IMG/VR virus record: IMGVR_UViG_3300029555_000004
Reading direction: 5' to 3' (one strand)
DNA length: 64,000 nt
Origin: a virus
In this document: piece after piece, positions 1 to 64,000 of the stretch
Layout: every line of letters starts with the position of its first letter
Numbering within the stretch: the stretch's first letter is position 1
Notes under the pieces: model-generated
The model's database searches: none
Seen by the model: the letters and a program-made list of their open reading frames with translations, nothing else
What the model was told of the DNA's origin: nothing
Program-made: the position numbers and the translations under genes

Positions 1-2
1 AT

Positions 3-335
3 ATGACAGACTTTGAATACTGCAAGTACAACTTCAAGGCAATGCGACTGAACCACTTAGTTGTTGAATGTAACTATTGTGGAGAATTGGTTGACAAAAC
101 AGCCGAAAATTACACGCACAGGCTTAAAGGGCATTGTTCCCTAGATACTTGCAAAAGCTTAGTAAATACGAATCATACGGCAGCATTACGGACGGTAACA
201 TTGGTGCATTTGAGTAATGAAGCAGCTGACCCGGAACAGATTTTGAGGGAGATACAAGAAACGTCTGGTGCTGATACAGTCGTTCAGATTGCAGCACCCG
301 GACTGAAAATTAACTTGGGCTTATGTCCGTTTTGA
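3..335 (+). CDS. hypothetical protein (may continue upstream of window)
   Basis: ORF track; first gene of a co-directional array; C-terminal LVHLSNEA...PGL stretch only weakly recalls MBL-fold hydrolase C-termini. Confidence 0.45.
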   Translation: MTDFEYCKYNFKAMRLNHLVVECNYCGELVDKTAENYTHRLKGHCSLDTCKSLVNTNHTAALRTVTLVHLSNEAADPEQILREIQETSGADTVVQIAAPGLKINLGLCPF

Positions 336-348
336 AAGGAGAAAATTA

Positions 349-684
349 ATGAAACTGTATTTTTACATTCTGGGTACAGACAGAAAAACAGGAAAATGGA
401 ATCTTCATCTTGAAGAATGTGAAGTAATAGAAAAGCCGAAGACATACAAACCAGTAACTGAATTCCCTGCCGGAATCTACGCTTCGTTTATAAGAAAAGA
501 ATCAATAGGCAATTTCATTAGCGAATACAGCAAAGTGGTTGTATTAGATGCACCTGATTATGAAAAAGCAAAGGAAGTATTTTTAAAACAATACGATAAT
601 GAATTAAACACGCTAAGAAAAAGCATTAATTTCTATGAGGAACTTAAATCTGCGATCGAAGCAGGAGAGGAGAGCTGTAAATGA
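349..684 (+). CDS. hypothetical protein
   Basis: ORF track; AGGAG RBS upstream; ATGA overlap with next gene. Confidence 0.6.
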   Translation: MKLYFYILGTDRKTGKWNLHLEECEVIEKPKTYKPVTEFPAGIYASFIRKESIGNFISEYSKVVVLDAPDYEKAKEVFLKQYDNELNTLRKSINFYEELKSAIEAGEESCK

Positions 685-1004
685 GCGTGTTCAGTGTACC
701 AGTAACGATTGGTATTAATGAGGAAGAAACTGCAAAGGAAATCCGCAAAAATGTTGAGGACAGGGTAGTTGAAAAAATTACCAAAGAAATAAAAGGAGTT
801 ATTTATAAAAAAGAGTTATATAGTAGTAGAGAAACTAATGAGCAGTTGTGTAGGATGATACATTCTCATATTTCCGAGATACTAGAAAAGAATGAAAGCG
901 TGATCGTACAGGAAGCGGCAAAAGCCTTAGCAGATAAGATGATTAAAACCAAGGCTGTGAAAGAAGCGATAAAAGAAACTATTGAAAAGGTCAAGGAGGA
1001 TTAA
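681..1004 (+). CDS. hypothetical protein
   Basis: ORF track; ATGA start/stop overlap with the upstream gene. Confidence 0.6.
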   Translation: MSVFSVPVTIGINEEETAKEIRKNVEDRVVEKITKEIKGVIYKKELYSSRETNEQLCRMIHSHISEILEKNESVIVQEAAKALADKMIKTKAVKEAIKETIEKVKED

Positions 1005-1007
1005 CAC

Positions 1008-1364
1008 ATGAAAATCTTCTTAAAAACACTTGACAAACTGAAAAAGTCAGAACCTTCTGAACAGGAATGTAAGTACGACAAAGGATGGAATGATGCAATC
1101 AAGAAGGTTGAAGAACTGATCTGTTCCTATAGTCCTGCGGATATGTGGATTCCAACAAATGTGAAGTTACCTCCAGAGCCAGATGTGAGAGAAAGTCCAG
1201 AAGATAGGATAAAATACAACGTTACCATAAAAGACGCTGAGTTACCAACAAACCTTACATATTTAGGCGATGGAAGATGGGGCATGGTAAAAGAACACGG
1301 AATTGCATATTACCCAGTCATTGCATGGCAACCAATGCCAACAGCTTACAAACCAGGGAGGTAA
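1008..1364 (+). CDS. DUF551-like phage protein
   Basis: C-terminal W-x-P-M/L-P pattern (VIAWQPMPTAYKP) and MWIPTNVKLPPEPD typical of DUF551. Confidence 0.45.
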   Translation: MKIFLKTLDKLKKSEPSEQECKYDKGWNDAIKKVEELICSYSPADMWIPTNVKLPPEPDVRESPEDRIKYNVTIKDAELPTNLTYLGDGRWGMVKEHGIAYYPVIAWQPMPTAYKPGR

Positions 1365-1369
1365 CACCA

Positions 1370-1558
1370 TTGGAAATTATAATCGGAATTTGTGCAGAGG
1401 AAATCAAAGAAATCCTTGTTGAGCACATCAAAACAAAAGGATTCAACGTAACAGAAGATGATATTTCCTTTGTTATCGGGAAAGAAGAAGTTGTAACAGG
1501 AAATACAAAGAAAATCAAACACGCACTTATCAGGTGCGACATTCAGATTGAGAGGTGA
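1370..1558 (+). CDS. hypothetical protein (TTG start)
   Basis: In-frame TTG 10 nt after GGAGG at 1355; the ORF-track start at 1277 would overlap the upstream gene by 88 nt. Confidence 0.4.
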   Translation: MEIIIGICAEEIKEILVEHIKTKGFNVTEDDISFVIGKEEVVTGNTKKIKHALIRCDIQIER

Positions 1559-1564
1559 TAAATT

Positions 1565-1975
1565 GTGAATATTGTTATTCTTTCTGGAAGATTAACTGCT
1601 GACCCAGATATCAGAATGGGAACGAATGATACCAAAATCGCAAGATATATTTTGGCTGTCGAGAGAAGAGTGAAAAAGAATACAGAAAGAAAATCTGACT
1701 TTATCACTTGCGTATGCCTTGGAAAAAATGCAGAATTCGCAGAGAAATATCTTAAAAAAGGCACGAAAGTAAATGTGCGTGGAGAATGGCAGACTGGAAA
1801 CTATACGAACAAAAATGGCGAAAAAGTCTACTCAAATGATTGCCTTGTTGCAGAACATGAATTTGCAGAAAGAAAGAAACAGGAAGCAGACACACGACCA
1901 GTACCACCGACAGAACCTAGTTTCATGGATGTGCCAGATTTAGGCGGTATGGAAGATGAATTTCCGTTTAGTTAG
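1565..1975 (+). CDS. ssb: single-stranded DNA-binding protein
   Basis: MNIVILSGRLTADP OB-fold N-terminus; acidic C-terminal tail MEDEFPFS typical of bacterial/phage SSB. Confidence 0.9.
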   Translation: MNIVILSGRLTADPDIRMGTNDTKIARYILAVERRVKKNTERKSDFITCVCLGKNAEFAEKYLKKGTKVNVRGEWQTGNYTNKNGEKVYSNDCLVAEHEFAERKKQEADTRPVPPTEPSFMDVPDLGGMEDEFPFS

Positions 1976-2032
1976 GTAATGAAAAACGAGTGTAGAAAGC
2001 TTGTGGATCAAATAGAAAAGGAATGAAGCAAG

Positions 2033-2623
2033 TTGGATTATAAAAAACTTAGACAGGCAAAAGCTATTGAAGCAACAAACCGTGAAAGATGGTTAAAAGT
2101 TAATCCGAATCTGAACGACAAATCTGGAATTTATATGCTCACTAGATGCGACGAAGAGGGATTCAAGTATGCGTACATAGGACAAGCAAAGCATATTTTA
2201 TCAAGACTTTGTGGACACAACATGGGATACAAGTCGCATATTGACAGAAGCTTAAAAAAACATGGGGTACTTTCAAAAATTAATCCATATGGATGGAATG
2301 CGACATTTATAAATTGCCCTATATCAGAGCTTGATGAAAAGGAAAAATTTTACGAAAGACAATTTGCAGACCACGGTTATCAACTTAGAAATAAAACAGG
2401 TGGCGGTCAAGGAAAGGGGAAGAAACAAATTGACGAATTTCGTCCGGCAAAAGGATATAGAGATGGAATCCAACAGGGCAAAATAACCCTTGCAAGAGAA
2501 CTAAAACACATCATTGATACTCACTTAAACGTATCAATAAGACCAGAAAAAGTAAATAACAAAGTATCTATTAAGGCGTTGGAAAAATTCAACGACTTAC
2601 TCAATGAAGAAAACTATCACTGA
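2033..2623 (+). CDS. GIY-YIG domain nuclease
   Basis: SGIYML...YAYIGQA (GIY...YIG) motifs followed by conserved R and E positions. Confidence 0.65.
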   Translation: MDYKKLRQAKAIEATNRERWLKVNPNLNDKSGIYMLTRCDEEGFKYAYIGQAKHILSRLCGHNMGYKSHIDRSLKKHGVLSKINPYGWNATFINCPISELDEKEKFYERQFADHGYQLRNKTGGGQGKGKKQIDEFRPAKGYRDGIQQGKITLARELKHIIDTHLNVSIRPEKVNNKVSIKALEKFNDLLNEENYH

Positions 2624-2723
2624 TTCTAACACACCAGTAGTTCTACTGGCTAAATTCAAAAGATAAAAAATAAAAATGAAAGGAGCTTGCCTTCAGCTGA
2701 CGTAAGGGTGCACCGGGCTTCTT

Positions 2724-3563
2724 TTGAAAATGAAATTAAAGTGTGAAATATATCGTGATTCTATGCAGAACTATAAAAAATACGCAATTCCAAGAGCGCA
2801 ACTCGTAATTGCTGATGTTCCATACAATGTAGGATGTAATTTCTACGGAAGTAATCCTATGTGGTACACGGGCGGAGACAACAAGAACGGCGAAAGTAAA
2901 CTTGCTGGTAAAGCAGCATTCAATTCAGATTTCAATTTCAATCTGTATGAATACTTCCATTTTTGTTCAAAAATGTTGAAGAAAGAACCAAAAAAGGCAG
3001 GTGTAAGAGGAAGAAGTTCAGACGCACCATGTATGATAGTGTTTTGTTCATTTGAACAAATTCAAACTCTGATTAATGCGGCGGCGAAACATGGATTTGT
3101 TCACTATATACCGCTTGTATTTATAAAAAACTACAGCCCACAGGTGCTTAAAGCAAATATGCGTGTGGTAGGTGCTACAGAATATGCTCTTGTATTCTAC
3201 AGAGATAAACTTCCAAAATTCAGAAATGGAGCGCAGACGGACGAAAACGGAAAGACTATTCGTGGAACCGGGAAAATGGTATTTAATTGGTTCCAATGGG
3301 AGAAGGACGGAAAAGATATTCCGAAAATTCATCCAGCGCAGAAACCAGTATCAGTTCTAAAACGACTGATTGAAATATTTACTGACCCTGGGGATGTAGT
3401 GATTGACCCTTGCTGTGGAAGTGGCAGCACATTGAGAGCCGCCATGGAACTTGGCAGAAGTGCATATGGATTTGAAATTGACAGGAACTTTTATAGCAGA
3501 GCAAAAAACGAAATGCTTGTTTTTGAAAATGATAGCCAAATGAGCATAGGAGATTTTATATAA
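2724..3563 (+). CDS. DNA methyltransferase (N6-A/N4-C type, beta motif order)
   Basis: Motif IV DVPY (IADVPYNVG) N-terminal; motif I VIDPCCGSGSTLRAA C-terminal; no adjacent restriction gene. Confidence 0.85.
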   Translation: MKMKLKCEIYRDSMQNYKKYAIPRAQLVIADVPYNVGCNFYGSNPMWYTGGDNKNGESKLAGKAAFNSDFNFNLYEYFHFCSKMLKKEPKKAGVRGRSSDAPCMIVFCSFEQIQTLINAAAKHGFVHYIPLVFIKNYSPQVLKANMRVVGATEYALVFYRDKLPKFRNGAQTDENGKTIRGTGKMVFNWFQWEKDGKDIPKIHPAQKPVSVLKRLIEIFTDPGDVVIDPCCGSGSTLRAAMELGRSAYGFEIDRNFYSRAKNEMLVFENDSQMSIGDFI

Positions 3564-3576
3564 GGAGCATGATTAA

Positions 3577-3885
3577 ATGTCAGAAAATACAAACGAATGT
3601 GTAATTGAGTGGATTCCCGGAAGAGATTATGTAGGGGTTACTGCTAAGAACGGAAGTTCCTGGAAGAATAGATGTGAGGAATTAGAAAAGGAATTTCCAG
3701 ACGATGTGAAAATTCTTGCCAGAAATAATGATGGATCTATTTTCGCTCACTTGCCGTATTCCTACATTAAAATCAATCCACCAAGAAAATATTCCGATGA
3801 AACAAAGAAGAAAGCTGCGGAAAGATTAAATAAAATGCGTGCAGAAAAAAGTAATACTGCGGAAGAAAATCCGTTTTGCCTATGA
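3577..3885 (+). CDS. hypothetical protein
   Basis: ORF track; RBS AAGGAG upstream. Confidence 0.6.
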   Translation: MSENTNECVIEWIPGRDYVGVTAKNGSSWKNRCEELEKEFPDDVKILARNNDGSIFAHLPYSYIKINPPRKYSDETKKKAAERLNKMRAEKSNTAEENPFCL

Positions 3886-4175
3886 ATTACCGTCAGAGGA
3901 AATATAATGAGGGGCAATCTTCTAGAAATGATATTTACGGATTTCTTGTCAAGTATTTTGAGAAACACGGATACATGCCTTCTTACGAAGAAATCATGGA
4001 TGGAACAGACCTCACAAAGTGTACCGTCCAGAGACATATGCGGCAATTGGAGATGGATTCTCTGATTGCCACAGAACATCCGGGAGTATCAAGAGCGTAC
4101 CGTTTGACGGAATACAGATACGAAAGGAAGAAACATGGGAAGCAAATTAAAGATGAAAGCGCCAAAGAAAAATAG
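3882..4175 (+). CDS. winged-helix DNA-binding protein (LexA N-terminal-like)
   Basis: HGYMPSYEEIMDGTDLTKCTVQRHMRQLE resembles the LexA/MarR wHTH; ATGA overlap with upstream stop. Confidence 0.5.
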   Translation: MNYRQRKYNEGQSSRNDIYGFLVKYFEKHGYMPSYEEIMDGTDLTKCTVQRHMRQLEMDSLIATEHPGVSRAYRLTEYRYERKKHGKQIKDESAKEK

Positions 4176-4221
4176 GGCGTTGGAATGCGATAACCAAATG
4201 TCATAGGCATTTGCCAGAGCC

Positions 4222-4521
4222 ATGCAGAATTCAAGAAAAGAGCTTGAATTTATGCAAGATCAGGCTTACAACGATGGATTCAGCAATGGTGACGACTGGG
4301 CGAATACGATCAATTCCGTAACTATGATGTTGACATTAAGAAAACTGCATGGATTTTCAACCAAAAGGCTTTTAGACGTAATCAATTGCGCAAATGATTT
4401 TGTGGGGCAAGCGAACCGTGGCGAAAGAAGCTTTATGAGCATGATTGAGGAATTGGAATCTGAAACAGATGTAAGAATCCCAGATTTGAATAAAGAATTG
4501 GTTAGAAGGTTCGGAAAATAA
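4222..4521 (+). CDS. hypothetical protein
   Basis: ORF track. Confidence 0.55.
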   Translation: MQNSRKELEFMQDQAYNDGFSNGDDWANTINSVTMMLTLRKLHGFSTKRLLDVINCANDFVGQANRGERSFMSMIEELESETDVRIPDLNKELVRRFGK

Positions 4522-4556
4522 AGGGAGAAAATCTAAGTGAGGAAAGTGAGGACACA

Positions 4557-4916
4557 ATGACAGAACAGGAAAAGAAGGAACTTCTGGACGAGTTAGAAAA
4601 ACGTATGGACGAGAAATACAAAGGTTGTCTTACCAGAGAAGATGTTGCAACCACATTAAAAGTGCCGAGAGAAAAGTGGTTCAGAGATGAGAACGGGAAC
4701 GGAAGCAAATCTCTGATGACGGATGCTTTTGATTCCAGTATTATTTCGTGGCAGGTTTGGGAAACAATCAGAAAATTAACTTGCGTCGTGTGCGGTAAGC
4801 AGTACGTCAGACAGCTTGCGAATGTAGAAAATGCGTATGAGATTGCAGAGAAAATTTGCCAGTTTGTTTATGACTTGAAGATGGATTTTAAGAAACAGGA
4901 GGACGCAAAATGTTAA
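4557..4916 (+). CDS. hypothetical protein
   Basis: ORF track; GAGGA RBS. Confidence 0.6.
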   Translation: MTEQEKKELLDELEKRMDEKYKGCLTREDVATTLKVPREKWFRDENGNGSKSLMTDAFDSSIISWQVWETIRKLTCVVCGKQYVRQLANVENAYEIAEKICQFVYDLKMDFKKQEDAKC

Positions 4917-4946
4917 TCAGAAGTCAGGATAAAGGGAAAATGGAAT

Positions 4947-5576
4947 ATGAGTAAGTTTGTAGACTTAACAGGAAGACGTTTCGGGAGATTAACAGTAATA
5001 AAGCGAAAAAAAACGGACGATACCAATAGAACATATTGGATATGCCAATGTGATTGCGGAAACATAAAAACCGTAGAAGCATACGCGCTCAAAATAGGAA
5101 GAACAAAATCGTGCGGTTGTTTAAGCGTTGATATTGCAAGGCAAAAAGCTACAAGACACGGATTAAGGCATACAAGGATATATAACATCTGGCGCAATAT
5201 GAAATATAGATGCGAGCACAAAGATCACCCACAATATATTGATTATGGCGGTCGTGGAATATCTGTTTGTGAAGAATGGCATGATTTTATGATGTTTTAT
5301 AAATGGGCAATAGAGAATGGGTATCAAGACAATTTAACGATTGACCGCATTGATAATAATAATGGATATTCGCCTGACAACTGTAGATGGGTGGATGCAA
5401 AAATACAAGGAAATAATAAAAGAAATAATTTGATTGTAGAATTCAAAGGAAAGCCAATGACAATTTCTCAAATTTCAGATCTTACTGAAATTAATTATGA
5501 AAAATTAAGAAAGGCATTTCATTCTGGCCGTATATATAAAATGTTTAATGAAGAGCCAGAAGATAGTGAGGTGTGA
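4947..5576 (+). CDS. HNH_3/AP2-like DNA-binding protein (homing-endonuclease-related)
   Basis: GRLTV...YWICQCDCG...SCGC repeats and TIDRIDNNNGYSPDNCRWV (HNH_3-like, catalytic His not evident). Confidence 0.5.
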   Translation: MSKFVDLTGRRFGRLTVIKRKKTDDTNRTYWICQCDCGNIKTVEAYALKIGRTKSCGCLSVDIARQKATRHGLRHTRIYNIWRNMKYRCEHKDHPQYIDYGGRGISVCEEWHDFMMFYKWAIENGYQDNLTIDRIDNNNGYSPDNCRWVDAKIQGNNKRNNLIVEFKGKPMTISQISDLTEINYEKLRKAFHSGRIYKMFNEEPEDSEV

Positions 5577-5578
5577 GT

Positions 5579-5872
5579 ATGAGGTATAGAAAAAAACCAG
5601 TTGTAATTGACGTGGTACAGTGGACTGGTACAAATCATCGAGAAATGTTCGATTTCCTGACGGACTATCAGTGTACAGACCAGTACATATCGGCAGAAGG
5701 TAAGAATTTCTATATTGACCATTGGAAGGTTCCGGGTGGTCTGGTTATTAAAACACTCGAGGGTGAACATCTTGCAAACATTGGTGATTACATCATCAAA
5801 GGTGTTCACGGTGAATTTTATCCGTGTAAGCCAGATATATTCAGAGAAACTTATGAGGAGGTGGAAGTATGA
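5579..5872 (+). CDS. conserved phage protein, unknown function
   Basis: RKKPVVIDVVQW...GEFYPCKPDIFRETYEEV pattern; GAGGTG RBS 7 nt before ATG 5579. Confidence 0.6.
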   Translation: MRYRKKPVVIDVVQWTGTNHREMFDFLTDYQCTDQYISAEGKNFYIDHWKVPGGLVIKTLEGEHLANIGDYIIKGVHGEFYPCKPDIFRETYEEVEV

Positions 5873-6087
5873 AGTATAAATGCGTGAAATCGTTCACGTT
5901 AGATACATACGATGGTGATGGATTTTACGTTGACGGATACATGGAAATTGAGGTAGGCGAAGTTTACGAAGTTGGAAATGAAAAAATTATTGATGGAGAA
6001 ATTCATCTTGACGGAGTAAATGTTAACAGATGGATTGAGATATCTCAAGAAATGTTAGATGAGTATTTTACAGAGGTGGTTGTATGA
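5869..6087 (+). CDS. hypothetical protein
   Basis: ORF track; overlaps neighbours by 4 nt. Confidence 0.6.
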   Translation: MKYKCVKSFTLDTYDGDGFYVDGYMEIEVGEVYEVGNEKIIDGEIHLDGVNVNRWIEISQEMLDEYFTEVVV

Positions 6088-6497
6088 GCAGAGTACGAAC
6101 CAGATTAGAGCAGTACAAAACTGAGATAGAAAATAAATCACAGTATAAGCATGGGCTTCCAGGGAGTGCACTGGATATTGTGAATACTCTTCTGGTGGAT
6201 GCGGAAGAAGATAGAAAAGAAAATAAACAATGGATTCGTCGGCTTCGAGGAAGTATAAATGGAATTAGAGATATTATATGCAATACTGATGAGATAAAAA
6301 CTGCAACATACAGGGTTCAGGAATACATGAGAAATCATGGGAGCGATAAAGAATTTATTCAAAACATTAATAACGATTTTGTTCTTGGATTTATGATTTC
6401 TCAAAGAATGATGCATGATGATTTCCAGGTTGTATGGGAAGAATATTTGGAATCAAGCGAGAGGTGGAAGCATGAGCCATATAAGGAGGTCAAATAA
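6084..6497 (+). CDS. hypothetical protein
   Basis: ORF track; 4-nt overlap. Confidence 0.6.
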   Translation: MSRVRTRLEQYKTEIENKSQYKHGLPGSALDIVNTLLVDAEEDRKENKQWIRRLRGSINGIRDIICNTDEIKTATYRVQEYMRNHGSDKEFIQNINNDFVLGFMISQRMMHDDFQVVWEEYLESSERWKHEPYKEVK

Positions 6498-6707
6498 ATG
6501 CTGAGAATAACACGTTGCGAAGGAAACGGGCAAAGTAGTTGTAAAGGATGCGAAGATAAAGGCATTTGGAACAGACACTGGGTGTGCTTCTTGTATAAAA
6601 TACAGGGACAAGAAGGTTGCTACTGTGAGAAATGCATAAAAGAAATCATGAGAAAGGAAGAGCGAGAATGGTTGAATACACTGAAAAAGACAGTAAAGAG
6701 CTCGTAG
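6498..6707 (+). CDS. hypothetical Cys-rich protein
   Basis: ORF track; CxxC pairs (CKGCEDK, CYCEKC). Confidence 0.5.
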   Translation: MLRITRCEGNGQSSCKGCEDKGIWNRHWVCFLYKIQGQEGCYCEKCIKEIMRKEEREWLNTLKKTVKSS

Positions 6708-6835
6708 AAGCCTTGAACACATTAATTTCAAAATGCGCAAAGGCAAAAAGTTACGAACTCAATTGCATCGTATCTTACGGAGAGAATCTGGAACTTGATT
6801 GTCATTTCGGCTTCAAAATGCACAAAGAGGACTAA
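6668..6835 (+). CDS. hypothetical protein
   Basis: Internal ATG with AAAGGAAGAG RBS inside ORF 6632..6835. Confidence 0.4.
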   Translation: MVEYTEKDSKELVEALNTLISKCAKAKSYELNCIVSYGENLELDCHFGFKMHKED

Positions 6836-6965
6836 ATTGGATATTGTAAATTATACTGCCCGGACGGTGAAACACAGTGCTGCATCTGCTGTACTAAACA
6901 GGATTCTTGTCAGTGCAAATGCGATGATATGGACATTTATGAAGAAGCGGAGGAGTGTGAGGATT

Positions 6966-7229
6966 ATGAGACTGATTGATGCTGATAAATTAAAAGAAGT
7001 TATTGAAAAAGAAAAAGACGATAATGATTATATGTGTAGATTATGCATTGAATCAACTAAGGAGATTATTGACGAACAGCCGACAGCTTTTGATGTAGAT
7101 GAAGTTGTTCAACAGTTGGAAATGTTAATCGAAGATAAAGTTTCAGAATCGGGTGACGATTGGTATACAGCCCAATGTCTGAATGAAGCAGTTGAAATTG
7201 TGAAAGGCGGTGGAGTAGATGGCAATTAA
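6966..7229 (+). CDS. hypothetical protein (MRLIDADKL N-terminus)
   Basis: ATG 6966 preceded by GGAGGAG; the ORF-track TTG extension from 6795 looks non-coding. Confidence 0.55.
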   Translation: MRLIDADKLKEVIEKEKDDNDYMCRLCIESTKEIIDEQPTAFDVDEVVQQLEMLIEDKVSESGDDWYTAQCLNEAVEIVKGGGVDGN

Positions 7230-7869
7230 GCCTATTTTATTCAATACCGATATGGTTCGGGCAATCATGGACGGAAGAAAGACATGCACACGGCGGGTGG
7301 TAAAAACCAGACGAAAAGACGCTTGTGGGTTCTACGTTACGAAAAGAACGGACGGCTCATTTACCGGGATATATGAATATGACGAAGATGAGAGAATGTT
7401 CGAAAATCAGTTGATTCCACCGTACAAGCCAGGAGACATTCTGTATGTTCGGGAAACTTGGCACAGATATACAAAGCGGGTTGGAAAAGGTGAAGGATGC
7501 CATCTGGAAGAACACTATGGATATAAGGCTAGCATTGCAAATTCTGAAGACGTAGAAGAGCCGTGGAAACCATCCATCCACATGCCGAAAGAAGCCGCAC
7601 GTATCTGGCTTAAGGTTACGGATGTTAGGGTGGAGCGGTTGCAGGATATTACAGATGATGGCGCAAAAGCCGAAGGAGCAAATTGCAAAGACGGTAAGAA
7701 TGTAGGCTGGCAGGAAAAGCAGAGAAGAACTGCAATTGAACGCTTTTCAGAGATATGGGAATCCACTGTTTCAAAAGAAAAAATTGATAGTTGTAGTTGG
7801 GCGGCGAATCCCTGGGTATGGGTAATTGAATTTGAAAGATGTGAGAAAATGCAGGAGGAACACAAATGA
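7219..7869 (+). CDS. ASCH-like domain protein
   Basis: ILFNTDMVRAIMDGRKTCTRR ... GDILYVRETW pattern. Confidence 0.45.
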   Translation: MAIKPILFNTDMVRAIMDGRKTCTRRVVKTRRKDACGFYVTKRTDGSFTGIYEYDEDERMFENQLIPPYKPGDILYVRETWHRYTKRVGKGEGCHLEEHYGYKASIANSEDVEEPWKPSIHMPKEAARIWLKVTDVRVERLQDITDDGAKAEGANCKDGKNVGWQEKQRRTAIERFSEIWESTVSKEKIDSCSWAANPWVWVIEFERCEKMQEEHK

Positions 7870-8108
7870 GTAGCGCAAGCGTAAGATTCGGAACAAAAGC
7901 GTATGTATGCGCAAGGTACTTCATCAGACCTGGAAAGTGCTTCAAATACATCGACCAGCGTGGCGAGGATGTCACAGAACACGTTTATGAGGTCATGGCA
8001 TTATACTCTTATTGTGTATTGTTAAGAGATACAAGAAACGGAGTCAGAACTTGCCCGGGATATAACACTTTGAGCCTGATGCTGAGAGGAAGCGAAGCGA
8101 GTGAGTAA
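7866..8108 (+). CDS. hypothetical protein
   Basis: ORF track; 4-nt overlap. Confidence 0.5.
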   Translation: MSSASVRFGTKAYVCARYFIRPGKCFKYIDQRGEDVTEHVYEVMALYSYCVLLRDTRNGVRTCPGYNTLSLMLRGSEASE

Positions 8109-8127
8109 AGGAAAAGACATTTCGACT

Positions 8128-8256
8128 ATGTTTACAAGAGAAGAAAACAAAAAGAACGGAAGACTCGGATATGGACTGGCTACCAGAGAAAAAGATACTA
8201 TCATTAGTCCTGCACAATATGGAGCATTCTTGCAGAAAAGAGGTAAGAGAAGATGA
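8128..8256 (+). CDS. hypothetical small protein (42 aa)
   Basis: Read by eye: ATG 8128, ATGA overlap with the gene at 8253; fills an otherwise empty gap. Confidence 0.3.
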   Translation: MFTREENKKNGRLGYGLATREKDTIISPAQYGAFLQKRGKRR

Positions 8257-8573
8257 GCAAATCAGTATTAGTGATAGATACGCCGAAAAATTGCTATGAC
8301 TGCCCGTTCGGAACTGAATATTGTGGAAATCTTGAATACGATGGGTTGTGTGAATTAGCTGACTGTTTAGATTATGATGCAATTCTGATGACAGAAGAAC
8401 ATTATGATTACGAAAGCAAATCAAGACCTGAATGGTGTCCATTGAAGCCACTGCCGGAGAAGAAAAGTACAACTGCACCCGTGAGCAATTATGAAGTGCA
8501 GAAAAACTTATTTGCCGCTGGTTGGAATAACTGCATTGATAAGATTACAGGAGGAGGGGATTCTGATGATTAA
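8253..8573 (+). CDS. hypothetical Cys-rich protein
   Basis: ORF track. Confidence 0.55.
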   Translation: MSKSVLVIDTPKNCYDCPFGTEYCGNLEYDGLCELADCLDYDAILMTEEHYDYESKSRPEWCPLKPLPEKKSTTAPVSNYEVQKNLFAAGWNNCIDKITGGGDSDD

Positions 8574-8925
8574 TTTAACAGGAAAAAGCGTGTTCGTAAA
8601 GACACAGGAAGAATATTTGAGTGTTCTGAAAATAGCAAGGTTTCAGGGATTCAAATGGGCGAGAGAAAACCATTTAAACCATATCGAAATTCCATTTCCA
8701 AACATATTGATTTTTTACGATAATAAGACCGTTACTTACAGCTTTGAAAAGACATTGCTTGAAGCATCCAAAATCGTCGAAGATGAAAAAAAAATCAAGG
8801 ATGCAGTAAAACTTGTCAGAACGTTCGCTAAATACCCAGATAGAACAACTTTGACGGACTCATTTATTAAGTCCTTGAAGCTACTTGCAGATACCGTAGA
8901 AAGTCAGATGGAAGAGGTGAAGTAG
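8566..8925 (+). CDS. hypothetical protein
   Basis: ATG 8566 with GGAGGGG RBS (ORF-track start 8491 overlaps the upstream gene). Confidence 0.55.
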   Translation: MINLTGKSVFVKTQEEYLSVLKIARFQGFKWARENHLNHIEIPFPNILIFYDNKTVTYSFEKTLLEASKIVEDEKKIKDAVKLVRTFAKYPDRTTLTDSFIKSLKLLADTVESQMEEVK

Positions 8926-9339
8926 ATGGAGAGATTGACAAAAAGAGAAATTAGCGGAATCACGTACAACAATAGTCCCGGATTCATATGCAGTTGCTAT
9001 TGCGATAATTGTTCAAAAGGAACAGGAGATTGTGACAGATTAAAAGCTATGGTTAATCGTCTTGCAAAATTTGAAGACTTAGAAGAACAGGGCCTTCTTG
9101 TGAGATTGCCGTGTAAGGTTGGGGATATATTATTCCGAATTAACAAGGGCGCAAGAAACCCAATTATCAAGATGAAAGTATCTCAGATTACTATGATAAG
9201 CAAATTATATAACATAAAGGCAATCCAAGAAGATTATGGAGAAGTATTTTTCTCAGATGATGTTATTGGGATAAAAGTATTTACTACCAGCGAAGAAGCT
9301 GAGAAGAAGTTGGAGGAGCTGGGAAATGACAAGACCTGA
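8926..9339 (+). CDS. hypothetical protein (MERLTKRE N-terminus)
   Basis: ORF track. Confidence 0.6.
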   Translation: MERLTKREISGITYNNSPGFICSCYCDNCSKGTGDCDRLKAMVNRLAKFEDLEEQGLLVRLPCKVGDILFRINKGARNPIIKMKVSQITMISKLYNIKAIQEDYGEVFFSDDVIGIKVFTTSEEAEKKLEELGNDKT

Positions 9340-9829
9340 GATTACGGCAAAATTATCAGCCATGGTTGAAAAGAAAATTAATCCGCATAATGATCCACGT
9401 ATTTATTGGGCACGAGAAGTTACATTTGATTACTATACAGATCATGCAATCAGAGTGGACTACATGAAATTTGTTCCAGCAAATAATAGCGTTTCTGGAA
9501 TAGAAAAAGCGGATTGCTACTGCTATGAAATTAAGTCGTCTGTTGAAGATTTCAAATCTGGACACGGGTTAAATTTCATTGGCGATTTCAACTATTTAGT
9601 TATGCCGCAAGATGTATATGCAAAAATATCTCTGGAAATTCCGTATTCTGTAGGGGTTTACATACCAGACGGAAGTGAGCTTTCATGCATCAAGAGAGCA
9701 GTGAGGAGATACAGAACAAGACCTGTATCTGAAATTCTTCTGATGATGTTCCGGTCAGCAAATAGAGATTATAGAAAAACTGCAAGGAAATTGGAGGAGA
9801 TGAAGAATGTACAGTCATCAATGGATTAA
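9326..9829 (+). CDS. MmcB-like PD-(D/E)xK nuclease family protein
   Basis: RVDYMKF...CYCYEIKSSVEDFKS pattern typical of the MmcB family. Confidence 0.55.
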   Translation: MTRPEITAKLSAMVEKKINPHNDPRIYWAREVTFDYYTDHAIRVDYMKFVPANNSVSGIEKADCYCYEIKSSVEDFKSGHGLNFIGDFNYLVMPQDVYAKISLEIPYSVGVYIPDGSELSCIKRAVRRYRTRPVSEILLMMFRSANRDYRKTARKLEEMKNVQSSMD

Positions 9830-9906
9830 ATATCACTCTCGCAGAAGAGGGCATATATACAGATGTGTAATTTGTGGAAAACTTTTTGGATAGGAGATGA
9901 AGGAAA

Positions 9907-10413
9907 ATGGATAAACCTGTTCTGGACGCTACATGTGGTTCAAGAATGATTTGGTTCAACAAAAATAATGAATTTGCTGTTTTCGTTGATAAACGCGAAC
10001 TGGATGACGAAGCAATATGGACAAGCGGAGATGGAAAAGTAACAAGGTATTGCAACATCCATCCAGATATTATAGCAGACTTCACATGCCTCCCGTTTGA
10101 AGATAATACATTTTGCCATGTTGTGTTTGACCCACCACATCTTATCCAAGGAGGAGACAATGCCTGGATGGTAAAGAAGTACGGAAAACTCAACAAAGAT
10201 ACATGGAAACAAGTGTTACATGATGGTTTTTCGGAGTGTATGCGTGTGCTTAAACCTTACGGCACATTGATTTTTAAGTGGAATGAGACACAGATTTCTG
10301 TAAAGGACGTTATTGCAGCCATTGGGGCACGACCCTTGTACGGCAATAGATCTGGCAAACAGGGGAAAACACATTGGATGGCATTTATTAAGGTGGAGGG
10401 GAATAATGGATAA
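9907..10413 (+). CDS. SAM-dependent DNA methyltransferase (small, motif I then DPPH)
   Basis: LDATCGSR (motif I) and VVFDPPHL (motif IV). Confidence 0.7.
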   Translation: MDKPVLDATCGSRMIWFNKNNEFAVFVDKRELDDEAIWTSGDGKVTRYCNIHPDIIADFTCLPFEDNTFCHVVFDPPHLIQGGDNAWMVKKYGKLNKDTWKQVLHDGFSECMRVLKPYGTLIFKWNETQISVKDVIAAIGARPLYGNRSGKQGKTHWMAFIKVEGNNG

Positions 10414-10933
10414 TTTAGAAAATGTTTCTATAGAAAGCGAAAGAGAAGCAAAAATTGAAAAAGAAAAAGTAACTGAATTGGATCTGGTTTTTGAGGTTAT
10501 GGGTGAGAAACCATATTATCAAATAAAATATAAGAAGGTTGGAGATAACTTTTACCATACGGGATATGGTTCATACAATTTTGAAGTTGTCCTGGAATAT
10601 AGAGATAAATATTTCGAATTGGTAAAAGAAGAGAAATCCAGCACAAAAGAGAGATACATTATTGATAAGTACACTATTGCGAGAAGCATTCTGTATTATG
10701 GGGAAGAAAAACAGAGTACCGTCTGCATGGAAGAATGTGCCGAGCTTATCCAGGCAATCAGTAAGGCAAAGCGTGGAAAAATCAACCGTGATAACATGAT
10801 AGAAGAAATTGCAGATGTGCTTATCTGTATCGAAATGCTAAAGCAAATGTACATGATTTCAGAAGAAAAAATTAATAAGTGGATTGAAAAGAAACAGGCG
10901 AGAGAAGCAGAAAGGATGAAGAAGAATGAATAA
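10406..10933 (+). CDS. MazG-like nucleotide pyrophosphohydrolase domain protein
   Basis: C-terminal EECAELIQAISK...IEEIADVLICIEML (EExxE...ExxD MazG motifs). Confidence 0.6.
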   Translation: MDNLENVSIESEREAKIEKEKVTELDLVFEVMGEKPYYQIKYKKVGDNFYHTGYGSYNFEVVLEYRDKYFELVKEEKSSTKERYIIDKYTIARSILYYGEEKQSTVCMEECAELIQAISKAKRGKINRDNMIEEIADVLICIEMLKQMYMISEEKINKWIEKKQAREAERMKKNE

Positions 10934-12047
10934 GAAAGAAATCGCAGAGATCAAGAAACAGTTTACACCAGCAAATTGTTCCATTACACGTATTTGTGGT
11001 TGTTATGTAGACGCAGAAAAGAACAAGAAAACCAAAATTAAAGAAGCTTTCCTTTCCCTTCCAGAGGAAGAAATGTTTAAGTATTTTGACATTTTCAAGA
11101 AAACCATGTCTGGCAGACTTGGGAAAAACCTTATGAACCTTGATTTTCCATTAGCACAGGAAAAAGAGGGTGGAACGCAGGAATTTCTTATGCGGATCAG
11201 AGCAAGTAAGCTTAAAGATGATGAGCTTTTGGACGAGTTCTATGACAAAGTAATTGAAAATTACGATTATCACAAAAATTACTACATAGTTCTCATTCAT
11301 GCAGTATATGACATTCCTGGAAAGGCTTCTGATGGAACCGAAATGCACGATGCATCAGAAGAAATTTATGAACACATTCTGTGCAGCATTTGTCCAGTAA
11401 ATCTTTCAAAGGCTGGACTTAGCTATGATGTGGCTGAAAATAACATCAAAGACAGAATTCGTGATTGGGTAGTCTCAAGACCAGAAACAGGATTCTTATT
11501 CCCTGTATTCAATGACAGAAGCACTGATATTCATGGAACATTGTATTTCAACAAAAACATAAAGAATATTCATCCAGACTTCATCGAAAATGTTCTTGGC
11601 ACGCCAATTCCACGTATACCCGGCAATGAGATCAATGTCTTTTCAGATTTTATCATGGACAATTTCGAAGGAAATAAAACATTCAATTTCACGGAAAGCC
11701 TGGTTGAATCATTACAGGAAGTAAGAGAACAGAAGAAAGACAGCCCGGAGATGATAACTGTATCATGTGATGAAATGGAACAGATTTTTGAATATTGCGG
11801 AATTCCAGGAGAAAAGTTATCGGATTTCAAAGAAAACTGGGAAATGTATTTCAGTAATGAGCCTGTTGCTCTTGATAATATCCATAATTCAAAAACTGCA
11901 AAAATTGTGACACCAGATGCAACAATCTGCATCCAGCCGGATAAAATTGCTCTGATTGAATTAAAAGAAATAAACGGTGTTCCATCTCTTGTAATTCCGG
12001 TAAATGGAGAGCTGAAAATCAACGGAATTGAAGTTGAATTAAGATAA
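10926..12047 (+). CDS. DUF4317 family protein
   Basis: MNKKEIAEIKKQFTPANCSITRICGCYVD N-terminus characteristic of DUF4317. Confidence 0.55.
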   Translation: MNKKEIAEIKKQFTPANCSITRICGCYVDAEKNKKTKIKEAFLSLPEEEMFKYFDIFKKTMSGRLGKNLMNLDFPLAQEKEGGTQEFLMRIRASKLKDDELLDEFYDKVIENYDYHKNYYIVLIHAVYDIPGKASDGTEMHDASEEIYEHILCSICPVNLSKAGLSYDVAENNIKDRIRDWVVSRPETGFLFPVFNDRSTDIHGTLYFNKNIKNIHPDFIENVLGTPIPRIPGNEINVFSDFIMDNFEGNKTFNFTESLVESLQEVREQKKDSPEMITVSCDEMEQIFEYCGIPGEKLSDFKENWEMYFSNEPVALDNIHNSKTAKIVTPDATICIQPDKIALIELKEINGVPSLVIPVNGELKINGIEVELR

Positions 12048-12090
12048 AAACTTTTGAAAAAGCTAGGAATTGGAGGAGGCAATTACATTA

Positions 12091-12999
12091 ATGACTAAAG
12101 TAAGCTGGATTAAAATTGAGATTGAAATGTTTAGCAACCGAAAAATTAAGCAAATAAGGAAAATGCCAGAGGGAAACAATATTGTTCTTATTTGGGTAAT
12201 GCTTTTGACAATGGCTGGCAGATGCAATTCAAACGGAATTATTTTCCTCACTGAAAATATTCCATACACAACAAAAATGCTTGCAGATGAATTGGATTTT
12301 GAGGAAAGCATTATTCAATTAGCATTAACAGTTCTGGAAAAGTTCGGTATGATTACCAGAGATTCTGAATTACTTTCTATTCCCGGCTGGGAAGAACATC
12401 AAAGTGCAGACGAGTTGGAGAAAATACGAGATCAAAACAGAAAAAGGGTTGCAGAATATCGTGAACGTCAAAAAAATAAGGCCGCATTGCTTTGCAAGAA
12501 AGATGATGTAACGTTACAGAAACGTTACTGTAACGTTTCTGTAACGGAACAGAATAAGAATAAAGATAAAGATTTAGAATTAGATTTAGATATAGAATTA
12601 GATAAAGATAAAGAAAAAGATATAAATGATTTAATAGTATCTAAAGATACTATTCGTCAGACTGACGTCCAACGAATCATTAATGAATGGAATACTCTGG
12701 AAGAATTCGGTATTACTCCTGTAAAAAGAATGACACCAAAACGAGAACAGGCAGTGAAAGCTAGAATCCGTCAGAACTGTGTTGAAGATATTCTGGAAGC
12801 GATTGAAAATATTCGACGCAGCACATTCCTACAAGGGCAAAATAAAAATGGCTGGATGGTTACGTTTGACTGGTTCTTAAAGCCTGGAAATTTCGCAAAA
12901 GTATTTGAAGGACAATACGTAGACAAGTCTACGAATAGACCGTGCAGCTACATGGAGAAAATTCAAAACAGGGTAAGCGAGGTAGATAATTGGGTATGA
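12091..12999 (+). CDS. phage replisome organizer
   Basis: WIKIEIEMFSNRKIKQIRKMPEGNNIVLIWVMLLTMAG N-terminal replisome-organizer motif; GGAGGAGG RBS. Confidence 0.75.
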   Translation: MTKVSWIKIEIEMFSNRKIKQIRKMPEGNNIVLIWVMLLTMAGRCNSNGIIFLTENIPYTTKMLADELDFEESIIQLALTVLEKFGMITRDSELLSIPGWEEHQSADELEKIRDQNRKRVAEYRERQKNKAALLCKKDDVTLQKRYCNVSVTEQNKNKDKDLELDLDIELDKDKEKDINDLIVSKDTIRQTDVQRIINEWNTLEEFGITPVKRMTPKREQAVKARIRQNCVEDILEAIENIRRSTFLQGQNKNGWMVTFDWFLKPGNFAKVFEGQYVDKSTNRPCSYMEKIQNRVSEVDNWV

Positions 13000-13550
13000 C
13001 AAGGGAAGAATGGGCGGTACTGGTAAAGGCAATGAAAGCTGTGTACACTTCTCCATCATTTCTGCCAGATCAGAATGCTTTTGATACATGGTATGGACTT
13101 TTGAAAGACATAGATTACAAGCTTTTAAGTTTTGGCTTGAAGAAATATATGCAGACTGAATGGAAAGAACCTACAATAGCTGCATTACGGCAATGCGCGC
13201 AGAGCCTTCAGCCACAAAAAGAAGAGCTGAATGAAACGGAAGCATGGGAAAAGGTATGCAAGGCCATTCAAAATTCTACATATAATGCAGAAACAGAGTT
13301 TGATAAACTCCCAAAAATCATCCAGAAAGCAGTATCAAGCCCGGCACAGCTTAGAGAATGGGCGGTATCTGAAAATGTGGATGGTACATGGTGGAGTGTA
13401 GTTCAGTCCAACTTTCAAAGGACTTACCGGGCAGAAGTACAGAGAGAACAAGAACGAAGAAAACTAAGCCCAGACCTTTTAAAAATTATAGATTCTGCCA
13501 GATTGGGAGGTGTGGAAAAATGCCAGATAGAAAACCATGGAGAGAATTAA
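12996..13550 (+). CDS. putative helicase-loader-like replication protein (G39P-like)
   Basis: Position right after the replisome organizer; ATGA overlap; weak pattern similarity only. Confidence 0.35.
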   Translation: MTREEWAVLVKAMKAVYTSPSFLPDQNAFDTWYGLLKDIDYKLLSFGLKKYMQTEWKEPTIAALRQCAQSLQPQKEELNETEAWEKVCKAIQNSTYNAETEFDKLPKIIQKAVSSPAQLREWAVSENVDGTWWSVVQSNFQRTYRAEVQREQERRKLSPDLLKIIDSARLGGVEKCQIENHGEN

Positions 13551-13762
13551 AAAGCACTGAAATTATAGGCCTAAAGCGGAGACAATGCTCGAAATGCGAC
13601 TATTACAGCAAGAGTGAAAATGCATGGAGTACAAATGCAACCTGTGATTATATCTTGATTGAAGAACATAGCAGAGGATGTGATCCGAGGGATTGTGTTA
13701 AAAATGGTATCTTCAAAAAGAAAGCGAGAGGAAATTCAAGAGTAAAGCGAGTGATTCTATGA
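13520..13762 (+). CDS. hypothetical Cys-rich protein
   Basis: ATG 13520 inside ORF 13388..13762. Confidence 0.45.
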   Translation: MPDRKPWRELKSTEIIGLKRRQCSKCDYYSKSENAWSTNATCDYILIEEHSRGCDPRDCVKNGIFKKKARGNSRVKRVIL

Positions 13763-13971
13763 GGAAGATAAGCGAAATGTATAAGCGGTCTGGTGGTACA
13801 GCTTATCAGCATACCTGTTCAGATTGCAGATTCTTCCGCGGAGGCAAGCATCCGCAGTGTTTGCAATACGAACTGGAAATTGACTGGAAACCAGATTATA
13901 TAGCTTGCAAATTTTACAATCTGGAAGAATCTCAGATTGATGGACAGGTCAATATCTTTGATTTGTTGTAA
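13759..13971 (+). CDS. hypothetical Cys-rich protein
   Basis: ORF track; 4-nt overlap. Confidence 0.55.
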   Translation: MRKISEMYKRSGGTAYQHTCSDCRFFRGGKHPQCLQYELEIDWKPDYIACKFYNLEESQIDGQVNIFDLL

Positions 13972-14022
13972 AATGTGATAATTGTGTACTTAAAATAGCG
14001 AAGAATCGCTCAAAAGAGAATA

Positions 14023-14208
14023 ATGGTAGAAATTATAGGGCATACAAAAGATAAAGAAAAACAGCGTTTAAAACGAGATAATTATATGGAGGGACAATTA
14101 ATGGAAAAAGCTATATTGTATGCCATAAACGAAAGAATGTTCTCACTTGGCCTGATAGATGAGAAAACAAGAGATAAAATTAAAGCTGAAATCAGCATTA
14201 GAAAATAA
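14023..14208 (+). CDS. hypothetical protein
   Basis: ORF track; weak RBS. Confidence 0.4.
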   Translation: MVEIIGHTKDKEKQRLKRDNYMEGQLMEKAILYAINERMFSLGLIDEKTRDKIKAEISIRK

Positions 14209-14232
14209 CAAAAATGTATTGAGTGGATTTAT

Positions 14233-16002
14233 ATGAGGTGTTATACTTTATGTGATTCCACTCCCTGTTTATTGAGGGAGAAATGCACTATGAATATTTA
14301 TTATGTCAGAGAAAAATTAAGAAGTTGCTCTATTTACGACATTGAACTAAATGTTGCTTATTATGCCAGGGTTTCAACGGAAAAACTTGAGCAGCAAGCA
14401 TCCATCAAGCATCAGGAAGAACATTTTGAAGAACTGATACATTCTAACAACAGATGGAAGTTTGCAGGTTCTTACATTGATGATGGTATTTCTGGTATGC
14501 ACGCAGATAAAAGAGAAGAATTTCAAAGAATGCTTAAAGATGCAAAACTTGGAAAAATTGATATGATTATCACAAAAGAAATTTCAAGATTTGCGAGAAA
14601 CACTCTTGATAGCATCCAATATACCAGAGAATTGTTGTCTTATGGCGTATGCGTTTGGTTCCAAAACGATGGAATTAATACCATTGATGATGATAGTGAG
14701 TTCCGACTTACTATTATGGCCGGGGTAGCACAGGACGAAATCCGAAAACTTTCTTCAAGAGTAAAATTCGGACACGCACAGTCAATTAAAAACGGTGTCG
14801 TGCTTGGACACAGAATGTATGGATACTCAAATAATCAAGGGAAGCTCGAACTAATCCCGGAAGAAGCAGATATGGTTCGAATGATTTTTCAAGACTATGC
14901 TTCTGGAATATCTACGCCAAGAATCGAAAAGAAGCTATGGAATATGGGATACAGAAATTTCAAAGGTGGTAAAATCAACCGGGATGTTATAAAAAACATT
15001 ATTCGGAATCCAAAATACAAAGGATACTATTGCGGAGGAAAAGTCAAGGTTATTGATATGTTTACCAAGAAACAAGAATTTCTTCCGCAGCCAGAATGGG
15101 TAATGTTTAAAGATGATGGTTCCAGAGTTCCACAGATCATTGATGAGAATACTTGGGAAAAAGCAAACGCATATTTAAGAGAGCGTGGAGAAGCTATAAA
15201 ATCAAGAAGAACCTCTTTTAAGAATGAAAATATTTTCACTGGGAAGCTCTTCTGTGCAAATGACGGGGCGCCATACTGGATGAAGCAACATTACATTCGA
15301 GGAAAAGAAGATGTTCGATGGGTATGCAGCTACAAGATAAAAAACGGAGCCGCTTCATGCAATTCATTTGGACTGGCAGAATCAGAACTGAAAGAAGTAA
15401 TCGCAGAATTAATAAATAAATCTTCTGAAAACATTGATAGCATTTTGGAGGAATATTTTGAAATTTTGCAGTCCTCGATCAAAAACATTCCAGACAATAA
15501 AAACGAAATCTCACGACTTGAAAAACAGATTGATCTGTTAAAACAAAAACGTGAAAAAATACTGGAATATAATCTGGATGGAAAAATATCTGATGATGAA
15601 TTTATTTCAAGAAATAAAGAATACATGAAGCAGATAAAGCAGATTGAGAGCCATATTCTAGAAATACAAAATACCAAAAGTCCAGAGCCAGTAGAAATAC
15701 AATTAAGTGCTATTAAAGAACAGTTAGAAAAGTTTAAGGGTGTTACTCCAAAAGACATTAACAGGCAGATTGTCAATGAACTTTTTGAAAAAATTACCGT
15801 GGAACCGTTGGCGGCTACATGTGCAACACTAACATTTCAATTGAGGTCTGGAAACCTTGAAAAATGGGGATTTCCTTTGCGTTGTTCTGACGATATGATT
15901 TTAACTCTACATTCAGAACAACACAAGATATTTAGTAGGAAAACTTGCATTAAGACACAAGATATGGTATTTTTCAAATATAAGTACCTTTTAGCACTAT
16001 AA
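14233..16002 (+). CDS. large serine recombinase (integrase-type)
   Basis: YYARVSTEKLEQQ catalytic-Ser region, resolvase domain, recombinase and zinc-ribbon/coiled-coil C-terminal extension; start 14233 or 14290. Confidence 0.9.
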   Translation: MRCYTLCDSTPCLLREKCTMNIYYVREKLRSCSIYDIELNVAYYARVSTEKLEQQASIKHQEEHFEELIHSNNRWKFAGSYIDDGISGMHADKREEFQRMLKDAKLGKIDMIITKEISRFARNTLDSIQYTRELLSYGVCVWFQNDGINTIDDDSEFRLTIMAGVAQDEIRKLSSRVKFGHAQSIKNGVVLGHRMYGYSNNQGKLELIPEEADMVRMIFQDYASGISTPRIEKKLWNMGYRNFKGGKINRDVIKNIIRNPKYKGYYCGGKVKVIDMFTKKQEFLPQPEWVMFKDDGSRVPQIIDENTWEKANAYLRERGEAIKSRRTSFKNENIFTGKLFCANDGAPYWMKQHYIRGKEDVRWVCSYKIKNGAASCNSFGLAESELKEVIAELINKSSENIDSILEEYFEILQSSIKNIPDNKNEISRLEKQIDLLKQKREKILEYNLDGKISDDEFISRNKEYMKQIKQIESHILEIQNTKSPEPVEIQLSAIKEQLEKFKGVTPKDINRQIVNELFEKITVEPLAATCATLTFQLRSGNLEKWGFPLRCSDDMILTLHSEQHKIFSRKTCIKTQDMVFFKYKYLLAL

Positions 16003-16010
16003 GAGAAAAA

Positions 16011-16691
16011 ATGGGAGTGGAATCAATGATACATACAGCTTATGACGTAATGAAAGAGTTTTTAATCACGGATGCAGAGCTTGTTGGACAGTACGGAATC
16101 CCTAAAATTCCAAAGACTTTTATCCATCCAGGGAAAAATACTGTAGATTTTGCGGAGAGCTTTAGCCGAAAAATTAAGAACCACCGGGAACTAGACGTAA
16201 ATTTCTATGTGGACGATGTACAGTTTCAAAGATTGTGGAATCAGCCAGACAAGTACATGGAGCATTTGAAATGTTTTCATGCAGTCATTATGCCAGATTT
16301 CAGCATATCGGTCGGCAAGAATGGAATGCCGTTGGCTATGTGCATGTGGAATAAATACCGCAATCATGCGTTGGCACATTATATGATCTTGAATGATATT
16401 CCAGTAATTCCAAACGTAAGCATATTACCGGAATACTGCTGGGACTGGTGCTTTGATGGACTGCCAGATGGAAGCACAGTTGCCTGTTGCACCAATGGAA
16501 GAGTAAAGAGCAAGGCAGCACGGTTGGAATTTTGCGTTGGTTTCAAGGAGATGGAACGGAGATTGAAACCGCTTCGAGTTATCATTATTGGAAGAATCCC
16601 GGAAGAACTGGAAACAGACACAGAAATTATAAACTTTGAAACCAGGAATCAGAAGATTAATAAGGAGGGCGTGAATGGGAACAACGACTGA
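16011..16691 (+). CDS. DUF4417 domain protein
   Basis: FYVDDVQFQRLWNQPDKY...PDFS...MPLAMCMWNKYRN...IPVIPNV matches the DUF4417 pattern. Confidence 0.7.
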   Translation: MGVESMIHTAYDVMKEFLITDAELVGQYGIPKIPKTFIHPGKNTVDFAESFSRKIKNHRELDVNFYVDDVQFQRLWNQPDKYMEHLKCFHAVIMPDFSISVGKNGMPLAMCMWNKYRNHALAHYMILNDIPVIPNVSILPEYCWDWCFDGLPDGSTVACCTNGRVKSKAARLEFCVGFKEMERRLKPLRVIIIGRIPEELETDTEIINFETRNQKINKEGVNGNND

Positions 16692-16809
16692 CAATTACCA
16701 GAGAAAGAAAAAACTTTCAAAGTCCCAAACGAAGAGGACGGAACGTTTAGAGAAATCATCTCACAGAAGATATGGAACACGGAAGAAAGAAGGATTAAAT
16801 AAATTGTGA
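16675..16809 (+). CDS. hypothetical small basic protein (44 aa)
   Basis: Read by eye; AAGGAGGG RBS 5 nt upstream; Lys/Arg-rich. Confidence 0.3.
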   Translation: MGTTTDNYQRKKKLSKSQTKRTERLEKSSHRRYGTRKKEGLNKL

Positions 16810-16866
16810 ATTTTGAATCATTCAGCACTTTACGCTATAGAAATATTTGTGCAAAATTAAAATTTA

Positions 16867-16913
16867 AGTGGTAATTAGAAAATGTGAGAATTTTTCTGGT
16901 TGCCACTTTTTTT
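16867..16913 (+). terminator. intrinsic terminator closing the early + strand array
   Basis: AGTGGTAATTAGAAAA / TTTTCTGGTTGCCACT stem (16 bp incl. GU), 9-nt loop, then a T7 run. Confidence 0.7.
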
Positions 16914-17082
16914 ATGAATTTCCTTGATTTTCGGTTCCCAAAATGATGTTGAAATTTAGGAATCATCCAAAAGTTAGTTGCAACTATTGAAACCTTGAGC
17001 AGTTGCGACTTTTCCGCTTACAAAAGCCAACCAGGGACAGCACCGAGAGCCGATACCACGCCGAACCGATGAAGCCGGGACG

Positions 17083-17137
17083 CTGCCAGGAATGATTGAA
17101 CGTCAACAAAGCCGACCGCCGGCCGTATCCCTGGCAG
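17083..17137. other. candidate recombination (attP-like) site
   Basis: CTGCCAGG (17083-90) and CCTGGCAG (17130-37) form an 8-bp inverted repeat spanning 55 bp; a third copy CCAGGGA lies at 17031-37. Confidence 0.25.
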
Positions 17138-17335
17138 ATCAGAACCAACCGCCCACAGATAATAGATCATAACATCAAATGGCATATAATGCAGTAATAA
17201 AAATACAATAATACTCTTGCAAAATAAGCCTTAAATATCTTGTAACGTATTTATCCTATATTTTATTGACTACGATTATAAAACGCCTTAAAAAGGCAAA
17301 TACGGCGTTATACAAGCATATCACGATATAGTTGT

Positions 17336-17492
17336 ATAGCCCTAATTGATATATAGCCCGGTCAACTGAGACAGATCACCGGGAAGCCCGGACAAGCTAC
17401 GCACATAAGCGGACAAAATGCACCAATTTACACGGTACGCAAATAAAGCATAGCCGAACATAGCTATACAAGGCTATTATACACTCATAGCC
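17336..17492. repeat. ATAGCC/ATAGCT hexamer cluster (6 copies, one inverted)
   Basis: Copies at 17336, 17353, 17450, 17460, 17472 (rc) and 17487 in noncoding DNA. Confidence 0.5.
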
Positions 17493-17747
17493 GCAGACAG
17501 TCAATAAACCATGCAAGACGCTAAAAAGCGTTTTAAAGGCTCTCAAGCTGGTAAAAAGACAAATGCTGCATAAATACCAATTAACAGAATAAAAAACGAT
17601 TTACGGATAAAATAGCTCGTTAATTGATTGACTTATTATATTAACTTTGCAAGGTGTATCTGGCAGAATGCCAAAAAACCGCTTGCACGCCGTGAACGTG
17701 CCGCCGGTCTGGAAACCGGGAAGCGGTAAAAAATCAATCAGTTATAC

Positions 17748-17882
17748 CTAAATATTCCATAGTTTTTTATCAATCTCTTTCCCAGTAATAGTCGGGGAAT
17801 AAATACTTTCTAAAAATTCTATGTAATTGTCTAGCTCATCAACAGAAAGTGTTATTAATTTATTAAATATTTTATCACTCAT
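17748..17882 (-). CDS. hypothetical small protein (44 aa)
   Basis: Read by eye on the minus strand (MSDKIFNKLITLSVDELDNY...); weak RBS. Confidence 0.25.
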   Translation of the reverse strand: MSDKIFNKLITLSVDELDNYIEFLESIYSPTITGKEIDKKLWNI

Positions 17883-17938
17883 GTTTTTATCTTTCTTCCC
17901 TTCACCCTGGGCGCCAGGATATAAAAAGACGCGCCCTA

Positions 17939-18316
17939 TTATTTAAAAGTCATTTTTGTAACAGCTGGAAGACTGCGGAAAAATTCCCGGCGGTCGTAAT
18001 CATCTTTAATATTAAATTGTCTGTCGCTTGTGGGGATGATCTCATCCTCGATAAGCTCCATACAGGACAGTTGTAAGCAGTTCTCTTTTTTCGTTGATCT
18101 GTGCAGTGCATACCGCATTATAGACTTTTTACCATCCCGGCGCTTTACCGAGGGCATATCCCAGTAAGCTAATTTAATAACGCCGCCAGCAACAGACACA
18201 AAAATTTCTATTGCTTCTTTTCTGGCTTTTTCTTCGATTATATCAACTGTGGAAAAGTCGCCGCTTTTTATGGCGGCGATTGTCTGCGCTTGAGTAGCTT
18301 TTTTAATTGTTATCAT
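17939..18316 (-). CDS. hypothetical protein
   Basis: ORF track; start at MITIKK with GGAGGG RBS. Confidence 0.55.
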   Translation of the reverse strand: MITIKKATQAQTIAAIKSGDFSTVDIIEEKARKEAIEIFVSVAGGVIKLAYWDMPSVKRRDGKKSIMRYALHRSTKKENCLQLSCMELIEDEIIPTSDRQFNIKDDYDRREFFRSLPAVTKMTFK

Positions 18317-18337
18317 TTTACAACCCTCCAATATTTA

Positions 18338-18363
18338 GAAAAAACAGGCGGGAAACCCCGCCC
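18338..18363 (-). terminator. hairpin + T-run (minus strand)
   Basis: GGCGGG-AAAC-CCCGCC stem-loop followed on the minus strand by T6. Confidence 0.7.
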
Positions 18364-18364
18364 T

Positions 18365-18733
18365 TTAAAAATGAACTTGTAAAAGTGTTTTCTTGCCTTC
18401 TGAAATTTTTTCTCTTAGTGGCTTATCATCATCCTTGATAAATAACATAAAATCATTAAGCGGCAAGTGATCTAATATATAACTATATTGCTTAATATCT
18501 GGCAGAGTAGAAAAATAGTTTTCCCATTTCTGGCGCTGATCTTCTGCCGCGCTTTCAATTTTTTTCTTGCTTTCTTCTGGGATATAATCGCCCAAAACAT
18601 AATATTGAACGTTTCCAGTTTCGGAAATATGGGCGATATATTTATAATCGCCGTGCTCAGTAACAGCAGAATTAAACACGGAAATTCCGTTACCGAGACA
18701 ACACATAAATAATTCAAATTTTTTTGCTTTCAT
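18365..18733 (-). CDS. hypothetical protein
   Basis: ORF track; AGGAGG RBS. Confidence 0.6.
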   Translation of the reverse strand: MKAKKFELFMCCLGNGISVFNSAVTEHGDYKYIAHISETGNVQYYVLGDYIPEESKKKIESAAEDQRQKWENYFSTLPDIKQYSYILDHLPLNDFMLFIKDDDKPLREKISEGKKTLLQVHF

Positions 18734-18751
18734 GTTTAAGCCTCCTTTGCT

Positions 18752-18779
18752 TAAAAACTGGCGGCATTAAAACCGCCAG
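18752..18779 (-). terminator. hairpin + T-run (minus strand)
   Basis: CTGGCGG / CCGCCAG 7-bp stem, 8-nt loop, T5 on the minus strand. Confidence 0.65.
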
Positions 18780-18786
18780 TCGAAAT

Positions 18787-19152
18787 TTAATTACATTTGA
18801 AACAAGAACGAATACAAGCGGCGGCTTGTGCAAGTGCCCTTGCTTGAACGTCTAACCATTCTTCACGGCTGTTTGGCTTAAGTTCTCCGTATTTTTTTCT
18901 TTTAAGCTCTGAAGGAGAGCAAAGAAGCTCTGCAATGTCACAATCATAGATGAGAGCACAGCCACCCCAGCTATATTGATTCCAGTTTTCTGCACCATTT
19001 AATAACAGTGCTTTCAATTCTTCCCAAGTTTCCGGTAGTTCGTCAATTTCTAAACCGTCCACTAAGTCTACAGCGTAATTCTTAACGCCTTTTTTCCATG
19101 CTGAATTTGCCTTTACATTCTCGATTTTCTCCATAAGTTCTTTTTTCATCAT
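18787..19152 (-). CDS. hypothetical protein
   Basis: ORF track; my impression, not verifiable here, is that the motif NGAENWNQYSWGGCALIYDCDIAELLCSPSELKR is seen in Firmicutes conjugative elements. Confidence 0.6.
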   Translation of the reverse strand: MMKKELMEKIENVKANSAWKKGVKNYAVDLVDGLEIDELPETWEELKALLLNGAENWNQYSWGGCALIYDCDIAELLCSPSELKRKKYGELKPNSREEWLDVQARALAQAAACIRSCFKCN

Positions 19153-19366
19153 TGCTTTTTACCTTCGCCCCTGTTATAATGGGGTTGCCTTTCTTTTTTA
19201 GTTTGGTGCTGGCTGTTTGTCTTGGTAGGATGCAGCCAGCTTTTTTATTTTGTTTAGGAACTAGAATTTTTCAATTAATCGGATTCGGTTCCTTATGTCC
19301 TCATTGGCTTGAGTGGTTCGGGCGGTTCCGGTTGTTTGTCTCTTGTGTTCCTTTGTTGATGGTTAT

Positions 19367-19395
19367 ATAATATCACTAATTTTAGGGAAAGTCAA
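19367..19395 (-). promoter_or_regulatory. sigma-A-type promoter for the minus-strand cluster
   Basis: Minus strand TTGACT-N17-TATTAT with TG extended -10. Confidence 0.6.
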
Positions 19396-19403
19396 TACAT
19401 AAA

Positions 19404-19419
19404 TCACAAAAATAAGTGA
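19404..19419. promoter_or_regulatory. operator O1 TCACAAAAATAAGTGA
   Basis: 16-bp site with palindromic TCAC/GTGA ends between the divergent -35 boxes; three copies in the locus. Confidence 0.6.
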
Positions 19420-19428
19420 AAATTTTTC

Positions 19429-19457
19429 TTGACATTTAGATCGCAAAAAGTTACATT
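19429..19457 (+). promoter_or_regulatory. promoter of the HTH gene
   Basis: TTGACA-N17-TACATT. Confidence 0.5.
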
Positions 19458-19488
19458 ATATATAGAAATAAAACAGGAGGAAAGAAAA

Positions 19489-19740
19489 ATGCTAGAGTAT
19501 AAAATCGATGTAATAAAAGAACTTTCAAATATTGGTATAAATACAACAGTTGCAAAAAATACCGGGATTTTTGGACAGGCTACAATGAAAAAATTTAGGG
19601 ATAGAGATACTAATATATCTCTTGATAACCTTAATCGGCTTTGCGCAGTTCTGGAGATGCAGCCAAGAGACATTTTGAAATATGTAGAAACAGAAAAAGA
19701 TAGATCAGATTATATAAATATAATTCACAAAAAAGAGTGA
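19489..19740 (+). CDS. helix-turn-helix transcriptional regulator (XRE/Cro-like)
   Basis: ISLDNLNRLCAVLEMQPRDILKY motif; AGGAGG RBS. Confidence 0.7.
   Translation: MLEYKIDVIKELSNIGINTTVAKNTGIFGQATMKKFRDRDTNISLDNLNRLCAVLEMQPRDILKYVETEKDRSDYINIIHKKE
19725..19740. promoter_or_regulatory. operator O2 TCACAAAAAAGAGTGA
   Basis: Second copy of the TCAC-N8-GTGA site, overlapping the stop codon of the HTH gene. Confidence 0.55.
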
Positions 19741-19748
19741 TAAATACA

Positions 19749-19778
19749 TTGACAAATCACAAAATATAGTGATATAAT
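19749..19778 (+). promoter_or_regulatory. strong promoter with embedded operator O3
   Basis: TTGACA-N18-TATAAT with TG extended -10; TCACAAAATATAGTGA (19757-19772) fills the spacer. Confidence 0.7.
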
Positions 19779-19837
19779 AAAGACAGTTAAAGAAGAACAG
19801 CACAGCCCCAGACAGGGACAGATCAGGAGGGAAGAAA

Positions 19838-20053
19838 ATGACTGGTGAAGAAAGAATTAAACAATTAGTCGAAAAAGGATGGAAAGTAGTAAAGGATGAA
19901 ACCACATGGTGTCGTTACGTGGAACTTGAAAATGAAGTTGCAAGAAAAAGCCGCGATCCGTTTGGAAATTCTACTGGCGAAGACTGGATGCAGACTATAC
20001 ACAGGCAGGTTACAATTTACAATGGTGGCGATTGGGAAGAAACAAGAGGATAA
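19838..20053 (+). CDS. hypothetical small protein
   Basis: ORF track; GGAGGG RBS. Confidence 0.6.
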   Translation: MTGEERIKQLVEKGWKVVKDETTWCRYVELENEVARKSRDPFGNSTGEDWMQTIHRQVTIYNGGDWEETRG

Positions 20054-20068
20054 AAGGAGGAAAAGAAC

Positions 20069-20356
20069 ATGGAAATTAAAATTTATTGCAATTACGGAGT
20101 CTTAGGAGCGGAGAAAAGGAAGAAATACACTTTCGGCGGTCCAGATAGCACGGCAGACTGCTTTGATGAACTGATGGTAGAAATACCAGAAGGATGGGAG
20201 CCGTTTAAAAATACCATGGGAAAATTAATGGTAAAAGCTCCATGGGGCTGGGACTACGAAATAAACGAAGTTTTACAGGGGGACAAAAATCCTTGCTTTT
20301 ACGCATTAGACAAGAATATGGATGGACATAGAAAATATTTAAAAATTATAGGATAA
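20069..20356 (+). CDS. hypothetical small protein
   Basis: ORF track; AGGAGG RBS. Confidence 0.6.
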   Translation: MEIKIYCNYGVLGAEKRKKYTFGGPDSTADCFDELMVEIPEGWEPFKNTMGKLMVKAPWGWDYEINEVLQGDKNPCFYALDKNMDGHRKYLKIIG

Positions 20357-20382
20357 TCAAACTTTCAGGAGGATAAAAAAAT

Positions 20383-20694
20383 ATGAAAAAAATATATTAT
20401 CACGAGATTACAATGTCCCAGAGTTACAATGAGGGGACAAAAGAACCGATTTACGAAGTATGCAAAGAACAATTTCAATGTGAATACTCGGAAGAATGGA
20501 CAGAAGACGACGAAGACCCTATAAAAGATTATGTGGAAAATATGATTGAAAATTCTTCTGACGAGAGTTTCAAAGAAAACGGTTATTCTTGGGATGAAAA
20601 CGCAGCTATCAATTTCTCAACAGTTACATTTTCGGGAGCAAGCCATATTTTATTTAAGAATGGGGAACCAATAGAATTGTATTACGTAGAATGA
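20383..20694 (+). CDS. hypothetical highly acidic small protein
   Basis: ORF track; Asp/Glu-rich (EEWTEDDEDPIKDYVENMIENSSDE). Confidence 0.6.
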   Translation: MKKIYYHEITMSQSYNEGTKEPIYEVCKEQFQCEYSEEWTEDDEDPIKDYVENMIENSSDESFKENGYSWDENAAINFSTVTFSGASHILFKNGEPIELYYVE

Positions 20695-20781
20695 AAAAAG
20701 GACAACTTTTTTGGTTGTCCAATCTCCATTAAATAATAAATATTTTTCAATTCACACCTAAATTTTAGGTATAATAAATAT

Positions 20782-20840
20782 AGCATATAAAAATATAGTT
20801 GTCAATAAGAAAAAGCCCTGGGATAATTCCTAGGGCTTTT
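20782..20840 (+). ncRNA. candidate ~60-nt small RNA
   Basis: TTCAAT-N18-TATAAT (20746-20775) followed ~35 nt later by the strong hairpin AGCCCTGGGA/TCCTAGGGCT + T4 (20814-20840); no ORF. Confidence 0.3.
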
Positions 20841-20854
20841 AAAATGCTTATTTG

Positions 20855-20897
20855 TGGCGGTGCAACGACAATCGAGGGGTTAACAGCCCCACCGCCA
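20855..20897. repeat. GC-rich inverted repeat in AT-rich DNA (cos/pac candidate)
   Basis: TGGCGGTG ... CACCGCCA, 8-bp arms 27 bp apart, ~0.6 kb upstream of terS. Confidence 0.3.
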
Positions 20898-21137
20898 AAG
20901 CTGTTAAAATATTAATAGCACAGGTTTTAAATTTTTGTCAAGAAAAATATTTTTTTATTTTTAGTCTTGACTTTCTGAAAAACTTACAGTAACGTTATTA
21001 CCAACGATGGTCGCGGGAACTCATGGAGGGGTGGTTATTGTGAAATCGTTTGCACCTGAACAGAATAAAGTAGCAGTTAACAAGCCAGATCAGCCAGGTA
21101 TTGAAGCTCGGTAAGGTCTGGCTTTTATTATGTTTAA

Positions 21138-21157
21138 ATATATTATATATAATATAT
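21138..21157. repeat. perfect 20-bp AT palindrome
   Basis: ATATATTATATATAATATAT equals its own reverse complement. Confidence 0.8.
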
Positions 21158-21405
21158 CTTTTACCCCTCCATAGATTCTTAAGACTAGAGTTTATTAAAA
21201 GATATGCTATACAGTACCGTATAATAATATATATAATATAAATATAAATGAAGATTATAATATAATACCCCAATTATTATTTATTAATTATTAACAAAAT
21301 AAAGGGTTTTATTTTATGCAAAATTAAATTTGACAAGATATTAAAAACTGTGTTAAGGTATCAGCAACAAAGAAAACAGAATATTTTATTTAAGTTTTAA
21401 GTTTT

Positions 21406-21473
21406 AGAGAATGTACCCGAACACCCGGAAGTTTTCCGGGAATAAGCTTTACCTGGTGACATTCTCTTTTTTT
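21406..21473 (+). terminator. branched leader terminator upstream of terS
   Basis: AGAGAATGT...ACATTCTCT outer stem, inner CCCGG/CCGGG hairpin, T7 run; ~50 nt after TTGACA-N18-(TG)TAAGGT at 21330. Confidence 0.7.
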
Positions 21474-21508
21474 ATTTACAAATTAACGTGTTAAAGCGAG
21501 GTGATAAC

Positions 21509-22099
21509 ATGAAAGATAATACGGTAAATATACAAGACGTAGATATCTATTTAGATAATATTAATATATATGCTGATGAATATATAAATACTGTATTATG
21601 TATATCACCAGATAACGAAAACTATAAGAAAGAAGTATCAGATAGCTTTGTAGATATGATTTTTTATATTGCAGATCATATACAAAAGCCAAGTAATGAC
21701 AATATAGAGCTATTAGATAAAATGTTTAATACTTATGTGAGATTATGCAGTAAATATCATGTATTACCAACCCTAGAAGTATTTAGCTTTTTAGTTGGGA
21801 TTAATCGTACAACGTTTACTGACTGGATGAATGGAGTGTATAGAACAAACTCGTCACATGGTGACACGGCTAAAAAATGGTTTGATATTTGCAAAAACTG
21901 CGCAATCAATAGATTACATAATCAGACCGGAACAAATGCGAATTTGATATTTGTTGCAAAAGCCGCCTATGGCATGGCAGAAACTGCACCAGTACAAGCC
22001 GCGCAGCAATACGGAGTACCCCAGCAGACAGCCCAGCAGATCGCGGAGAAGCACAAAGCAGCACTGGAGCTTCCAGAAATGGAAAAACCGGAACTATAA
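21509..22099 (+). CDS. terS: terminase small subunit (putative)
   Basis: HTH-like LVGINRTTFTDWMNG plus C-terminal NANLIFVAKAAYGMAE, resembling the terS motif gaiFlLKNxfGy; GAGGTG RBS. Confidence 0.55.
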   Translation: MKDNTVNIQDVDIYLDNINIYADEYINTVLCISPDNENYKKEVSDSFVDMIFYIADHIQKPSNDNIELLDKMFNTYVRLCSKYHVLPTLEVFSFLVGINRTTFTDWMNGVYRTNSSHGDTAKKWFDICKNCAINRLHNQTGTNANLIFVAKAAYGMAETAPVQAAQQYGVPQQTAQQIAEKHKAALELPEMEKPEL

Positions 22100-22425
22100 C
22101 AGTAAAAACACTATATGTTGTGATTACGAGAAAACGGATTCTATATCTAGCAATACGCAATGTGCAAATAGGGTACACCCTAAAAAGACATTCTATAAAA
22201 CACTGTTTTTTGTGCAATATGACAATAGATTTTGCATAGCATTTCCTTGACCACCGCCGAAGACTTACGATAAACAGCGACCGGGCAAGGGCAGCGGTTC
22301 CCATTGGGCGGTGGGCTGACTTGCCAGCGTCCGTACTGGATGACCGGGAGGGGGTATATATAAACCTCCGGTCAGCGGTAGTTACCACCGAAACCGCCCG
22401 AAAAAACAAAAAAGCTCTCCTTAAC

Positions 22426-22553
22426 ATGGCAGGGATAGTGATTCGAACACGACAAGCAGTAAGCCTTAACTGTTTCTCTGACATACTAAAAACAAGGTAA
22501 TACACAGAAAGGCAGGAAAAGAAGCATTTAGACTGTTGCTTCAATGGCAGGGA
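22426..22553. repeat. 10-bp direct repeat ATGGCAGGGA x2 flanking a tRNA-like T-arm fragment
   Basis: Copies at 22426-22435 and 22544-22553; GTGATTCGAACAC (22438-22450) is T-loop-like on either strand. Confidence 0.5.
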
Positions 22554-22564
22554 CTAATTAGGGC

Positions 22565-22593
22565 ATAAAAAAAGAGAACCATTACGGTTCCCT
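22565..22593 (-). terminator. intrinsic terminator (minus strand)
   Basis: GGGAACC-GTAAT-GGTTCTC then T7 on the minus strand; the stop codon lies in the loop. Confidence 0.8.
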
Positions 22594-22815
22594 TCTGATA
22601 TCGTCAGTTGTTAATTTAATCAAGACATCTGGTTTGGGTTCGATTATAAGTTGACATTCCAGGAAGTCAAGAATCTGAATTAACTCATCTGCGGATATAC
22701 TTCCTCTTGAAAATTTGTTTGCAAGAGATTGTGGAAGCATATCTAAATGGTTAGCTAATTGAACACTAGTAATTTTCTTCATTTTCATAATTTGTTTTAT
22801 TTTATCCGAAACCAT
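22582..22815 (-). CDS. XRE-family HTH regulator
   Basis: KKITSVQLANHLDMLPQSLANKFSRG HTH; GGAGGTG RBS; divergent from the recombinase gene. Confidence 0.75.
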   Translation of the reverse strand: MVSDKIKQIMKMKKITSVQLANHLDMLPQSLANKFSRGSISADELIQILDFLECQLIIEPKPDVLIKLTTDDIRREP

Positions 22816-22896
22816 ATAATCACCTCCTATTAATGTAATCATAATCAAAACCGTTTAAATAGTCAATAAAAATATTCATAAATGAGTATAAAACAC

Positions 22897-22925
22897 TTGA
22901 AATAATACTCGAGTACGTGTATAAT
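22897..22925 (+). promoter_or_regulatory. sigma-A-type promoter of the small recombinase gene
   Basis: TTGAAA-N17-TATAAT. Confidence 0.65.
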
Positions 22926-22955
22926 TGACTTATAAATAAACGGGAGGGATTATGT

Positions 22956-23546
22956 ATGAAAATAGGTTACGTGAGGGTATCAACAATAGAGCAGAATGAA
23001 GCGAGACAGATTGAAGCAATGAAAGCAGATGGTGTTGAAAAAATTTATATGGATAAAAAATCTGGGAAAGACTTCAATCGTCCAGAGTACCAGAGAATGA
23101 TTTCAGAACTAACTAAAGACGATATACTGATAATCCATTCAATTGACCGTCTTGGAAGAAACTACAATGAAATTGTTGAACAGTGGAGATGTATCACAAA
23201 AGAAATTGGAGCCGATATTATCGTACAGGACATGCCACTTCTTAACACATGCCAGGATAAAGACTTAACAGGAACCTTAATTACAGACATTGTATTGCAG
23301 CTTTTTTCATATGTAGCCCAAAGAGAGAGAGAAAACACTCGGCAGCGTCAAAAAGAAGGTATTGAAATAGCAAAAACGCAAGGCAAATATAAAGGCCGCG
23401 CCAAAAAAGAGATAGATAAGGAACTTTTTAAAGAAACTAAACGTAGCTGGCAAAGAGGGGAAATAACAAAAGTACAATTTGCCGAGATTATGGGAGTTTC
23501 AAGAAGCACGCTATATAAACTTTTAGAGGGGGATAAAGATGATTGA
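22956..23546 (+). CDS. small serine recombinase (resolvase/invertase family)
   Basis: MKIGYVRVSTIEQN catalytic Ser, SIDRLGRN, C-terminal HTH GVSRSTLYKLL. Confidence 0.9.
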   Translation: MKIGYVRVSTIEQNEARQIEAMKADGVEKIYMDKKSGKDFNRPEYQRMISELTKDDILIIHSIDRLGRNYNEIVEQWRCITKEIGADIIVQDMPLLNTCQDKDLTGTLITDIVLQLFSYVAQRERENTRQRQKEGIEIAKTQGKYKGRAKKEIDKELFKETKRSWQRGEITKVQFAEIMGVSRSTLYKLLEGDKDD

Positions 23547-24006
23547 TTTTACAAACAAGTGTATTGTTACAGAAAATAACGTTGAATCAGAACAGCTGCT
23601 TAAAAAAGCAATAGCTCAAGGGTTCAACTTGCCAAAAGGCCAAAAAGCAATGGAATCGAATAGATATTTTCATTTTATTGGAAGTCCATATAAACATGTT
23701 GTGGCTTCTTGCGGAGTAAGTTTGAACGACCCCAACAAGGCGGTTAGATATTCGGAGTTGTTTGGTGATGAGCAAGAAGAGCTAAGAAAAATTGTTGATT
23801 CAGCTGCAAGATGGTGCCGGGCATACGGATATGAACATTTGAATGTATATGCAAACGAAGAGATTGAAAGTTATACTGGAAAGGCAATCGCAAAGACAAC
23901 AGACAATATCATACAGCGTGTTGATGTTGAAATAAAGAAACCACGCAAACTGACTGTTTCAGAGTTGGAAGCTTACTTAGGATATCCAATTGAAATTGTA
24001 AGCTGA
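23539..24006 (+). CDS. hypothetical protein
   Basis: ORF track; overlaps the recombinase stop. Confidence 0.55.
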   Translation: MIDFTNKCIVTENNVESEQLLKKAIAQGFNLPKGQKAMESNRYFHFIGSPYKHVVASCGVSLNDPNKAVRYSELFGDEQEELRKIVDSAARWCRAYGYEHLNVYANEEIESYTGKAIAKTTDNIIQRVDVEIKKPRKLTVSELEAYLGYPIEIVS

Positions 24007-24011
24007 GGTAA

Positions 24012-24173
24012 ATGCTCATGAAAACAAACCCACAATCCGAATCCATCCGCATCCGATTTTCCGAAAAACAGAAAAAAAGGCTCCTGGAAGAGAAGAACCG
24101 GACGGACAGGAGCGTATCGGATATTGTAAGACAAGCAGTTGATGAATATTTCGGGAGGAAAAGACGTGCTTAA
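24012..24173 (+). CDS. ribbon-helix-helix (CopG/MobC-like) protein, 53 aa
   Basis: Read by eye: SIRIRFSEKQKKRLLEE...SVSDIVRQAVDEYF is a classic RHH pattern; below the ORF-track size cutoff. Confidence 0.55.
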   Translation: MLMKTNPQSESIRIRFSEKQKKRLLEEKNRTDRSVSDIVRQAVDEYFGRKRRA

Positions 24174-24567
24174 ATTTTTCTCAAAAAACAAAAAAGGCGT
24201 TTCCGAAACAAACCAAGCATATGAAAATGTTGAACAGGAATCCCCGGCAATTCGGAAACTCGTAAAGCCAATTCACGCAAAAGCAATATTAACTGATGGA
24301 AGATTGTATGATACTCAAACTGCTACATACGTTTGTGAATATGGGAATCTTTCTTTGTTTGTTACAAAGAATGGTAGATGGTTTGGCGCAAAATCAAAAT
24401 CTGAATTAGCTGGTTATAGTGTTGATGAAAACGGAGACAGAACCGCCGAGTACAGATTGACGTATTATGGTCTGGAATGTATTGATAAAATTTTTGTGAT
24501 GCAACATCTGTGGTATTGCAGCCATAAGCTTTACAAGAAATATTTCGGGGAGGTAGAAGAGGGATGA
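24166..24567 (+). CDS. hypothetical protein
   Basis: GTG 24166 six nt after GGAGG; overlaps the RHH gene by 8 nt. Confidence 0.5.
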   Translation: MLKFFSKNKKGVSETNQAYENVEQESPAIRKLVKPIHAKAILTDGRLYDTQTATYVCEYGNLSLFVTKNGRWFGAKSKSELAGYSVDENGDRTAEYRLTYYGLECIDKIFVMQHLWYCSHKLYKKYFGEVEEG

Positions 24568-24929
24568 AAGATTACAATACTCGCAACAACGAAGAAAATT
24601 TCCCAGATGGGACAGTTAAGGCGCAAGACGGGAAGTTCTTTTTAATGGTGAATGGAAAATGGGAACAGGTGATTGGTTCAGAAGGCAAAAATCTTTTGCA
24701 ATCTCCTACAGATGTAGCTCCCATGATTATTAACGCGACTATAACATATGAGCCGCCAAAGCCATTTTCACCATTATCCCCATTATTGAAACGTGAGCCA
24801 CGTGTAGTTCCAAGATACAGCATATATGAGCTTGAAGAAATCGCAAAACACATTCTTTTGTATTGTAAATTTCGAAGGAGGGGATGCGAAGATGCCGATA
24901 GTGAAAATCACAAACCCCACCCCCTATGA
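24564..24929 (+). CDS. hypothetical protein
   Basis: ORF track; 4-nt overlap. Confidence 0.5.
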   Translation: MKDYNTRNNEENFPDGTVKAQDGKFFLMVNGKWEQVIGSEGKNLLQSPTDVAPMIINATITYEPPKPFSPLSPLLKREPRVVPRYSIYELEEIAKHILLYCKFRRRGCEDADSENHKPHPL

Positions 24930-25290
24930 TTGGCTCGGCACAAAATATTTCATTGATGGAAATGAAGTTCCGAGAGTAAGATCAATAAATTTTCATACCG
25001 CAGTAGATGAAATTCCAGTATTTGATTTTGAAATGATGGCTGTTCCAGACATTGAAATGGAATGCTTGGCACAAATTAGTGTCACTTCTCAATCAATTAC
25101 TGATGCAATTTTAGTTTTAAGGCACGAACTGTTACAACATGGAGAAATTTACAATGGCTTCAAATCAAGCCTAAAATCGGCTTTAGAATCCTACAATTAC
25201 TGCGGAATGCCATTTGAGCCAGAGGAAGAAATTGCAGAAAAAATTCTGGATTTCTTAATTGGGGAGGAAAAAGAAAATGAATTCACTTAA
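24892..25290 (+). CDS. hypothetical protein
   Basis: ATG 24892 after GGAGGGG. Confidence 0.5.
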   Translation: MPIVKITNPTPYDWLGTKYFIDGNEVPRVRSINFHTAVDEIPVFDFEMMAVPDIEMECLAQISVTSQSITDAILVLRHELLQHGEIYNGFKSSLKSALESYNYCGMPFEPEEEIAEKILDFLIGEEKENEFT

Positions 25291-25447
25291 TGTTGTTGGA
25301 GTTGCATTAAACCTCATGCTTTTTGTAATCGTTGCCACAGGTGTACTGGCAATGCTTGATGAAAGAAAAATTAATTGCTTGCAAGCTCTGTTTTATTTTC
25401 TAATGGAAGCCCTGTTTGTACTGAATATTTTTTTGATTACGAGGTGA
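25277..25447 (+). CDS. small hydrophobic membrane protein
   Basis: Two predicted TM stretches; GGGAGG RBS. Confidence 0.45.
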   Translation: MNSLNVVGVALNLMLFVIVATGVLAMLDERKINCLQALFYFLMEALFVLNIFLITR

Positions 25448-25666
25448 CAAATGTATTTACCAATTCCAATTGGAATTATCCCGATTGAGTTAATCGAAAG
25501 GGTTAAATTCATAAAAGCACCACTTCGACTTAATCCATGTAGGCTCGGGAAAGCCTACGAAAGCGATAAGTCGAGGCATCCAGAGTAGCGAATAACAATC
25601 TTTATAGGATAAAAGTGCTGGACTTTATATATCACACCCCTGGATTAATGGTGCGCCAGGGGGTAA

Positions 25667-25738
25667 TGGGCTATCGCCAAGTGGTAAGGCCGTGGAATTT
25701 GACTCCACAATTCGTTGGTTCAAATCCAACTAGCCCAG
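25667..25738 (+). tRNA. tRNA-Gln (anticodon UUG)
   Basis: Hand-folded cloverleaf: acceptor TGGGCTA/TAGCCCA, anticodon arm GTGGA-ATTTGAC-TCCAC, T-arm GTTGG-TTCAAAT-CCAAC; no encoded CCA. Confidence 0.9.
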
Positions 25739-25951
25739 TTTGCAGTATTTAATATGCTGTAAAGGATTTTAAGCTTTCATAAGAAACACCTATAGCCTTC
25801 TAGCCTAGATGGGGCTGATTAAAGGGACTTCAAATATCCCGGAAGGCGTATCTGAAGTATCAGGAGTATTTCAGAAAACCTTTGTTATAGTTGGTGGTTA
25901 AGAACTGTAACAGTGCCAGTTTGGTTACCAGTATTGCCAACTGGTATCTCA

Positions 25952-26024
25952 GGAAGCTTAGTTCAGCGGTAAGAGCAACGGCCTCATAAGCCGTAAGTCC
26001 TGGGTTCGAATCCCAGAGCTTCCA
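25952..26024 (+). tRNA. tRNA-Met (anticodon CAU; elongator or Ile2-type, not initiator)
   Basis: Acceptor GGAAGCT/AGCTTCC, anticodon arm ACGGC-CTCATAA-GCCGT, T-arm CTGGG-TTCGAAT-CCCAG. Confidence 0.9.
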
Positions 26025-26373
26025 TTTCTTCTAAATGCCATTCATCCGTAATATGGGTGGAAAAAACTTCCAGTTGAGCGTGTGGATCAGGTAAATTATA
26101 GGTGCGATACGGCGCAGCCTAAATGGATCTGGTTTCCAAGCTGGAATGCATCTTGGAGTTAAAGAAATCAGCGCAGCGCACGCTGATTAAAGGAGTTTTC
26201 AAAAGATGCGAACCATAAGCCATTAAAGTTGTGCATAAAAATACTCGTGGAGCATACCACGGTTATCAAAAAGCCGCCAGGGTTGCCAGTAAGCGTACCG
26301 CAAATAAAGAAAACTGGATAGTGGAAAGCATAACACGATAAACCTATTGCTAACCCGGTTTTTCCGGGTTATT

Positions 26374-26445
26374 CGGAAAGTGCAAGTAACTGGGAACGGC
26401 CTGGTCGTAGACTAGGTCTTAATGGTTCGAATCCATTCTTTCCGT
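26374..26445 (+). ncRNA. tRNA-like RNA with degenerate D-arm (anticodon-position GUA)
   Basis: Perfect acceptor CGGAAAG/CTTTCCG and T-arm AATGG-TTCGAAT-CCATT; arm CCTGG-TCGTAGA-CTAGG; no pairable D-stem. Confidence 0.4.
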
Positions 26446-26446
26446 T

Positions 26447-26555
26447 CCGTATAGTGGCGAAATATGTAGACGCTATTGTGGTAGCATAGGTTTCAACCCA
26501 CAACTTAGGTGACCTAAGTCGACAGCATGATAGGTGTAAATCCTATCCTATACGG
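26447..26555 (+). ncRNA. oversized type-II tRNA-like RNA (~108 nt)
   Basis: 8-bp acceptor CCGTATAG/CTATACGG, Leu-like D-arm TGGCGAAATATGTAGACGC, variable hairpin CTTAGG-TGA-CCTAAG, T-arm ATAGG-TGTAAAT-CCTAT; anticodon region non-canonical. Confidence 0.35.
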
Positions 26556-26588
26556 ACGTTTGGCGTGTTGAGTGATAACACACCTGAT

Positions 26589-26725
26589 TGAAAAGTGGCG
26601 GAACTATTGACGGTGATGAATCCGATACAATAGAAAGGCAGACGCAGAGGATAGTACATCATAATGGGTGAGTATGTGTCTTAGGACATGGGATGTACAT
26701 AGAAGTTCAAATCTTCTCTTTTCAA
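26589..26725 (+). ncRNA. 137-nt RNA with tRNA-like acceptor/T-arm minihelix
   Basis: Acceptor TGAAAAG/CTTTTCA 7/7, T-arm AGAAG-TTCAAAT-CTTCT, D-arm-like TGGCGGAAC...GCAGACGC split by a CTATTG/CAATAG hairpin; no 7-nt anticodon loop. Confidence 0.35.
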
Positions 26726-26948
26726 TTCTATCTACCAAGTGTAGATTGGAAATCTGACTTTAGCATAGCTATTGTTAGTTCTCGCACATAAATGAGGATT
26801 TGTTTGTGTGCGTTCGTGCAGGCATATAGACGCAACTCACTAGCGATCTTGTGCAAAAACTTTTTAGAGAGATAAGACCAATGCCCGTGAGGAGTGATAG
26901 TCGGGGATTCTAAAAAAATCATCTTGTTTAGCGTTTGAGGATGAAAAA

Positions 26949-27020
26949 AGAAACATAGCTCAGTGGTAGAGCAATGATATCCAATATCATGTGACACAGG
27001 TTCGATTCCTGTTGTTTCTA
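26949..27020 (+). tRNA. tRNA-Trp (anticodon CCA)
   Basis: Acceptor AGAAACA/TGTTTCT, D-arm GCTC-AGTGGTA-GAGC, anticodon arm ATGAT-ATCCAAT-ATCAT, T-arm ACAGG-TTCGATT-CCTGT. Confidence 0.9.
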
Positions 27021-27137
27021 TCTGGCAAATTGCCATTGCCAGAAGTTGCATTTTCCCCCTAAAGTTCCAGTGTTTCTCGTTGGGAGATTCATGCCGTTCA
27101 AGTCGGCACACTGGATTTTGAATGTGAGGTATAAGAA

Positions 27138-27503
27138 ATGAGAAAACCGATTATTTTATACATTGCACCTACTAGAAGAGATGTAGAATTGTTTTTACGT
27201 AAAACATTATTCCAAATTAAAAATGAACTTGTTCTGAAAACTAATTTTTCAACTAAAACTATTGAAACAAAAGATTACATTTTGAAAGCAATTGCTATTT
27301 CGGATTATCGCATTTCGCACGGACTTTATCCAATAAAATATTTTCTGCAAAGCGAATGTACATTTTCAATGCGAATATCATTTATTTCACCTATGTTTTT
27401 TGCTTTACAGACTATAAAAGACCATTTTTTGCCATGTACACAGGAAATTAACCAAGAACAGCTTATTAGTATTCTTAACGGAATTAATGAGGAGAAAAAA
27501 TAG
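27138..27503 (+). CDS. hypothetical protein
   Basis: ORF track; GAGG RBS. Confidence 0.5.
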   Translation: MRKPIILYIAPTRRDVELFLRKTLFQIKNELVLKTNFSTKTIETKDYILKAIAISDYRISHGLYPIKYFLQSECTFSMRISFISPMFFALQTIKDHFLPCTQEINQEQLISILNGINEEKK

Positions 27504-27505
27504 TT

Positions 27506-27652
27506 ATGGAAATTAATTGCAAAACCTGCAGAAAACATGATGACTTCACATGGGTTTGTTTCAATGGTGATAGCGAATATTGCGCAGACTTTACTGAACC
27601 AGAGTGCTGTTGCGAGTTTTGGGAAGGAAAAGAAGATGGAAATATGCGGTAA
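27506..27652 (+). CDS. small Cys-rich protein (48 aa)
   Basis: Read by eye: MEINCKTCRKHDDFTWVCFNGDSEYCADFTEPECCCEFW; GAGGAG RBS. Confidence 0.4.
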   Translation: MEINCKTCRKHDDFTWVCFNGDSEYCADFTEPECCCEFWEGKEDGNMR

Positions 27653-27797
27653 AGAAATAAAAGACGAATGCTCACACTGCGGAAATATTCTTGAATGTGA
27701 GTTATTCCGGCAAGGACATGGAATAAAACAGGAACGTGAAAACATAGCTAAAATGATTGCCTGTCAGATGAAGCACAGGGAGGAAAGAGAGAAATGA
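27636..27797 (+). CDS. small Cys-rich protein (53 aa)
   Basis: ATG 27636 inside ORF 27537..27797; CGKEIKDECSHCGN. Confidence 0.4.
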   Translation: MEICGKEIKDECSHCGNILECELFRQGHGIKQERENIAKMIACQMKHREEREK

Positions 27798-28033
27798 TTA
27801 AAAAACTTTCTAATTTTTGGCTCAAAAGAAAAACGGACAATCTTACAAAAATTCCTTTATTCATTATGATGTTCAATTGGAGAAAGTTTCAGAAAGATGG
27901 GAAAGATGGAAGCTGCTTATTATATGCGCTTCACCCAGATATTGCAAAGGATGCATTTTTGAGAGAAAAGTTGCAAGAGTGCGTAGATTATATCCGTGAC
28001 AACTACGATATGGAAACATTTACTAAGATTTGA
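27794..28033 (+). CDS. hypothetical protein
   Basis: ORF track; 4-nt overlap. Confidence 0.5.
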   Translation: MIKKLSNFWLKRKTDNLTKIPLFIMMFNWRKFQKDGKDGSCLLYALHPDIAKDAFLREKLQECVDYIRDNYDMETFTKI

Positions 28034-28043
28034 GGAGAATGCC

Positions 28044-28385
28044 ATGAGAATTGAAGAATTGAAAAATTGGACAGTAGATCAGCTGAAAGAAGTTGTTGTT
28101 CGTCTGGCTGATGAGAGCGAAGCAAAGCAACATGAAATTCTGAGCAAAAATAAGAAAATCAATGAGCTTCAGGCTAAACTTGATAAAATGTGCGATTACA
28201 ACAATAACTTAAAAAGGCAGGTGCGTGAAAATGCAGATACGCCACTTTATGATGAATCTGTAGAAATCGCAAAATGTCGCAGACAGCACCAGGATGATTG
28301 CATTACAATCAATCAGCTTCAGGCCGCATTGGATGTCATAGTTGACCGATATGCGAATCTGAGAAAGATTCATGGGGTGGGATAA
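28044..28385 (+). CDS. coiled-coil protein
   Basis: ATG 28044 after GAGGAG; heptad-like sequence. Confidence 0.5.
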   Translation: MRIEELKNWTVDQLKEVVVRLADESEAKQHEILSKNKKINELQAKLDKMCDYNNNLKRQVRENADTPLYDESVEIAKCRRQHQDDCITINQLQAALDVIVDRYANLRKIHGVG

Positions 28386-28389
28386 TGTT

Positions 28390-28665
28390 ATGAAAAACCA
28401 AATTACTGTTAGAAAATTAGTAAATATACTCGATGATCTTTCGCAGAGCGGCTTTGGAGATATGCCTGTATTCTTAGGCGAAAACTATCCGTTGTTAGAA
28501 GATTCGATAAGTATTAACACACATGAAAACAAGTTAAAAATCAGGAACACGTATTATGATGAGAAAATGACAGAAGCAATAAGAAGAGCCATTAAGAGGC
28601 TGGAATTTGTACATAGATCATATATATCAGATTGTTACGAAATCGGGAGAAGAATGGGAGAATAA
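28390..28665 (+). CDS. hypothetical protein
   Basis: ATG 28390 in ORF 28372..28665. Confidence 0.5.
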   Translation: MKNQITVRKLVNILDDLSQSGFGDMPVFLGENYPLLEDSISINTHENKLKIRNTYYDEKMTEAIRRAIKRLEFVHRSYISDCYEIGRRMGE

Positions 28666-28671
28666 GTTGAT

Positions 28672-28845
28672 ATGCCAAGTAATATGTCTTTTGAAACATT
28701 TATGTGCGCTTGGTTGAGCAACACTGGAAGCACCAGAGCATTGATGAGATACGGAATATACCTAACAAACAACGGAAAAAAGATGCACGGGGAACCAAAG
28801 GAACGTAGAGTTTCAGGGCGAAAAGGAGTAAGAAAAAATAAATGA
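28672..28845 (+). CDS. hypothetical small basic protein (57 aa)
   Basis: Read by eye; ATGA overlap with the gene at 28842. Confidence 0.35.
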   Translation: MPSNMSFETFMCAWLSNTGSTRALMRYGIYLTNNGKKMHGEPKERRVSGRKGVRKNK

Positions 28846-29075
28846 GTATTAAGTCAGCATTAGAATCCGAAGGAATAGATTTTTCTGAATACATGAACCA
28901 ACCCGAACCGTGGAATGGACAGGCATTGATACGGAATATTAACGAAACGAAATACGCCTGTTGCCCTTTTTGTCAGAAGAAAGCGCTTCTGATTAGCCCA
29001 GAGACAAAGATTCAGCATCTTAAATTGAAGTGCAAGGGAAGTAACTGCAAGAAAGAGTTTGAGGTGAATGTATGA
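28842..29075 (+). CDS. zinc-ribbon protein (Com-like pattern)
   Basis: CCPFCQKK...LKCKGSNCKKEF paired Cys motifs. Confidence 0.45.
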   Translation: MSIKSALESEGIDFSEYMNQPEPWNGQALIRNINETKYACCPFCQKKALLISPETKIQHLKLKCKGSNCKKEFEVNV

Positions 29076-29653
29076 GAATTGTGGTTAAAAGGATTCCGAT
29101 TGAGATCATCGAACTTGGAATAGAAACATATGCGCAGATTGATATCGAGGAAATTCTTCTTATATCTTATCCGCCAATTACAAAGACCGTTTTAAAATTT
29201 TATACTGAGTACATTGCGTTTGAATTCCAAAATGAATATTCAGTAAAAATAAAAAATGATGATGCAGTGATAAAATGTTATAGGGGAAACACTTTGAACA
29301 CTTTCATTCAGAAAGACGCAGGTGAAAGAACTGTTGCTGAATGGCGCAAGGTTATATCGCGTTCAGAAAACACTCCGTACATTGTTAGAACTATTGATTC
29401 TATAAAAGTGCCTGATGAAGATGTTATTAAAACAGTTGCCAGCGATGCGGAAGAACTTCAAAAGACTAAACCTGTGGAACTGGACGAACTTTCGGAAGAA
29501 ACCAAGTTTAGAATTTATAAATTAATTGTAAATGAAATTGGAAAGCATTTTTATAATTGCGAGATGCGTATGTCATATAAAGACTTTATACTTGTTGAGG
29601 ATTGCATCAGAAAAGTTTTGCAAGGAGAACAAGATGAACGCAAAACGGATTAA
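29072..29653 (+). CDS. hypothetical protein
   Basis: ORF track; 4-nt overlap. Confidence 0.55.
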   Translation: MRIVVKRIPIEIIELGIETYAQIDIEEILLISYPPITKTVLKFYTEYIAFEFQNEYSVKIKNDDAVIKCYRGNTLNTFIQKDAGERTVAEWRKVISRSENTPYIVRTIDSIKVPDEDVIKTVASDAEELQKTKPVELDELSEETKFRIYKLIVNEIGKHFYNCEMRMSYKDFILVEDCIRKVLQGEQDERKTD

Positions 29654-29813
29654 ATGTATTCTGACAGGTGGATGCAAGTTCAAAAGCTGTGATACAGAAT
29701 CAAAATGTAACGATAAAGAAAAGACCTGTACAATCACAGAAACTTGCTACAAATGCGGGAAGAAGTACACTGCCGTATTTACTTACAAACAGTTAGGGAT
29801 TTCAGTGAGGTGA
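29634..29813 (+). CDS. small Cys-rich protein (59 aa)
   Basis: ATG 29634 after AAGGAG inside ORF 29532..29813. Confidence 0.4.
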   Translation: MNAKRIKCILTGGCKFKSCDTESKCNDKEKTCTITETCYKCGKKYTAVFTYKQLGISVR

Positions 29814-29817
29814 ATTT

Positions 29818-30072
29818 ATGAAAGTATATCTGGTTTACGGAGATGTCCATTTTGAACAATATGGTTCAGAATTTCATTTATTTGGAGTGTTTACTTCAAA
29901 GGAAATGGCAGAGAAAGTCAAAAATCAGAAAGAGGAAGAATTCTACCGAAAAGAAATGAAAGAAAAACCGTGTTATCGTAATATCGACAGCAGGGAAGAG
30001 GTTGAATTCGAAATAAAAGAAATGCAACTTGATAAAATTTGCGACTTATTTGTAGGAGGATATGTCGAATGA
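29818..30072 (+). CDS. hypothetical protein
   Basis: ORF track; GAGG RBS. Confidence 0.55.
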   Translation: MKVYLVYGDVHFEQYGSEFHLFGVFTSKEMAEKVKNQKEEEFYRKEMKEKPCYRNIDSREEVEFEIKEMQLDKICDLFVGGYVE

Positions 30073-30656
30073 AAAAGATACCAACATTGTTTGAGCGAGA
30101 ATTTAAAGACCATAATGTTATAAAAATCCTTCCAAAAGTGCATCCGGGTATGGAATGGGTACTTGAAGGAGAAGGGATTGCAACAGTGAAATATGATGGC
30201 GTTTGTTGTGCCGTAATTGACGGACAGTATTATAAACGATACGACTGCAAGAAAGGAAAAACACCGCCAGAAGGATTTATCCCTTGTTGTGAACCAGACA
30301 CAATTACAGGTCATTGGCCGGGATGGGTAAAGGTTGATGAGAAAAATCCGGCTGATAAGTGGTTTGTAGAAGCGTATTATGTAACTTCAATGTGGACAAA
30401 TCAAGGTTGTAAATTACCAGATGGCACATATGAAGCTGTCGGAAATCATTTTCAAGGCAATCCATATTATGACGATGATGATTCTTTAGTAAGACATGGC
30501 AACAATATCGTTGAAGTCGAGCGTACATTTTATGGAATCAAGAAATATCTTTCCGAACACGAGATAGAGGGATTAGTTTTCTGGAAGGACGGAAGCCCAC
30601 AATGCAAAATCAAACGTTCAGATTTTGGCTTTGAATGGCCCGTCAAGAAAGCGTGA
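30069..30656 (+). CDS. minimal ATP-dependent ligase-like nucleotidyltransferase (RNA/DNA ligase family)
   Basis: Motif I KYDG (ATVKYDGVCC), motif IV EGLVFW, motif V CKIKRSDF; only ~195 aa, no OB domain. Confidence 0.55.
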   Translation: MKKIPTLFEREFKDHNVIKILPKVHPGMEWVLEGEGIATVKYDGVCCAVIDGQYYKRYDCKKGKTPPEGFIPCCEPDTITGHWPGWVKVDEKNPADKWFVEAYYVTSMWTNQGCKLPDGTYEAVGNHFQGNPYYDDDDSLVRHGNNIVEVERTFYGIKKYLSEHEIEGLVFWKDGSPQCKIKRSDFGFEWPVKKA

Positions 30657-30660
30657 CCAA

Positions 30661-30855
30661 ATGAACAAAATCAGAAAAATATGTTGGATAATTGCGAATT
30701 TCATAATATTCAAATGGGTAGCAGATTATTTGATAGGCACAATTCAAATGATGATTGAAAATCATTGGGGATTTTCGGCAGTACCATTACTGTTTATGGC
30801 AGTATTCGCAGAGTGGAAAGTAATTGAAAATATTTTTACGGAAATAAATAAGTAA
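30661..30855 (+). CDS. small membrane protein
   Basis: Two hydrophobic helices (ICWIIANFIIFKWV, VPLLFMAVFAEW). Confidence 0.45.
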   Translation: MNKIRKICWIIANFIIFKWVADYLIGTIQMMIENHWGFSAVPLLFMAVFAEWKVIENIFTEINK

Positions 30856-30876
30856 ACCAGTCAAGAGAGCCACATG

Positions 30877-30923
30877 AGAGCCAGACTAAATCCTAAAAAG
30901 AAAGGAAGTCTGGCTCTATTTTT
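30877..30923 (+). terminator. hairpin + T-run abutting the terL start codon
   Basis: Perfect 11-bp stem AGAGCCAGACT/AGTCTGGCTCT, 19-nt loop containing AAAGGA, then ATTTTT-ATG. Confidence 0.65.
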
Positions 30924-32675
30924 ATGGAAAAAATTACAGAAGGTTCGCTTGAATGGTATCGGACAGTCCTAAATCAGATTATCAATGGGGACATGACAAT
31001 CTATCAAAATCAAAAAGATTGCCTTGATTTGCTCTTAAATATGAATATTGACCTTCCTTTCGACAAGAACCAAGAAGCACGGAAAATGGCTATGAAAGTA
31101 AGTCAATACTCACATAACATAGCAGAGAAGTGTGCTGCATTAACTGGTAGTGGTGACTTTGACGATATCTACTGGCAGTATTTATTATTGGAATCACCAC
31201 ATTTGCTTGATTCATATGCCATGTATATAGAAAAAGATAGAAAACCAGAAGAACGGTTCTATTTACCAAGACGCAGAACATTGAAAAAAGTAGTAGATAA
31301 ATTACAAGCACTTGAAGAAGATGAACTTGACGAATTGTTTCTGCATCAGCCAGCCAGAACTGGTAAATCGCAAATTATTACTGTTGGAACCGCATGGCAT
31401 TGTGCAAGAAATTCAGAGATAAGCAACCTCTATGTTACATATAAAGAAGGACTTGGCGGCGCATTCCTAGATGGAGTTATGGAAATATGGACTGACCCCA
31501 CATATTGTCATGAAGATGTATTTCATTCAAAAATAGCCAGAACGGATGCAAAGAACCACAAAGTAGACCTTGAAAGAAAGAAAAAATATGCGACATTATC
31601 TGGAAAAGGTTTGGAATCTGGTTTGAACGGTGAGTATGACGCATATGGTTGGCTGATTCTCGATGATATCCTGGAAGGTATTCAAGATGTATTAAATCCA
31701 GATATTCTAAGAAGAAAGCAAATTGTGTTTGACAACAATGTAATGTCGAGAAAGAAAGAACAATGTAAATTGATTCTAAATGGTACTATCTGGTCATTGC
31801 ATGATTTGTATATGGACAGACTATCATTTCTTCAAAATAATCCAGAGGCAAAACACATTAGATATGATGTTCTTAAAATTCCAGCTCTTGACCCGGAAAC
31901 TGATGAGAGCAATTTTGACTACGATTACGGAGTTGGATTCAGTACAAAATATTATCGTACTATTCGTTCTAAATTTGAAGAAAACGATGATATGGCAGGA
32001 TGGTTAGCCCAATATCAGCAGGAACCTATTGAAAGAGATGGCGCTTTATTTAATGCGCAACATATGAATTTTTATAATGGACAACTGCCAGATGAAGAAC
32101 CATTGAAAGTAGTTTCGGCTTGCGACGTGGCTCTTGGTGGTAGTGATTACCTTGCAATGCCAGTAGCATATGTATATGAAGATGGTTCCGTATATATACA
32201 CGAAGTAGTATTTGATAACTCTGAAAAGAAATTTACTATGCCAAAAGTTGTATCAGCAATTGTCAATAATAAAGTTACGAATGCTTTTTTTGAAGCCAAT
32301 GCAGGCGGCGAAGGGTATAAAGATGAAGTAGAAGGAAAGTTGAAGGAGCAAGGGTATCAAACTAATCTTACTTCTAAATATGCTCAACAAATGATTTTGA
32401 ATAATGGTGGACACGCACCTAAATCAGCAGTTAGAAAAGAACAGAGAATTTGGGATAATGCTGAAAACATTAGAAAATTTTATTTTCTTGATACTGGATA
32501 TCAAAATGCAGAGTATAGAAAATTTATGAATAATGTCTATTCATTCACAATGACAGGAAAAAATAAGCACGATGACGCACCAGATTCACTCGCTAGCTTA
32601 GCAGTATTCTTAAAAAATGGAAGCGGAGTTGGAACCGCAACAGCAACACAGAATCCACTTTGGGGAAGGAGATAG
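30924..32675 (+). CDS. terL: terminase large subunit
   Basis: Walker A-like QPARTGKS, Walker B WLILDDILEG, C-terminal nuclease motif KHDDAPDSLA. Confidence 0.9.
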   Translation: MEKITEGSLEWYRTVLNQIINGDMTIYQNQKDCLDLLLNMNIDLPFDKNQEARKMAMKVSQYSHNIAEKCAALTGSGDFDDIYWQYLLLESPHLLDSYAMYIEKDRKPEERFYLPRRRTLKKVVDKLQALEEDELDELFLHQPARTGKSQIITVGTAWHCARNSEISNLYVTYKEGLGGAFLDGVMEIWTDPTYCHEDVFHSKIARTDAKNHKVDLERKKKYATLSGKGLESGLNGEYDAYGWLILDDILEGIQDVLNPDILRRKQIVFDNNVMSRKKEQCKLILNGTIWSLHDLYMDRLSFLQNNPEAKHIRYDVLKIPALDPETDESNFDYDYGVGFSTKYYRTIRSKFEENDDMAGWLAQYQQEPIERDGALFNAQHMNFYNGQLPDEEPLKVVSACDVALGGSDYLAMPVAYVYEDGSVYIHEVVFDNSEKKFTMPKVVSAIVNNKVTNAFFEANAGGEGYKDEVEGKLKEQGYQTNLTSKYAQQMILNNGGHAPKSAVRKEQRIWDNAENIRKFYFLDTGYQNAEYRKFMNNVYSFTMTGKNKHDDAPDSLASLAVFLKNGSGVGTATATQNPLWGRR

Positions 32676-32678
32676 AGT

Positions 32679-33101
32679 ATGATGACTACAGCTCAATATT
32701 TACGCCAGATTGAAAATTATGATAACAGAATCAAAAATAAGCTTATCGAAGAAGAACAGCTCAGTTCTCTTTCCACAAGTGTATCTGCAATTCCTGTTGG
32801 AGAAAAGGTACAAACTTCTGTAAAACGTGATCCAATGGGAGATATGGTTGCAAAGATATTTGATCTGCGAGAAGAGATTTCAAAAATGATATCCGAATTT
32901 TTACAAAAAAAACAGGAAATAGTCCGAACCATAGAACAGGTTGAAGACCCGTTGCTATACAACATACTATTTAAGCATTATGTTGAGTACAAATCTTTGG
33001 TTCGTATCGCAGATGAGATGGGATATTCCGAAATACATATGAAAAGAATGCACTTAAAAGCCATAGCAGAAGTAAAAAAGATAAAAGGTTTTGAAAGATG
33101 A
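32679..33101 (+). CDS. DUF1492/sigma-70 region-4-like late transcription regulator
   Basis: N-terminal YLRQIENYDNRIKNK, C-terminal HTH LLYNILFKHYVEYKSLVRIADEMGYSEIHMKRMHLKA. Confidence 0.6.
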   Translation: MMTTAQYLRQIENYDNRIKNKLIEEEQLSSLSTSVSAIPVGEKVQTSVKRDPMGDMVAKIFDLREEISKMISEFLQKKQEIVRTIEQVEDPLLYNILFKHYVEYKSLVRIADEMGYSEIHMKRMHLKAIAEVKKIKGFER

Positions 33102-33142
33102 TACTAAAGTATACTGAATGATACCACCAATATGTGTAAAAT
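33100..33142 (+). promoter_or_regulatory. conserved late box, copy A
   Basis: GATAC-N15-GATAC around AGTATACT, then TATGTG-TAAAAT; near-identical at 44890 and 59955. Confidence 0.6.
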
Positions 33143-33152
33143 ATAAAGTAGA

Positions 33153-33186
33153 GCATTGGATTAAAATATCCAGTGCTTTTTATTTT
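33153..33186 (+). terminator. leader terminator after box A
   Basis: GCATTGGA/TCCAGTGC stem, 8-nt loop, TTTTTATTTT. Confidence 0.7.
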
Positions 33187-33195
33187 GCAGAAAGG

Positions 33196-34677
33196 ATGGT
33201 TCGGCTCGTGAGAAATACAATGAATTTTGTAGATTTATGCCGAGGTGAGTTCGGGCGAAAAGTAGCCTACACAGGCGTTGACCGAATCACTCCACAAAAT
33301 GTAGTAAAAGTAGTATCAGATACAATTGGCATACATAATAGAAACCGAACATTGATTGATTACTTGTATCGGTATATGAAAGGCGATCAGCCGATATTAT
33401 ACCGAAACAAAATAGTCCGACCAGAAGTTAATAACAGAGTGGTCGAAAATCACGCATTTGAAACTGTAAAATTTAAAGCTGGACAGATTTGTGGGGAGCC
33501 AATCCAATATGTATGTAAAAAGAAAAATGCAGACAAAAAAATAAATGAGCAAGTTGATTTGTTGAATGATTATCTGGATGAAGCCAATGCAGATGCAAGA
33601 AACATCCAGAGGGCAATATACCAAAGTGCAACAGGAACTTCCTATAAGGCTATTCTGAAAGAAGAGGACTGGACAAAAAACGGAGATTTACCACCGTTTA
33701 GAATCTTCATTCCGTATCCTGGTGATTGTTACATTGTATACTCACAGAGAAATGGGAAACCAATGCTTTCCGTGCAGATTTTAAAAGATGAAGATGAACA
33801 GCAATATTATTTGTGCTATTCAAAGAACCAGTTTTTTGAAATCAAGAATGGAAAAGTAACTAACTACGGCATCAATGGTTTTGGTGGTATTCCAATCGTT
33901 GAATGTCCGAATAATCACGACAGACTTTCGGATGTTGAAATTGCAATCACCTTATTTGATGCAATTAACAAATATCAGTCTGATAGATTAAATGGCGTGG
34001 AACAGTTTGTGCAAGCCTTTATGAAGTTTAAGAACTGCGAGGTAGACGAAAACGAGTTTTTGAAAATGGTAAAACTTGGTGCTATCTCTGTTAAAGATAC
34101 CGGAAATGGATGTCAGTCGGATGTTGAACTGATGACCGCTGAATTGAATCAATCAGAGAGCCAGGTTGCAAAGGATGATATCTACAATAATATGCTGATT
34201 GTAGAAGCAATGCCAAACCGACAAAGCAATAGTGGAGGAGATACAGGAAATGCCGTATACCTTCGTAATGGATGGGATTTTGCAGAGAGAGATGCAAAAT
34301 TGGTAGAAGCATTCACCAAGGAAGCTGAAAAGGAATCTGCCAGAATTATTCTAAATATTATCCGTGGCACGTCAAATGATGTTAATATCTCAACCCGAGA
34401 TTTCGATGTGAAGATAACCAGAAACCCAACAGACAATATGCTTGTAAAAGCACAGGCACTTGATTATCTGTTTAAAAATAAAATCCATCCGCTTATTGCA
34501 CTAATTACTTGCGGTTTATTTAGTGATCCACAGAAAGTTTATGAAATGAGTTTACCGTATCTGGGAACTATTTACCCGGAACTGGCAGACCCGGAAGCAG
34601 AAATGCAGAAAGCGCAACAATTACTGGATGAAAAATTTCAGAATCCAATCAATAAAGGCGTGATAGATAATGAATAA
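33196..34677 (+). CDS. portal protein (SPP1 gp6-like)
   Basis: Size, position after terL, SPP1-type portal N-terminal pattern; start ambiguous (ATG 33196, GTG 33208 or ATG 33220). Confidence 0.8.
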   Translation: MVRLVRNTMNFVDLCRGEFGRKVAYTGVDRITPQNVVKVVSDTIGIHNRNRTLIDYLYRYMKGDQPILYRNKIVRPEVNNRVVENHAFETVKFKAGQICGEPIQYVCKKKNADKKINEQVDLLNDYLDEANADARNIQRAIYQSATGTSYKAILKEEDWTKNGDLPPFRIFIPYPGDCYIVYSQRNGKPMLSVQILKDEDEQQYYLCYSKNQFFEIKNGKVTNYGINGFGGIPIVECPNNHDRLSDVEIAITLFDAINKYQSDRLNGVEQFVQAFMKFKNCEVDENEFLKMVKLGAISVKDTGNGCQSDVELMTAELNQSESQVAKDDIYNNMLIVEAMPNRQSNSGGDTGNAVYLRNGWDFAERDAKLVEAFTKEAEKESARIILNIIRGTSNDVNISTRDFDVKITRNPTDNMLVKAQALDYLFKNKIHPLIALITCGLFSDPQKVYEMSLPYLGTIYPELADPEAEMQKAQQLLDEKFQNPINKGVIDNE

Positions 34678-35305
34678 AGCCTTACAGTTTGATGAATTAA
34701 ATGTTTTATCAGAGAACCGCAGAAGTGAACCGTACGAAGAATATTTCGATAAAATGTCCATTTCTGACAAACAAAAAAGACTGAGGATAGCTTTTTCCGA
34801 ACAGATGGAAGAAGTTATCCTTTTTGTTTTATCACTGATAGAAACAATGGTTGAGAATGAAGAAGTTGACCAGGAATATATAGAAAATGAGTTATCCGAA
34901 CAATACCTTGCGATAACAGCTATATATTTTGCTGTTGATGACTATATCACAGATTATGTTAGACAATTCTCACATGATGTTGTTCAATCCACATTCGATC
35001 ACATCAAGGAAGAGTATTATCTTTCCAGAGACAGGGCAATGTTTATTTCTGAATGTGAAGCAAATACTTCATTGAATTATAAGGAATACACGGATGCAAT
35101 CAAATCTGGGAAGAAACATAAAACCTGGAAAGACATAGGAGATAAAAGAGAGCGCAGAACACATCTTGAAGTTGGCGGCACGACAATTCCAATCAAGGAG
35201 TTGTTTGCAGTCGGTGACAGCTTAATGCTTTTTCCAAAAGATGCTTCACATGGAGCTTCCAGCAAAGAAATTGTGAACTGTCGATGCTCAATTCAATACA
35301 GTTAA
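34670..35305 (+). CDS. head morphogenesis protein (Mu F / SPP1 gp7-like)
   Basis: C-terminal RTHLEVGG...NCRCSIQY motif; follows the portal gene. Confidence 0.75.
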   Translation: MNKALQFDELNVLSENRRSEPYEEYFDKMSISDKQKRLRIAFSEQMEEVILFVLSLIETMVENEEVDQEYIENELSEQYLAITAIYFAVDDYITDYVRQFSHDVVQSTFDHIKEEYYLSRDRAMFISECEANTSLNYKEYTDAIKSGKKHKTWKDIGDKRERRTHLEVGGTTIPIKELFAVGDSLMLFPKDASHGASSKEIVNCRCSIQYS

Positions 35306-35307
35306 TT

Positions 35308-35332
35308 AGGGACGAGAAATCGTCTCTTTTTT
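35308..35332 (+). terminator. intrinsic terminator
   Basis: AGGGACGA-GAAA-TCGTCTCT then T6. Confidence 0.85.
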
Positions 35333-35431
35333 ATTACACAAAAATAAAATGCATCCCGATAGCGTGAACATGGGAGACACCTTATGTTGAGCGAACAACG
35401 TTAAAAAGCGTACTGGTGAAAGGAGATTTCA

Positions 35432-36055
35432 ATGACAAGAGAAGATGTTAAAAAGATTTTTCCAGAAGCAACTGACGAGCAGATTACAGCATTTCTGAAT
35501 CAGTCTAATTCTGATGTGGCTAGAGAAAAAGCAAAAGCCCAGAAGATGAAAGAGGATGCAGAAAAAGCGGAAGCACTGGAAAAAGAACTGGAAGAACTCA
35601 AACAGCAGAACATGACGGAAGCTGAGAAAGCAGAACTGGAACGCCAGAAAGAAAAAGTTGCAAATGAGAAGAGGATTTCTGACCTCGAATCTGCACTTGC
35701 AACGTCCCAGAGAGAAGCCCTAGTAGGAAAAATCACTTCCATTTTTGCTAATGCAGGAATGAAAGGGGATGCTTACGCCGGAGCGATCAAAGCTTTTTCC
35801 AACATGAATGCGGATGATGCTCTTAAAGAAGCCCAGACCTTTGTTGATGGAATTTCCGCAGAAAATAAAGCGACACTTGATACCGCAAAGGCAGCTTGGG
35901 AGAAGGAAGCATTGGAAAACACTCCGAATCCGGGCGGTGGTAGTGGTAGCAAAGATACCGTAAAAAGCGATGCTGCTGAATTTGCAAAAGCTTACTCAGC
36001 AAAAATGAACCAGGAAACTAAATCAGCGGACGGTAACGCCCCTGTAAATATTTAA
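35432..36055 (+). CDS. scaffolding protein (DUF4355-like)
   Basis: Coiled-coil, Glu/Lys/Ala-rich; directly upstream of the capsid genes. Confidence 0.7.
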   Translation: MTREDVKKIFPEATDEQITAFLNQSNSDVAREKAKAQKMKEDAEKAEALEKELEELKQQNMTEAEKAELERQKEKVANEKRISDLESALATSQREALVGKITSIFANAGMKGDAYAGAIKAFSNMNADDALKEAQTFVDGISAENKATLDTAKAAWEKEALENTPNPGGGSGSKDTVKSDAAEFAKAYSAKMNQETKSADGNAPVNI

Positions 36056-36073
36056 GTAAAGGAGATATAAATA

Positions 36074-36418
36074 ATGGCTTTTATGAAAACAGAGCAGTAT
36101 GAGTCCACTCCAAATATTCTCGAATCCGAGGTCGGACTTGTGCTTAAAACCTACACAGCAGATCAGACAAATGCTGAAACAGTTGGAACTAAGAAAATTA
36201 TTAAAGCAGGTTCCGTATATCCAACAAATGCGACAGGTGCAATCGGTATTGTATTTGAAGATGTTGATATGACAGATGATACCAAGAGACCAATTTCCGT
36301 GATTGTCGCAGGACGTGTTCTCGAAAAGAGACTTCCGGTAACAGTTGACACTACTGCAAAAACAGAGCTTGAAAAAGCCGGAATTGTTTTTGTAGTCACA
36401 GAAGACCCAGTATTTTAA
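36074..36418 (+). CDS. putative head decoration/accessory capsid protein
   Basis: Position between scaffold and major capsid; no clear motif. Confidence 0.35.
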   Translation: MAFMKTEQYESTPNILESEVGLVLKTYTADQTNAETVGTKKIIKAGSVYPTNATGAIGIVFEDVDMTDDTKRPISVIVAGRVLEKRLPVTVDTTAKTELEKAGIVFVVTEDPVF

Positions 36419-36431
36419 GGAGGTATGACAA

Positions 36432-37469
36432 ATGCCATTTAATGTATTAGAAACAATCACAGAGGAAGAGAGACTTAATTTCTCCCAGAGTTTTGATGTA
36501 AAAAGACCTGGCATCCTTGGTACCATTTTCCCGGATACAAAAACACAATATTTGAAAGCCGAATACTACAGACTTATGGCTGGACAGCGACTGCCAGAGG
36601 TAGCTTTTGTTCACGCACTTGATACCGAAGCAGAAATCGGTTCCAGACCTGGTTTCGAAAAGGTATTGACCGAGAAACTTTTCATTAAGAGAAAAATCAA
36701 TCAGTCTGAGAGATTACAGCAGGCTATTGAAAATGGTGTTCCAGATGACAATAATCTCAAAAAATTTGTATTTGACGATGCAGCCAATCTTTTTGAGGGC
36801 GTAGTCGCAAGGGCGAATGTAATGAAAGGCCAGTTCCTTTCCACTGGTATTGTAAAAATCAAGGAAAATCATGTGGATATGAGCATTGATTACGGCGTTA
36901 CATCTGATGCAAAAGTAACACTCACTGATTGGTCTAAGCCAGACGCAGATATCATGGGCGATATCCAGAAGATGGTAGCCATTGCAGAAGATAACGGATA
37001 TGTGGTAAACAAAGCTCTTACTTCTCTCAAAATGATTAATTACATGAGAAACAATACTGCAATGCAGACCGCTGTTCTTGGAGCTGCAAACAAACGTCTT
37101 CTGACAAAACAGGAGCTTACAAATCTGCTTATGCAGGAGTACGGATTCACAATTGATCGTTGTGATGAAAAATATCGTTACAGAAAAGCAGACGGAACTC
37201 TGAAAACAGGAAGATACTTCAAAGAAGATGTGTTTACTTTGTATGAAGCAAATGCGAATGGCTCCTTTGGCTCCGGACTTTGGGGTGTAACTCCAGAGGA
37301 AACGGAATACAGACAGTTCATCCAGGAAGAGAACCGTTCTTTCGTAACTCTGTCCATGTGGGCTACACCAGATCCAGTTGCAGTATGGACAAAAGCATCC
37401 GGTATGTTCGTTCCTGTTGCACCAAAAGCCAACGGCGGTATCGTAATCGGTACCAAGGCGGGGGAATAA
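36432..37469 (+). CDS. major capsid protein (capsid protein E-like)
   Basis: 345 aa, position, N-terminal MPFNVLE...LNFSQSF pattern. Confidence 0.8.
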   Translation: MPFNVLETITEEERLNFSQSFDVKRPGILGTIFPDTKTQYLKAEYYRLMAGQRLPEVAFVHALDTEAEIGSRPGFEKVLTEKLFIKRKINQSERLQQAIENGVPDDNNLKKFVFDDAANLFEGVVARANVMKGQFLSTGIVKIKENHVDMSIDYGVTSDAKVTLTDWSKPDADIMGDIQKMVAIAEDNGYVVNKALTSLKMINYMRNNTAMQTAVLGAANKRLLTKQELTNLLMQEYGFTIDRCDEKYRYRKADGTLKTGRYFKEDVFTLYEANANGSFGSGLWGVTPEETEYRQFIQEENRSFVTLSMWATPDPVAVWTKASGMFVPVAPKANGGIVIGTKAGE

Positions 37470-37669
37470 CCGGGCATAGTCTCGATGAAAACAGCCAGTC
37501 ACCATCTGTAGCGAGTGCTTATGATGAATCAAAACATAAGTATACAGAAAGCGAGTTGTCTAATATGACTGTATCTCAGTTAAGACAACTTGCAAGTGAT
37601 AACGGCTATGCCCTGACAGCAACTAATAAGGCTGGAATAATATCAGAGATTTTATCTCAGCAAAGGTAG
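37385..37669 (+). CDS. HeH/Rho-N-like motif ORF in the -1 frame of the capsid gene 3' end
   Basis: C-terminus SELSNMTVSQLRQLASDNGYALTATNKAGIISEILSQQ; no RBS at ATG 37385; may be a frameshift extension. Confidence 0.3.
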   Translation: MDKSIRYVRSCCTKSQRRYRNRYQGGGITGHSLDENSQSPSVASAYDESKHKYTESELSNMTVSQLRQLASDNGYALTATNKAGIISEILSQQR

Positions 37670-37677
37670 GTGATTAA

Positions 37678-37998
37678 ATGGACGAACAGCTTATAGAGGA
37701 CTTGACAAATTATCTTGAAGATGATGCAGAAACTGCGAGGATGATTCCTCTTTCGGCAAAGAGGGCTATTCGTTCATTTAAGAAGAAAAGGAATTATCCT
37801 TCATCTTACAGTGATGAGAAAATAAATTCCGATATGGAAAACTGCTATGATTGCATATTTGATTTGGCTCTTTTCTTCCTGGTGAAACAGGGAGCTGAAT
37901 TTCAAGAATCACATTCCGAATCTTCTGTAAACAGAAATTGGACTTCTGAAACTGAAATATATGTAAATCATGGTGTTTTTCCATTTATCGGATTCTAA
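37678..37998 (+). CDS. head-tail connector (gp6/DNA-packaging-like)
   Basis: ~106 aa, position after capsid, pattern typical of the phage_connect_1 family. Confidence 0.5.
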   Translation: MDEQLIEDLTNYLEDDAETARMIPLSAKRAIRSFKKKRNYPSSYSDEKINSDMENCYDCIFDLALFFLVKQGAEFQESHSESSVNRNWTSETEIYVNHGVFPFIGF

Positions 37999-38105
37999 GA
38001 TGGTGTGTGCGTGATACGTCAATCCTCCCACGTATCGCAGGGGTGCTTCAAATTAGGTGGGTAGAAGCAATATCTAAAAAATGGGAGTGATGGAAAGGAA
38101 TAGCG

Positions 38106-38417
38106 ATGGGATGTGAACACGAGTGTATCAACGAACACCGCTTGAAAGAATTGGAAAGTGCCGTCCATGAGATGAAAGAAAAGCATTCCAAAAGGGATGG
38201 AGTTTTTTTTGAACGTATCAATGCTTTGGAACAGAAAATTGCTTTATACAACAATGACCTGGGACACATTAAGGATACAGTTGACGAAATGAACGACAAT
38301 TTAAAATCACTCATGGAAAAGCCAGGAAAGTTACAGGACAAAATAATTGCTTATGTCATAACTGGCATAATTGGTATTGTTTTAGGCTTTGCCCTAAAAG
38401 GCATTTTCCCGGTGTAA
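38106..38417 (+). CDS. XhlA-like membrane protein
   Basis: HRLKELESAVHEMKEKH coiled coil, EKPGK, single C-terminal TM IIAYVITGIIGIVLGFAL as in PBSX XhlA. Confidence 0.55.
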   Translation: MGCEHECINEHRLKELESAVHEMKEKHSKRDGVFFERINALEQKIALYNNDLGHIKDTVDEMNDNLKSLMEKPGKLQDKIIAYVITGIIGIVLGFALKGIFPV

Positions 38418-38449
38418 ATATTGATTCCACTAACAGGGAGGACAGTGGA

Positions 38450-38686
38450 ATGGATGATTATAAAGACTTTTCAGAAGATGAAAGAATCTTCTATTTGCGT
38501 GAAGCTGGATTTGATTCCAGAGAAAAGGAGTTATTCCGATTGCGTGTCTATGAAGAAAAAACGCTTGCAGAAGCTTCAGAAATCATGGGCTACAGCACGA
38601 GAACCGTAGACCGCATAAACAGAAAATTAAAAAAGAAAATTATGAAAGTTGCCCCGATGTATTGTCGGGGCTTTTCTTTGTATTAA
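38450..38686 (+). CDS. mini sigma-70 region-4-like HTH protein (78 aa)
   Basis: REKELFRLRVYEEKTLAEASEIMGYSTRTVDRINRKLKKK. Confidence 0.6.
   Translation: MDDYKDFSEDERIFYLREAGFDSREKELFRLRVYEEKTLAEASEIMGYSTRTVDRINRKLKKKIMKVAPMYCRGFSLY
38651..38679 (+). terminator. intrinsic terminator inside the last codons of the sigma-like gene
   Basis: GCCCCGA-7 nt-TCGGGGC then TTTTCTTT. Confidence 0.85.
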
Positions 38687-38692
38687 TAGAAA

Positions 38693-38759
38693 ATGGCGTA
38701 TTTATGGCGTTATCATGGCGTGTTAATCAACCTCTTATTATTGTAAAATATAGTTATAA
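38693..38759 (+). promoter_or_regulatory. ATGGCGT x3 (11-bp period) upstream of a -10-only promoter
   Basis: Repeats at 38693, 38704 and 38715; TGTAAAAT at 38752-38759; no -35 match. Confidence 0.55.
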
Positions 38760-38779
38760 AAACAAGGGAGGTTTGAGAT

Positions 38780-39277
38780 ATGCAGTATGGTAATCCGTAT
38801 TTTGCACAACCATTTCAACAAATACAGCCGTATCAAGATAGATTAGCACAATTACAGAATAGTTATCAGCAGGCAATGCCATACGGGCAGGCGCAGATTC
38901 AGCAACCAATACAACAAATGCCACAAGTACCACAAATCCCCATGTTGCAAGGACAGATGGTCGATGGTATTGATACCGTAAAGGCAAAAGACGTAGATAT
39001 GTCTGGAAACCCTGTTTATTATCCAAAAACAGATGGAACAGAAATATATAGAAAACAATTACAGGCAGATGGAAGAAGTAGAATTTTTGTTTATCGACTT
39101 ATAAATCCGGAAGAACAACAGCAACCAAAGGCAGAAGAAAAACCAATTGACATAGAAGCTATGTTTAATCAGCTTCGGAACGATGTTTGTTCTGAGATTT
39201 CCGAAATAAAGAGTATGTTTCCGACACAAATGTCGGGAACACCGGAACTCAAGCAGAATGGAGGTAAACAGAGATGA
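38780..39277 (+). CDS. Gln/Pro-rich protein, unknown function
   Basis: N-terminal ~55 aa are about one-third Gln (QPFQQIQPYQDRLAQLQNSYQQ...); GGGAGG RBS. Confidence 0.6.
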   Translation: MQYGNPYFAQPFQQIQPYQDRLAQLQNSYQQAMPYGQAQIQQPIQQMPQVPQIPMLQGQMVDGIDTVKAKDVDMSGNPVYYPKTDGTEIYRKQLQADGRSRIFVYRLINPEEQQQPKAEEKPIDIEAMFNQLRNDVCSEISEIKSMFPTQMSGTPELKQNGGKQR

Positions 39278-39519
39278 ATTTTAGTCCAAACGCCATGATG
39301 AAAAAGCAATTTGAGAAAATGATTACTCAGAGGTTCGGAAGTGTTGATAACATGATAAACGATATGAGTAAATTTGCAGGGAATAATCCAACATTAAAAA
39401 ATGCGTTGGATTTATACAAAAAAGGTGATACAGACCAGTTGCATCAAATACAGCAAAATGTATTTAATGAAAAACACTTATCACCAGATGGAATTATACA
39501 GAAATTCCTTGGATTATAA
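39274..39519 (+). CDS. hypothetical protein
   Basis: ORF track; 4-nt overlap. Confidence 0.55.
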   Translation: MNFSPNAMMKKQFEKMITQRFGSVDNMINDMSKFAGNNPTLKNALDLYKKGDTDQLHQIQQNVFNEKHLSPDGIIQKFLGL

Positions 39520-39615
39520 CACTTCCCCATAATTGGGTGATTAAGAATCGCTACAATTTGGGACGACAGCCGCGGATGTCTCCTATTGTAAATAAAATTT
39601 AAGGAGACTAAAAAC

Positions 39616-40425
39616 ATGATGAATGGTTCAAATTACAGCCTTAGCGACATTGCAGCTGCTACAGGCTCTAATAACCGTGCCAATGATATGTGGGGCGGTG
39701 ATGGCTTTTCACTTATCTGGCTCGTCCTAATCTTCGCAATCTTCGGCTGGGGAGGTTTTGGCGGCTGGGGCGGCGGCTTTGGTGGTAACGGTGGAAACGG
39801 TGCGAACGGTGCCGGCTTCCAAGGATGGGCTACCCGTTCAGATATTAATGAGGAATTCGCCCTTAATGATATTCAGAATGGTATCAGAGGTATTCAGCAG
39901 GGTATCTGTGACAGCACATATTCTCTTAACAATACCATGCAGAGTGGCTTTAATGGTATGAATGTCGGAATGCTTCAAGGCTTTAATGGCGTTCAGCAGG
40001 CAATCAATGCTGATACTGTAGCCGGTATGCAGAATACCAACGCATTACAGTCTCAGTTAGCAAATTGTTGCTGCGAAACAAGAGAAGCAATCCAGGGCAT
40101 CAATTATAACCTTGCCACTAACACTTGTGCTCTCCAGAACACAATGAACAACAACACAAGAGATCTTCTGGAAAACCAGAACAGCAACACAAGAGCAATC
40201 CTTGACTTCCTGACTAACGATAAGATTGCAACATTACAGGCAGAGAACTCTGATCTGAAACGTGCTGCATCCCAGGATCGCCAGTCTGCATTGCTTACAA
40301 CAGAGATGTACGCACAGGCTCAGAGATTAATCAATGCAATCAACCCGGCTCCGATTCCTGCATTCCAGGTTCCAGCTCCATATGCATACGCAGGATGTAA
40401 TACATATGGTAACGGTTGTTGCTAA
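39616..40425 (+). CDS. Gly-rich/Asn-Gln-rich membrane-anchored protein with Cys clusters
   Basis: TM LIWLVLIFAIFGW followed by GGFGGWGGGFGGNGGNGANG, internal CCC, C-terminal GCNTYGNGCC; AAGGAG RBS. Confidence 0.6.
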   Translation: MMNGSNYSLSDIAAATGSNNRANDMWGGDGFSLIWLVLIFAIFGWGGFGGWGGGFGGNGGNGANGAGFQGWATRSDINEEFALNDIQNGIRGIQQGICDSTYSLNNTMQSGFNGMNVGMLQGFNGVQQAINADTVAGMQNTNALQSQLANCCCETREAIQGINYNLATNTCALQNTMNNNTRDLLENQNSNTRAILDFLTNDKIATLQAENSDLKRAASQDRQSALLTTEMYAQAQRLINAINPAPIPAFQVPAPYAYAGCNTYGNGCC

Positions 40426-40504
40426 GTAACTCACCCTTAGAGGTTGACTAAATTCTAAGAGGTGGGTTGCGGCTCACCTCTTATTTTGATTGAGAGGTAG
40501 AAAT

Positions 40505-40930
40505 ATGAGTTGTAAAAATGTTTGTAAGCTCTGCAACCGTCTTGTAATAAGCCAAGCTGTTGCGTTTACAGGAGGTAATCTTGTAATCACACTCCCAGAA
40601 GGCAGTTACAACAATGGAGAGAAATATTGTATTGTTGTTGCACAAAGTATACCAGAAGCCACTACAATTACTGCTCCGGTAATGATTCAGATAGGAACAG
40701 GAACAACTTTGTATCCGCTAGAAAATCGTTGCTGTGCACAGATTACGGCTTGTGGAATAAGAACCAGAACGAAGTACGCAACCAGAGTAGCTACAAGTGC
40801 AACTGGCGGAGTATTCAAGATGTTAGGAAATCCGGCTTGTAGTCCGAGCAACAATTTGAAAGCAATTAATGGTACAGCCCCAACGACAGAAGCACCTGTT
40901 ACGCAGGCTGTTAGAAAGGGGGCACTGTAA
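40505..40930 (+). CDS. Cys-rich protein, unknown function
   Basis: MSCKNVCKLCN...RCCAQITACG; GAGAGG RBS. Confidence 0.55.
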   Translation: MSCKNVCKLCNRLVISQAVAFTGGNLVITLPEGSYNNGEKYCIVVAQSIPEATTITAPVMIQIGTGTTLYPLENRCCAQITACGIRTRTKYATRVATSATGGVFKMLGNPACSPSNNLKAINGTAPTTEAPVTQAVRKGAL

Positions 40931-41562
40931 TGCATAAAGTTGCAATGGAAATGGGAAAATGGGCTATGGAAAAAGCCAAAACACATGGCTTTGATAATCT
41001 TAGTGCTCAAGACTGGGACGATTTGAAAGACTGCATGGAAGCAGTAAAATGTGCGATTTGCGCTGATAAAGATTATCGTATTGTGGAAGCTATGGATGAA
41101 TGCGAACAGGAAGAAAAGTATCTTGGACGCATGGGATATGACCGTTACCGCTATTCAAATGGGCGTTTCGCTCCAAAAGGTAGGGGAACCAGAAAAGGCT
41201 ATAGACCGTATCTGTATATGCAGGATGATGACTGGATGGATGAGTATTTAAACAATCCAGAATTTGAGCGCAATATGTACCGCATGGGATATCATCCAGA
41301 TCGTAGTGATATGGAAAATGATGGTATGAATATGAATTGGAAGAAATCCAGATATGGCGAATCCTATGATAAATACGATGAGAATCGTAGACACTATCAT
41401 GATTCCAAAGACACGGAATCCAAGAGAAAAATGGATGATTCCATGAAAGAATACACATCAGATATTATTCGTAATCTCACGGAAATGTGGTCAGATGCAG
41501 ATGCAACACTCAGACAGTCAATGAAAGCTGACCTGACCAGACTTGTACAGCAGATGAACTAG
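40930..41562 (+). CDS. Tyr/Arg/Asp/Met-rich low-complexity protein
   Basis: ORF track; abuts the upstream stop. Confidence 0.55.
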   Translation: MHKVAMEMGKWAMEKAKTHGFDNLSAQDWDDLKDCMEAVKCAICADKDYRIVEAMDECEQEEKYLGRMGYDRYRYSNGRFAPKGRGTRKGYRPYLYMQDDDWMDEYLNNPEFERNMYRMGYHPDRSDMENDGMNMNWKKSRYGESYDKYDENRRHYHDSKDTESKRKMDDSMKEYTSDIIRNLTEMWSDADATLRQSMKADLTRLVQQMN

Positions 41563-41581
41563 AGCAATAAATGAATTAAGT

Positions 41582-41615
41582 CCTTGTCGCGAATTAATGC
41601 GGCAGGGGCTTTTTT
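41582..41615 (+). terminator. intrinsic terminator
   Basis: CCTTGTCGC/GCGGCAGGG stem then CTTTTTT; followed by AGAAAGGATGGT, the same 12-mer found after the box A terminator. Confidence 0.7.
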
Positions 41616-41638
41616 CGTAGAAAGGATGGTAAGAAACC

Positions 41639-42025
41639 ATGCTGAAACAATTCTATATGAACGGGTACTTATGGAGAGTTCGCTTTGTTTCTCCCCATGA
41701 TAATGTTTTGATTGACCGCACAGGAAAACGCACACTTGCTGTATCTGATTACTCTACAATGACAATTTCGATTGCAAACAACTTGCATGGTGAACTTCTA
41801 AATCGTGTATTTATTCATGAATTAGGGCATTGTGTGATGTTCAGCTACGGTTTACTTACAGAGCTTCACCGCATGGTTAAGAAACGATACTGGGTAGATG
41901 CAGAGGAATTTGTATGCAATATTCTGGCAGACTATGGACAGTTTGTTATTGGCACAGCCAGAGATATCTTAGGAAACCAGTTCACATATGTAGCTCCCAT
42001 TGGGGCAGAAAGGATGATTGCGTAA
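41639..42025 (+). CDS. small HExxH zinc-metallopeptidase-like protein
   Basis: FIHELGHCV motif. Confidence 0.55.
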   Translation: MLKQFYMNGYLWRVRFVSPHDNVLIDRTGKRTLAVSDYSTMTISIANNLHGELLNRVFIHELGHCVMFSYGLLTELHRMVKKRYWVDAEEFVCNILADYGQFVIGTARDILGNQFTYVAPIGAERMIA

Positions 42026-42268
42026 ATGGCAAAAGCAGAAAACACAATTATTTTTGATGGCATTCAGTACAATCCAGGTGATGAATTGCCGGATTTAGGC
42101 AGTTGGGTATGTACAGATGCAAAAGGTATGGTTCGTGATTACGAGGGGCTTTCAAAAGATGTATCAAAGCTCCCACATTATGTACAGAGCGGTTCTTCGG
42201 CGTTGTGCCTTGATACCTCTGAATTATACGAGTATCACAAACCTACAGACACATGGTACAGGTTGTAA
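42026..42268 (+). CDS. hypothetical protein
   Basis: ORF track. Confidence 0.5.
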   Translation: MAKAENTIIFDGIQYNPGDELPDLGSWVCTDAKGMVRDYEGLSKDVSKLPHYVQSGSSALCLDTSELYEYHKPTDTWYRL

Positions 42269-42279
42269 AGGAGAAGCGT

Positions 42280-43719
42280 ATGGCATTAACAGCAAAGAAA
42301 GTATATGCAATATTAAAACGCCAGATTTCCGATATGGAATCACAACTGAATCATCCAGTTAGATATAAAGGAACAGTCGCTACAGCAGATTTACTCCCAC
42401 TAAATCCAGCCATTGGAGACATGTATAATATCGAATCCAAATCCATCTATGGCGGAGCAGGAATGAATGTGGCATGGAACGGCGTAGTTTGGGACACTAT
42501 GGGCGCTCCAATTGATATGTCACTGTATCTCACAAAAGAAGAATCAGAGACGGTAATACAAAGATTAGTTACGGAATATTTTGAAAAGAATCCAGTCAAG
42601 CCTGGAGCCACGACAGAACAGGCACAGCAGATCGAGCAGAACAAGACAGACATTGCTTCACTGAAAACGGAAACTGGTTCACTAAAGGAAGATTTAGAGA
42701 TTTCGCTATTAGAGAATGACAGATTATATGAAGGTACAAATCTTGCCGAAAAATTCAAAGATGAAATCGCTAATTACTCAGACATCTGGCAGTGGATCAA
42801 AGCCAGAATCAAGGCAGGAAACTTTGCGGGTATTCATGTAAATGATTTTATCCGCTGGCAGACAACAGATAAGAAATGGATTGAATCCCGTATTGCTGGT
42901 ATCAACACATATAAGAGATATGGAAACCAGGCGGCGCCAGACCACATTGATTTCATATCAAAGGATTTGTGGCCGACTCTGCATGTTATGCAGCCAGTCA
43001 ACTATAACAATGGCGTAATCCCTATCGAAAATCTGTCAGGGGATGGCGCAAAAACAACATTTACTCTGGTAAATGAAATGGCGGGGATCGCGTCTGTTAC
43101 AGTCGGCGGTACCGCAGTGACAAGCTACACATACGATATTGATACCCACACAATTACTTTCAGCGAAGCACCAGTGACGGGAACGAATAATATCGTGGTA
43201 ACCGGAACTGGTTCAATGCACCCTTGGTTATCATCAGATCTGTATTTATACGCAAACAGTCTTAGAGGTCATGTACCGAGTGGTACAAGCAAGACCTCAC
43301 CTGTTAAGTTAGTAGATTACAGGGACGATGGTATTTGGTCTAAACTGCCAGATGAGCTGAAATCCGTAATCGTAACGAAACGCGCATTACTCTCTCAGCG
43401 ATATTCAGCATCTGGGGTGTTATCAAATAATAATTCCTGGGGCTGGCAGGATACGGGTAAACTCTGGATCCCGTCAGAAATTGAGGTGTATGGGCATGGT
43501 GTATGGGCAAATAACGGATATGATAAAGGTGGATTTGTCCAGTATCCGATATTCAACTGCAATATGGGACGTATAAAAGGACTGGGTGACTGGTGGTTGA
43601 TTTCTGATTCCGATGGCAACACCAGCTACTTCTGTGGTGTCACCGGCGGCGGTAATGCCAGCCACGCCGTTGCTTCCGCCACCTGGGTGGGGCTGCCCGT
43701 CTGCTTCCGAATTGCGTAG
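42280..43719 (+). CDS. fibre-like structural protein (head or tail fibre)
   Basis: N-terminal YKGTVATADLLPLNPAIGDMYNI...NVAWNGVVWD motif common in Firmicutes phage fibre proteins. Confidence 0.5.
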   Translation: MALTAKKVYAILKRQISDMESQLNHPVRYKGTVATADLLPLNPAIGDMYNIESKSIYGGAGMNVAWNGVVWDTMGAPIDMSLYLTKEESETVIQRLVTEYFEKNPVKPGATTEQAQQIEQNKTDIASLKTETGSLKEDLEISLLENDRLYEGTNLAEKFKDEIANYSDIWQWIKARIKAGNFAGIHVNDFIRWQTTDKKWIESRIAGINTYKRYGNQAAPDHIDFISKDLWPTLHVMQPVNYNNGVIPIENLSGDGAKTTFTLVNEMAGIASVTVGGTAVTSYTYDIDTHTITFSEAPVTGTNNIVVTGTGSMHPWLSSDLYLYANSLRGHVPSGTSKTSPVKLVDYRDDGIWSKLPDELKSVIVTKRALLSQRYSASGVLSNNNSWGWQDTGKLWIPSEIEVYGHGVWANNGYDKGGFVQYPIFNCNMGRIKGLGDWWLISDSDGNTSYFCGVTGGGNASHAVASATWVGLPVCFRIA

Positions 43720-43737
43720 TGAAAGGAGATTAAATCT

Positions 43738-43932
43738 ATGAATTATAAAGCCGAAATAGTAGCACTTAAAAGCTTACTCGCTGACACCGATTACAAGGCA
43801 TTAAAACATGCTGATGGTGCAATGAGTGATGAAGAATACGAGTCTGTTAGAGTACAGAGAGAAGAATGGCGTAGACTTATCAACGAATATGAAGAAAGAG
43901 TGAAAGATATGGATGAATCTGAGTTTATGTAA
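43738..43932 (+). CDS. hypothetical protein
   Basis: ORF track; AGGAGA RBS. Confidence 0.5.
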   Translation: MNYKAEIVALKSLLADTDYKALKHADGAMSDEEYESVRVQREEWRRLINEYEERVKDMDESEFM

Positions 43933-43984
43933 TTAACTAAAGAAAGCTTTAGTTAAGCAACCAAATTTAAGAAAGAGAGGAAAT

Positions 43985-44377
43985 ATGAGAGGATTAGTTC
44001 GTCAAAAACAAAAAGTATATTGGTCACGAATATCCGAAAAGACAGAAGGATTAGACCGAATTAAGGTTTATGAGAAACCAGCTTTGTACTCTTTTTCCGT
44101 ATCATCTACAGCCGGAACACCGGAAGAAATCGCAGCCGGAATAGTGCCAGATTATGACAGATACATTACAAGCTTTAATCGAAATTTCCATCCACAGGAA
44201 GCAGATATATTTTGGATAGACAGAATCCCACAAATAAGCGAGGATGGAAGCCTTATTTTGGACGAAGATGGCGAGCCTACAGTATTGCCAGATTATGTAC
44301 TAAAGAAGATTTTAGACACACAAAAAGGCAATATTGCCAGATACGGAATTTCCAAGAGAGGAAATGAGGATGGGTAA
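43985..44377 (+). CDS. putative head-closure/head-tail adaptor protein
   Basis: Size and position before the gp10-like gene. Confidence 0.4.
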   Translation: MRGLVRQKQKVYWSRISEKTEGLDRIKVYEKPALYSFSVSSTAGTPEEIAAGIVPDYDRYITSFNRNFHPQEADIFWIDRIPQISEDGSLILDEDGEPTVLPDYVLKKILDTQKGNIARYGISKRGNEDG

Positions 44378-44885
44378 GACAATAAAGTGTACCTTATCAC
44401 AGAAGTCAATCCGGAATGCTATTGATGAAATAAAAAATTATCAAAAATCTTTAAGGAGCAAAAATGAAATCTTCATAAAAAGATTATGTGAATTAGGGAT
44501 TCCAGTTATTGACCAAAATATTTTGGCAGCACAAGGCGATTCTGATAAAAACTACAATACTTACATCAAAATTAACAGTTTTGGTAATTATGCAGAAGCC
44601 CATTTAATATGCGAAGGCAAAAGCATTTTATTCATTGAATTCGGCGCTGGTATTTACCAAAATGGTGCAGCCGGTTCTAGCCCACATCCAAAAGGAGAAG
44701 AATTTGGTTATACAATCGGTTCTTACGGACAAGGAAAAGGAAAATACGATTCCTGGGTATATGTCTCCGATTCTGGCGAATGGGTTCGCTCTTACGGTAC
44801 AGAAGCCACAATGCCAATGTATAAGGCAAGCGTAGAAATCATTCAGAATATCCGCAAAATCGCCAAAGAGGTGTTCTCTTCCTAA
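44370..44885 (+). CDS. HK97 gp10-like neck/tail-completion protein
   Basis: FIEFGAG motif and position. Confidence 0.5.
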   Translation: MGKTIKCTLSQKSIRNAIDEIKNYQKSLRSKNEIFIKRLCELGIPVIDQNILAAQGDSDKNYNTYIKINSFGNYAEAHLICEGKSILFIEFGAGIYQNGAAGSSPHPKGEEFGYTIGSYGQGKGKYDSWVYVSDSGEWVRSYGTEATMPMYKASVEIIQNIRKIAKEVFSS

Positions 44886-44889
44886 AGAA

Positions 44890-44933
44890 GATACCATAAT
44901 ATACTGAATGATACCAACTAATTATGTTATCAT
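44890..44933 (+). promoter_or_regulatory. conserved late box, copy B
   Basis: GATACCATAATATACTGAATGATACC ... TATGT-TATCAT; weaker hairpin AATGCG/CGCATT + T6 at 44962-44994. Confidence 0.55.
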
Positions 44934-45011
44934 TACAGTGTTAAATTGTAGCATAAAATGCAATGCGTTCACTATGAAGGTGGGCGCATTTTTTATTGTG
45001 AGGTGACAGAT

Positions 45012-45413
45012 ATGCCGGACACAATAGAATCCCCTGTACTGGAAGTTTTTTCAAGGTGGGGAGCGGCTGTTTCTAAGATTACCGGTGCAGACAATTATTC
45101 CATGGATGGGAGCGAGACAAATGCTTCCGGAAAAAAGGCATATGCACAGCTTTATATGCTCGGAAATCCAACTACGAAAGGTGACCTTGAAGGGGATGAA
45201 TGCGCAACAATGCCATCATTTCAAGTAAATTGTTTCACATCTGGTAGCAAAGCATTAACCAGAGTGTATGAATTGGACAAGATAAGTCACAAAGCTATGG
45301 TGAGCATGGGATTCCGTCGTACATATGGACCGGAGCTTATGTTTTTTGGTGACAGTGGAATCAAAAAGCTTGTGAGCCGATACAGCCGGATATATACAGG
45401 AAAATTACTTTGA
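45012..45413 (+). CDS. putative tail terminator/tail-completion protein
   Basis: ATG 45012 after GAGGTGA; position before the major tail gene. Confidence 0.4.
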   Translation: MPDTIESPVLEVFSRWGAAVSKITGADNYSMDGSETNASGKKAYAQLYMLGNPTTKGDLEGDECATMPSFQVNCFTSGSKALTRVYELDKISHKAMVSMGFRRTYGPELMFFGDSGIKKLVSRYSRIYTGKLL

Positions 45414-45420
45414 AACCAAT

Positions 45421-45443
45421 GAACGCATAGACGTTCTTTTTTT
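45421..45443 (+). terminator. intrinsic terminator
   Basis: GAACG-CATAGA-CGTTC then T7. Confidence 0.6.
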
Positions 45444-45471
45444 ATGCTTAAAACGAAAGCGAGGTGAGATT

Positions 45472-45765
45472 ATGGATCAGATTTTAAGTTATGTAAAGCC
45501 AGAATTACTTATTGTCGTTGTATTTCTTTATTTTATCGGAGAAATGATTAAAAAGTCAGAGAATATTTCTGACAAATTTATTCCAATGATTTTAGGAATT
45601 CTTGGTGTATTAATTTGCGGTCTTTATGTTTTTGCAACATCTACAGTTTCCGGTTCACAGGAAGTTGCAATGGCACTGTTTACCGCAATTACACAAGGCG
45701 TTATCGTTGCCGGATTAAGTAATTATGTAAATCAAATTATTAAGCAAGCAGGAAAAGAAGAGTAG
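45472..45765 (+). CDS. holin-like protein (phage_holin_4/phi LC3-type pattern)
   Basis: YVKPELLIVVVFLYFIGEMIKK...DKFIPMILGILGV...ITQGVIVAGLSNYVNQIIKQ; three hydrophobic segments. Confidence 0.65.
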   Translation: MDQILSYVKPELLIVVVFLYFIGEMIKKSENISDKFIPMILGILGVLICGLYVFATSTVSGSQEVAMALFTAITQGVIVAGLSNYVNQIIKQAGKEE

Positions 45766-45840
45766 AAAGGCGGTGATCCGCTATCTCCCGGCACAGGGTT
45801 ACGTGCATAAAGCTTAAATTAAAGAAAGGAGCCTATTAAA

Positions 45841-46371
45841 ATGGCAGATTTAACAACACTTGGCGTAACTTTTCATTACGGTGTTGAAACCGTTAAAGGA
45901 ACGAAGCCAACTGCATTCACCTGGTTAAAAAGATGTAGTTCTATTGGTGGAATTTCTCTTGATACAGAACAGATTGACGTATCCGCACTCGAAGACTTCA
46001 TTACACAGTACGCATCTGGTAGACAGGATACTGGTGGTACTTGGGATGTAACCTTCAATCTTAACGCTGATGTTATCACAGCATTAAAGAAGCTTATGAC
46101 TGATACGGCAACAGGAAAGACAAAAGGATTTAGAGTTTGGTTTGAAGTTGTATTTCCAGACCTCGAAGATGCATTCTTTGTTATCGCAGACCCTGGAAAA
46201 AATATTCCACTGTCTGACATTGGGCAGAATGAAGCAGCAACAATTCCGCTGTCTCTCATTATTCAGGAATACAAAGGTCTTGATACAAAAGTTGTTTCCG
46301 AAGAGCTTGCACAGGCTTTAGACACCGCAAAAGCAGTAGCAGATTCCACAGGCGCAATGGCACTCAGCTAA
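45841..46371 (+). CDS. major tail protein
   Basis: 176 aa, position before chaperones and tape measure, pattern resembling phi13/TP901-1-type MTP. Confidence 0.7.
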   Translation: MADLTTLGVTFHYGVETVKGTKPTAFTWLKRCSSIGGISLDTEQIDVSALEDFITQYASGRQDTGGTWDVTFNLNADVITALKKLMTDTATGKTKGFRVWFEVVFPDLEDAFFVIADPGKNIPLSDIGQNEAATIPLSLIIQEYKGLDTKVVSEELAQALDTAKAVADSTGAMALS

Positions 46372-46395
46372 TAAATATATCGGGAGGATTATAAA

Positions 46396-46824
46396 ATGGT
46401 AACTTTTAATGTACATGGAAAAGAATATAAGGTTGTATTTGGATATGGACTTCTTACAAAAACAGATGTGCTGGACAAGGTACAGGGAATTACAGATGGA
46501 AAAGAGAGAAGCCTTCAGAAGATGATTTCTCTTCTCCCGGAACTGCTTCTTGCCGGACTTCAAAAGAAGCACAAGGAAGAGTTTGGGTATGAAAGTGATT
46601 CTGAAAAAGAAGCTGCTCTTGATAAAGTCTGTGACCTTTTGGATGATTACGAAGATGAAGGAACTGAGGAAAATCCAAAAAGCGGATTTGATTTATACCA
46701 ACTTCTCGACAAAGAATTGGAGAAAAATGGTTTTTTATCCGGTCTGCTGAATGCAGTAGCAGAAGCACAGGCAGTGGAGAAGAATGCAACGAAGCTTCCG
46801 CAGGATCACAAAAAGAAAAATTAA
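46396..46824 (+). CDS. tail assembly chaperone (gpG-like)
   Basis: Position; acidic C-terminal half; A-rich slippery run at its end. Confidence 0.65.
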   Translation: MVTFNVHGKEYKVVFGYGLLTKTDVLDKVQGITDGKERSLQKMISLLPELLLAGLQKKHKEEFGYESDSEKEAALDKVCDLLDDYEDEGTEENPKSGFDLYQLLDKELEKNGFLSGLLNAVAEAQAVEKNATKLPQDHKKKN

Positions 46825-47219
46825 CTTTTCGAGAAGCTGTTTACCAAGAGATTCTTCCTTTATACCTCTCTATTGGTGTATCTAAAGAAGAATTTATGGA
46901 TTCTACTCCAACAGAGTTAAAGCCTTATCTTGAAGCTGAAAAGATACGCCAAAAGAGGAAAGATGCCGAACTCTGGCAAGCGGGCATTTATGAAACATCA
47001 GCCACATTCACAGCTGTTGCAAATGCTTTAATCGGAAAAAAATCCAAGGCAGAGTATTTGAAGAAACCTTTACTTGAATCAGCAGAGGAAGAAAAGCGTA
47101 AACAGGAAGGTATACTTTCCGAAGAAGAAAAGAAAAAACAGAGAAACGCACTTTTGGCAAGCTTGCAACTCATGCAGGCAAGCTTTGAGCTTAACCATGA
47201 AAAGGGCAGGCAGGATTAA
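46810..47219 (+). CDS. tail assembly chaperone -1 frameshift extension (gpT-like)
   Basis: The -1 frame is open from 46692 to 47219; AAAAAG at 46810-46815 precedes the gpG stop. Confidence 0.55.
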
Positions 47220-47245
47220 CACTCTTGTCTGCCCTTTATTTTTTT
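47204..47245 (+). terminator. hairpin + T-run between chaperone and tape measure
   Basis: GGGCAGGCAGGA/TCTTGTCTGCCC stem (12 bp incl. GU), 7-nt loop holding the gpT stop, TTTATTTTTTT. Confidence 0.65.
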
Positions 47246-47268
47246 GTAAAAAAGGAGGGATAAATAAA

Positions 47269-50200
47269 ATGGCTGACAATACCATTGATACCCTTGATAT
47301 ACAGATTAGCAGTAGTACAGAAAAAGCAGTACGTGCGCTGACTAATCTTTCAAATAAACTTACAGAAGTTAATTCCGCATTAAGCGGAGTTAATACAAAT
47401 GGACTGCGTAGTTGTGTAAGGGAACTTGGAAAACTAAAAGAACTTGATATAGGGAAAATGACAAGCATTGCTGATGGAATTGGAAAATTCTCAAATTCCA
47501 TAAAGACAATGGGCGGAGTAGATTATAAAGGCTCTGGTCTGAATGCAGTTATCAACTCAATCAACAGGCTTAGCCAGATTGATGTTAGTGGATTTGATTC
47601 TGGAAAACTTGGAGAAATAATCCATAAATTAAGCAATTTGGCAGAGATTCCAGATGTATCTTCCGGTGTTAATCGTTTTGTTAATTCAATGGCTAGATTA
47701 GCCAATTCCGGTGAATATATTGCGAATGTATCAGCTGAATTGCCTGGGCTTGGAAGAAATCTTAAATCAATTGTAGAGAGTTTTACGAGCGTTGGCGATA
47801 TATCTGAACCTGTGAATAGGTTAGTTCAGTCTATTGCACAATTGGCAAGCTCTGGAAATAAAATCGGACAAACATCAAGCCAACTTGGAACACTAGCAAA
47901 GGAAGTATTATCTTTCTTCGATGTGATGAAAACTGCGCCTAAAATCAGCGAAAACACTGTAAGAATGACAGAAGCTTTGGCACATTTAGCTACTGCAAGT
48001 GGGAAAATAAATAAAGTCACAAATTCTCTTACGAATTCATTTTCGAGATTATCAAATGCCACAAATGGACTTGGAAATGCAGGAAGAAAATTATCTTCCA
48101 TGATTGGCTCTGCAAGCTCTGCACTAGCTAATTTTGGAAATACCGCAAATGTAACCACAAGGAAGACTGGTTCATTAACTTCACAGCTTGCAGGATTATA
48201 TGCAAAATTTTTTACTGTGACAAGAGGAATTAAAGCACTTTGGAATTCTGTAAAGTCTGCATCTAATTATGTTGAAACATTGAACTATTTCAATTCTGCG
48301 TTCGATCAAGTTACTGATGGATTAGATATCAGCAAGTGGCAGAATGCAGGAGTAAAATCCGCAGAGGAATATGTTGGTTCTTTTGAAAAACGTGCAAAAG
48401 AACTTACAAAAAAAATGACTGGATTTGAAGTATCAGATGCAGGAGATCTGACACGTATATCTGGTGGCAGTCTAGGTCTTAATCCAAACGACACCATGAA
48501 TTATCAAGCTACTTATGCGCAGATGGCATCATCAATGGGGGCAACAGCAGATGCATCAACTAAGGTTTCACAAGCTTTAACAGAAATCGGATCAGACCTT
48601 GCTTCTGTAAAAAATCTTGAATTCAACGATGTTTGGAATGATATGGCTTCTGGCATAACCGGAATGAGCAGGGCACTTGATAAATATGGTATTAATATCC
48701 GTGTAGCAAATTTACAACAGGAACTTTATAATCTTGGAATTGACGCTACTGTATCAAGTCTAAGCCAGTCAGATAAAGCTATATTAAGAACAATTACAAT
48801 ATTGAATAGTTCTAAATATGCATGGGCTGATTTGGCTTCAACAATTAATCAACCAGCCAACCAGGTTCGTATGTTGAAATCTAATTTCGAAGCACTTGGT
48901 AGAAGTATCGGAACATTGTTCCTCCCTATTGTTGCAAAAGTACTTCCATATATTAACGGTCTTTTTATGGCATTGGAAAGAGCTTTTTCTTGGCTCGCAA
49001 AACTACTTGGCATTAAGCTATCGGATTATGTATCTTCAACTGGAAAAGCTTCAGTCGATATGGGAGATATTGCAGACAGCACAGATAATGCTGCATCCGG
49101 GCTCGACAATGCAAACGACAATGCGAAGAAATTACAAAAAACTCTTTCTGTTCTTTCCTTCGATGAATTGAACCAGTTGAATGATAACAAGACATCAAGT
49201 TCAAGTGGAAGCTCGGGCAGCGGGGCTCCGGGAAGTGCCCATATACCAGAACTGGACGCTGCTTTCGATAAAGCACTTTCTGATTATCAAAAAGCATGGG
49301 ATCAAGCATTTGCAAATGTTGAGAATAAAGCGCAAACTGTATCTGATAAGATTATCAAGGCATTTAAACAAATCAGAAAGAATGCAAAGCCAACCACTGC
49401 CGCAATAAAGAAGCTTTATAATGAAGGTCTAAGCAGACTAGGAAATTTTTCGATTAATGCTTTGAAAAATTTGTGGAAGAATTACCTCCAGCCAATCGGT
49501 AAATGGTCATTATCAAACAACTCAGGATTTCCAAGATTCTTTAACATTACAAATGATTTGCTGACAAAAATCAACTGGTTAAAGCTCCAAACTTCTTTAG
49601 AAGGATTGTTTACTATGCTCCAAAAGCCAACACAATTTGTTTGGACGGGACTTATGGATTTTTACGAGCATTTTCTCGTTCCAGTCGGAACTTGGACGAT
49701 GAACGGCGCAATTCCACAATTAGTTGATGCGTTGACCAGTTTCGGAAACAACATTCATTGGGAAGAACTTAATAAATCACTGAAAAATTTCTGGGATGCA
49801 TTGGCTCCATTTGCAAAGAATGTAGGACAAGGCATTGTGGATTTTTATAAAGATTTACTTAATGTCGGAGAGAATTTCATCAATTCAACTGTTCCTGGAG
49901 GTCTAAATTCTATCGCAGAAGCAATAAAAAATATAAGTCCCGAAACAGCACAAGCTATAGGAAAGAGTCTCGGCCAAATTTCTTTGGCGATTCTAGGATT
50001 CAAAGGATTAACCTTTATTGGTGGAATCATTGGAAAAGACAGCCCATTAGGAAAAGGACTTTCTTTACTGGCAAAACATCCTTATGCGTCAATGGCACTT
50101 GGCATCGGTGGAATCGTACTTGCGCTTGATAATTTCGGAGTTATTGATGTTGACTGGGAGTGGATTTGGAGCAGTATTGACCGTGTAAAAACCTCAATAC

Positions 50201-52209
50201 AGAATTTTATTGATAAGGTTGATTGGAATGCTGTTGGAACTGCTATTGGAAATTTATGGTCTGCATTCCAACCATTTGCAGAGGGATTTGCAGATGCGTT
50301 GATTACCGGGCTTGAAGGAATAATTAATATCGGAGCGGATTTAATTAACGGTATTGCAAATGCAATTAATTGGCTGGCTGAAAAATTAAGTGGAATTGAT
50401 CCAGAATTTATAAAACAAGTTGGTGCTGCATTCGGAACATTGTTTGCGATCAAAATAGCCAAAGATATTGCCACCGAAATCTTTTCCTTTGCTAGCGGAA
50501 TCGGTTCATTAGCTTCAAAACTTTTAAATTTCCCACTTGATACCGCATCTTCTCTTCCCACTATCATCGGTGATATTGGTGGAGCAGCGGAAACGGCTGG
50601 AAATGGCGGGTTTACTACACTTGCAGAAAAGATAAAAAATCTCGGTGATGTCGCACAAACAGCTGGTGGACAATTCCAAGGATTTTGGGGATACGCAACT
50701 AATTTAGGCGCAACTGCATTTGTCATGGAAGGACTTGGACAGGTAAAAAAAGCTATGGACTTTAAAGACTCCACAGCTGACGCATTCAACGATTTTGAAG
50801 TTGTTAGAAAAGCATTAAAAATCCTTGAAGACCAAACTGGAATTTCCGGAGATAAATTTATCGGTCTTGGCGGTGATTTAAAAAATGTGAAAGACAATGC
50901 ATTTGATTTTGATGGACAGCTTCAAACCGTAGAAACATCACTTGAAAATCTTGGAATTTCTTCCGATACATTTAAGCAAGCATTAAAACAGGCAATGGAA
51001 GAATCCGATACTTCTACAAATTCTCATGTAAGTAATATTAATGAATATATCGGTACGATGGGGACAGAATTTGATAATGCGAAATCTGCATTAGAAAGAC
51101 TTTCAAATCAAGCGGTAATCACTCCAACGCAGTTTGATGAATTAAGTGCTGTCCTTCAGCAACAAGAATCATCTGGTGCAACAGCCAGAGCCGCATTCCA
51201 AGCCTTGATGGATAAAATGGCAGAGATGGGAATTGACACAGGAAAAGTTATTAAAGCTTTTTCAGAAGATGTTCCAAAAGCTTCATCAACAATGAGCAAA
51301 TCAGTGGAAACAGCTACGAAATCCATTTCTTCAAAATCTAAGACTGGTTTTGGAATAGCCAGTGCAGCTGTAAGCACAGCAATGGCTGGAATGAAAAAAA
51401 GCACAGAAAGCACAATGCCTTCCATTTGGTCAAAGATAAAGAACACGAATGATGATGTTGAAACCAACTCTAAAACCAATTGGGGAAATTCTGCAAGTGC
51501 TGTATCGACAGCCCTCGGAACCATGGACACTGATACAAGAAATGTAATGGGTAAGGTTATGACAACCATTCAAAGTTATTGGTCTTCCGTTTTGATCAAT
51601 ACAAACCAGATTTGGGAAAAGGCTTCTGGCAAGGTTGATACAGAAACCGAAAACATGAAGACTTATACAGAATCTAACTTATCTGGTATTTCAGATTATA
51701 TCACAAGTCTGTTCAAAAATGATTTAACATCAATGGGTAGGGAAACTGCACAATCTTTCGCCAATGGTATGAAACAAGTTCATCTACCAACATTAACATA
51801 TCGAATCTCTGAATGGAGAAAGCATAACCTCGGAAACGGAAAAACCAGTTCTACACCAGTTTATAAGCCTAATTGGTACGCCAAAGGTGGTCTTTTTAAT
51901 GGCGCACAGGTAATTGGTATCGGTGAAGCTGGTTCTGAAGCCGTTCTTCCTTTGGAAAATCCACGAACCATGAAGAAGATCGCGGACAGCATTGTTTCCA
52001 GCTCAGACGGAAGCATGGGACTTACAAAAGAAGAAATGGCAAAAGCAGTAGCCCAGGGAGTTGCAATGGCAATGAGTATGAACAGCGGAAACAAGAATCC
52101 GCAGTACATTATGAACAGTATTATTCTGGACGGAAGCGAGATTGCAAAAGCAGTAACAAAAGCCCAAAATGATACAGATAGCCGTTTCAAACCGTCCCCG
52201 GCATATTGA
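47269..52209 (+). CDS. tape measure protein (1646 aa)
   Basis: Length, position, Ala/Ser/Gly/Asn-rich helical repeats; AAGGAGGG RBS before ATG 47269. Confidence 0.9.
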   Translation: MADNTIDTLDIQISSSTEKAVRALTNLSNKLTEVNSALSGVNTNGLRSCVRELGKLKELDIGKMTSIADGIGKFSNSIKTMGGVDYKGSGLNAVINSINRLSQIDVSGFDSGKLGEIIHKLSNLAEIPDVSSGVNRFVNSMARLANSGEYIANVSAELPGLGRNLKSIVESFTSVGDISEPVNRLVQSIAQLASSGNKIGQTSSQLGTLAKEVLSFFDVMKTAPKISENTVRMTEALAHLATASGKINKVTNSLTNSFSRLSNATNGLGNAGRKLSSMIGSASSALANFGNTANVTTRKTGSLTSQLAGLYAKFFTVTRGIKALWNSVKSASNYVETLNYFNSAFDQVTDGLDISKWQNAGVKSAEEYVGSFEKRAKELTKKMTGFEVSDAGDLTRISGGSLGLNPNDTMNYQATYAQMASSMGATADASTKVSQALTEIGSDLASVKNLEFNDVWNDMASGITGMSRALDKYGINIRVANLQQELYNLGIDATVSSLSQSDKAILRTITILNSSKYAWADLASTINQPANQVRMLKSNFEALGRSIGTLFLPIVAKVLPYINGLFMALERAFSWLAKLLGIKLSDYVSSTGKASVDMGDIADSTDNAASGLDNANDNAKKLQKTLSVLSFDELNQLNDNKTSSSSGSSGSGAPGSAHIPELDAAFDKALSDYQKAWDQAFANVENKAQTVSDKIIKAFKQIRKNAKPTTAAIKKLYNEGLSRLGNFSINALKNLWKNYLQPIGKWSLSNNSGFPRFFNITNDLLTKINWLKLQTSLEGLFTMLQKPTQFVWTGLMDFYEHFLVPVGTWTMNGAIPQLVDALTSFGNNIHWEELNKSLKNFWDALAPFAKNVGQGIVDFYKDLLNVGENFINSTVPGGLNSIAEAIKNISPETAQAIGKSLGQISLAILGFKGLTFIGGIIGKDSPLGKGLSLLAKHPYASMALGIGGIVLALDNFGVIDVDWEWIWSSIDRVKTSIQNFIDKVDWNAVGTAIGNLWSAFQPFAEGFADALITGLEGIINIGADLINGIANAINWLAEKLSGIDPEFIKQVGAAFGTLFAIKIAKDIATEIFSFASGIGSLASKLLNFPLDTASSLPTIIGDIGGAAETAGNGGFTTLAEKIKNLGDVAQTAGGQFQGFWGYATNLGATAFVMEGLGQVKKAMDFKDSTADAFNDFEVVRKALKILEDQTGISGDKFIGLGGDLKNVKDNAFDFDGQLQTVETSLENLGISSDTFKQALKQAMEESDTSTNSHVSNINEYIGTMGTEFDNAKSALERLSNQAVITPTQFDELSAVLQQQESSGATARAAFQALMDKMAEMGIDTGKVIKAFSEDVPKASSTMSKSVETATKSISSKSKTGFGIASAAVSTAMAGMKKSTESTMPSIWSKIKNTNDDVETNSKTNWGNSASAVSTALGTMDTDTRNVMGKVMTTIQSYWSSVLINTNQIWEKASGKVDTETENMKTYTESNLSGISDYITSLFKNDLTSMGRETAQSFANGMKQVHLPTLTYRISEWRKHNLGNGKTSSTPVYKPNWYAKGGLFNGAQVIGIGEAGSEAVLPLENPRTMKKIADSIVSSSDGSMGLTKEEMAKAVAQGVAMAMSMNSGNKNPQYIMNSIILDGSEIAKAVTKAQNDTDSRFKPSPAY

Positions 52210-52225
52210 TTTTTGACTGATTGTG

Positions 52226-52339
52226 TGGTATAATTTTTTTAATGAAGAAGTACACACGGTCTTGATTTTTGAGCCGCTAAGAAGAAATTAACATTTCTCA
52301 ATTTTGAGGAATTTTTATCTTACTTGGCGGCTCTTTTTT
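52226..52339 (+). promoter_or_regulatory. extended -10 promoter followed by branched terminator
   Basis: TGGTATAAT at 52226-52234; stem GAGCCGCTAAG/CTTACTTGGCGGCTC (52271-52333) then T6. Confidence 0.5.
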
Positions 52340-52372
52340 ATTTTATCCATCAATATAAGGAGGAATGGAAGA

Positions 52373-53062
52373 ATGGGAAATGAAGTTTTAGTAACAAGCG
52401 AACAGACACCTATTGAGATTGCACTTGGGATTGACGAAGAAGGCATGACTACTGCAAGAAAACTATATTCATTTTTAGAACTTGCACAGGGACAATTTTC
52501 AAGATGGGCGAAAACAAATATTATCGACAATTCATTTGCGGTAGAAAATGAAGACTATTGGGGGTTCGACATTGATGTCGAGGGTAATAAAACTGTTGAT
52601 TATAAGATAACTGCCCATTTTGCCAAAAAACTTTCAATGCTATCAAAATCTGAAAGAGGAGAACAAGCAAGAAATTATTTTATTGGTTGCGAACAATCCT
52701 TAAAAATTGCTTTTAAAAAGCAGCGTGCAGCAGAACTTGAACGAGCCAAAGGAATAGCAGTAAGACAGGCATTGACAAAGGCAATCCAGCAATCTTCTGA
52801 AAATGAAAGAATGCACGGACATGCCTATTCTACATATACGGACGTTATTTACAAGTCCATATTTGGCAAAAACGCCAAGCAACTAAGAGAGGAATTCGGA
52901 ATCACAAAAAAAGAAAGTATGAGAGATTATTTTTCAGAAGAAGAGTTGGTGAAAGTTCAGAACGCAGAAATGCTTGTAAGTGCGTTGGTCGGATATGGCT
53001 GGGGGTATAACGAAATTAAAGAATTTATTCTGAATAAAGGAATTAATAAAATTGCGGCATAA
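52373..53062 (+). CDS. AntA/AntB-type antirepressor-like protein
   Basis: FSRWAKTNII...EDYWGF...DYKITAHFAKKLSMLSKSERGEQARNYFI; AAGGAGGAA RBS. Confidence 0.6.
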   Translation: MGNEVLVTSEQTPIEIALGIDEEGMTTARKLYSFLELAQGQFSRWAKTNIIDNSFAVENEDYWGFDIDVEGNKTVDYKITAHFAKKLSMLSKSERGEQARNYFIGCEQSLKIAFKKQRAAELERAKGIAVRQALTKAIQQSSENERMHGHAYSTYTDVIYKSIFGKNAKQLREEFGITKKESMRDYFSEEELVKVQNAEMLVSALVGYGWGYNEIKEFILNKGINKIAA

Positions 53063-53152
53063 ATTTTGATCTTTTAGACAGCTCGCATTTAAAATGAGGT
53101 CTGGAAATGTTCGATTTAAAATAGAACCTTACAATGGGGAGGGAAAGCAAAA

Positions 53153-53368
53153 ATGTCATATAAAAATTATTGCGTTGTAAGCAAAGAAGTGCTTCATAAT
53201 AGAAATATTTCCCTTGAAGCAAAGGGAATATACGCTTTAATGATGAGTGTTGGCAAAGATAATTTTAATGTAAAGGAATTATATGATCTTTCAAAAGAAG
53301 AAATAAATGTTATTGATAATGCGATAAATGAGTTAGAAAAACTCGGTTACGTAACTCTTGAAAAATAA
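53153..53368 (+). CDS. small winged-helix/HTH protein
   Basis: ISLEAKGIYALMMS...AINELEKLGYVTLEK pattern. Confidence 0.4.
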   Translation: MSYKNYCVVSKEVLHNRNISLEAKGIYALMMSVGKDNFNVKELYDLSKEEINVIDNAINELEKLGYVTLEK

Positions 53369-53500
53369 TTCGGTAAAATCAGTGGGCTAGGTTGGCCGCC
53401 GAAAAGCGTAATTCCATGATACGTCTGTCCACTGTTTTTATAAATCATGGGTCTGCGACAAGAAAGTAGTCACGCATTAACGACATGGAGGTTATCTAAT

Positions 53501-54670
53501 ATGAATTCTGAAATCAGAGAAATATCCCAAGAAGAAATAAAAGCGAGAGTAGCGTTTCTTTCATCCGCAAAATGTAATCATACACCACACAAATATATTG
53601 ATATTGCTGGTGGATTGATTGAGGGTACGCTATTATCAAGAATTTTATATTGGTTTTCTGAGGATAAAAATAAAAGAAGAAAAGTGCGCATTTTTAAAGA
53701 CGGCCATTATTGGATTGCAAAACAGAGAAAAGATTGGCAAGAAGAAATTAGAATTACAGAACGCCAATACGATAAGGCAATTAAAGAACTGAAAAATAGA
53801 GGGTTTGTTGAACTCGCAAAATATAAGTTTAATTCCATGCCTACAGTACATATTCGCCCATTGTGGGAAAATATCAATAAGGCTGTTGCTGTTTGGGAAA
53901 GTGAACTTGAAAAAGAAATTGTTTCCGAATTTCAAAATGAAGCAAACGGGAATAACGAAAAATGTAATTCCCAAGGGAATGACGAAAAATGTAATTCGGG
54001 AATTACAGAAGGAAGCACTTCTTTAACATTACCTACTAACAATGATTATCATAATAACAATGATTACTTTCAAGAGAAAACAGAACCAGACTTTATTGAT
54101 AATAAAGAAAAAAAGACTTTATCTTATACAGATAAAGATAATCAGACTTCTGCTCCTAATAATTATAATAAATTAAATATATATAATATACCTCCTAGAA
54201 CCAAGGAGCAGAAAGCCAACCGCTATAATTTTAGGAACCAATCATCTCTCTTAGATTATAAAGACGAGGATGTTGAGAAATTGGTAACCGAAATATACGA
54301 AAGCATTTACGGAGCCAAAGAGAATATTTTTGAAGACCATGACATTTGCTTATCTATATTTTTAATTAAGGAGTTTTTTAAGAAATATCAAAAGTACCGT
54401 GAAGAGAAACATCCGATGGTTACACAAAGCCAAGCTGAAAATATTCTGAAAATGATACGCAATCCAGATACAGATATGGCAAAAGATGATTTGGTAGACG
54501 ATAAAGAAGAACCACTATTCTATCTTGACATGATGGAGGAACATTTTAAGACAAAGTGGGGGAAAAGAAATGGCGGAGATTTTGATTATAGAATCATGTT
54601 ATTTTTTAAGGACACCACACAAAATATGTTATATCAAAGAGTGAAACAGAAAAGGGAGGACACATTATGA
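53501..54670 (+). CDS. putative replication-initiator-like wHTH protein
   Basis: GTLLSRILYWFSED...YWIAKQRKDWQEEIRITERQYDKAIKELKNRGFVE; internal 27-bp tandem repeat. Confidence 0.4.
   Translation: MNSEIREISQEEIKARVAFLSSAKCNHTPHKYIDIAGGLIEGTLLSRILYWFSEDKNKRRKVRIFKDGHYWIAKQRKDWQEEIRITERQYDKAIKELKNRGFVELAKYKFNSMPTVHIRPLWENINKAVAVWESELEKEIVSEFQNEANGNNEKCNSQGNDEKCNSGITEGSTSLTLPTNNDYHNNNDYFQEKTEPDFIDNKEKKTLSYTDKDNQTSAPNNYNKLNIYNIPPRTKEQKANRYNFRNQSSLLDYKDEDVEKLVTEIYESIYGAKENIFEDHDICLSIFLIKEFFKKYQKYREEKHPMVTQSQAENILKMIRNPDTDMAKDDLVDDKEEPLFYLDMMEEHFKTKWGKRNGGDFDYRIMLFFKDTTQNMLYQRVKQKREDTL
53948..53999. repeat. 27-bp tandem duplication with palindromic ends inside the rep-like gene
   Basis: GGGAATAACGAAAAATGTAATTCCC / GGGAATGACGAAAAATGTAATTCGG. 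Confidence 0.7.
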
Positions 54671-55299
54671 AAAGAATCAAAGCACTACTGGCAACCATTA
54701 TCTGTATTTGCGTTATCACAGGGCTAACAGGCTGTGCAGCGAATGACGATTACATGAATGACGTGAAAGGAAATCTTTCTGGTAACAGCTACACAATCTA
54801 TACCTACGACAACTACGGTCAAAAGGTTATGACTACCACTGGGGACAAGATCAACATTGCCGGGAATAAAACCAAATCCAAGGGCTACGATAGTGAGGGA
54901 AATGAAACAACCAGCTACGATGTATCTTCCGTCATTACAATTCTGATTGACGGTAAAGAAATTGAAAGCTGTGGTGATACTTGTATTTTTGAGCAAAAAG
55001 GATTGAAGCCAGAGGTTGATTTTACCCAGGAGGATATAATTAGCCATTCAACTGGGAAGATTTCAGAGAACACATACATAGCCGGGATTGTGAATTATTA
55101 TAAAAATTATTTCGGGAAATCTAGGGTTGTAGTAATAAAATCTCAACTCGGGCAACCGATAGCCGCATATTCTGGTGACGAGGTGTTCTGGAAAATCCCG
55201 GACGATCTGCCTAAAATGACAAAGCTAATGATTGACGGAAAAGCTCTTTATATCCACAGGGCAAATTTCCAGATTATTGATAAAGAATTACTGCAATAA
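54667..55299 (+). CDS. lipoprotein
   Basis: Signal peptide with lipobox LTGC (MKRIKALLATIICICVITGLTGCAAN). Confidence 0.7.
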   Translation: MKRIKALLATIICICVITGLTGCAANDDYMNDVKGNLSGNSYTIYTYDNYGQKVMTTTGDKINIAGNKTKSKGYDSEGNETTSYDVSSVITILIDGKEIESCGDTCIFEQKGLKPEVDFTQEDIISHSTGKISENTYIAGIVNYYKNYFGKSRVVVIKSQLGQPIAAYSGDEVFWKIPDDLPKMTKLMIDGKALYIHRANFQIIDKELLQ

Positions 55300-55406
55300 A
55301 ATAGCCAAATTCGTCTTAAAACCTCTTACCAGATAAAATATAGGCACAAGACAAGAAAATTGAAATTTGAACAAAGAAATCAACTAATTGTGGAGAATTA
55401 AAACAT

Positions 55407-55739
55407 ATGAGCCAAATAGGAACAGAACTTCCAACAGAATATTCAGACCGTTTCGATAAATTACGACAGAATAGGGTTGAGGTAAGCTTTTACAAGTATG
55501 GTACGGCAAAGGATAACTTCGGGGAGAAGTTGGTAAACGCCTTGGAATCCCACGATATGTGCATCAAAAAGTATCGTGAGACTGGGAATACAGAATATCT
55601 TTGCGATGCAGCAAATTATCTCATGTTTGAGTTTATGTATCCACAAATTCAAGGCGCATACTTCAAGGCAACAGACAGCGGAGAAAGTGCCGGAGTTGCC
55701 GGAACACCGATTAATCAGCTGAAGGAGAAGTGGTATTAA
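55407..55739 (+). CDS. hypothetical protein
   Basis: ORF track. Confidence 0.5.
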   Translation: MSQIGTELPTEYSDRFDKLRQNRVEVSFYKYGTAKDNFGEKLVNALESHDMCIKKYRETGNTEYLCDAANYLMFEFMYPQIQGAYFKATDSGESAGVAGTPINQLKEKWY

Positions 55740-55762
55740 CGAAAAGGAGATGTAAAAATATA

Positions 55763-56050
55763 ATGAACAGACCATTATTTGAGCCAGGGGATATTGTACA
55801 GCACTTCAAACGAGAAACCATCAAGGAGCCACACAACAACGAATATTTGTATGAGATTGTTGGATTCGCCCAACATACGGAAACAGGAGAAGCCCTGGTG
55901 ATATACAGGGCATTGTACGGTGGTAAGAAATTATATGCCAGACCATCAAAAATGTTCTACGGAAAAGTAGATCGGAACAGGTACCCGGAAATTCAGCAAG
56001 AGTACAGATTTGTGAAGTATCATGGAGTGCTTTACGCTGATGGACTTTAA
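55763..56050 (+). CDS. DUF1653 domain protein
   Basis: VQHFKRE...YEIVGFAQHTETGEALVIYRALYG...YARPSKMF matches the DUF1653 pattern. Confidence 0.6.
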   Translation: MNRPLFEPGDIVQHFKRETIKEPHNNEYLYEIVGFAQHTETGEALVIYRALYGGKKLYARPSKMFYGKVDRNRYPEIQQEYRFVKYHGVLYADGL

Positions 56051-56255
56051 GCAGACTTACTTTTCCATCTGGCAAGATATATGGAATCTCCACAAGAAGT
56101 ATGCCTTTATCTCAAAAGACGATATTCCCAAGTGGGAAAATCTCACCATGGAAGCAAGCCAGATTCACGATAAATACTCCGATTCTTTCGGTGCGAAATT
56201 TGCCGAAGCTCTTTTGATTGCTGTGACTGCGGAAATTGATAGAAAAGCGAAATAG
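56040..56255 (+). CDS. hypothetical protein
   Basis: ORF track (start 56022 or 56040). Confidence 0.4.
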   Translation: MDFKQTYFSIWQDIWNLHKKYAFISKDDIPKWENLTMEASQIHDKYSDSFGAKFAEALLIAVTAEIDRKAK

Positions 56256-56317
56256 TGCTTCCAGAATACGTCCCAAGGTGGTACAATATGGGTATCAAAC
56301 TAAGGAGGGGGATATTT

Positions 56318-57820
56318 ATGGCACTGATTAAATGTCCAGAATGCGGCAAGGAAATAAGTGATAAAGCGGCAAGCTGCCCGAACTGTGGATTCCCGATAAC
56401 ACAGGGAAATGCAACACAGGAACTGCCACAGAAGCAAAAGGAATACGACATTGAGATGTTGGATTCTATGAGAATCAAGGCTTCAAAAGCGAATATTGAG
56501 GTTTACTACAAAGGAAATTTGTTACTTGAAGCAAATCCTATGGATTTTGTATTGAATTATGATAAGGAAGAACCAGACGATTTAGGGAGAGTACAGTTGA
56601 AAGTTGCTTTTTCAATTCCGAAATACGCAAAGCCTTTCAAAATTTGCTTATCAACAGGTTCTTCCGCATATGAACAGGCAAAAGAATTTACAACAGAGAT
56701 TGCGGAGCGGTACTTCAAAAAACAATATGTTGTTGAATGGTATATGTTAGACAAGAGTGTAATGGATAATTGCGACAGGGGCGAAGCAAACAAGGCCAGA
56801 ACAACTATTGAGAATATCGAAAAACCTAAAACATATTCTGCACCAAAACCACAGTACACAACACAGCCGACAGCTACCAAGAAAAAAGGGGGATGCGCAA
56901 ACTATTTTGGTTTTATCTGCCTTGTGTTTATTCTAATTGGCTGGTATTCATCTAAAACAGAGAAAACAGCAGATACATCCAAAACACAGACGGAAAAATC
57001 CAGTAGTTACGAAAGAAAAGCAACTCCTACAGTAGAAGAGAAAAAACAGAATGTGGCTCCAATTACTTTTGATGATGAATTACAAACATTTAATTCTGGT
57101 GAATATTCTTATATCACTGACAGCGATTTATATAAATATGCAGTCAATATGAGCGGAGCTAAAATTTATACTGTAGCAACAATAAGTGAGATTAAAGACA
57201 ATAAGGTGCAAGTTACTATTGGTGATAAATACATGATGAGTAATTTTAATGTATCTGATAGTAAATTGTATGCAAAATATGAAAGCGGTCTTAAAGATGA
57301 TGATGTGGTTGCTATTCTTGGAACAGTATCAAATGTAGATTCATGGGGATTTATGGGAGATTCCATAAATTTAGAGAATTGTATGGTATTCGCCAAAGGA
57401 GATGAAGCTAAAAACTACAAAAAGAATGCTTCAGATGATAGTTTATCACAGTATTTTGTAGTGACAGAAGAAGTGGCAAATTCAAAAGAAGTTTCAGAGG
57501 ACGAATACAAGGCACTTTGCCAAACATTGGACTATAATGATATATTGAGAAATCCTGACAGTTACGATAAAAAACATTGTATTGTCTCTGGAACAATAGA
57601 TCAGTCATTAGAAGGAATATTCGGCGGATATACGTTGTATATTGTTGACGGAAACGGTAATAAATGGGATTGTTCATATAGCTATGAGGATGGCGAAACA
57701 CATTACCTAGAAGGAGATTGGGTAACCGTATACGGAACTTGTAGCGGAACATTAAATTCTACAACACTTCTTGGGAAACAAGTTACATTGCCAAGTATAG
57801 ATGTTAAATACATTAACTGA
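56318..57820 (+). CDS. zinc-ribbon membrane protein
   Basis: N-terminal CPECGKEISDKAASCPNCG, one TM (YFGFICLVFILIGWY), large C-terminal domain; AAGGAGGGGG RBS. Confidence 0.6.
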   Translation: MALIKCPECGKEISDKAASCPNCGFPITQGNATQELPQKQKEYDIEMLDSMRIKASKANIEVYYKGNLLLEANPMDFVLNYDKEEPDDLGRVQLKVAFSIPKYAKPFKICLSTGSSAYEQAKEFTTEIAERYFKKQYVVEWYMLDKSVMDNCDRGEANKARTTIENIEKPKTYSAPKPQYTTQPTATKKKGGCANYFGFICLVFILIGWYSSKTEKTADTSKTQTEKSSSYERKATPTVEEKKQNVAPITFDDELQTFNSGEYSYITDSDLYKYAVNMSGAKIYTVATISEIKDNKVQVTIGDKYMMSNFNVSDSKLYAKYESGLKDDDVVAILGTVSNVDSWGFMGDSINLENCMVFAKGDEAKNYKKNASDDSLSQYFVVTEEVANSKEVSEDEYKALCQTLDYNDILRNPDSYDKKHCIVSGTIDQSLEGIFGGYTLYIVDGNGNKWDCSYSYEDGETHYLEGDWVTVYGTCSGTLNSTTLLGKQVTLPSIDVKYIN

Positions 57821-57829
57821 TAAAAATAA

Positions 57830-57862
57830 GGCTAGGGAGAAATCTCTAGCCTTTTTATTTTT
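57830..57862 (+). terminator. intrinsic terminator
   Basis: GGCTAGGGA/TCTCTAGCC stem, 4-nt loop, T5AT5. Confidence 0.85.
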
Positions 57863-57868
57863 GAAAAA

Positions 57869-58036
57869 TGAATCATCATTTTGATGGATTTTCGGAAAAA
57901 TAACTGTCCCTCAAAATTGAAGAGCAGGGTTCTTCATTTTGAGGATCGAACGGACAAATTGACCTGCCGTAGGCTTGAATCATCATTTTGATGAACCTTC
58001 GTGATTTTCAAGATGGTTCATTCCTCATTGATGAGG
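57869..58036. repeat. 18-bp direct repeat x2 plus palindromic hairpin cluster
   Basis: TGAATCATCATTTTGATG at 57869 and 57976; 14-bp hairpin at 57909-57944; CCTCA-TTGA-TGAGG at 58023-58036. Confidence 0.7.
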
Positions 58037-58058
58037 AGTAAAAAAATATAAAAATGTT

Positions 58059-58105
58059 ATTGACTTCTAATCGACTTCATAGTATATTATAAGTAAGAAG
58101 TCAAT
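58059..58105 (+). promoter_or_regulatory. promoter bracketed by a 10-bp inverted repeat (RHH operator candidate)
   Basis: TTGACT-N17-TATATT; ATTGACTTCT (58059-68) / AGAAGTCAAT (58096-105); GACTTC x3. Confidence 0.6.
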
Positions 58106-58135
58106 ATGACTTCAAGAAAGGAGGAAATGCTAATA

Positions 58136-58330
58136 ATGAGTATCAAAACATTTACGTTAAGACTGACAGAAGAACAGCTTGATTTTGTCGGTGAGAAAGC
58201 AAAAGAAATGGGGGTGAGTAAAAACGATTATATTCGCAGGTTAATTGATGGAGATATTCGAGCAGACAAAGAGGATAAAATCTTACAGGAAATTATCGAA
58301 ATCAAGAATATGTTAAAAGCAAACAAATAA
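58136..58330 (+). CDS. ribbon-helix-helix (CopG-like) regulator
   Basis: KTFTLRLTEEQLDFVGEKAKEMGVSKNDYIRRLI; start 58127 or 58136. Confidence 0.65.
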   Translation: MSIKTFTLRLTEEQLDFVGEKAKEMGVSKNDYIRRLIDGDIRADKEDKILQEIIEIKNMLKANK

Positions 58331-58453
58331 AAAAAGGATTCCTGAACCCTAGAAAAGTCGGAACCCTTTAAGCACTCAACACACCGAAGTAGTTGATATT
58401 GTCATTATATCTCCCTTCGGTGTAATTGTAAACACCGAAAGGAGATTTTTTAT

Positions 58454-59269
58454 ATGGCAAATTTAAAGGTTATTGAAAATGAATTAGTTCCTGTGTACGA
58501 AACCGAAAAAGGAATTAAAGTTGTATATGGAAAAGACTTGCATAAAAGCTTAGCAGTAAAAACAGATTTTTCCACATGGGTAAAGAGGAGATTATCAGAG
58601 TGTGATGCTGAGGAAAAAGAAGATTTTGATCTGCTCCCCAAAATTGAGGAGCAGGTAACAGGCAGTAAACACACGATTGAATACCTCATCAAACTCGACA
58701 CTGCCAAAGAAATGGCAATGCTTGAACGCAACGACAAAGGAAAACAGGTTCGCAAGTATTTCATCCAAGTGGAAGAGAAATATAAGCAGACAGCAATCAA
58801 TATCAATCAGCTGTCACCCGAACTGCAAATGTTCAATCAGATTTTCCAACAAGTAGCTAAGACCGAACTGGAACAGAAGAAACTTGCGGAACGTGCCGAC
58901 CAACAAGAGAAGAACATGAAAACCATCATTGATACTTTCAAGGGGACGGATTCCGATGTTGGCACAGAGAAGTGGGTAAACAGATGTATTTCAAAGATTG
59001 CCGAGAGCGATGATTTCTCTTACTCATTCGGGAATAAATATGCCGCCGCCAGAAACGAAAGCTACCGCAGATTATCAGACAGAGCTGGTTGCCGATTAGA
59101 TCAGAAACTTAGAAATGCGATTTCCAGAGCTGAGGAAAGAGGTTGCACAAAAGAGCTGATTAATCAGATTAATAAACTGTCCGTAATCATGCAAGATAAG
59201 CGACTGAAAGAAATTTACATTGGTGTGATTAAAGAAATGATGATTGCATATAGAGTAGAAATTGCATAA
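58454..59269 (+). CDS. AntA/ORF6N-type antirepressor-like protein
   Basis: LVPVYETEKG...VYGKDLHKSL...DFSTWVKRRL...EYLIKLDTAKEMAMLERNDKGKQVRKYFI. Confidence 0.6.
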   Translation: MANLKVIENELVPVYETEKGIKVVYGKDLHKSLAVKTDFSTWVKRRLSECDAEEKEDFDLLPKIEEQVTGSKHTIEYLIKLDTAKEMAMLERNDKGKQVRKYFIQVEEKYKQTAININQLSPELQMFNQIFQQVAKTELEQKKLAERADQQEKNMKTIIDTFKGTDSDVGTEKWVNRCISKIAESDDFSYSFGNKYAAARNESYRRLSDRAGCRLDQKLRNAISRAEERGCTKELINQINKLSVIMQDKRLKEIYIGVIKEMMIAYRVEIA

Positions 59270-59305
59270 TTAGATTTTTACAGAGATACACAGGAGGAAA
59301 ATAAA

Positions 59306-59557
59306 ATGACAGAAAATATGGATAGAGAAGACACAATGTTTGAAGTAGAGGACACTATTGATAAAATCAAGTTTCTTGTGGATGATTTCATGGAACAGTA
59401 TGGATTTAACAGCACAGAAGAGATGGACAAAGAGAAAAGCCTTTTCTTTGCATATAACAAGCAATTTATGACAATGAAACTGTTGATTTTGAGCGATTAT
59501 GCCAATAAAGCAAGACAGAAATTTAAGGCTCTTGAATCTATGGAGCAGAAAGCGTGA
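59306..59557 (+). CDS. hypothetical protein
   Basis: ORF track; AGGAGG RBS. Confidence 0.5.
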   Translation: MTENMDREDTMFEVEDTIDKIKFLVDDFMEQYGFNSTEEMDKEKSLFFAYNKQFMTMKLLILSDYANKARQKFKALESMEQKA

Positions 59558-59561
59558 TCGT

Positions 59562-59858
59562 ATGGCAAACAGAATCCAGTTCAATGGCTTTCAGAAAAAG
59601 AGTGTGTACGCCAAGTGCAACGGAAAATGTGCGATATGCGGTAAGCCTGTCAAATTTAAGAAAATGACAATCGACCACATTATGCCGTTGTCTCGGGGCG
59701 GCACCAATGATATTAAGAATCTGCAACTGGCGTGTAAGCGCTGCAACAGCATGAAGAGCAACATGACAATGGATGATATGATGGGGCAGATTTCCGAGAT
59801 TTTGAAGTATAACCGCAAACAGAAATTGATTAGAGTGTTGGGAGGAATTGTGGAATGA
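59562..59858 (+). CDS. HNH endonuclease
   Basis: CAICGKPV...TIDHIMPLSRGGTNDIKNLQLACKRCNSMK. Confidence 0.8.
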   Translation: MANRIQFNGFQKKSVYAKCNGKCAICGKPVKFKKMTIDHIMPLSRGGTNDIKNLQLACKRCNSMKSNMTMDDMMGQISEILKYNRKQKLIRVLGGIVE

Positions 59859-59956
59859 ATTACTATAAGACAGAGATCATTAATCTCGTACAGAATTGCG
59901 ACAATAGCCACTGGCTAGAAGTGATTTATACGTTTGTAAAAAGATTATTGAAATGA
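59855..59956 (+). CDS. hypothetical small protein (33 aa)
   Basis: Read by eye; ATGA overlap with the HNH stop; its own stop TGA overlaps box C. Confidence 0.3.
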   Translation: MNYYKTEIINLVQNCDNSHWLEVIYTFVKRLLK

Positions 59957-59998
59957 TACCATAGTATACTGAATGATACTTTCACCGTATGTTATAAT
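59955..59998 (+). promoter_or_regulatory. conserved late box, copy C
   Basis: GATACCATAGTATACTGAATGATACT ... TATGT-TATAAT (perfect extended -10 TGTTATAAT). Confidence 0.65.
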
Positions 59999-60022
59999 AT
60001 AAAATCATAATAAGCAATTTTT

Positions 60023-60055
60023 AAAGCGTTTACCTTTCGGGGTAGGCGCTTTTTT
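60023..60055 (+). terminator. leader terminator after box C
   Basis: AAAGCGTTTACC/GGTAGGCGCTTT 12-bp stem, 6-nt loop, T6. Confidence 0.8.
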
Positions 60056-60084
60056 CGTGCGTAAAAATACATGAGGGTTAGCAT

Positions 60085-60450
60085 ATGGCAGAAGTATTTC
60101 TTAAAGTGGATGGGGTAGCATTGCCCTGTCCTTCTTCTTTTACATGGGGATTACAGGATATATCGGCATCAGAATCCGGCAGAACAGATGATACGACCAT
60201 GCACAAAAACAGAGTTGGACAGAAACGAAAGCTGTCTGTAGGTTGGAATGGCCCAGATTGGGACACTGCTTGCAAAATTATACAGGCAGTAAATCCAGAG
60301 TACATACAGGTCACATATCCAGACTTGCTGTCTGCGAACAAGCACGAAACCAGAACATTCTATGTTGGTGACAGGGAATCCCCTTTTAAGTGTTGGTGGA
60401 TAGGCAATGAGCGCATGGAAGGACTTAAATTTGATTTTATCGAGAGGTAA
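60085..60450 (+). CDS. putative distal tail protein (small)
   Basis: Position immediately before the tail-tip protein; no clear motif. Confidence 0.4.
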   Translation: MAEVFLKVDGVALPCPSSFTWGLQDISASESGRTDDTTMHKNRVGQKRKLSVGWNGPDWDTACKIIQAVNPEYIQVTYPDLLSANKHETRTFYVGDRESPFKCWWIGNERMEGLKFDFIER

Positions 60451-60453
60451 AAT

Positions 60454-63400
60454 ATGCGAAATTTATCAACGGAATTTAAAGAACAACAGAATAGTGGGAA
60501 CCGTAACTATCTGAAATATGCAGATTTTACCTTTACGGACGGAAGTACATTATCCATTACCGACAAAGACTTATGGTCTAATGGCTTCAAATTTGAGGAT
60601 GCAGTATCGCAAAGTGGTTCTTTTGATATCGGCGCAGCTATTGTAAATAAGCTGACATTGCAGATCAACAACTTTTCTGGCAAGTACACAGATTACATCT
60701 GGGACGGAGCGAGAGTTGTTTGCCATATTGGGCTTGAATTATCTACTGGTATTGAAAAAATCCGTATCTGCACCATGACAGTAACAGATGCCCCATACCA
60801 GAACACAGCTATTATCAGCCTAACTTGTGAAGATTCCATGCGATTATTTGATCGTGATTATTCAGAAAGTAAGCTGACTTATCCGGCAACTAGATTACAG
60901 ATCATCCAGGATGCTTGCGAGGTGTGCGGAGTAACACTGCAATCAACAAGATTTGATAACGATGATTTTGTAATCCAGAATCGACCAGATGATAGCAGCA
61001 TTACTTTCCGACAGGTAATTGCATGGGTAGCACAGATGGGCTGCCAGTGGGCGAAAACAGATGCATACGGCAGATTATGCCTTGACTGGTACAAAAATGA
61101 AGTACCGGAAAATTTTTATAATAAGGCAGAAGTACCATGGAATGATATTGAAGGGAAAGACATCTTAGATACCGCTGGTGCACAGATTATCACTGTTATG
61201 CAAAAGGGTATTACAGCCATAGATACGAATGGATTCACACCATGGTTGTATGATGTTGAAATAACAGGCATAAAAGTTGCAGAATACGTTGAAAATTCTT
61301 CTAAAAATGAAGCGAAAACATATCAGTCGGGGAAAACTGGCTATGTTATCGAAATCAGTGATAATAAGCTAATTCAAGAGGGCTCCGGGGAGAAAATCTG
61401 CCAGATTATCGCAGACAGGTGCGTGGGGCTAAAATTCAGACCATTTACTACAGGCGCATTGACTAATATAGCATGGGAAGCTGGTGACACCATTGAGATT
61501 TCCGACAGAAACGGGAAACAGTATAAGAGCTTCCTAACTTCTGTTACTTTGAATCCAGGCGCATTTGAGCAACTTGAATGCAGTGCTAAGAGTGTATCTA
61601 GGAATAAGCAGAAACAGTATACACTTAACCAACAGATGCAAGCTGAAAACAAAAAGAACTTAAAAGATGAACGTACCGCCAGAGAAAAGGCACTGGAAGA
61701 ATTATCACAACGCCTTGCGGAATCTTCTGGAACATACACGACAGTAGAAACACAGCCGGACGGAAGCAAAATCTATTATCTTCATAATAAGCCACAGTTG
61801 TCCGATTCTGATATTATATGGAAAATGACTGCGGAAGCATGGGCTGTTTCTACAGATGGTGGGCAACATTGGAATGGTGGCATGACAGTTGATGGTGATG
61901 TGATTGCCAGAATCCTTACTGCTACAGGTGTTAATGCTGACTGGATTAACACAGGAACTATTAAGGCAATTGACAAAGACGGAAATACAACTTTCCTGGT
62001 TGATGTAACAACAGGAAGGGTTGTTATTAATGCGGATTCCGTACAAGTTAAGGGAAAAGATGTTAATGCGATTGCAAAGGAAAAAGCAGAAACAGAAGTA
62101 AATAATTTTATAAGCAATACATACACAACTGATATCAATAATTTACAGTCTCAAATCGACGGACAGATCGAGACTTTTTTTTATGACTATGAACCGACCT
62201 TGCAGAATATCCCGGCTTCTGGATGGACTACAAACGAAGAGCGAAAGAAACATGAGGGTGACTTATTTTACTGGAAATCCAAGGGATATGCATACCGTTT
62301 TATGCAAGATGGGGCAACTTGGAAATGGCAATTGGTACAAGATACCGATATCACGTTAGCACTTGCCGCCGCAGAAAAAGCACAGGACACAGCAGACCAT
62401 AAGCGCAGAGTATTCGTAGTTCAGCCAGAACCACCTTACGATATTGGGGATTTATGGACGCAAGGAAAAACTGGCGATTTGATGAGATGTAAGGTTGCCA
62501 GAGCAAGCGGTTCTTATTCAGGGGATGATTGGGAAAAGGCTTCAAAATATACAGATGATTCTACTTTCAATACTTTCTTGGATGGTGTTTTCAAAGACAC
62601 GATTAATAATCTTAAAACACAGATTGATGGAAAAATTGAAACCTGGTATCAGCCAAATGATCCATCCGTAAAATGGACAAAAACAGAGGAATTACCGTGG
62701 TGTGATATTGATGGAAACAAGATTCTGGATGAATCCGGGAATGAAATTGTCTTGATATGGGAGTCCGAGAAAGCAGAGCATGAAGGTGACCTTTGGCACA
62801 ATACTTCTGATAACACACAATGGATTTACAAATCTGGTATTTGGCAACCACAATCCATACCAGATGAACTGTTAGACAAGATAGATGGGAAGTCATCTGT
62901 CTATATGGTTCAGCCAAAACCGCCATATTACGAAGGTGACTTGTGGGTGACAACCAATAGTGAAGGAAAGGCTTCCCTCAAAACATCCACTGTAAATCGT
63001 GTTGGCGGAGCGTTTGACGCATCCGATTGGATTGATTTCAAGTATGCAGACAAAGACGATATTAAAAATGCAATTGATAAGTATGATACCAGTCTTGGAC
63101 AGGATGAAGTGTTCAATAAACTCACAAAAGGCGGCACTGAACAGGGAATCTATATCAAAGATGGAAAAGTATACATTAATGCAAAATATATTCTGGCTGG
63201 ACTGCTTGCTGGTGAGAGAATCAATGGTCGAGGACTGAAAGTTATTGATGACGACAATAATGTGACTTTAGAAATCGACAGCAACGGAAATGTTATTCTA
63301 GCTCCAAAGACTTTTTCCTTACAAGGGAAAACAGTAAAGGAAATTGCAGATTCTTCTGCCAGTACCGCAGTTTCTGGACAGACACAATCCGATATTTTCA

Positions 63401-64000
63401 ACAAACTTACCAATGGCGGCAAGGCACAGGGGATTTACTTGGATGAAAATGGAAATGTCTATGTAAACGGGAAATTTATTAAAGCGTTGAGCATAGCCAC
63501 TAATGCTCTAGCAGCTGGTTCTATTACCACAGAAAAATTAGATGCTAAGGCGGTCACGGCTGAAAAAATGTCCTTGAATGAGCTTGCGGCAATTGGAGCC
63601 ACTATAGGCGGATTTACGATTCAAAACAACAGAATTTATAATAAAAAAAATGGAACCCTACAGATTTCCGCAGGAAATGAATATAACGCTCCCTCAGTAC
63701 TTGCTATGGATGCACAAGGACAATTTATTAAATACAGTGCAAGCGGTATTGAATCTTCTTACACTAATTCTCTAAAATTAACGCCACATAATACAACTAC
63801 AGAAGAAGGATTTACAGACGGTTCAAAACATTATCTGGGAAGAACACAATTCAATTCAGATGTTAGTATTTTTGGCGATTTTAAGGTTTCTGGAACAAAA
63901 TCCATAATAGCTGACACTGAAAACTATGGAGAACAGCTATTTTACTGCTACGAGACTCCAACTCCAACTCTGGGAGATTTTGGCGGTGGCGTAATCGGAG
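60454..64000 (+). CDS. tail-tip / minor structural protein (Tal-like), 3'-truncated by the window
   Basis: Not in the ORF track because it has no stop; I translated frame 1 from ATG 60454 to 64000 with no stop codon; N-terminal pattern typical of siphovirus tail-tip proteins; repeated P-P-Y-x-x-GDLW motifs. Confidence 0.8.
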   Translation, partial: MRNLSTEFKEQQNSGNRNYLKYADFTFTDGSTLSITDKDLWSNGFKFEDAVSQSGSFDIGAAIVNKLTLQINNFSGKYTDYIWDGARVVCHIGLELSTGIEKIRICTMTVTDAPYQNTAIISLTCEDSMRLFDRDYSESKLTYPATRLQIIQDACEVCGVTLQSTRFDNDDFVIQNRPDDSSITFRQVIAWVAQMGCQWAKTDAYGRLCLDWYKNEVPENFYNKAEVPWNDIEGKDILDTAGAQIITVMQKGITAIDTNGFTPWLYDVEITGIKVAEYVENSSKNEAKTYQSGKTGYVIEISDNKLIQEGSGEKICQIIADRCVGLKFRPFTTGALTNIAWEAGDTIEISDRNGKQYKSFLTSVTLNPGAFEQLECSAKSVSRNKQKQYTLNQQMQAENKKNLKDERTAREKALEELSQRLAESSGTYTTVETQPDGSKIYYLHNKPQLSDSDIIWKMTAEAWAVSTDGGQHWNGGMTVDGDVIARILTATGVNADWINTGTIKAIDKDGNTTFLVDVTTGRVVINADSVQVKGKDVNAIAKEKAETEVNNFISNTYTTDINNLQSQIDGQIETFFYDYEPTLQNIPASGWTTNEERKKHEGDLFYWKSKGYAYRFMQDGATWKWQLVQDTDITLALAAAEKAQDTADHKRRVFVVQPEPPYDIGDLWTQGKTGDLMRCKVARASGSYSGDDWEKASKYTDDSTFNTFLDGVFKDTINNLKTQIDGKIETWYQPNDPSVKWTKTEELPWCDIDGNKILDESGNEIVLIWESEKAEHEGDLWHNTSDNTQWIYKSGIWQPQSIPDELLDKIDGKSSVYMVQPKPPYYEGDLWVTTNSEGKASLKTSTVNRVGGAFDASDWIDFKYADKDDIKNAIDKYDTSLGQDEVFNKLTKGGTEQGIYIKDGKVYINAKYILAGLLAGERINGRGLKVIDDDNNVTLEIDSNGNVILAPKTFSLQGKTVKEIADSSASTAVSGQTQSDIFNKLTNGGKAQGIYLDENGNVYVNGKFIKALSIATNALAAGSITTEKLDAKAVTAEKMSLNELAAIGATIGGFTIQNNRIYNKKNGTLQISAGNEYNAPSVLAMDAQGQFIKYSASGIESSYTNSLKLTPHNTTTEEGFTDGSKHYLGRTQFNSDVSIFGDFKVSGTKSIIADTENYGEQLFYCYETPTPTLGDFGGGVIG

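Follow-up and report, generated by a model that had tools for sequence, protein, structure and literature searches.

Which RNAs are encoded by the island at 25448–27137 of IMG/VR virus record IMGVR_UViG_3300029555_000004, where ordinary tRNAs alternate with tRNA-shaped units and structured spacers, and what might the odd ones do? The window analysed here is the whole 64,000-nt stretch of this record. With high probability, the island is the tRNA operon of a siphovirus-like phage that has a genome of ~80 kb and a host in the human gut, and the phage is probably temperate. In our best explanation the host is a human-gut Bacillota. Two exact-pattern scans for a prophage gave no match in 185,579 species genomes. 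The nearest cultured portal homologue, from Clostridium innocuum phage Maintenon, is just 35% identical, and among GenBank phages the island is common to one record alone, the unannotated 5-kb faecal scaffold MT838485.1.

The island makes up the 3′ end of a cluster of rightward genes, the last two of which are small and protein-coding:

25277..25447, plus strand: small hydrophobic ORF, 56 aa from its ATG or 62 aa from the TTG at 25259
25451..25588, plus strand: conserved gene for a 45-aa protein (MYLPIPIGIIPIELIERVKF...), its translation coupled to that of the ORF before it, with a GAGGTGA Shine–Dalgarno sequence

By the ORF list, the first of these is the penultimate protein gene ahead of the RNA island, and GGAGG lies 5′ of the ATG at 25277. 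Changes in the 45-aa gene are mainly synonymous across 33 distinct homologues; one variant carries an in-frame 15-nt deletion, and the stop codon is conserved, with homology ending there. The preliminary description had placed a coding desert here, a premise that fails because this conserved gene occupies 25451–25588. It had also pointed to a 105-nt multi-stem at 25515–25620, both helices of which lie inside the 45-aa ORF; in these helices 0 pairs are compensatory and 13 cells are broken, no better than in shuffled controls.

Eleven RNA modules lie between the 45-aa gene and the hairpin that follows the last tRNA, including three ordinary decoding tRNAs (Gln-UUG, Met-CAU and Trp-CCA) and four tRNA-derived RNAs, here called X0, X1, X2 and X3. 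We took a tRNA as canonical if it scored above the Rfam RF00005 gathering threshold (29 bits) or was an ARAGORN default call. The tRNAs and the end of the array are as follows:

25667..25738, plus strand: canonical tRNA-Gln(UUG) (ARAGORN; Rfam tRNA 60.1 bits)
25952..26024, plus strand: canonical tRNA with anticodon CAU (ARAGORN; Rfam 71.5 bits)
26949..27020, plus strand: tRNA-Trp(CCA), canonical fold, discriminator A73 (ARAGORN; Rfam 65.8 bits)
27021..27053, plus strand: terminator-like 8-bp hairpin (27021–27043) and T-rich tail, directly 3′ of the last tRNA

Both ARAGORN and Rfam call these three clean tRNAs, at 60–72 bits, in agreement with the preliminary description. The CAU tRNA is assigned to Met, with Ile2 as the alternative. 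Relatives carry compensatory variants of tRNA-Gln(UUG), and in some of them the body of tRNA-Trp(CCA) bears a UGA or UCA anticodon. The terminator-like hairpin is kept in at least 85 relatives and is likely the end of the RNA operon; no strong promoter was found inside the island.

The four remaining tRNA-shaped units are tRNA-derived, conserved and structured:

25795..25847, plus strand: X0, armless tRNA-like unit of 53 nt, with acceptor-like GCCTTCT/GGAAGGC, a D-like hairpin and a T arm
26374..26445, plus strand: X1, tRNA-like unit of 72 nt, with acceptor CGGAAAG/CTTTCCG and a canonical T arm
26446..26556, plus strand: X2, tRNA-Leu(UAA)-derived unit of 111 nt, with class-II D arm GTGGCGAAAT..GTAGACGC
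26586..26728 (extended helix), plus strand: X3, Leu-type tRNA body with a 137-nt core (26589–26725), a canonical T arm and discriminator A

X1, X2 and X3 had been described earlier as aberrant elements; they are real, and the earlier coordinates were right within 1–3 nt. In each of the three, a 7-bp acceptor stem stacks directly on a 5–6-bp T stem with a 7-nt T loop (acceptor and T stems of 7+5 bp in X1 and X3, 7–9+6 bp in X2 and 7+4/5 bp in X0; T loops TTCGAAT in X1, TTCAAAT in X3 and X0, TGTAAAT in X2). All four keep the 7-bp acceptor stem on the T arm and the T loop, and most keep the elbow. Judged from sequence, X0–X3 would each present the minihelix of tRNA-like RNase P and RNase Z substrates, in which acceptor stem (7 bp) and T stem (5 bp) form one coaxial helix of 12 bp capped by a T loop. 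The anticodon arm in its normal form, a 5-bp stem and a 7-nt loop with U33, is absent from X0, X1, X2 and X3: it is deleted in X0, shrunken or variable in X1, split by a 9-nt insertion in X2 and replaced by a long hairpin in X3. A 2.1-kb search with RF00005 matched none of the four at E≤10, and ARAGORN calls them solely at the relaxed thresholds -ps70/80 or in its intron and mitochondrial modes, the mitochondrial mode being the only one that calls X1.

Each unit departs from the tRNA fold in its own way. X1 has GG in the D region without a D stem, and its anticodon-like loop, UCGUAGA in the window (C33), is reduced to 4 nt in the commonest alleles of relatives, where the T stem also shows an A-U to G-C swap; X1 was present in 19 of the 81 loci of our first set of relatives. 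The insertion in X2 lies within the 5′ strand of the anticodon stem, which forms only if these 9 nt bulge out and then closes a 7-nt loop, UUUCAAC, with UCA as the window's triplet. A variable arm is present in X2 as well, its T arm is preceded by 10 additional nt, and its T loop is non-canonical. The X2 triplet, a variable U-N-A in most alleles, reads UAA in 19, UGA in 14, GAA in 12, UCA in 5 and UUA in 1. At the X2 elbow, a variable base of the D loop covaries with one of the T loop (C:G 29, G:C 12); the window's own allele lacks this Watson–Crick pair found in most alleles, which could be decay. X3 carries a 30-nt hairpin inserted into its D loop, and where an anticodon arm would be it has a 7-bp stem closing a long tetraloop hairpin. 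Leu ancestry for X2 and X3 is indicated by the D arm GTGGCGGAA..GTAGACGC, together with UAA as the commonest X2 triplet.

Comparison across related gut-phage contigs, the covariation check proposed at the outset, shows that the helices of X1, X2 and X3 are kept by compensatory changes, and for this reason X1–X3 exceed chance. X3 provides 39 aligned pairs, with 99% of cells paired and 6 pairs changed on both sides, a level reached by 0/500 shuffles (alignment A1). The two outer helices of X0 (alignment A3) contain 6 pairs changed on both sides, with 98% of cells paired, and again 0/500 shuffles match; the X2 helices are 89.5% paired, with 4 pairs changed on both sides. What the units are, how far they are conserved, how they fold, their descent from tRNAs and their genomic context are direct observations. 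A 17-mer from X3 is found in 54 IMG/VR stretches, and the nucleotide diversity of X3 (π 0.044) is close to that of the neighbouring spacers (0.055–0.066), so its conservation alone is not special. X2 and X3 occur patchily, in ~50 contigs that make up the smaller part of the family, and are therefore dispensable. No protein partner 3′ of X3 is consistent across loci.

The spacers between these units are themselves conserved or structured:

25851..25913, plus strand: two conserved hairpins (25851–25875 and 25882–25913) in the spacer ahead of tRNA-Met, with covariation in alignment A3 (helices 4–6)
26041..26208, plus strand: structured spacer of three hairpin domains (26041–26061, 26070–26144 and 26149–26208; alignment A4)
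26353..26371, plus strand: conserved hairpin AACCCGG-TTTTT-CCGGGTT just 5′ of X1, with an invariant stem and a varying loop
26726..26948, plus strand: conserved spacer of 223 nt ahead of tRNA-Trp, with variation insufficient for covariation

Across X0 and its adjoining hairpins (25795–25925, alignment A3), 9 pairs are changed on both sides, and across 26025–26210 (alignment A4) 12 of 53 pairs are, with 98.7% paired; 0/500 shuffles do as well in either case. The earlier proposal of long structured spacers holds for these two segments by covariation and falls for the multi-stem that had been its example. The segment 26025–26373 has a folding z-score of −2.6. Within it, the 26353..26371 hairpin occurs in nearly all relatives regardless of the cassette that comes next, and the 60 nt 5′ of X1 (26314–26373) are present in 86–116 of 148 loci. 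The 26726..26948 spacer, full-length in 41 relatives at ≥93% identity and with a folding z-score of −1.9, is probably structured as well. Absence of 3-nt periodicity from 25795–25925, 26025–26210, 26310–26373, 26726–26948 and 27021–27137 indicates no hidden small genes in these spacers, and no repeats shared between spacers were found within the island.

Across the ~80-kb siphovirus-like phage family, the island is built as a mosaic array of cassettes. In most relatives, a second tRNA(CAU) fills the slot taken here by X1, X2 and X3. The operon varies through armless, arm-extended and insertion-bearing tRNA-like units, and one scaffold is found with a CCA, UCA or UGA anticodon.

Rfam, at gathering thresholds and at E≤10, reports tRNAs alone on the island, and no ROOL, GOLLD, Y RNA, tmRNA or group I intron; ROOL and GOLLD matched neither the window nor 31 related loci, Intron_gpI gave no match, and the insertions are only 9–55 nt. 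Neither ARAGORN in default mode nor Rfam finds a tmRNA. A permuted tmRNA appears with -ps80 only, and its tag (AKYVDAIVVA followed by a stop) is not conserved and is broken by a stop in X2 type C. The 'tRNA-Ile with a 309-nt intron' that ARAGORN intron mode places at 26047–26445 is spurious, with a poor acceptor stem. We also rejected three accounts of allelic variation. Stop-codon recoding does not lie behind the UCA alleles: reading TGA as sense joins no real genes in the window, where TGA closes 27 ORFs, and in-frame TGA near the island is not in excess in relatives with a UCA allele. Restriction-site avoidance fails for the variable middle base of the X2 palindrome (GTTTAAAC/TTTAAA), since TTTAAA is not depleted (33 observed vs 42 expected), and hairpin-loop inversion as the origin of the TCA/TGA alleles fits one rare allele only.

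Two protein genes place the island in a wider RNA context. The first is encoded in the window:

30039..30656, plus strand: ATP-dependent RNA ligase of 205 aa, motif I KYDG, 3 kb downstream of the island

This protein matches phrog_14301 'RNA ligase' (E 7e-57), PDB 9c6l 'RNA ligase1' (E 1.6e-10) and, weakly, Pfam RLIG1. Only 20 of 56 relatives encode it close to the island. The second, a Ro60-like protein (DUF2828/vWA), is encoded inside the island in 19 relatives, which we call sister phages. Its AlphaFold model (pLDDT 92) has Ro60 structures as top Foldseek matches (1yvr, 2i91, 2nvo, 9l5y and 9kop); sequence-profile comparison of DUF2828 with Ro60 gave no link, so the relationship comes from structure comparison only. 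DUF2828 proteins (6,628 cluster representatives, E≤0.001) appear to be Ro60-like and tRNA-associated. The gene adjoins a 'long tRNA' (Xv) in 18 of the 19 loci, and in distant phages, too, long tRNA-like RNAs flank the Ro60-like family. The long tRNAs of the sister phages measure ~115–130 nt and, after removal of a ~40-nt insertion, become perfect tRNA-Val(UAC); their split anticodon stem covaries, which is compatible with either an extra arm or an intron.

We favour, with a probability of about 0.55, the reading that this is a tRNA operon cut into tRNAs and stable tRNA mimics that act in a conflict over tRNAs. On a polycistronic transcript, RNase P and RNase Z (or exonucleases) would cleave at every tRNA-shaped unit, after which the CCA-adding enzyme would act. 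Cleavage would free the tRNAs along with stable mimics that have no role, or no normal role, in decoding. The mimics would most likely act in trans within the conflict over tRNAs: host factors with affinity for the tRNA body or the anticodon arm could be drawn to them as to sponges or decoys. Alternatively, the mimics may partner repair proteins, in the way that Y RNAs partner Ro60. Here we infer co-transcription, processing, stability and action in trans, and the mimic or decoy function in particular is put forward tentatively. Both the ligase gene at 30039–30656 and the cassette of Ro60-like protein and long tRNA in the islands of sister phages fit this picture and lend the setting of a tRNA conflict indirect support. 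Weighing against the reading are the patchy spread of X2 and X3, an X3 diversity similar to that of the spacers, the lost elbow pair of the window's X2, the window's lack of a Ro60-like gene, the missing linkage of X2 and X3 to that gene in most loci, and a ligase found in a minority of relatives. Bolder and rather doubtful is the proposal that this widespread human-gut phage family combines its fast-evolving operon of engineered tRNA bodies with a Ro60-like protein family unrecognised until now (DUF2828/vWA) and the RLIG1-like ligase in a decoy-and-repair system against host tRNA-targeting immunity; X0–X3 in the window would be its RNA-only version, and the long tRNAs a new, circularly permuted class of Y RNA.

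Among the alternatives, the one that survives best, though we hold it to be unlikely, is that X0–X3 and the hairpin spacers are processing punctuation acting in cis, as RNase P/Z entry sites and exonuclease blocks. They would separate and mature the neighbouring tRNAs and set the 3′ end of the upstream mRNA, and the freed pieces would be functionless. In favour of this account, RNase P/Z determinants and little else are retained in all four units, the spacers are structured, and X1 and X2 are separated by one nucleotide, like T4 dimeric tRNA precursors. Such tRNA-shaped, non-aminoacylated transcript modules that recruit RNase P/Z include MALAT1 mascRNA and the tRNA-miRNA units of gammaherpesvirus 68. 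Plant mitochondrial tRNA-like 't-elements' do the same work, recruiting RNase P/Z to cut a longer transcript (PMC1920247). All of these are eukaryotic or organellar, whereas the units here belong to a bacteriophage and share their array with true tRNAs. The same flanking tRNAs, however, mature without X1–X3 in most relatives, the D-loop hairpin and long arm of X3 are kept through compensatory or wobble changes yet are unneeded for punctuation, and the X2 elbow pair is preserved by covariation.

Less likely again is that X0–X3 are decaying pseudogenes, the relics of lost tRNAs (Leu and others) in an island of rapid turnover. Their occurrence is mosaic and patchy, none retains an intact anticodon arm, the window's X2 has lost both the D-loop GG and the elbow pair, X2 and X3 are fused by deletion in loci L117 and L118, and diversity is close to that of the spacers. 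Decay sits poorly, however, with 98–99% of helix cells paired across variants and 6–9 two-sided changes never matched by shuffles. One-sided changes are mostly wobble-preserving, and even the insertions are structured and covary, as where the X3 D-loop hairpin passes from CGG/CCG to CAG/CUG.

We consider it improbable that X2 and X3 are the RNA subunits of a Ro/Y-like particle whose protein comes from the host, a co-infecting phage or an unsampled part of the genome. X2–X3 do come after the Ro60-like gene in 6 of the 19 loci that have it, long tRNA-like RNAs flank this family in distant phages, and bacterial Y RNAs are tRNA mimics (PMC4201824). Yet the two units are unlinked to the gene in 47 of 53 loci, and its tight partner is Xv rather than X2 or X3. 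The 64-kb window itself has no Ro60-like gene (tblastn with the relatives' protein, best E 0.57), no Rfam Y RNA or YrlA match was obtained at E≤10, and a GNCGAA motif was not seen.

Least probable of all, the units could be unusual decoding tRNAs, with X2 a Leu-charged opal suppressor (UCA here), X1 Tyr(GUA)-like, and the insertions tolerated or spliced out with the phage RNA ligase sealing the exons. LeuRS is not known to read the anticodon, and UAA, the commonest X2 allele, sits on a Leu-type body; the X2 loop has U33 and A37 on a 5–6-bp stem once the 9 nt bulge out, the long tRNAs reduce to perfect tRNA-Val(UAC) and a ligase gene is nearby. Against these stand the rejection of X1–X3 by Rfam and ARAGORN and several traits of X2, which lacks G18-G19, has TGTAAAT as its T loop, carries 10 additional nt ahead of the T arm and has G as its discriminator where LeuRS needs A73. 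Its alleles UGA and GAA would place Leu at Ser and Phe codons, the commonest X1 allele has a 4-nt loop, and TGA is a normal stop in the window (27 ORFs) that interrupts no gene. Neither a splicing endonuclease nor a bulge-helix-bulge motif was seen, the motif being sought by eye only.

The preferred reading, of stable mimics cut from a tRNA operon, has precedents in known systems. As far as sequence can tell, the likeness to T4 species 1 and 2 drawn in the preliminary description is sound: a phage tRNA cluster embeds conserved, structured, tRNA-derived candidates for non-tRNA stable RNAs. T4 RNAC and RNAD arise from the T4 tRNA region, and their roles are unknown (PMC3014915). Like X2 (111 nt) and X3 (137 nt), they are ~110–140-nt RNAs among phage tRNA genes, presumably from shared precursors. 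This likeness is one of size and location. The host and the phage type, Bacillota and siphovirus-like here, are not those of T4, and in the present family descent from tRNA can be read from the Leu-type D arm and the UAA triplet, alongside a large series of natural alleles.

YrlA-type Y RNAs resemble the X RNAs in being ~100 nt long with a domain that mimics tRNA acceptor, T and D arms, and M. smegmatis YrlA is a substrate of RNase P and the CCA-adding enzyme (PMC4201824). Both systems are linked to RNA repair genes, RtcB for YrlA/Ro60 and an ATP-dependent ligase here. YrlA differs in its permuted topology, with ends in the Ro-binding stem, whereas the X units have their ends at the acceptor stem and their extra helix where the anticodon arm was. 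Phage tRNAs are known to counter tRNA-targeting defences (PMC10264068, PMC11464382, PMC11555353). In mycobacteriophage tRNAs, and in T5 tRNAs facing PARIS and retron effectors, the anticodon arm is the changing part, as in X0–X3; those tRNAs stay canonical and decode, whereas X0–X3 have no normal anticodon arm and, because of this loss, could act only as decoys or scaffolds, not as replacements.

The non-tRNA stable RNAs of phage tRNA clusters, known since T4 RNAC and RNAD, are still unexplained after 50 years. Hundreds of related metagenomic genomes now supply a natural allele series that T4 never offered. Equivalent slots hold true tRNAs, mimics whose anticodon arms bear defined lesions, or alleles with a switched anticodon, joined in some genomes by a Ro60-like protein and an RNA ligase, and this series lets decoy, scaffold and mere punctuation be asked about as separate roles. 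For DUF2828, the association gives a functional lead to a large protein family. Both X0–X3 and the long tRNAs are missed or mis-called by standard tRNA finders.

Three true tRNAs in the island are interspersed with four tRNA-derived, structurally constrained RNAs (X0-X3) and with structured spacers. Coupled small genes precede these RNA units, and a terminator-like hairpin (27021-27043), directly 3′ of the last tRNA, follows them. ARAGORN and Rfam gave the same three tRNA calls as the preliminary description, and ARAGORN finds exactly three tRNAs in the whole 64-kb window, all within the flagged stretch. Beyond these, a comparison of 25200-27300 with 4,227 Rfam families at permissive thresholds returned no better-than-chance match.

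Features of the island and its downstream flank
25451-25588: 45-aa ORF; 33 distinct homologues
25667-25738: tRNA-Gln(UUG); ARAGORN, Rfam 60.1 bits
25795-25847: X0, with a 7-bp acceptor-like stem, a 5-bp D-like hairpin and a T arm with loop UUCAAAU; added by this analysis
25795-25925: block of X0 and two hairpins; 98% paired, 9 pairs changed on both sides, 0/500 shuffles
25952-26024: tRNA-Met(CAU); ARAGORN, Rfam 71.5 bits
26025-26210: block of three hairpin domains; 98.7% paired, 12 pairs changed on both sides, 0/500 shuffles
26374-26445: X1, with an acceptor, a canonical T arm and GG in the D region; D stem absent
26446-26556: X2, with a Leu-type D arm as in X3 and variable arm CTTAGG-TGA-CCTAAG
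26589-26725: X3 core, with acceptor TGAAAAG/CTTTTCA and discriminator A
26949-27020: tRNA-Trp(CCA); ARAGORN, Rfam 65.8 bits
30039-30656: ATP-dependent RNA ligase, 205 aa; PHROG 'RNA ligase' E 7e-57, motif I KYDG

A scan for T arms (a 5-bp stem with a 7-nt T-type loop, then a 7-nt strand pairing upstream) yielded, low-stringency extra matches aside, only six tRNA-shaped units, namely the three tRNAs and X1, X2 and X3. Single-sequence folds close the acceptor stem and T arm in all of X1-X3. The three aberrant elements of the preliminary description are recovered where they had been placed; ARAGORN calls them only if its thresholds are lowered or if its intron or mitochondrial mode is used. Relatives of the ORF upstream of the island (24826-25290) occur on at least 229 IMG/VR stretches, from which a set of 80 loci was kept, mostly on ~80-kb human-gut contigs; exact-pattern scans contributed a further 39 stretches for the X2 core and 54 for the X3 core. 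Covariation in these related phages, proposed earlier as a check, is seen as compensatory changes in the helices of X0, X1, X2 and X3.

The T arm of X3 is canonical, with loop TTCAAAT or TTCGAAT. Its D-arm halves, GTGGCGGAACT and GGCAGACGC, are separated by a 30-nt hairpin, and we take them to be a Leu-type class-II D arm by comparison with Bacillus tRNA-Leu. A 7-bp stem closing a long tetraloop hairpin takes the place of the anticodon arm. Across 22 distinct sequences, 99% of 858 helix cells (each a helix pair in one aligned sequence) are paired and six pairs have changed on both sides. Four of the six lie in the T stem (GGAAG/CUUCC, AGAAG/CUUCU, GAUGG/CCAUC), and the inserted hairpin has changed on both sides from CGG/CCG to CAG/CUG. 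None of 500 shuffles reached the observed values, and slid partners were only 29-52% paired.

In X2, 10-17 extra nt precede the T arm, whose loop is a non-canonical TGNAAAT. The centre of the element, TTGT[GGTAGCATA]GG-TTTCAAC-CCACAA, holds a 7-nt loop that has U33 and A37; the stem closing it is broken by 9 nt in its 5′ strand. The loop triplet is UAA in 19 contigs, UGA in 14, GAA in 12, UCA (the window's) in 5 and UUA in 1; the UAA triplet on a Leu body identifies tRNA-Leu(UAA) as the ancestor. Compensatory changes are present in the acceptor and D stems, and covariation between a D-loop and a T-loop base (C:G in 29 contigs, G:C in 12, U.U in the window's allele) suggests a retained elbow pair.

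The anticodon-like loop of X1 is UCGUAGA in the window and only 4 nt long in its commonest allele, and the T stem is preserved by an A-U to G-C swap. Its acceptor sequence is common to the tRNA-Thr(UGU) scaffold of relatives, a body for which 6-nt loops (UUACAA, UUAAAA) and a 'Cys(ACA)' form are seen as well. X0 has no anticodon or variable arm at the expected place and shows both-sides changes in six pairs.

The preliminary description had also reported long structured spacers, and this holds for 25795-25925 and 26025-26210, both of which covary. Conservation of the 223-nt spacer at 26726-26948, which leads up to the last tRNA, leaves too little variation for covariation; its folding z-score is -1.9. 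Codon periodicity is absent from all spacers that follow the 45-aa gene, and no convincing promoter was seen within the island; one transcript running on from the upstream genes is the simplest reading.

Two other early claims gave way. The first 140 nt of the supposed coding desert are a gene, the 45-aa ORF, which starts 5 nt past a GAGGTGA Shine-Dalgarno sequence overlapping the stop codon of the previous ORF. Differences among its 33 distinct homologues are mostly synonymous (CCA/CCG, ATT/ATC, GAA/GAG, GCA/GCG, TAC/TAT, AGC/AGT), one variant carries an in-frame 15-nt deletion, the TAG stop is kept, and similarity drops abruptly 3′ of it. The showcased 105-nt multi-stem lies within this gene, as do both of its helices, CTTCGACTTA/TAAGTCGAGG and GTAGGCT/AGCCTAC. 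Across 18 distinct sequences these helices have no pair changed on both sides and 13 broken cells, values equal to those of shuffles. They could still form in the mRNA, and they carry no evidence for a selected RNA element. The mRNA of this conserved protein can fold nested 10-bp and 7-bp helices, and the preceding ORF (25277-25447) encodes a small hydrophobic protein.

Most relatives follow the order Gln, Met, a second tRNA(CAU) and the last tRNA, with conserved spacers between. Of the first 81 loci, 19 have X1 inserted ahead of the second tRNA(CAU). In the window and ~50 other contigs, X2 and X3, preceded by X1 or tRNA-Thr(UGU), replace that second tRNA(CAU). In many X2/X3 contigs X3 is the last element and the terminal spacer follows directly. 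The island is a cassette array whose units are swapped within the phage family. In two loci, L117 and L118, a deletion joins the 3′ end of X2 (..CCCGGCGGA) to the interior of X3 (CGGTGATGAA..) and removes the 5′ acceptor strand of X3; the fusion apparently arose via recombination at a GGCGGA motif common to both.

The last tRNA has a near-invariant body in ~66 relatives (L003-L081), with three polymorphic anticodon-loop positions. Its loop is AUUGAAU (UGA) in 42 loci, ACUCAAU (UCA) in 11, ACUGAAU (UGA) in 7, AUCCAAU (CCA) in 5 and the window, and AUUCAAU (UCA) in 1. In the commonest allele a class-I body with A73 carries a Ser anticodon and is not expected to be a SerRS substrate; a UCA anticodon would read the opal stop. 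Anticodon arms also vary on other scaffolds of the island: among L001:1336-1407, L112, L114, L144 and the Thr(UGU) loci, the second tRNA(CAU) body is also found with a CCU anticodon and one further island unit has the loop UUUUUA.

The RNA ligase gene lies 3 kb downstream of the island, just ahead of the terminase gene, and its product has a weak Pfam RLIG1 match and a match to PDB 9c6l 'RNA ligase1' (E 1.6e-10). It is present in 20 of 56 relatives with enough flank and is therefore accessory. No end-healing kinase or phosphatase was recognised near it.

In relatives with islands of ~3-3.4 kb, an extra cassette holds a 114-121-nt long tRNA, Xv, followed 160-360 nt on by the gene for a 483-aa protein (L027:7558-7671 and 7916-9367; likewise L034, L050, L056, L119 and others). 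Against the Rfam tRNA model Xv reaches 40-51 bits, and minus a ~40-nt arm in the 5′ strand of its anticodon stem it is a perfect tRNA-Val(UAC); the split stem covaries (AUG..CC/GGCAU versus GUA..CC/GGUAC). It is present in 18 of the 19 loci carrying the protein, which has DUF2828, DUF7788 and vWA domains and the PHROG label 'RNA-binding protein'. Sequence profiles of this protein alone did not reach Ro60. For a model built from a 43-sequence alignment (pLDDT 91.9), the best full-length PDB matches were all Ro60: 1yvr, 2i91, 2nvo (D. radiodurans Rsr), 9l5y (Thermus phage phiLo Ro60) and 9kop (TROVE domain), with probability 1.00 and TM-scores of 0.43-0.57. In distant phages (protein 39-70% identical; L175-L228) the gene again lies within tRNA clusters, flanked by 112-130-nt tRNA matches of 41-58 bits, several with a canonical anticodon hairpin and a 40-57-nt insertion ahead of it. 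Xv and the Ro60-like protein may form a permuted Y-RNA/Ro system.

We propose that the whole island would be transcribed as a single precursor. RNase P and RNase Z would cleave it at every acceptor/T-arm unit; the 12-bp coaxial helix and T loop measured by these enzymes are kept in X0-X3. CCA is encoded by no unit and would be added by the host CCA-adding enzyme. This would yield three decoding tRNAs and four stable RNAs, tRNA-like at the 'top' and unlike tRNA at the anticodon end; such mimics would suit binding proteins that recognise the tRNA body and would have no normal ribosomal use. Conservation reaches the arms of X3 and the elbow pair of X2, both unneeded for processing, and RNA-repair genes are abundant in the neighbourhood, which together suggest a function beyond punctuation. 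On these grounds we favour, with modest confidence, a role for X0-X3 in the conflict over tRNAs as mimics that act in trans, whether as decoys/sponges or as RNP scaffolds (PMC10264068, PMC11464382, PMC11555353, PMC7824862).

Decay of former tRNAs is one alternative that stays alive: a patchy distribution and the degenerate X2 allele of the window would suit pseudogene relics, but the pairing statistics speak against them. Partnership with Ro60-like proteins as Y RNAs is attractive for Xv. YrlA-type Y RNAs combine tRNA mimicry with Ro60 linkage, also in phages, and one member is processed by RNase P and CCA addition (PMC4201824). For X2 and X3 this reading is not supported in the window's genome; they adjoin the Ro60-like gene in few loci only. 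X0-X3 differ from YrlA in topology and the partner gene is absent from the 64-kb window, so we do not class them as Y RNAs. Against units that serve as processing punctuation only, the same tRNAs mature without X1-X3 in most relatives. Least probable is an unusual decoding tRNA, with X2 as a Leu-inserting opal suppressor, given its discriminator G and odd T loop, the absence of in-frame TGA, and other alleles with which Ser and Phe codons would be misread as Leu.

Besides the YrlA-type Y RNAs, the nearest described counterparts are T4 RNAC and RNAD, which share the setting of X0-X3 and whose function is unknown in T4 (PMC3014915). RNAs that resemble tRNAs but do not decode are an already known kind of feature in phage tRNA clusters. 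X0-X3 are without a match in any curated family. Relative to the libraries searched, the families described here are new, and so are their lesions and allele series.

The window encodes a large serine recombinase, a replisome organiser, DNA methyltransferases, a terminase, an SPP1-type portal and an E-type capsid protein, from which the phage is siphovirus-like and probably temperate. The nearest cultured portal homologue (35% identity) comes from a Clostridium innocuum phage and suggests a Bacillota host; a search of 185,579 species-representative genomes turned up no prophage copy. A Hin/Gin-type DNA invertase (resolvase domain and HTH_7; 22956-23546) lies 2 kb upstream of the island. An Rfam int-alpA RNA match at 53380-53450 (47.7 bits; gathering threshold 35.8) ends just past the start of ORF 53447-54670, for which Pfam gave no match. 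Across the window, several palindromes are strongly depleted relative to expectation (GATC 90 versus 225, GGCC 23 versus 93, CGCG 18 versus 58, CTGCAG 1 versus 16, TGATCA 1 versus 12, ATCGAT 1 versus 9, GCATGC 0 versus 5), which fits restriction avoidance, and the phage encodes at least two DNA methyltransferases (2724-3563 and 9907-10413).

Follow-up and report, generated by a model that had tools for sequence, protein, structure and literature searches.

The window analysed here is a 64,000-nucleotide stretch of DNA from an uncultured phage of about 80 kb found in the human gut. The pattern GATACN5TATACTGAATGATAC matched this 64-kb window with 0 mismatches at three + strand sites (boxes A, B and C, Table 1). 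Permitting 3 mismatches returned the same three sites and no extras. Shuffled-sequence controls gave 0 matches in 100 shuffles, for a chance expectation of none. The looser pattern ATAC-N6-ATAC-N6-ATAC was also confined to these three sites in a scan of the window, within which the box forms the largest direct-repeat family. All three copies reported by an earlier reading of the letters alone (the sequence-only reading) were thus recovered, none of them attributable to chance.

Table 1. Regulatory elements and genes at the three box loci of the 64-kb window
Feature	Position	Strand	Remarks
ltrB-like gene, DUF1492, 140 aa	32679-33101	+	candidate box-binding late activator; TGA overlaps first repeat of box A
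Box A	33100-33124	+	GATAC / TATAC / GATAC, 10-bp period; ATAC cores 33101-33104, 33111-33114, 33121-33124
-10 of promoter A	33131-33142	+	TATGTG + TAAAAT; 12 nt past third repeat; read from sequence
Leader terminator A	33153-33186	+	stem 33153-33161 / 33168-33176, T-run 33177-33186; -15.9 kcal/mol, z -6.4
SPP1-type portal gene	33196-34677	+	first gene past promoter A; PF05133, 1.1e-71
78-aa protein gene	38450-38686	+	sigma-70 region 4 only; PF04545
Box B	44890-44914	+	GATAC / TATAC / GATAC
Extended -10 of promoter B	44923-44933	+	TATGT + TATCAT; 13 nt from box
Leader terminator B	44962-44997	+	12-pair stem, then ATTTTTTATT; -18.4 kcal/mol, z -3.5
133-aa protein gene	45012-45413	+	first gene past promoter B; heads tail block
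Holin-like gene	45472-45765	+	promoter B block
Tail-tube-like gene	45841-46371	+	promoter B block
1711-aa ORF, putative tape measure	47074-52209	+	promoter B block; gene order and size, no family match
Putative chaperone genes		+	promoter B block; gene order and size, no family match
33-aa ORF	59855-59956	+	last ORF of variable accessory block; TGA overlaps box C
Box C	59955-59979	+	GATAC / TATAC / GATAC
Extended -10 of promoter C	59988-59998	+	TATGT + TATAAT; 13 nt from box
Leader terminator C	60023-60055	+	13-pair stem, UUCG loop 60036-60039, T-run 60050-60055; -16.8 kcal/mol, z -4.1
Distal-tail genes	60085-64000	+	past promoter C; PF20458; phrog_1194; phrog_6616, 9.7e-194
DUF6711 protein gene	60085-60450	+	promoter C block

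The box consists of three direct repeats of (G/T)ATAC, 10 bp apart, at approximately -50 to -26 of a promoter. It had previously been described as two GATAC half-sites around a palindrome. This half-site model was dropped: the middle unit is GATAC in the lineage of relatives at 72% identity (lineage 2, GATAC x3), and perfect AGTATACT is missing from copy B. The placement of each box at or beside an upstream stop codon was upheld, with TGA overlapped at A and C and box B beginning 4 nt past the TAA of ORF 44334-44885. Downstream, the elements of promoters B (TATGTTATCAT) and C (TATGTTATAAT) fit exactly the canonical TRTGn extended -10 with a TAnnnT hexamer. The motif claimed earlier for all three copies, TATGT plus a -10-like hexamer, holds less well at A (TATGTGTAAAAT), where TG sits one position off and 12 nt, not 13, separate the box from the hexamer. 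This -10 of promoter A is nevertheless invariant among relatives. None of the three promoters has a -35 element; CTGAAT/TGAATG occupies that position, as the sequence-only reading had seen. With its textbook TRTGnTATAAT form, the -10 is of the host sigma-A type; in this extended -10 promoter of Gram-positive kind, the (G/T)ATAC repeats take the place of a -35 element. The lack of a -35 element means that the promoters are probably activator-dependent and not constitutive. Extended -10 promoters can also fire without an activator, so a negative role of the box is conceivable.

Each -10 is followed by a stem-loop with a T-run and then by an RBS, an arrangement also described earlier and found in all three copies. 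The stems comprise 9-13 pairs and the T-runs supply 5-6 consecutive U. Folding of the opposite strand was 5-8 kcal/mol worse for the three hairpins, favouring the + strand. As previously noted, the hairpins differ in sequence and the box is conserved; the terminators are kept by structure rather than sequence. Compensatory changes were observed in 4 of the 9 pairs of terminator A across four lineages (with G-U pairs also present), and as variants GCGTTCAC/GTGGGCGC versus GCATTCAC/GTGAGTGC in terminator B. Terminator C is conserved among relatives, and the relatives contain many stem variants with energies of -9 to -19 kcal/mol. On these features, the leader hairpins are best read as real intrinsic terminators acting on + strand RNA. 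They look strong. A weaker hairpin lies upstream of terminator B.

Hairpin A begins about 3-5 nt past the inferred start site, and the leader terminators end about 35-55 nt after it. The RBS lies 3-35 nt past the T-run, a gap too small to accommodate a promoter 3' of the terminator. Promoters 3' of the terminators, as in the RinA phages, were rejected for this phage family, the RBS lying 3-10 nt past the T-run in several copies. As possible counterparts of the sigma-dependent, promoter-proximal pause element that lambda-type Q systems use for loading, the AT-rich leaders contain hexamers resembling a -10 (lineages 3 and 4 have TGTAAAAT, for instance); their placement is inconsistent and they are expected by chance in such sequence. 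The three leaders have no common sequence outside the promoter. Rfam searches of the whole window at gathering level, and of box A plus ten related loci at E-value level, gave nothing relevant, and a known RNA family in the leaders was rejected.

Every box unit has an RBS and a virion gene directly downstream, with no other promoter available to that gene. For the portal gene, comparison of the N-terminus with L205 leaves 33196, 33209 or 33222 as the start. The tail protein past promoter C exceeds 1182 aa, its open frame running off the window. The ltr gene itself is positioned after terL (phrog_38, 2.8e-46) and before the portal gene. On the + strand of the late region, at least seven more terminator-like hairpins occur without a box. 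The sequence just upstream of box C is hypervariable, differing among relatives, and an HNH endonuclease gene adjoins it; relatives also contain chimeric A/C leaders. Four relatives (L009, L030, L038 and L043) carry 2-3 tandem leader terminators between their sole box and the DUF6711/tail genes. Such comparative evidence indicates that transcripts must cross the leader terminators. Three other elements (L034, L117 and L131) carry the box with no evident terminator, and a terminator is therefore not required for box function.

We next consider the gene that ends in box A. Its product matched Pfam PF07374 (27.7 bits, cut-off 21.5) and phrog_36 (7.5e-19). The AF2 model (pLDDT 90) shows a helical hairpin plus a sigma-4-like HTH, and a sigma-2 domain is absent from this predicted fold of 140 aa. 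Foldseek with the model returned sigma region 4 domains only, such as SigF region 4 (rmsd 1.2 over 50 columns), and no match at E below 0.05. A PDB profile search for DUF1492 gave weak sigma region 4 and spurious coiled-coil matches, and no solved structure of the family. Neither sequence nor fold likeness to Q-lambda, Q21 or Q82 was detected by Pfam, PDB profile search or Foldseek; a 'Q-like' phrog_79 match was weak (1e-4) and confined to the generic HTH. From these profile and model matches, we assign the product to DUF1492, that is, to LtrB of the published Ltr superfamily.

The sequence-only reading had nominated this product and that of 38450-38686 as candidate factors, and only the first survives. 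The 38450-38686 product is 90% and 79% identical, with its HTH unchanged, in lineages with the same and a different box, and was rejected as box binder on the ground that its HTH is constant where the box sequence differs. The DUF1492 protein, in contrast, has a recognition helix that co-varies with the box. The earlier interpretation is thus partly supported, having missed that this regulator belongs to an already described family.

The distribution of the box was examined across sequence collections. Among IMG/VR phage contigs it occurs in more than 117 stretches. A search of 596 Gb of bacterial and archaeal genomes returned only 2 matches, both at chance level (Nitrosopumilus; a Bdellovibrionaceae MAG), and a host regulatory motif or a prophage was rejected as an account of the box. 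For close cultured relatives, the phage collection yielded two unannotated fecal fragments only. The box was present at the ltr stop in 80/80 relatives retrieved via protein homology rather than via the box pattern, with variation there limited to spacer positions. Three boxes per genome were seen in this window, in contig 069421 (lineage 1) and in contig 123515 (lineage 2).

Co-variation of box and regulator was assessed in a syntenic set (terL, ltr, box, portal) comprising four lineages, the others being at 72, 52 and 43% identity. The box reads GATAC x3 in the 72% lineage, TAGTATG / AATCATAT x2 in the 52% lineage and TCATA x3 in the 43% lineage. All four lineages keep the 10-bp phasing, 11-13 nt to a TGn-type -10, the hairpin with T-run and the RBS. 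The DUF1492 recognition helix exists in the variants YSEIHMKRMH, YSEVTIKRLH, YSIQHIRSCH and YSWRQVMRIH, and the box changes where the helix changes. This co-variation suggests that every regulator recognises its own repeats specifically.

The layout extends to more distant phages. Among 12 distant DUF1492 phages with annotated records (phages of Streptococcus, Erysipelothrix, Ruminococcus and other Clostridia), most have the stop codon first, then repeats, an extended -10, a hairpin that usually carries a T-run, and an RBS. Cultured LtrB phages with this order include S. thermophilus phage 7201 and a Moineauvirus. TGnTAnnnT is found in most distant family members, and an alignment of eight of these phages showed stem co-variation in 8 of 15 pairs. 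Their gene order is the classical one of helicase, ltr and HNH/terS. The ltrC-terS region of phi55 has four 9-bp repeats, with a hairpin and T-run some 300 nt further on; start sites there are not reliable, so the order is unreadable.

In published work on the family, late-gene expression requires the Ltr protein, in one case an LtrB, and these proteins recognise 2-4 direct repeats right after their own stop codon (PMC3753634, PMC13123087). By analogy with that work, the protein encoded at 32679-33101 would bind the (G/T)ATAC repeats and be needed for late transcription, making the box the operator of the phage's own late regulator. The three 10-bp-phased repeats would present this operator on one helix face at the usual -35 location. 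Bound Ltr would then recruit host sigma-A RNA polymerase onto the adjoining extended -10. We consider it highly probable that the three boxes are Ltr-dependent late promoters, and the earlier proposal of a protein-binding box at an activator-dependent late promoter gains support from the comparison of sequences.

The start site would fall a few nt upstream of a strong intrinsic terminator. Polymerases arriving from upstream, through the terL-ltr operon or the accessory gene blocks, would be halted there, and the head, tail and distal-tail modules would thereby stay silent until Ltr accumulates. Polymerases initiating at the box must themselves pass the terminator. Most likely, initiation with Ltr would leave them terminator-resistant, at least across the leader. 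In logic this would be antitermination coupled to the promoter, as with lambda Q, but the agent would be an unrelated sigma-4-like protein. As with the Ltr-polymerase contact, we infer this bypass, and its coupling to the promoter is put forward tentatively, at slightly less than an even chance. The same caution applies to the whole: operator, promoter and coupled bypass together are our best explanation, held with a little less than half confidence. The presence of three promoters in 27 kb argues against fully processive antitermination, lambda managing with one.

A serious possibility, which we nonetheless rate as somewhat improbable, is that these are ordinary Ltr-activated late promoters with no antitermination. 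The hairpins would then terminate with partial efficiency, closing the upstream operons, reducing leaky transcription and giving read-through mRNA a protective stem-loop at its 5' end, with expression achieved by a strong activated promoter and escaping polymerases. All the operator and promoter evidence fits equally, no Q-like protein is present, and three separate promoters suggest that transcription is impeded within the late region. The hairpins also start within a few nt of the inferred 5' end, the position expected of a 5' stem-loop stabiliser such as those of Firmicutes. A very strong activated promoter combined with a 70-90% efficient terminator would equally allow workable late expression. 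What speaks for a coupled bypass instead is the apparent strength of the terminators (9-13 pairs, 5-6 U, -16 to -18 kcal/mol) and the retention of a costly promoter-then-terminator order at three positions, in four lineages and in distant members. The reverse order, terminator then promoter, would insulate without loss, and yet it is not the one kept. Natural variants even place 2-3 stacked terminators before essential tail genes.

The remaining explanations concern the function of the box or of the leader. That the box is a repressor operator, through which a phage or host repressor shuts three constitutive extended -10 promoters until late, is very improbable. Its overlap with the -35/spacer region would let a bound protein occlude polymerase, and extended -10 promoters can work without a -35. 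However, the family of the adjoining, co-varying gene activates late transcription in experiments rather than repressing it (PMC3753634), and absence of the box from bacterial genomes makes a host regulator unlikely. Very improbable is a small-RNA gene, with a 35-55-nt transcript as the functional product in three sequence variants. The promoter-to-terminator distance is indeed short and conserved, and lambda makes an analogous short RNA, 6S, from PR'. Against this, the leaders share nothing past the promoter, no Rfam family matches, and an RBS and a virion gene without another promoter always lie directly downstream.

We give very little credence to the alternative-sigma option of the sequence-only reading, in which the DUF1492 protein is the sigma factor and the box its -35-type element: its C-terminal domain resembles sigma region 4 and one source labels a homologue a 'specialized sigma subunit', but the 140-aa model offers no sigma-2 domain for -10 recognition or melting, the -10 is textbook sigma-A TRTGnTATAAT, and three phased repeats over 25 bp are unlike a -35 element. 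Scarcely credible, too, is the idea that the box has no transcriptional role and marks module boundaries, as a mobile repeat or as a target for recombination or homing: the hypervariable sequence just upstream of box C, the HNH endonuclease gene next to it and the chimeric A/C leaders would suit it, but the exact 12-13 nt register to the -10 hexamer persists in lineages with another box sequence, box and DNA-binding helix change together, inverted termini and target duplications are lacking, and recombination at a shared regulatory sequence would yield mosaicism as a by-product.

The reading of the boxes as Ltr operators was compared with known late-gene switches. Family III of the Ltr superfamily, LtrB, is DUF1492 and hence the same protein family, PF07374 (Quiles-Puchalt et al. 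2013, PMC3753634). There, likewise, direct repeats right after the regulator stop form the recognition site, the C-terminal HTH determines specificity, virion genes are the regulator's targets, and a terminator is found in the region downstream of ltr. A single late promoter is reported for that family, whereas this phage has three operator-promoter copies. In family III, ltr is the last early gene, with the early/late boundary before terS; here, ltr lies between terL and portal, leaving terL outside the regulon. Further differences are the strict 10-bp phasing of the repeats in this phage, their position right beside an extended -10, and the placement of its terminator downstream of the promoter, within the leader.

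The staphylococcal RinA phages phi11 and 80alpha, the best-studied of the relatives, have a regulator of the same superfamily with the same late-activator role, and repeats distal to the regulator gene. Their start site has been mapped to 23-24 bp ahead of terS, which places it more than 155 bp 3' of the binding repeats (Ferrer et al. 2011, PMC3152322). A factor-independent terminator separates regulator gene and first late gene there as well, but it lies between repeats and start; in this phage, 12-13 bp separate the repeats from the -10, and the terminator follows that -10. Family geometry is therefore not uniform. The RinA authors considered the mechanism 'more complex' than direct recruitment (PMC3152322). 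In lactococcal TP901-1, the activator Alt binds a series of direct repeats between -76 and -32, which extends as far as the -35 region of the sigma-A late promoter preceding the packaging genes (PMC3152322, PMC13123087). Four imperfect repeats and a single promoter are reported there, and the passages on Alt in these two papers describe no leader terminator.

The layout is analogous to the Q / PR' / tR' checkpoint of lambda and of phages 21 and 82. In both, a regulator gene comes first, then its DNA site at the late promoter, an intrinsic terminator close to that promoter, and the late genes. Both also have additional terminators within the late region. The lambda late promoter, in contrast, is strong and constitutive with -35 and -10 elements, whereas the promoters here lack a -35 and are probably activator-dependent. 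The terminator ends at about +190 in lambda and at about +35 to +55 here, lambda has one such promoter rather than three, and the Q families are related to the DUF1492 protein in neither sequence nor fold.

The activator family is thus already known, and the built-in terminator suggests that it may give added help in reading through stop signals. In a very large group of Gram-positive phages, packaging and lysis are turned on by Ltr regulators, which by this route control transduction and the spread of pathogenicity islands. This phage family offers an unusually clean view of them: the operator is phased and lies 12-13 bp from an extended -10, there are three copies per genome, specificity has been swapped naturally between lineages, and every leader contains a terminator. 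A broader proposal, which we think rather unlikely as it stands, is that DUF1492/LtrB, and perhaps Ltr proteins generally, are promoter-loaded sigma-4-like factors that make host polymerase resist intrinsic terminators, a Gram-positive functional analogue of lambda Q with a different fold. The same gate would be used three times here, insulating the head, tail and distal-tail modules from accessory islands, and for other mobile elements of the L034 type, the box may be a means of sensing the phage's late phase. If the terminators are merely leaky, what is described here would still be a well-documented multi-promoter Ltr regulon in an abundant group of uncultured gut phages. Should bypass prove to depend on Ltr, proteins long known as activators would need to be reinterpreted as a family of antiterminators coupled to initiation, and the promoter-terminator cassette would provide a compact, orthogonal and tight late switch for engineering phages and Firmicutes.

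The common sequence GATAC-N5-TATAC-TGAAT-GATAC was read directly at 33100, 44890 and 59955 on the + strand (boxes A, B and C). A pattern search allowing three mismatches returned just these sites in the 64-kb window and no match in 100 dinucleotide-preserving shuffles. The looser pattern ATAC-N6-ATAC-N6-ATAC also gave exactly three sites, and the box family is the top direct-repeat family of the window. This confirmed the three-copy box proposed by the sequence-only reading, which had also correctly placed the stop codons, -10-like hexamers and hairpins with T-runs. The palindrome that it took as the organizing feature is, judged from relatives, incidental. In a lineage whose DUF1492 protein is 72% identical to the window's, the box reads GATAC-N5-GATAC-N5-GATAC, so it is best described as three direct repeats of 10-bp period on one helix face. 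The ATAC cores are centred near -47, -37 and -27, counted back from the -10 hexamers, and the box sits in place of the absent -35 element (CTGAAT/TGAATG there). Extended -10 elements of Gram-positive sigma-A promoters read TRTGn, matched by copies C (TATGT+TATAAT) and B (TATGT+TATCAT). Copy A (TATGTG+TAAAAT) is off by one base, with a spacing of 12 nt rather than 13 nt.

DUF1492 corresponds to LtrB, family III in the Ltr superfamily; these late transcriptional regulators are required for late-gene expression. Each is specific for its own control region and recognizes two to four short direct repeats immediately distal to its own coding sequence (PMC3753634). Box A starts within the TGA of the DUF1492 gene (ltr), which is the published Ltr arrangement. 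Syntenic relatives (terL, ltr, box, portal) were obtained by protein searches. Their repeats after the stop codon are GATAC x3 at 72% identity to the window protein, TAGTATG / AATCATAT / AATCATAT at 52% and TCATA x3 at 43%. The 10-bp phasing is kept in every lineage (9 and 10 bp in the 43% lineage), and each box is followed at 11-13 nt by a TG-type -10, then by a hairpin with T-run and an RBS. The repeat sequence switches where the DUF1492 recognition helix switches (YSEIHMKRMH, YSEVTIKRLH, YSIQHIRSCH, YSWRQVMRIH), and the comparative data identify protein and box as a probable cognate pair. All 80 close relatives in an unbiased sample, fetched through the protein, carried the box at the stop codon; differences fell in spacer positions only, with the ATAC cores and, bar one position, the -10 hexamer invariant. 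Three copies are present in a genome of the 72% lineage and at least two in genomes of the 52% lineage. Across 596 Gb of bacterial and archaeal genomes the box gave two matches, the chance level; it is evidently no host motif. Family membership, the gene's end in box A and the co-varying helix thus support a late promoter that depends on an activator, the 32679 product.

The sequence-only reading had also considered an alternative sigma factor. An AlphaFold model of the DUF1492 protein, built on 100 family members (pLDDT 90), consists of a long helical hairpin (residues 4-35 and 52-86) and a three-helix domain that superposes on region 4 of SigF, SigD, sigma-E and SigR. No sigma-2 domain is present in the model, so the protein is very unlikely to be a sigma factor. 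The other proposed factor was the 78-aa product of 38450-38686 (+), which comprises sigma-70 region 4 alone. Between lineages it retains 90% and 79% identity, against only 72-52% for Ltr, and its HTH stays the same where the boxes differ, so it cannot explain why specificity changes. It may work on RNA polymerase as a partner protein. The 3' end of its gene contains a terminator-like hairpin (38651-38671).

The window is part of an ~80-kb uncultured phage from human gut samples. Its gene order shows that all three boxes head virion modules, with terL and ltr itself outside the regulon. The large terminase gene (within 30924-33101) precedes both ltr and the first late promoter, and is apparently co-transcribed with the regulator, not with the virion genes; no small terminase was recognized. 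The accessory block encodes two Ant-like proteins, a weak replication-initiator-like protein, a zinc-ribbon protein, an HNH endonuclease and a 33-aa ORF, plus an int-alpA RNA. It resembles an island or moron cluster inserted into the tail module.

Features of the window around the three boxes
Feature	Coordinates	Remarks
Three tRNA genes	25667-25738, 25952-26024, 26949-27020	+ strand; upstream of packaging genes
RNA ligase-like gene	30039-30656	just 5' of terL
terL	30924-32675	
ltr (140-aa DUF1492 protein)	32679-33101	TGA overlaps the start of box A
SPP1-type portal, Mu F-like protein, decoration and major capsid proteins	33196-37469	between boxes A and B
Unknown gene, holin-like gene, tail-tube-like gene, putative chaperones and tape measure	45012-52209	after box B; chaperone and tape-measure labels based on position and size
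Accessory block (7.7 kb)	52304-59956	between tape-measure gene and box C
int-alpA RNA	53380-53450	+ strand; Rfam 47.7 bits, above gathering score; directly 5' of a 407-aa gene weakly similar to replication initiators
DUF6711 protein and tail protein (>1182 aa)	60085-64000	after box C

The leader hairpins of A, B and C have folding energies of -15.9, -18.4 and -16.8 kcal/mol (z-scores -6.4, -3.5 and -4.1). The complementary strand is less stable by 5-8 kcal/mol, as G-U pairs contribute to the stems; this bias marks the hairpins as structures formed in rightward RNA. Stem sequences vary between lineages and between positions, with pairing kept: the A-class stem has double compensatory changes in 4/9 pairs, and B/C-class variants include GCGTTCAC/GTGGGCGC vs GCATTCAC/GTGAGTGC and TGTC/GACA vs TACC/GGTG. 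The elements invariably run box, -10, hairpin with T-run, RBS. Several copies have just 3-10 nt between T-run and RBS, which leaves no space for a promoter downstream, so virion transcripts must cross the terminator. This comparison points to the terminators being part of the promoter unit. At position C, four related contigs (L009, 1431-1700; L030, L038, L043, reverse strand) carry a chimeric leader in which an A-type terminator, a C-rich hairpin, a C-type terminator and a third hairpin with T-run succeed one another. A Rha-like cargo gene follows, then DUF6711 and tail genes, with no second box between leader and tail genes. At least seven further + strand terminator-like hairpins occur in the late region with no box (35308, 38651, 40456, 41578, 45421, 47201 and 57828). 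Those other than 38651 are strong, carry T-runs and lie between late genes; the one at 41578-41611 has 14 pairs, and that at 47201-47237, with 15 pairs, immediately precedes the probable start of the tape-measure gene.

The same promoter-then-terminator order was found in most of 12 distant DUF1492 phages, including Streptococcus 7201, Javan191, Javan630, Erysipelothrix phi1605, and Ruminococcus and Terrisporobacter phages. This argues that the layout belongs to the LtrB family and is not peculiar to the window phage. The stop codon is followed by repeats, TGnTAnnnT at +13 to +73, a hairpin whose T-run begins at +74 to +142, and an RBS; the next gene is in most cases an HNH endonuclease. The terminator was flagged by the scan in 9/12 and recognized by eye in phage 7201. 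Javan191 has a strong hairpin with a weak T-run, and a Monoglobales phage in this survey has no evident terminator. Eight aligned leaders showed co-variation in 8/15 stem pairs, with no Rfam match for these leaders. DUF1492 phages from unrelated hosts (records L208, L209, L216, L217, L219-L221, L223) share a conserved leader ~40-140 nt past the DUF1492 stop: TATAAT-CAGCAAnAnAGAAT, a co-varying hairpin ending GGGCTTTTCTTATGCCC, and the RBS of the HNH gene, with parts of the motif varying between phages. Staphylococcus phage 55 (records L212, 1394-1603, and L213, 1-265) has four AAATGAC repeats of 9-bp period after the ltrC stop and a hairpin with T-run ~300 nt beyond them. Its terS gene seems to be annotated too short: an in-frame TerS-typical N-terminus (KLTPKQEKF...) begins near 150, ahead of the annotated start (position 266).

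Boxes also occur in other elements. In contigs L034 (7765-8068) and L117, a GATAC/TATAC/GATAC box and extended -10 precede a 58-aa HTH gene with no terminator. ParA, a tyrosine recombinase and a RepA-like protein are encoded on the same element, whose fetched 10 kb contain no DUF1492 gene. This may be a satellite, or a plasmid-like element, that has come under the control of the window phage's late activator. A different 24-kb contig (L131, 11815-11950) carries a GATAC x3 box, the type of the 72% lineage, and extended -10, no obvious terminator, and a second TGATATAAT element ~60 nt downstream of the box.

In the proposed mechanism, Ltr bound to the three phased repeats would replace the missing -35 contact and recruit sigma-A holoenzyme to the extended -10. 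The leader terminator would halt polymerases arriving from upstream (the terL-ltr operon and accessory blocks), giving tight temporal insulation, while Ltr-initiated polymerases would pass it. Ltr might stay on the moving polymerase, or alter it at the flap or the RNA exit channel; another possibility is that early elongation complexes, still with sigma-like contacts and without NusA, are resistant in themselves. We tentatively favour such promoter-coupled bypass, at a little under an even chance. The main rival holds that a very strong promoter feeds a leaky terminator, whose hairpin also serves as a 5' stabilizer; it is possible if on balance doubtful. Bypass gains over this rival from three points: a costly arrangement has been conserved where the opposite one would insulate at no cost, the terminators appear strong, and tandem copies precede essential genes. 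Bypass is in turn weakened by the use of three promoters where lambda needs one, by the boxes lacking an evident terminator in L034, L117 and L131, and by the lack of homology to Q.

The system fits the Ltr/LtrB family in protein type, repeat position and inferred specificity. It differs in that ltr follows terL instead of preceding terS, and in using three promoters instead of a single one. RinA phages initiate 23-24 bp before terS and >155 bp from the repeats, with a terminator between (PMC3152322), a geometry unlike that of the window phage. Compared with lambda Q, the element order is alike, whereas the protein is unrelated (profile and structure searches found nothing Q-like), the promoter has no -35, and a pause element could not be established in the leaders. 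By analogy it may function as Q does, without being a Q system. A Q-type checkpoint in architecture, with a regulator not homologous to Q, is plausible. The Ltr family itself was already known; new here is an LtrB regulon served by three promoters, each with a terminator in its leader. No discussion of promoter-terminator coupling across the LtrB family was found in the accessible Ltr literature, and such family-wide coupling offers a concrete, testable hypothesis of how Ltr regulators may act.

Follow-up and report, generated by a model that had tools for sequence, protein, structure and literature searches.

The late/lysis region of Bacillus subtilis PBSX holds xpf, a sigma-like positive control factor, followed by xhlA-xhlB (holin)-xlyA (endolysin). 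Lambdoid morons are additional genes that lie between conserved late genes and bring a promoter and a terminator of their own, while i-spanins and T4 holin T combine a single N-terminal membrane helix with a large extracytoplasmic domain carrying cysteines. In Roseburia phage Shimadzu, the DGR variable repeat VR1 lies in the tail fibre gene orf22 (10.1101/575076).

We compared these systems with a 6-kb stretch (38000-43932) between head-connector and neck genes in the window, the whole 64,000 nucleotides of DNA analysed here, which come from a gut phage of an ~80-kb lineage whose host is probably Blautia. The stretch is real and has three parts (Table 1): A (g1, g2), which pairs a membrane gene of lysis type with the gene for a small regulator; B (g3-g8), a putatively self-regulated cassette of about seven genes; and C (g9-g11), a swappable fibre gene slot. 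Its eleven ORFs, all on the + strand, its three intrinsic-terminator hairpins and its triple ATGGCGT repeat with 11-bp spacing lie where an earlier note had placed them, and this anatomy is demonstrated. The same is true of its modularity, and the single island of that note is replaced by three modules, each with its own history. By nature the stretch is add-on cargo and not core virion-building machinery. The claim that its genes lie outside core morphogenesis holds. In most other phages the same cassette stands after lysis genes or elsewhere; no homologue in well-studied siphoviruses was found for any product.

Table 1. Features of the stretch and its flanking genes
Feature	Coordinates	Strand	Description	Basis or parameters
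g0	37678..37998	+	head-tail connector-like protein, 106 aa, left flank	alignment with positional homologues of relatives
g1	38106..38417	+	XhlA-like, 103 aa	phrog_937 'hemolysin', 1.9e-13
g2	38450..38686	+	sigma-70 region-4-type HTH, 78 aa	Pfam Sigma70_r4, 29.9 bits (cut-off 24.1)
T1	38651..38671	+	terminator-like hairpin, overlaps g2 3' end	-16.8 kcal/mol, z -4.1
Heptamers	38693, 38704, 38715 (38693..38721)	+	three ATGGCGT copies	exact 11-bp spacing
Promoter-like region	38722..38749	+	weak -35-like GTTAAT, 16-nt spacer, -10 TAAAAT	read by eye
g3	38780..39277	+	165 aa	phrog_21718, 6e-18; family alignment A8
g4	39274..39519	+	Asn/Gln/Met-rich helical protein, 81 aa	positional homologues
g5	39616..40425	+	core protein, 269 aa	phrog_16490, 1.5e-65; cross-phylum alignment A4
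T2	40456..40483	+	terminator-like hairpin, g5/g6 gap	12-bp stem, T-run, -17.4 kcal/mol, z -2.8
g6	40505..40930	+	core protein, 141 aa	alignment A1, 74% mean column identity
g7	40930..41562	+	Arg/Asp/Tyr/Met-rich low-complexity protein, 210 aa	homologues in relatives
T3	41578..41611	+	terminator-like hairpin, 3' of g7	13-14-bp stem, T-run, -26.7 kcal/mol, z -6.5
g8	41639..42025	+	HExxH (HELGH) protein, 128 aa	phrog_1233, 2.9e-10
g9	42026..42268	+	first gene of slot, 80 aa	76% identical homologues in L003, L055
g10	42253..43719	+	fibre/receptor-binding-type protein, 488 aa	Roseburia phage Shimadzu tail fibre orf22
g11	43738..43932	+	acidic, last gene of slot, 64 aa	ORF only
g12	43985..44377	+	neck-position protein, 130 aa, right flank	position

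Genes and putative control signals of modules A and B

The reading of g1 as an XhlA-like membrane protein is borne out by its phrog_937 match and by a C-terminal hydrophobic membrane helix (hydropathy peak 2.23 at residue 80) that follows an N-terminal coiled coil, with a below-threshold score against Pfam XhlA (3.5e-4, 21.1 bits against 34.7). The Sigma70_r4 score of g2, above its cut-off, likewise agrees with a sigma-region-4-like protein; NCBIfam sigma70-ECF is matched below cut-off (7.9e-9), and the best equivalog-level NCBIfam matches, region 4 of SigF and SigG, fall far under theirs. With 78 aa and only a region-4 HTH, g2 is ruled out as a sigma factor. It is a putative activator of the cassette, and its homologues lie immediately 5' of the g3 homologue in seven loci (L002, L003, L004, L019, L050, L055, L073). 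As in PBSX, an XhlA-type membrane protein (phrog_937) thus accompanies a small, here putative, sigma-related late-gene activator, and in the Anaerotruncus prophage L019 the g1 homologue comes first in an XhlA-holin-GH25 endolysin set that the cassette follows directly. However, the XhlA-like gene of the window lies 7 kb from the canonical holin (45472-45765, PF16079) with no endolysin nearby, g2 consists of region 4 only, and PBSX has nothing like g3-g8.

Control elements of its own, as the earlier note proposed, are present in the stretch: three terminators, a promoter-like region that bears repeats, and the gene for a small HTH regulator. The T1 and T3 hairpins with their T-runs stand at the end of the sigma-like gene and after the low-complexity set, as had been noted; T1 has a 9-bp stem with 6 GC pairs, then a T-run, and its GGGGCTTTTCTTTG tail is kept in L089-L091. 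Terminator-like sites numbered 14 in the 8.6-kb scan against 5.2 expected. Only 27 nt separate T3 from the start of g8, leaving no room for a promoter. Transcription must therefore continue past T3 into the neck genes, which means that the island is no closed transcription unit. The ATGGCGT heptamer occurs 10 times in the window (4.5 expected). At the same spot and in the same phase L089-L091 carry degenerate copies (ATGGCGG/GTGGCGA/GTGACGT), and distant loci yielded no phased repeats; the triple repeat is a putative operator for g2. The same CGTGTTAnTCA...TAAAAT arrangement recurs in L003, and because a generic scan did not list the promoter-like region, its promoter is one that we infer. Of the proposed repeat-driven promoter, the repeats and the promoter-like region are thus present, and the repeats may drive it.

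Among the five proteins described as low-complexity or Cys-rich (g3-g7), the compositions of g3, g5, g6 and g7 agree with that description. g3 (18% Gln) has a Gln/Pro-rich N-terminus, a conserved central domain and a C-terminal helix, with no PDB match; g4, without a family match in profile searches, has positional homologues in L003, L004, L019, L020, L022, L050, L055 and L073. The conserved core of the cassette is the g5-g6 pair, adjacent in that order in 73 of 81 loci. g5 (8 Cys, 13% Asn, 13% Gly) contains a Gly-flanked hydrophobic segment (~residues 30-45), long helices, an invariant CCC and C-terminal PxPAY/F and GCGC motifs; its poor AlphaFold model (pLDDT 47) places helices at 30-42, 84-130 and 144-242, and no PDB match was found. 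The hydrophobic core spans only ~13-15 residues, and the flanking charges give no topology. In g6 eight Cys are conserved, among them those of an N-terminal CxxxCxxC; its AlphaFold model is also poor (pLDDT 52), and neither Foldseek, run on this low-confidence model, nor PDB gave a match. A g6 start at TTG 40490 was rejected in favour of the ATG at 40505, to which the family alignment points. g7, with much Asp, Met, Lys and Arg, has homologues in L003, L004, L020, L030, L042, L044, L050, L055, L067 and L073; its positional counterparts elsewhere contain Pfam DUF7841, which was searched for in the window g7 and is absent. The small HExxH protein of the earlier note is g8, judged from its HELGH motif a putative zinc metallopeptidase; its L019 homologue matches phrog_1233 at 6e-21, and blastp links g8 (8e-4) to a 'PolyVal metallopeptidase' protein of Bacteroides phage C3_41T2LP, whereas Pfam M78 gives only 0.16. 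No characterised homologue was found for any of g3-g8.

In architecture only, g5 resembles i-spanins and T4 holin T: it has an N-terminal hydrophobic helix, a long helical domain and conserved cysteines, and it occurs near lysis genes. It has no sequence or profile similarity to them, however; the lipoprotein partner of an i-spanin was not found, the host of this phage is monoderm, and the window has a separate canonical holin.

A mobile cassette beside a variable fibre slot

Synteny, a check that the earlier note had proposed, was compared across 74 close relatives. g1-g3 occupy this position in all 74 and g1-g8 are present in 73, whereas the distance from g8 to g12 varies between 0 bp (21/74 loci, where g12 follows g8 directly) and ~3.8 kb, its contents being fibre-like and unrelated. 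In L112, g0-g3 are kept at 94-100% identity and one 352-aa GDSL-type ORF replaces g4-g11, which shows that the cassette is replaceable and suggests that it is dispensable. L112 is a metagenomic contig whose viability is assumed. The connector and neck genes, said to be normally contiguous, are adjacent in no relative. An insertion can be upheld insofar as the position is foreign in the wider phage world, but it is old and fixed.

On the left flank, the major capsid gene (36432-37469, Phage_cap_E) precedes g0, which has no direct Pfam or PHROG match; among the proteins encoded upstream in Blautia relatives, two match Pfam Phage_connect_1. On the right, g12 found no family match in profile searches and is assigned to the neck by position only; its protein clusters number just 254, of which one comes from Blautia sp. 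BCRC 81119. Such interruptions occur elsewhere in this genome too: a holin separates the tail-terminator-like gene from the major tail gene, and a block of 7.7 kb comes 3' of the tape-measure gene.

In contrast to g12, g5 has at least 7,884 clusters and g6 has 3,858. The g3-g8 set is a horizontally mobile cassette, carried by thousands of phages of gut anaerobes, usually 3' of lysis genes. It follows holin and endolysin in bajarodcaudo virus 5, L019, Butyrivibrio phage Ceridwen and C. perfringens phage XP41-N3, and lies between minor capsid and scaffold genes in Dulem virus 35. Within 4.2 kb upstream (38 genome loci) there were 17 cell-wall-hydrolase catalytic-domain, 10 Sigma70_r4 (in 10 of 139 ORFs) and only 2 capsid matches; within 4 kb downstream (39 loci), 12 integrase/recombinase and 10 HTH_3 matches plus host genes. 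Hosts are mostly Clostridia, but crAss-like phages of Bacteroidota and predicted methanogen viruses also carry the cassette, and its spread tracks habitat rather than host envelope type. Like lambdoid morons, it adds to a late operon a transcription unit equipped with terminators and a promoter-like region, and it is mobile between genome positions and apparently dispensable. It differs in being multi-gene with a dedicated regulator that itself comes from the late transcript, in occurring also in non-temperate crAss-like phages, and in having flanking genes adjacent in no relative.

In crAss-like phages, g5 homologues are full-length and occur with a DUF7841 partner. In cr52_1, gp23 ('spike protein/glycoprotein') shares with g5 a hydrophobic segment (Gly/Trp-flanked), CCC, PxPAY and C-terminal GCGC, its neighbour gp22 has a DUF7841 domain in common with the g7-position protein of L019 (2e-13), and an FtsL/LysB-like membrane coiled-coil gene lies upstream. 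For gp24 and gp25, by contrast, hhalign detected no homology to g6 or g3 (probability 1% and 6%), and the 'spike' label lacks support.

Module C is a hypervariable slot for virion fibres or adhesins. g9, found in 6/74 close relatives, always stands right before a g10-type N-terminus in L003 and L055; g11 is absent from all 74, and the one relative found is in L046. As the earlier note supposed, g10 is fibre-like: two of its segments, residues 105-240 and 361-487, align with Shimadzu orf22 at 43% identity (E 2e-28 and 4e-30), the C-terminal tip included, and its N-terminus (10-130) is common to fibres with other C-termini. Unlike orf22, g10 is encoded between head and neck genes and not in a baseplate cluster, its N-terminal 100 residues are dissimilar, and the window lacks DGR components (reverse transcriptase, Avd and template repeat were sought). 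In the same slot L003 and L055 have a variable repeat, a template repeat and a reverse transcriptase, an active-looking DGR with mismatches at template adenines at 15/16 and 20/20 positions, respectively. With g10 a genuine receptor-binding-fibre homologue, this part of the stretch, at least, is probably structural.

Possible roles of the stretch

Our best reading, which we think could prove right or wrong with equal ease, is cargo of three kinds that includes a very-late, g2-activated, membrane-associated accessory complex. A membrane link is suggested by the hydrophobic helices of g1 and g5 and by what lies upstream: the window, L002, L003, L050, L055, L073, L019 and cr52_1 have an XhlA-like or FtsL/LysB-like gene there. 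Several observations speak against this reading: both AlphaFold models are of low confidence, the hydrophobic core of g5 is short and of unreadable topology, separate canonical holins and endolysins leave lysis with no obvious need of the cassette, the cassette lies inside a structural operon in two lineages, its composition, low in charge and rich in Asn, Thr and Gly, would suit virion fibres as well, and no phased repeats were seen in distant loci. Moreover, monoderm, diderm and archaeal hosts of cassette phages argue against an envelope-specific lysis step.

It is rather unlikely that the products are virion accessories, with g5 as a coiled-coil fibre or cement and g6 as cysteine cross-linked decoration on heads or necks serving particle stability or gut adherence. 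The position within the structural operon, both in this phage and in Dulem virus 35, the adjoining fibre slot, the long helices predicted in g5, the spread by habitat and not envelope, and a C-terminal coil in the Bacteroides-phage neighbour C3_34 that resembles phrog_473 'virion structural protein' (1.4e-8) would fit such a role, and accessory decorations are often dispensable, in agreement with L112. Yet the usual place of the cassette is outside the structural module, after lysis genes and beside integrase or host DNA, it has its own putative promoter and terminators, and a hydrophobic anchor is unusual for a tailed-phage surface protein. Depositors do label crAss-like homologues 'spike' or 'viral fibre', but these labels reflect insignificant coiled-coil similarity (E 0.28-1.3 against PDB), and a search for proteomic support found none.

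Many prophages carry the cassette at the classic conversion locus, from the endolysin to the integrase, attachment site or host genes, which recalls a prophage-expressed moron whose products would sit in the membrane and benefit the lysogen through superinfection exclusion or host conversion. Despite bracketing by a promoter-like region and terminators, membrane proteins among the products, and dispensability and replaceability, we consider this improbable: g2 is embedded in the late operon with no promoter of its own seen, seven co-conserved genes are many for an exclusion function, PADLOC gave no match, and crAss-like phages with full-length homologues are not known as lysogens. The latter homologues and the position of the regulator gene favour a lytic-cycle role over lysogenic conversion. 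Already disfavoured, and hardly credible, are spore-coat-like or exosporium-like proteins made under a sporulation-type sigma fragment and modifying Clostridia host spores. Gln-rich, Cys-rich and Tyr/Arg-rich compositions like those of coat proteins, the SigF/SigG matches of g2 and the mostly Clostridia hosts are set against no match to spore-coat Pfam/NCBIfam families at E up to 0.1 and against g5 with its DUF7841 partner in phages of non-sporulating Bacteroidota, Butyrivibrio and predicted methanogen hosts.

Under the preferred reading of an accessory complex, the cargo would have settled between connector and neck genes in the ancestor of the ~80-kb lineage. g1 and g2 would be transcribed with the head genes on a transcript ending at T1; g2 would then bind the three phased repeats and turn on the weak-minus-35 promoter, and the cassette would be made only once the late operon runs, as a 'very late' class. 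g5 may provide a hydrophobic anchor and a helix ~100 residues long, probably oligomeric, with invariant cysteine clusters, joined by the small, basic, cysteine-rich g6, by g3, g4 and g7 as low-complexity partners and by g8 as a small HExxH peptidase. Together they would form a membrane-associated complex that is not needed for making particles and acts as the lytic cycle closes, either on release or on the envelope of the cell. In relatives the neighbouring slot accommodates other fibres or a DGR mutating the fibre tip. The complex may need reduced thiols or bound metal, a dependence that would agree with its occurrence only in phages of strict anaerobes.

An island of three separately evolving parts

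Eleven plus-strand ORFs (g1 to g11) fill positions 38106-43932, where the earlier note had placed them, between the head-connector gene g0 (37678-37998) and the neck-position gene g12 (43985-44377). Through g13, the gene for a conserved neck protein downstream of g12, we collected 80 homologous loci, all at least 92% identical in g13, and 74 of them contain both flanks. Genes g1 to g8 are found in 73 of these 74 close relatives. In 21 loci g12 follows g8 at 0 bp, and in the rest up to about 3.8 kb separates the two; g9 together with the N-terminus of the window's g10 recurs in only six, and the full-length g10 and g11 of the window occur in none of the 74. Most relatives carry in this slot a different fibre-like protein (up to 967 aa) and a 106-aa protein, and a few carry a reverse transcriptase. 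Since they are conserved or replaced independently across the 74 loci, we conclude that part A (g1-g2), part B (the cassette g3-g8) and part C (the slot holding g9-g11) evolve separately. A genome can lose the core of part B, the pair g5-g6, and otherwise look intact: locus L112 keeps g0, g1, g2 and g3 at 94-100% identity, and a single 352-aa GDSL-type ORF replaces g4 to g11. In protein clusters P0059 and P0060 a GDSL-lipase domain is fused to the first two-thirds of g5; this suggests that g5 contains a hot spot of recombination.

The assumption that connector and neck genes are normally contiguous fails in this group, as g0 lies directly beside g12 in none of the 74 close relatives and the shortest interval is 2,360 bp (L112). 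In this the island differs from a moron, whose flanking genes are adjacent where the insert is missing. A moron also has its own promoter and terminator; the island has predicted, well-folding terminators and a putative promoter. Mosaic phage genomes are known to contain features of this kind, as accessory cassettes and as loci with variable fibres, and the island, with part B in it, is modular, mobile and replaceable cargo with a dedicated small helix-turn-helix gene, terminators and a conserved phased repeat.

Part C is a fibre or adhesin slot. The fibre-like character proposed for the 488-aa g10 is borne out by 43% identity, in two blocks including the C-terminal tip, to tail fibre orf22 of Roseburia phage Shimadzu. 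The latter carries the variable repeat (VR1) of an active diversity-generating retroelement (DGR) and is the proposed receptor-binding protein (10.1101/575076); by its identity with this VR1-bearing fibre, g10 has a C-terminal domain of a known DGR-target type. A DGR in the window itself is rejected: tblastn with two reverse transcriptases and Avd gave a best E of 1.2, and the 3' end of g10 has no second copy that could be a template repeat (TR) within the 64 kb, with about 15 kb of genome lying outside. In the relative L003 the slot holds a VR, a TR and a reverse transcriptase with YMDD, and in L055 a VR and a TR; of the positions at which VR and TR differ, 15 of 16 and 20 of 20, respectively, are adenines in the template. 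A preprint on GuFi phages describes DGRs in prevalent Firmicutes phages and does not describe the g3-g8 cassette. A head-proximal locus can hold interchangeable, sometimes DGR-diversified adhesins, a finding relevant to how the host range of prevalent Firmicutes phages evolves.

Genome setting, putative regulators and transcription signals

By gene content, the window is a segment of a tailed-phage genome, which also encodes a Mu-F-like protein, a scaffold-position protein, a major tail protein and a 1,711-aa tape-measure ORF (coordinates of other features are in the table). The close relatives are contigs of 75-84 kb from human gut metagenomes. A homologue of g12 is found in Blautia sp. BCRC 81119 and the gene order of the window recurs in two Blautia MAGs (L050, L055); the hosts of homologues place the host lineage in Blautia/Clostridia. 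The Hol44 holin gene sits between the tail-terminator-like and major tail genes, far from any endolysin, a position kept in L003, L089-L091 and L112. Downstream of the tape-measure gene, a second large block, which also encodes a 407-aa protein, separates it from the distal tail genes and interrupts the structural operon. The Rfam scan matched nothing inside the island; elsewhere its only matches were tRNAs and an int-alpA RNA.

Coordinates of features in the window and, where a locus is named, in related loci
Feature	Position	Strand	Remarks
tRNA genes Gln-TTG, Met-CAT, Trp-CCA	25667-27020	+	found by ARAGORN and by Rfam
140-aa DUF1492 protein	32679-33101	+	Pfam 27.7 bits, cut-off 21.5; between terminase and portal genes
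25-nt element GATACCATARTATACTGAATGATAC	33100-33143, 44890-44933, 59955-59998	+	three copies, zero expected
SPP1-type portal	33118-34677	+	
Small head protein	36074-36418		
Major capsid protein	36432-37469		Phage_cap_E
Predicted terminator T1	38651-38671		hairpin and T-run; folds far better than shuffled sequence
Predicted terminator T2	40456-40483		hairpin and T-run; folds far better than shuffled sequence
Predicted terminator T3	41578-41611		hairpin and T-run; folds far better than shuffled sequence
Hol44 holin	45472-45765	+	PF16079, 1.6e-27
Second interruption of structural operon	52304-59900	+	
AntA-type antirepressor-domain proteins (two)	52304-53062, 58454-59269	+	in second interruption
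int-alpA RNA	53380-53450	+	Rfam 47.7 bits, gathering score 35.8; just 5' of 407-aa ORF
DUF5052 protein	54667-55299	+	in second interruption
521-aa zinc-ribbon protein	56255-57820	+	in second interruption
HNH endonuclease	59499-59858	+	in second interruption
352-aa GDSL/SGNH-type ORF	L112 8509-9567		IMGVR_UViG_3300045988_108573, otherwise near-identical relative
Complete-looking DGR	L003 13481-16514		508-aa target; VR 14905-15003; TR 15077-15175; 384-aa YMDD reverse transcriptase
DGR	L055 15267-15597		complete-looking; inside same island

The reading of g1 as XhlA-like stands on a full-length match to PHROG 937 'hemolysin' (phrog_937, 1.9e-13) and on an XhlA-type architecture; the Pfam XhlA model (PF10779) scores 21.1 bits, below its gathering cut-off of 34.7. 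Residues 10-80 give several weak coiled-coil family matches and are followed by a single predicted C-terminal membrane helix (hydropathy maximum 2.23, residues 80-98). In the window g1 does not lie beside lysis genes, as the holin gene is 7 kb downstream and no endolysin was found among the window proteins scanned; in the L019 relative, the XhlA-like gene does adjoin holin and endolysin genes. The 78-aa g2 has the region 4 helix-turn-helix that had been proposed for it (residues 22-59; PF04545, Sigma70_r4, 29.9 bits against 24.1) and no other match in Pfam or NCBIfam. It is not a sigma factor, because it matches only positions 116-163 of the 165 in TIGR02937, below the cut-off (35.3 against 42.9), and region 2, responsible for core binding and -10 recognition, is missing.

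The terminators and repeat-bearing promoter-like region described in the earlier note are present as three hairpins and three ATGGCGT copies at 11-bp spacing (38693-38721). Close relatives have degenerate repeats (ATGGCGG, GTGGCGA, GTGACGT) in equal phase directly 3' of the same terminator, and phased operator repeats were not found in distant loci. The repeats are followed by a weak minus-35-like GTTAAT and a TAAAAT minus-10 (38744-38749), an arrangement that recurs in L003, so that a putative promoter 5' of g3 can be read from the sequence and its conservation in L003 and L089-L091. Because just 27 nt separate T3 from the start of g8, the genes from g8 to g13, neck genes included, must depend on read-through. 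The idea of an island with its own regulator, promoter and terminators is sustained for the putative elements themselves, but the island consists of three separately evolving parts and the neck genes need read-through. Overall, the original observation is confirmed and its interpretation partly supported.

The promoter-like element repeated elsewhere in this genome consists of GATACnAnAnTATACTGAATGATAC followed by TGTTATAAT (at 33100, 44890 and 59955), and no copy lies within the island. About 10 nt 3' of GATACCATARTATACTGAATGATAC is an extended minus-10 (TGTTATAAT in the best copy), with no minus-35, and each copy lies just 5' of a structural block: the portal, the tail-terminator-like and tail genes, and the distal tail genes. 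The element probably serves this phage as a late promoter of its own that depends on an activator. The portal ORF is listed at 519 aa, some 24-27 codons longer than the called portal genes of relatives (492-495 aa); its first codons are overlapped by the promoter-like element, so translation probably starts at an ATG farther downstream. The DUF1492 protein, which has weak Sigma70_r4 and antiterminator-Q similarity and adjoins the first copy of the element, is a candidate late regulator. A paralogous relationship between g2 and this protein is not detectable (blastp E 0.25).

A widespread cassette in phages of gut anaerobes

Part B is a widespread mobile cassette. Its g5 (phrog_16490, 1.5e-65) is represented by at least 7,884 clusters (90% identity) and g6 by 3,858, against 254 for the flanking g12, and none of the g5 and g6 clusters has a name. 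In bacterial data with one genome per species, g6 occurs in 78 loci, mostly from Oscillospiraceae, Lachnospiraceae, Ruminococcus, Blautia, Anaerotruncus, Flintibacter and Acutalibacter; a few matches fall on MAGs assigned to Bacteroidales, perhaps through erroneous binning. Across these hosts g6 is 65-75% identical while the surrounding structural proteins are unrecognisable, and g5 is directly 5' of g6 in 73 of 81 loci. The family alignment of g6 has eight conserved cysteines, including an N-terminal CxxxCxxC.

Synteny with relatives, named as a check in the earlier note, places the cassette usually elsewhere in other phages. In a prophage of Anaerotruncus colihominis DSM 17241 (L019), it follows the GH25 endolysin gene and ends at the host ruvC, in the order XhlA-like, holin, GH25 endolysin, HExxH, region-4 HTH, g3-like, g4-like, g5, g6, a DUF7841 protein at the g7 position, and ruvC. 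It follows lysis genes in bajarodcaudo virus 5, Butyrivibrio phage Ceridwen and Clostridium perfringens phage XP41-N3, and lies between minor capsid and scaffold genes in Dulem virus 35. The 139 ORFs upstream of the cassette in 38 loci gave 10 Sigma70_r4, 17 cell-wall-hydrolase catalytic-domain (some of which may fall in one protein), two capsid and two connector matches in Pfam; the 150 ORFs downstream in 39 loci gave 8 DUF7841, 12 integrase or recombinase and 10 HTH_3 matches, along with assorted host genes. With lysis, integrase or host genes as frequent neighbours elsewhere, the position in the window is a minority arrangement.

Beyond Firmicutes, full-length g5 homologues are gp23 of the crAss-like cr52_1 and gene 36 of Bacteroides uniformis phage C3_41T2LP, which have in common with g5 a Gly/Trp-flanked hydrophobic segment, an invariant CCC, SQ, PxPAY/F and a C-terminal GCGC. 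DUF7841 is common to cr52_1 gp22 and the g7-position protein of L019 (2e-13) and was not found in the window's g7. Gene 31 of C3_41T2LP, annotated as a PolyVal metallopeptidase, weakly resembles g8 (8e-4). Profile-profile comparison detected no homology between g6 and crAss gp24/C3_35 or between g3 and crAss gp25/C3_34. Relatives of g5 are also found in viruses with predicted Methanomassiliicoccales hosts. One of these, the 83-kb L172 (BK063680.1, Caudoviricetes sp. vir335), encodes a member of the g5 family (phrog_16490) and also matches the N-terminus of g10; either these modules move between domains of life or the prediction of an archaeal host merits re-examination. Among about 50,000 deposited phage genomes, all matches come from gut or rumen anaerobe systems.

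Possible roles of the cassette

The g3-g8 cassette is an uncharacterised, very widespread unit with no description found in the searched literature. Pfam, NCBIfam, PHROGs and PADLOC gave no informative matches for its proteins, and PDB sequence and profile searches with g5, g6, g8, g10 and the g3 and g5 families gave nothing significant. The HExxH motif noted earlier in the small protein g8 is HELGH (residues 70-74; HEIVH in the L019 homologue). No curated peptidase family matched it significantly (Pfam Peptidase_M78, E 0.16), and its other matches are phrog_1233, which has no assigned function, and the PolyVal-annotated protein (blastp), so g8 is a putative zincin metallopeptidase of the M78/ImmA-IrrE or PolyVal type. 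The AlphaFold model of g6 has a pLDDT of 52.5 and retrieved nothing from PDB by Foldseek at E ≤0.001. That of g5 (pLDDT 47, helices at residues 30-42, 84-130 and 144-242) fits, with low confidence, an anchored and probably oligomeric coiled coil. The predicted N-terminal helix and coiled coil of g5 partly resemble the architecture of an i-spanin, but the cassette encodes no lipobox protein partner, and the host lineage is Blautia/Clostridia whereas an i-spanin belongs to a phage of a diderm host; g5 does not qualify as an i-spanin.

In the mechanism we propose, g2 would be made from the late transcript, bind the repeats and activate g3-g7, which would form a very-late class; both g5 and g1 would be located in the membrane, and the cassette complex would act at or after lysis, needing reduced cysteines or a bound metal. 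We prefer this end-of-infection role at the membrane because the cassette frequently adjoins XhlA, holin and endolysin genes, has hydrophobic helices, keeps its regulator gene g2 within the late operon and is present in non-temperate crAss-like phages. The main rival is that its proteins are virion accessories; its place in a structural operon here, a composition like that of fibres and a distribution linked to habitat would all agree with this. The literature search brought up no proteomics of a phage with the cassette. Searches on lysis and XhlA in Clostridia, on C. perfringens phages, on Ceridwen and on the proteomics of crAss phages yielded nothing on the cassette proteins, and no paper on DUF7841 was found.

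A module for exclusion or conversion, expressed from the prophage, is possible but less likely than either role. A spore-coat module is disfavoured, as no coat family matched in Pfam or NCBIfam and homologues occur in phages of non-sporulating hosts. Two further candidates were rejected: PADLOC gave only chance-level coiled-coil matches (E above 1e-3) for a defence or anti-defence system, and the cassette has no modifying enzyme, leader or transporter of a RiPP or bacteriocin cluster.

Returning to the end-of-infection role, we offer a wider proposal, tentatively and as one that may well fail: the g5-g6 cassette, with a DUF7841 or low-complexity partner and a small metallopeptidase, would be an unrecognised module of phages whose hosts are strictly anaerobic gut microbes (Clostridia, Bacteroidota with crAss-like phages, possibly methanogenic archaea). 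Its proteins would build a coiled-coil complex that is anchored in the membrane, depends on thiols or metal and acts in the final minutes of infection or, after release, on the particle, with a function linked to habitat rather than to host. If this is true, the spread of the module is comparable to that of holins, yet it has no name. Gut phage genomes consist mostly of genes without an assigned function, and the cassette is a bounded, recurrent unit of that 'dark matter'. It is also experimentally tractable: the core pair is conserved, it has a putative regulator and operator of its own, a natural replacement variant exists, and there are cultivable entry points in Anaerotruncus colihominis DSM 17241, Blautia lysogens, C. 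perfringens phages, Butyrivibrio phage Ceridwen and Bacteroides phage C3_41T2LP. Should the cassette act in release or particle survival, the phage life cycle would gain a step specific to the anoxic habitat.
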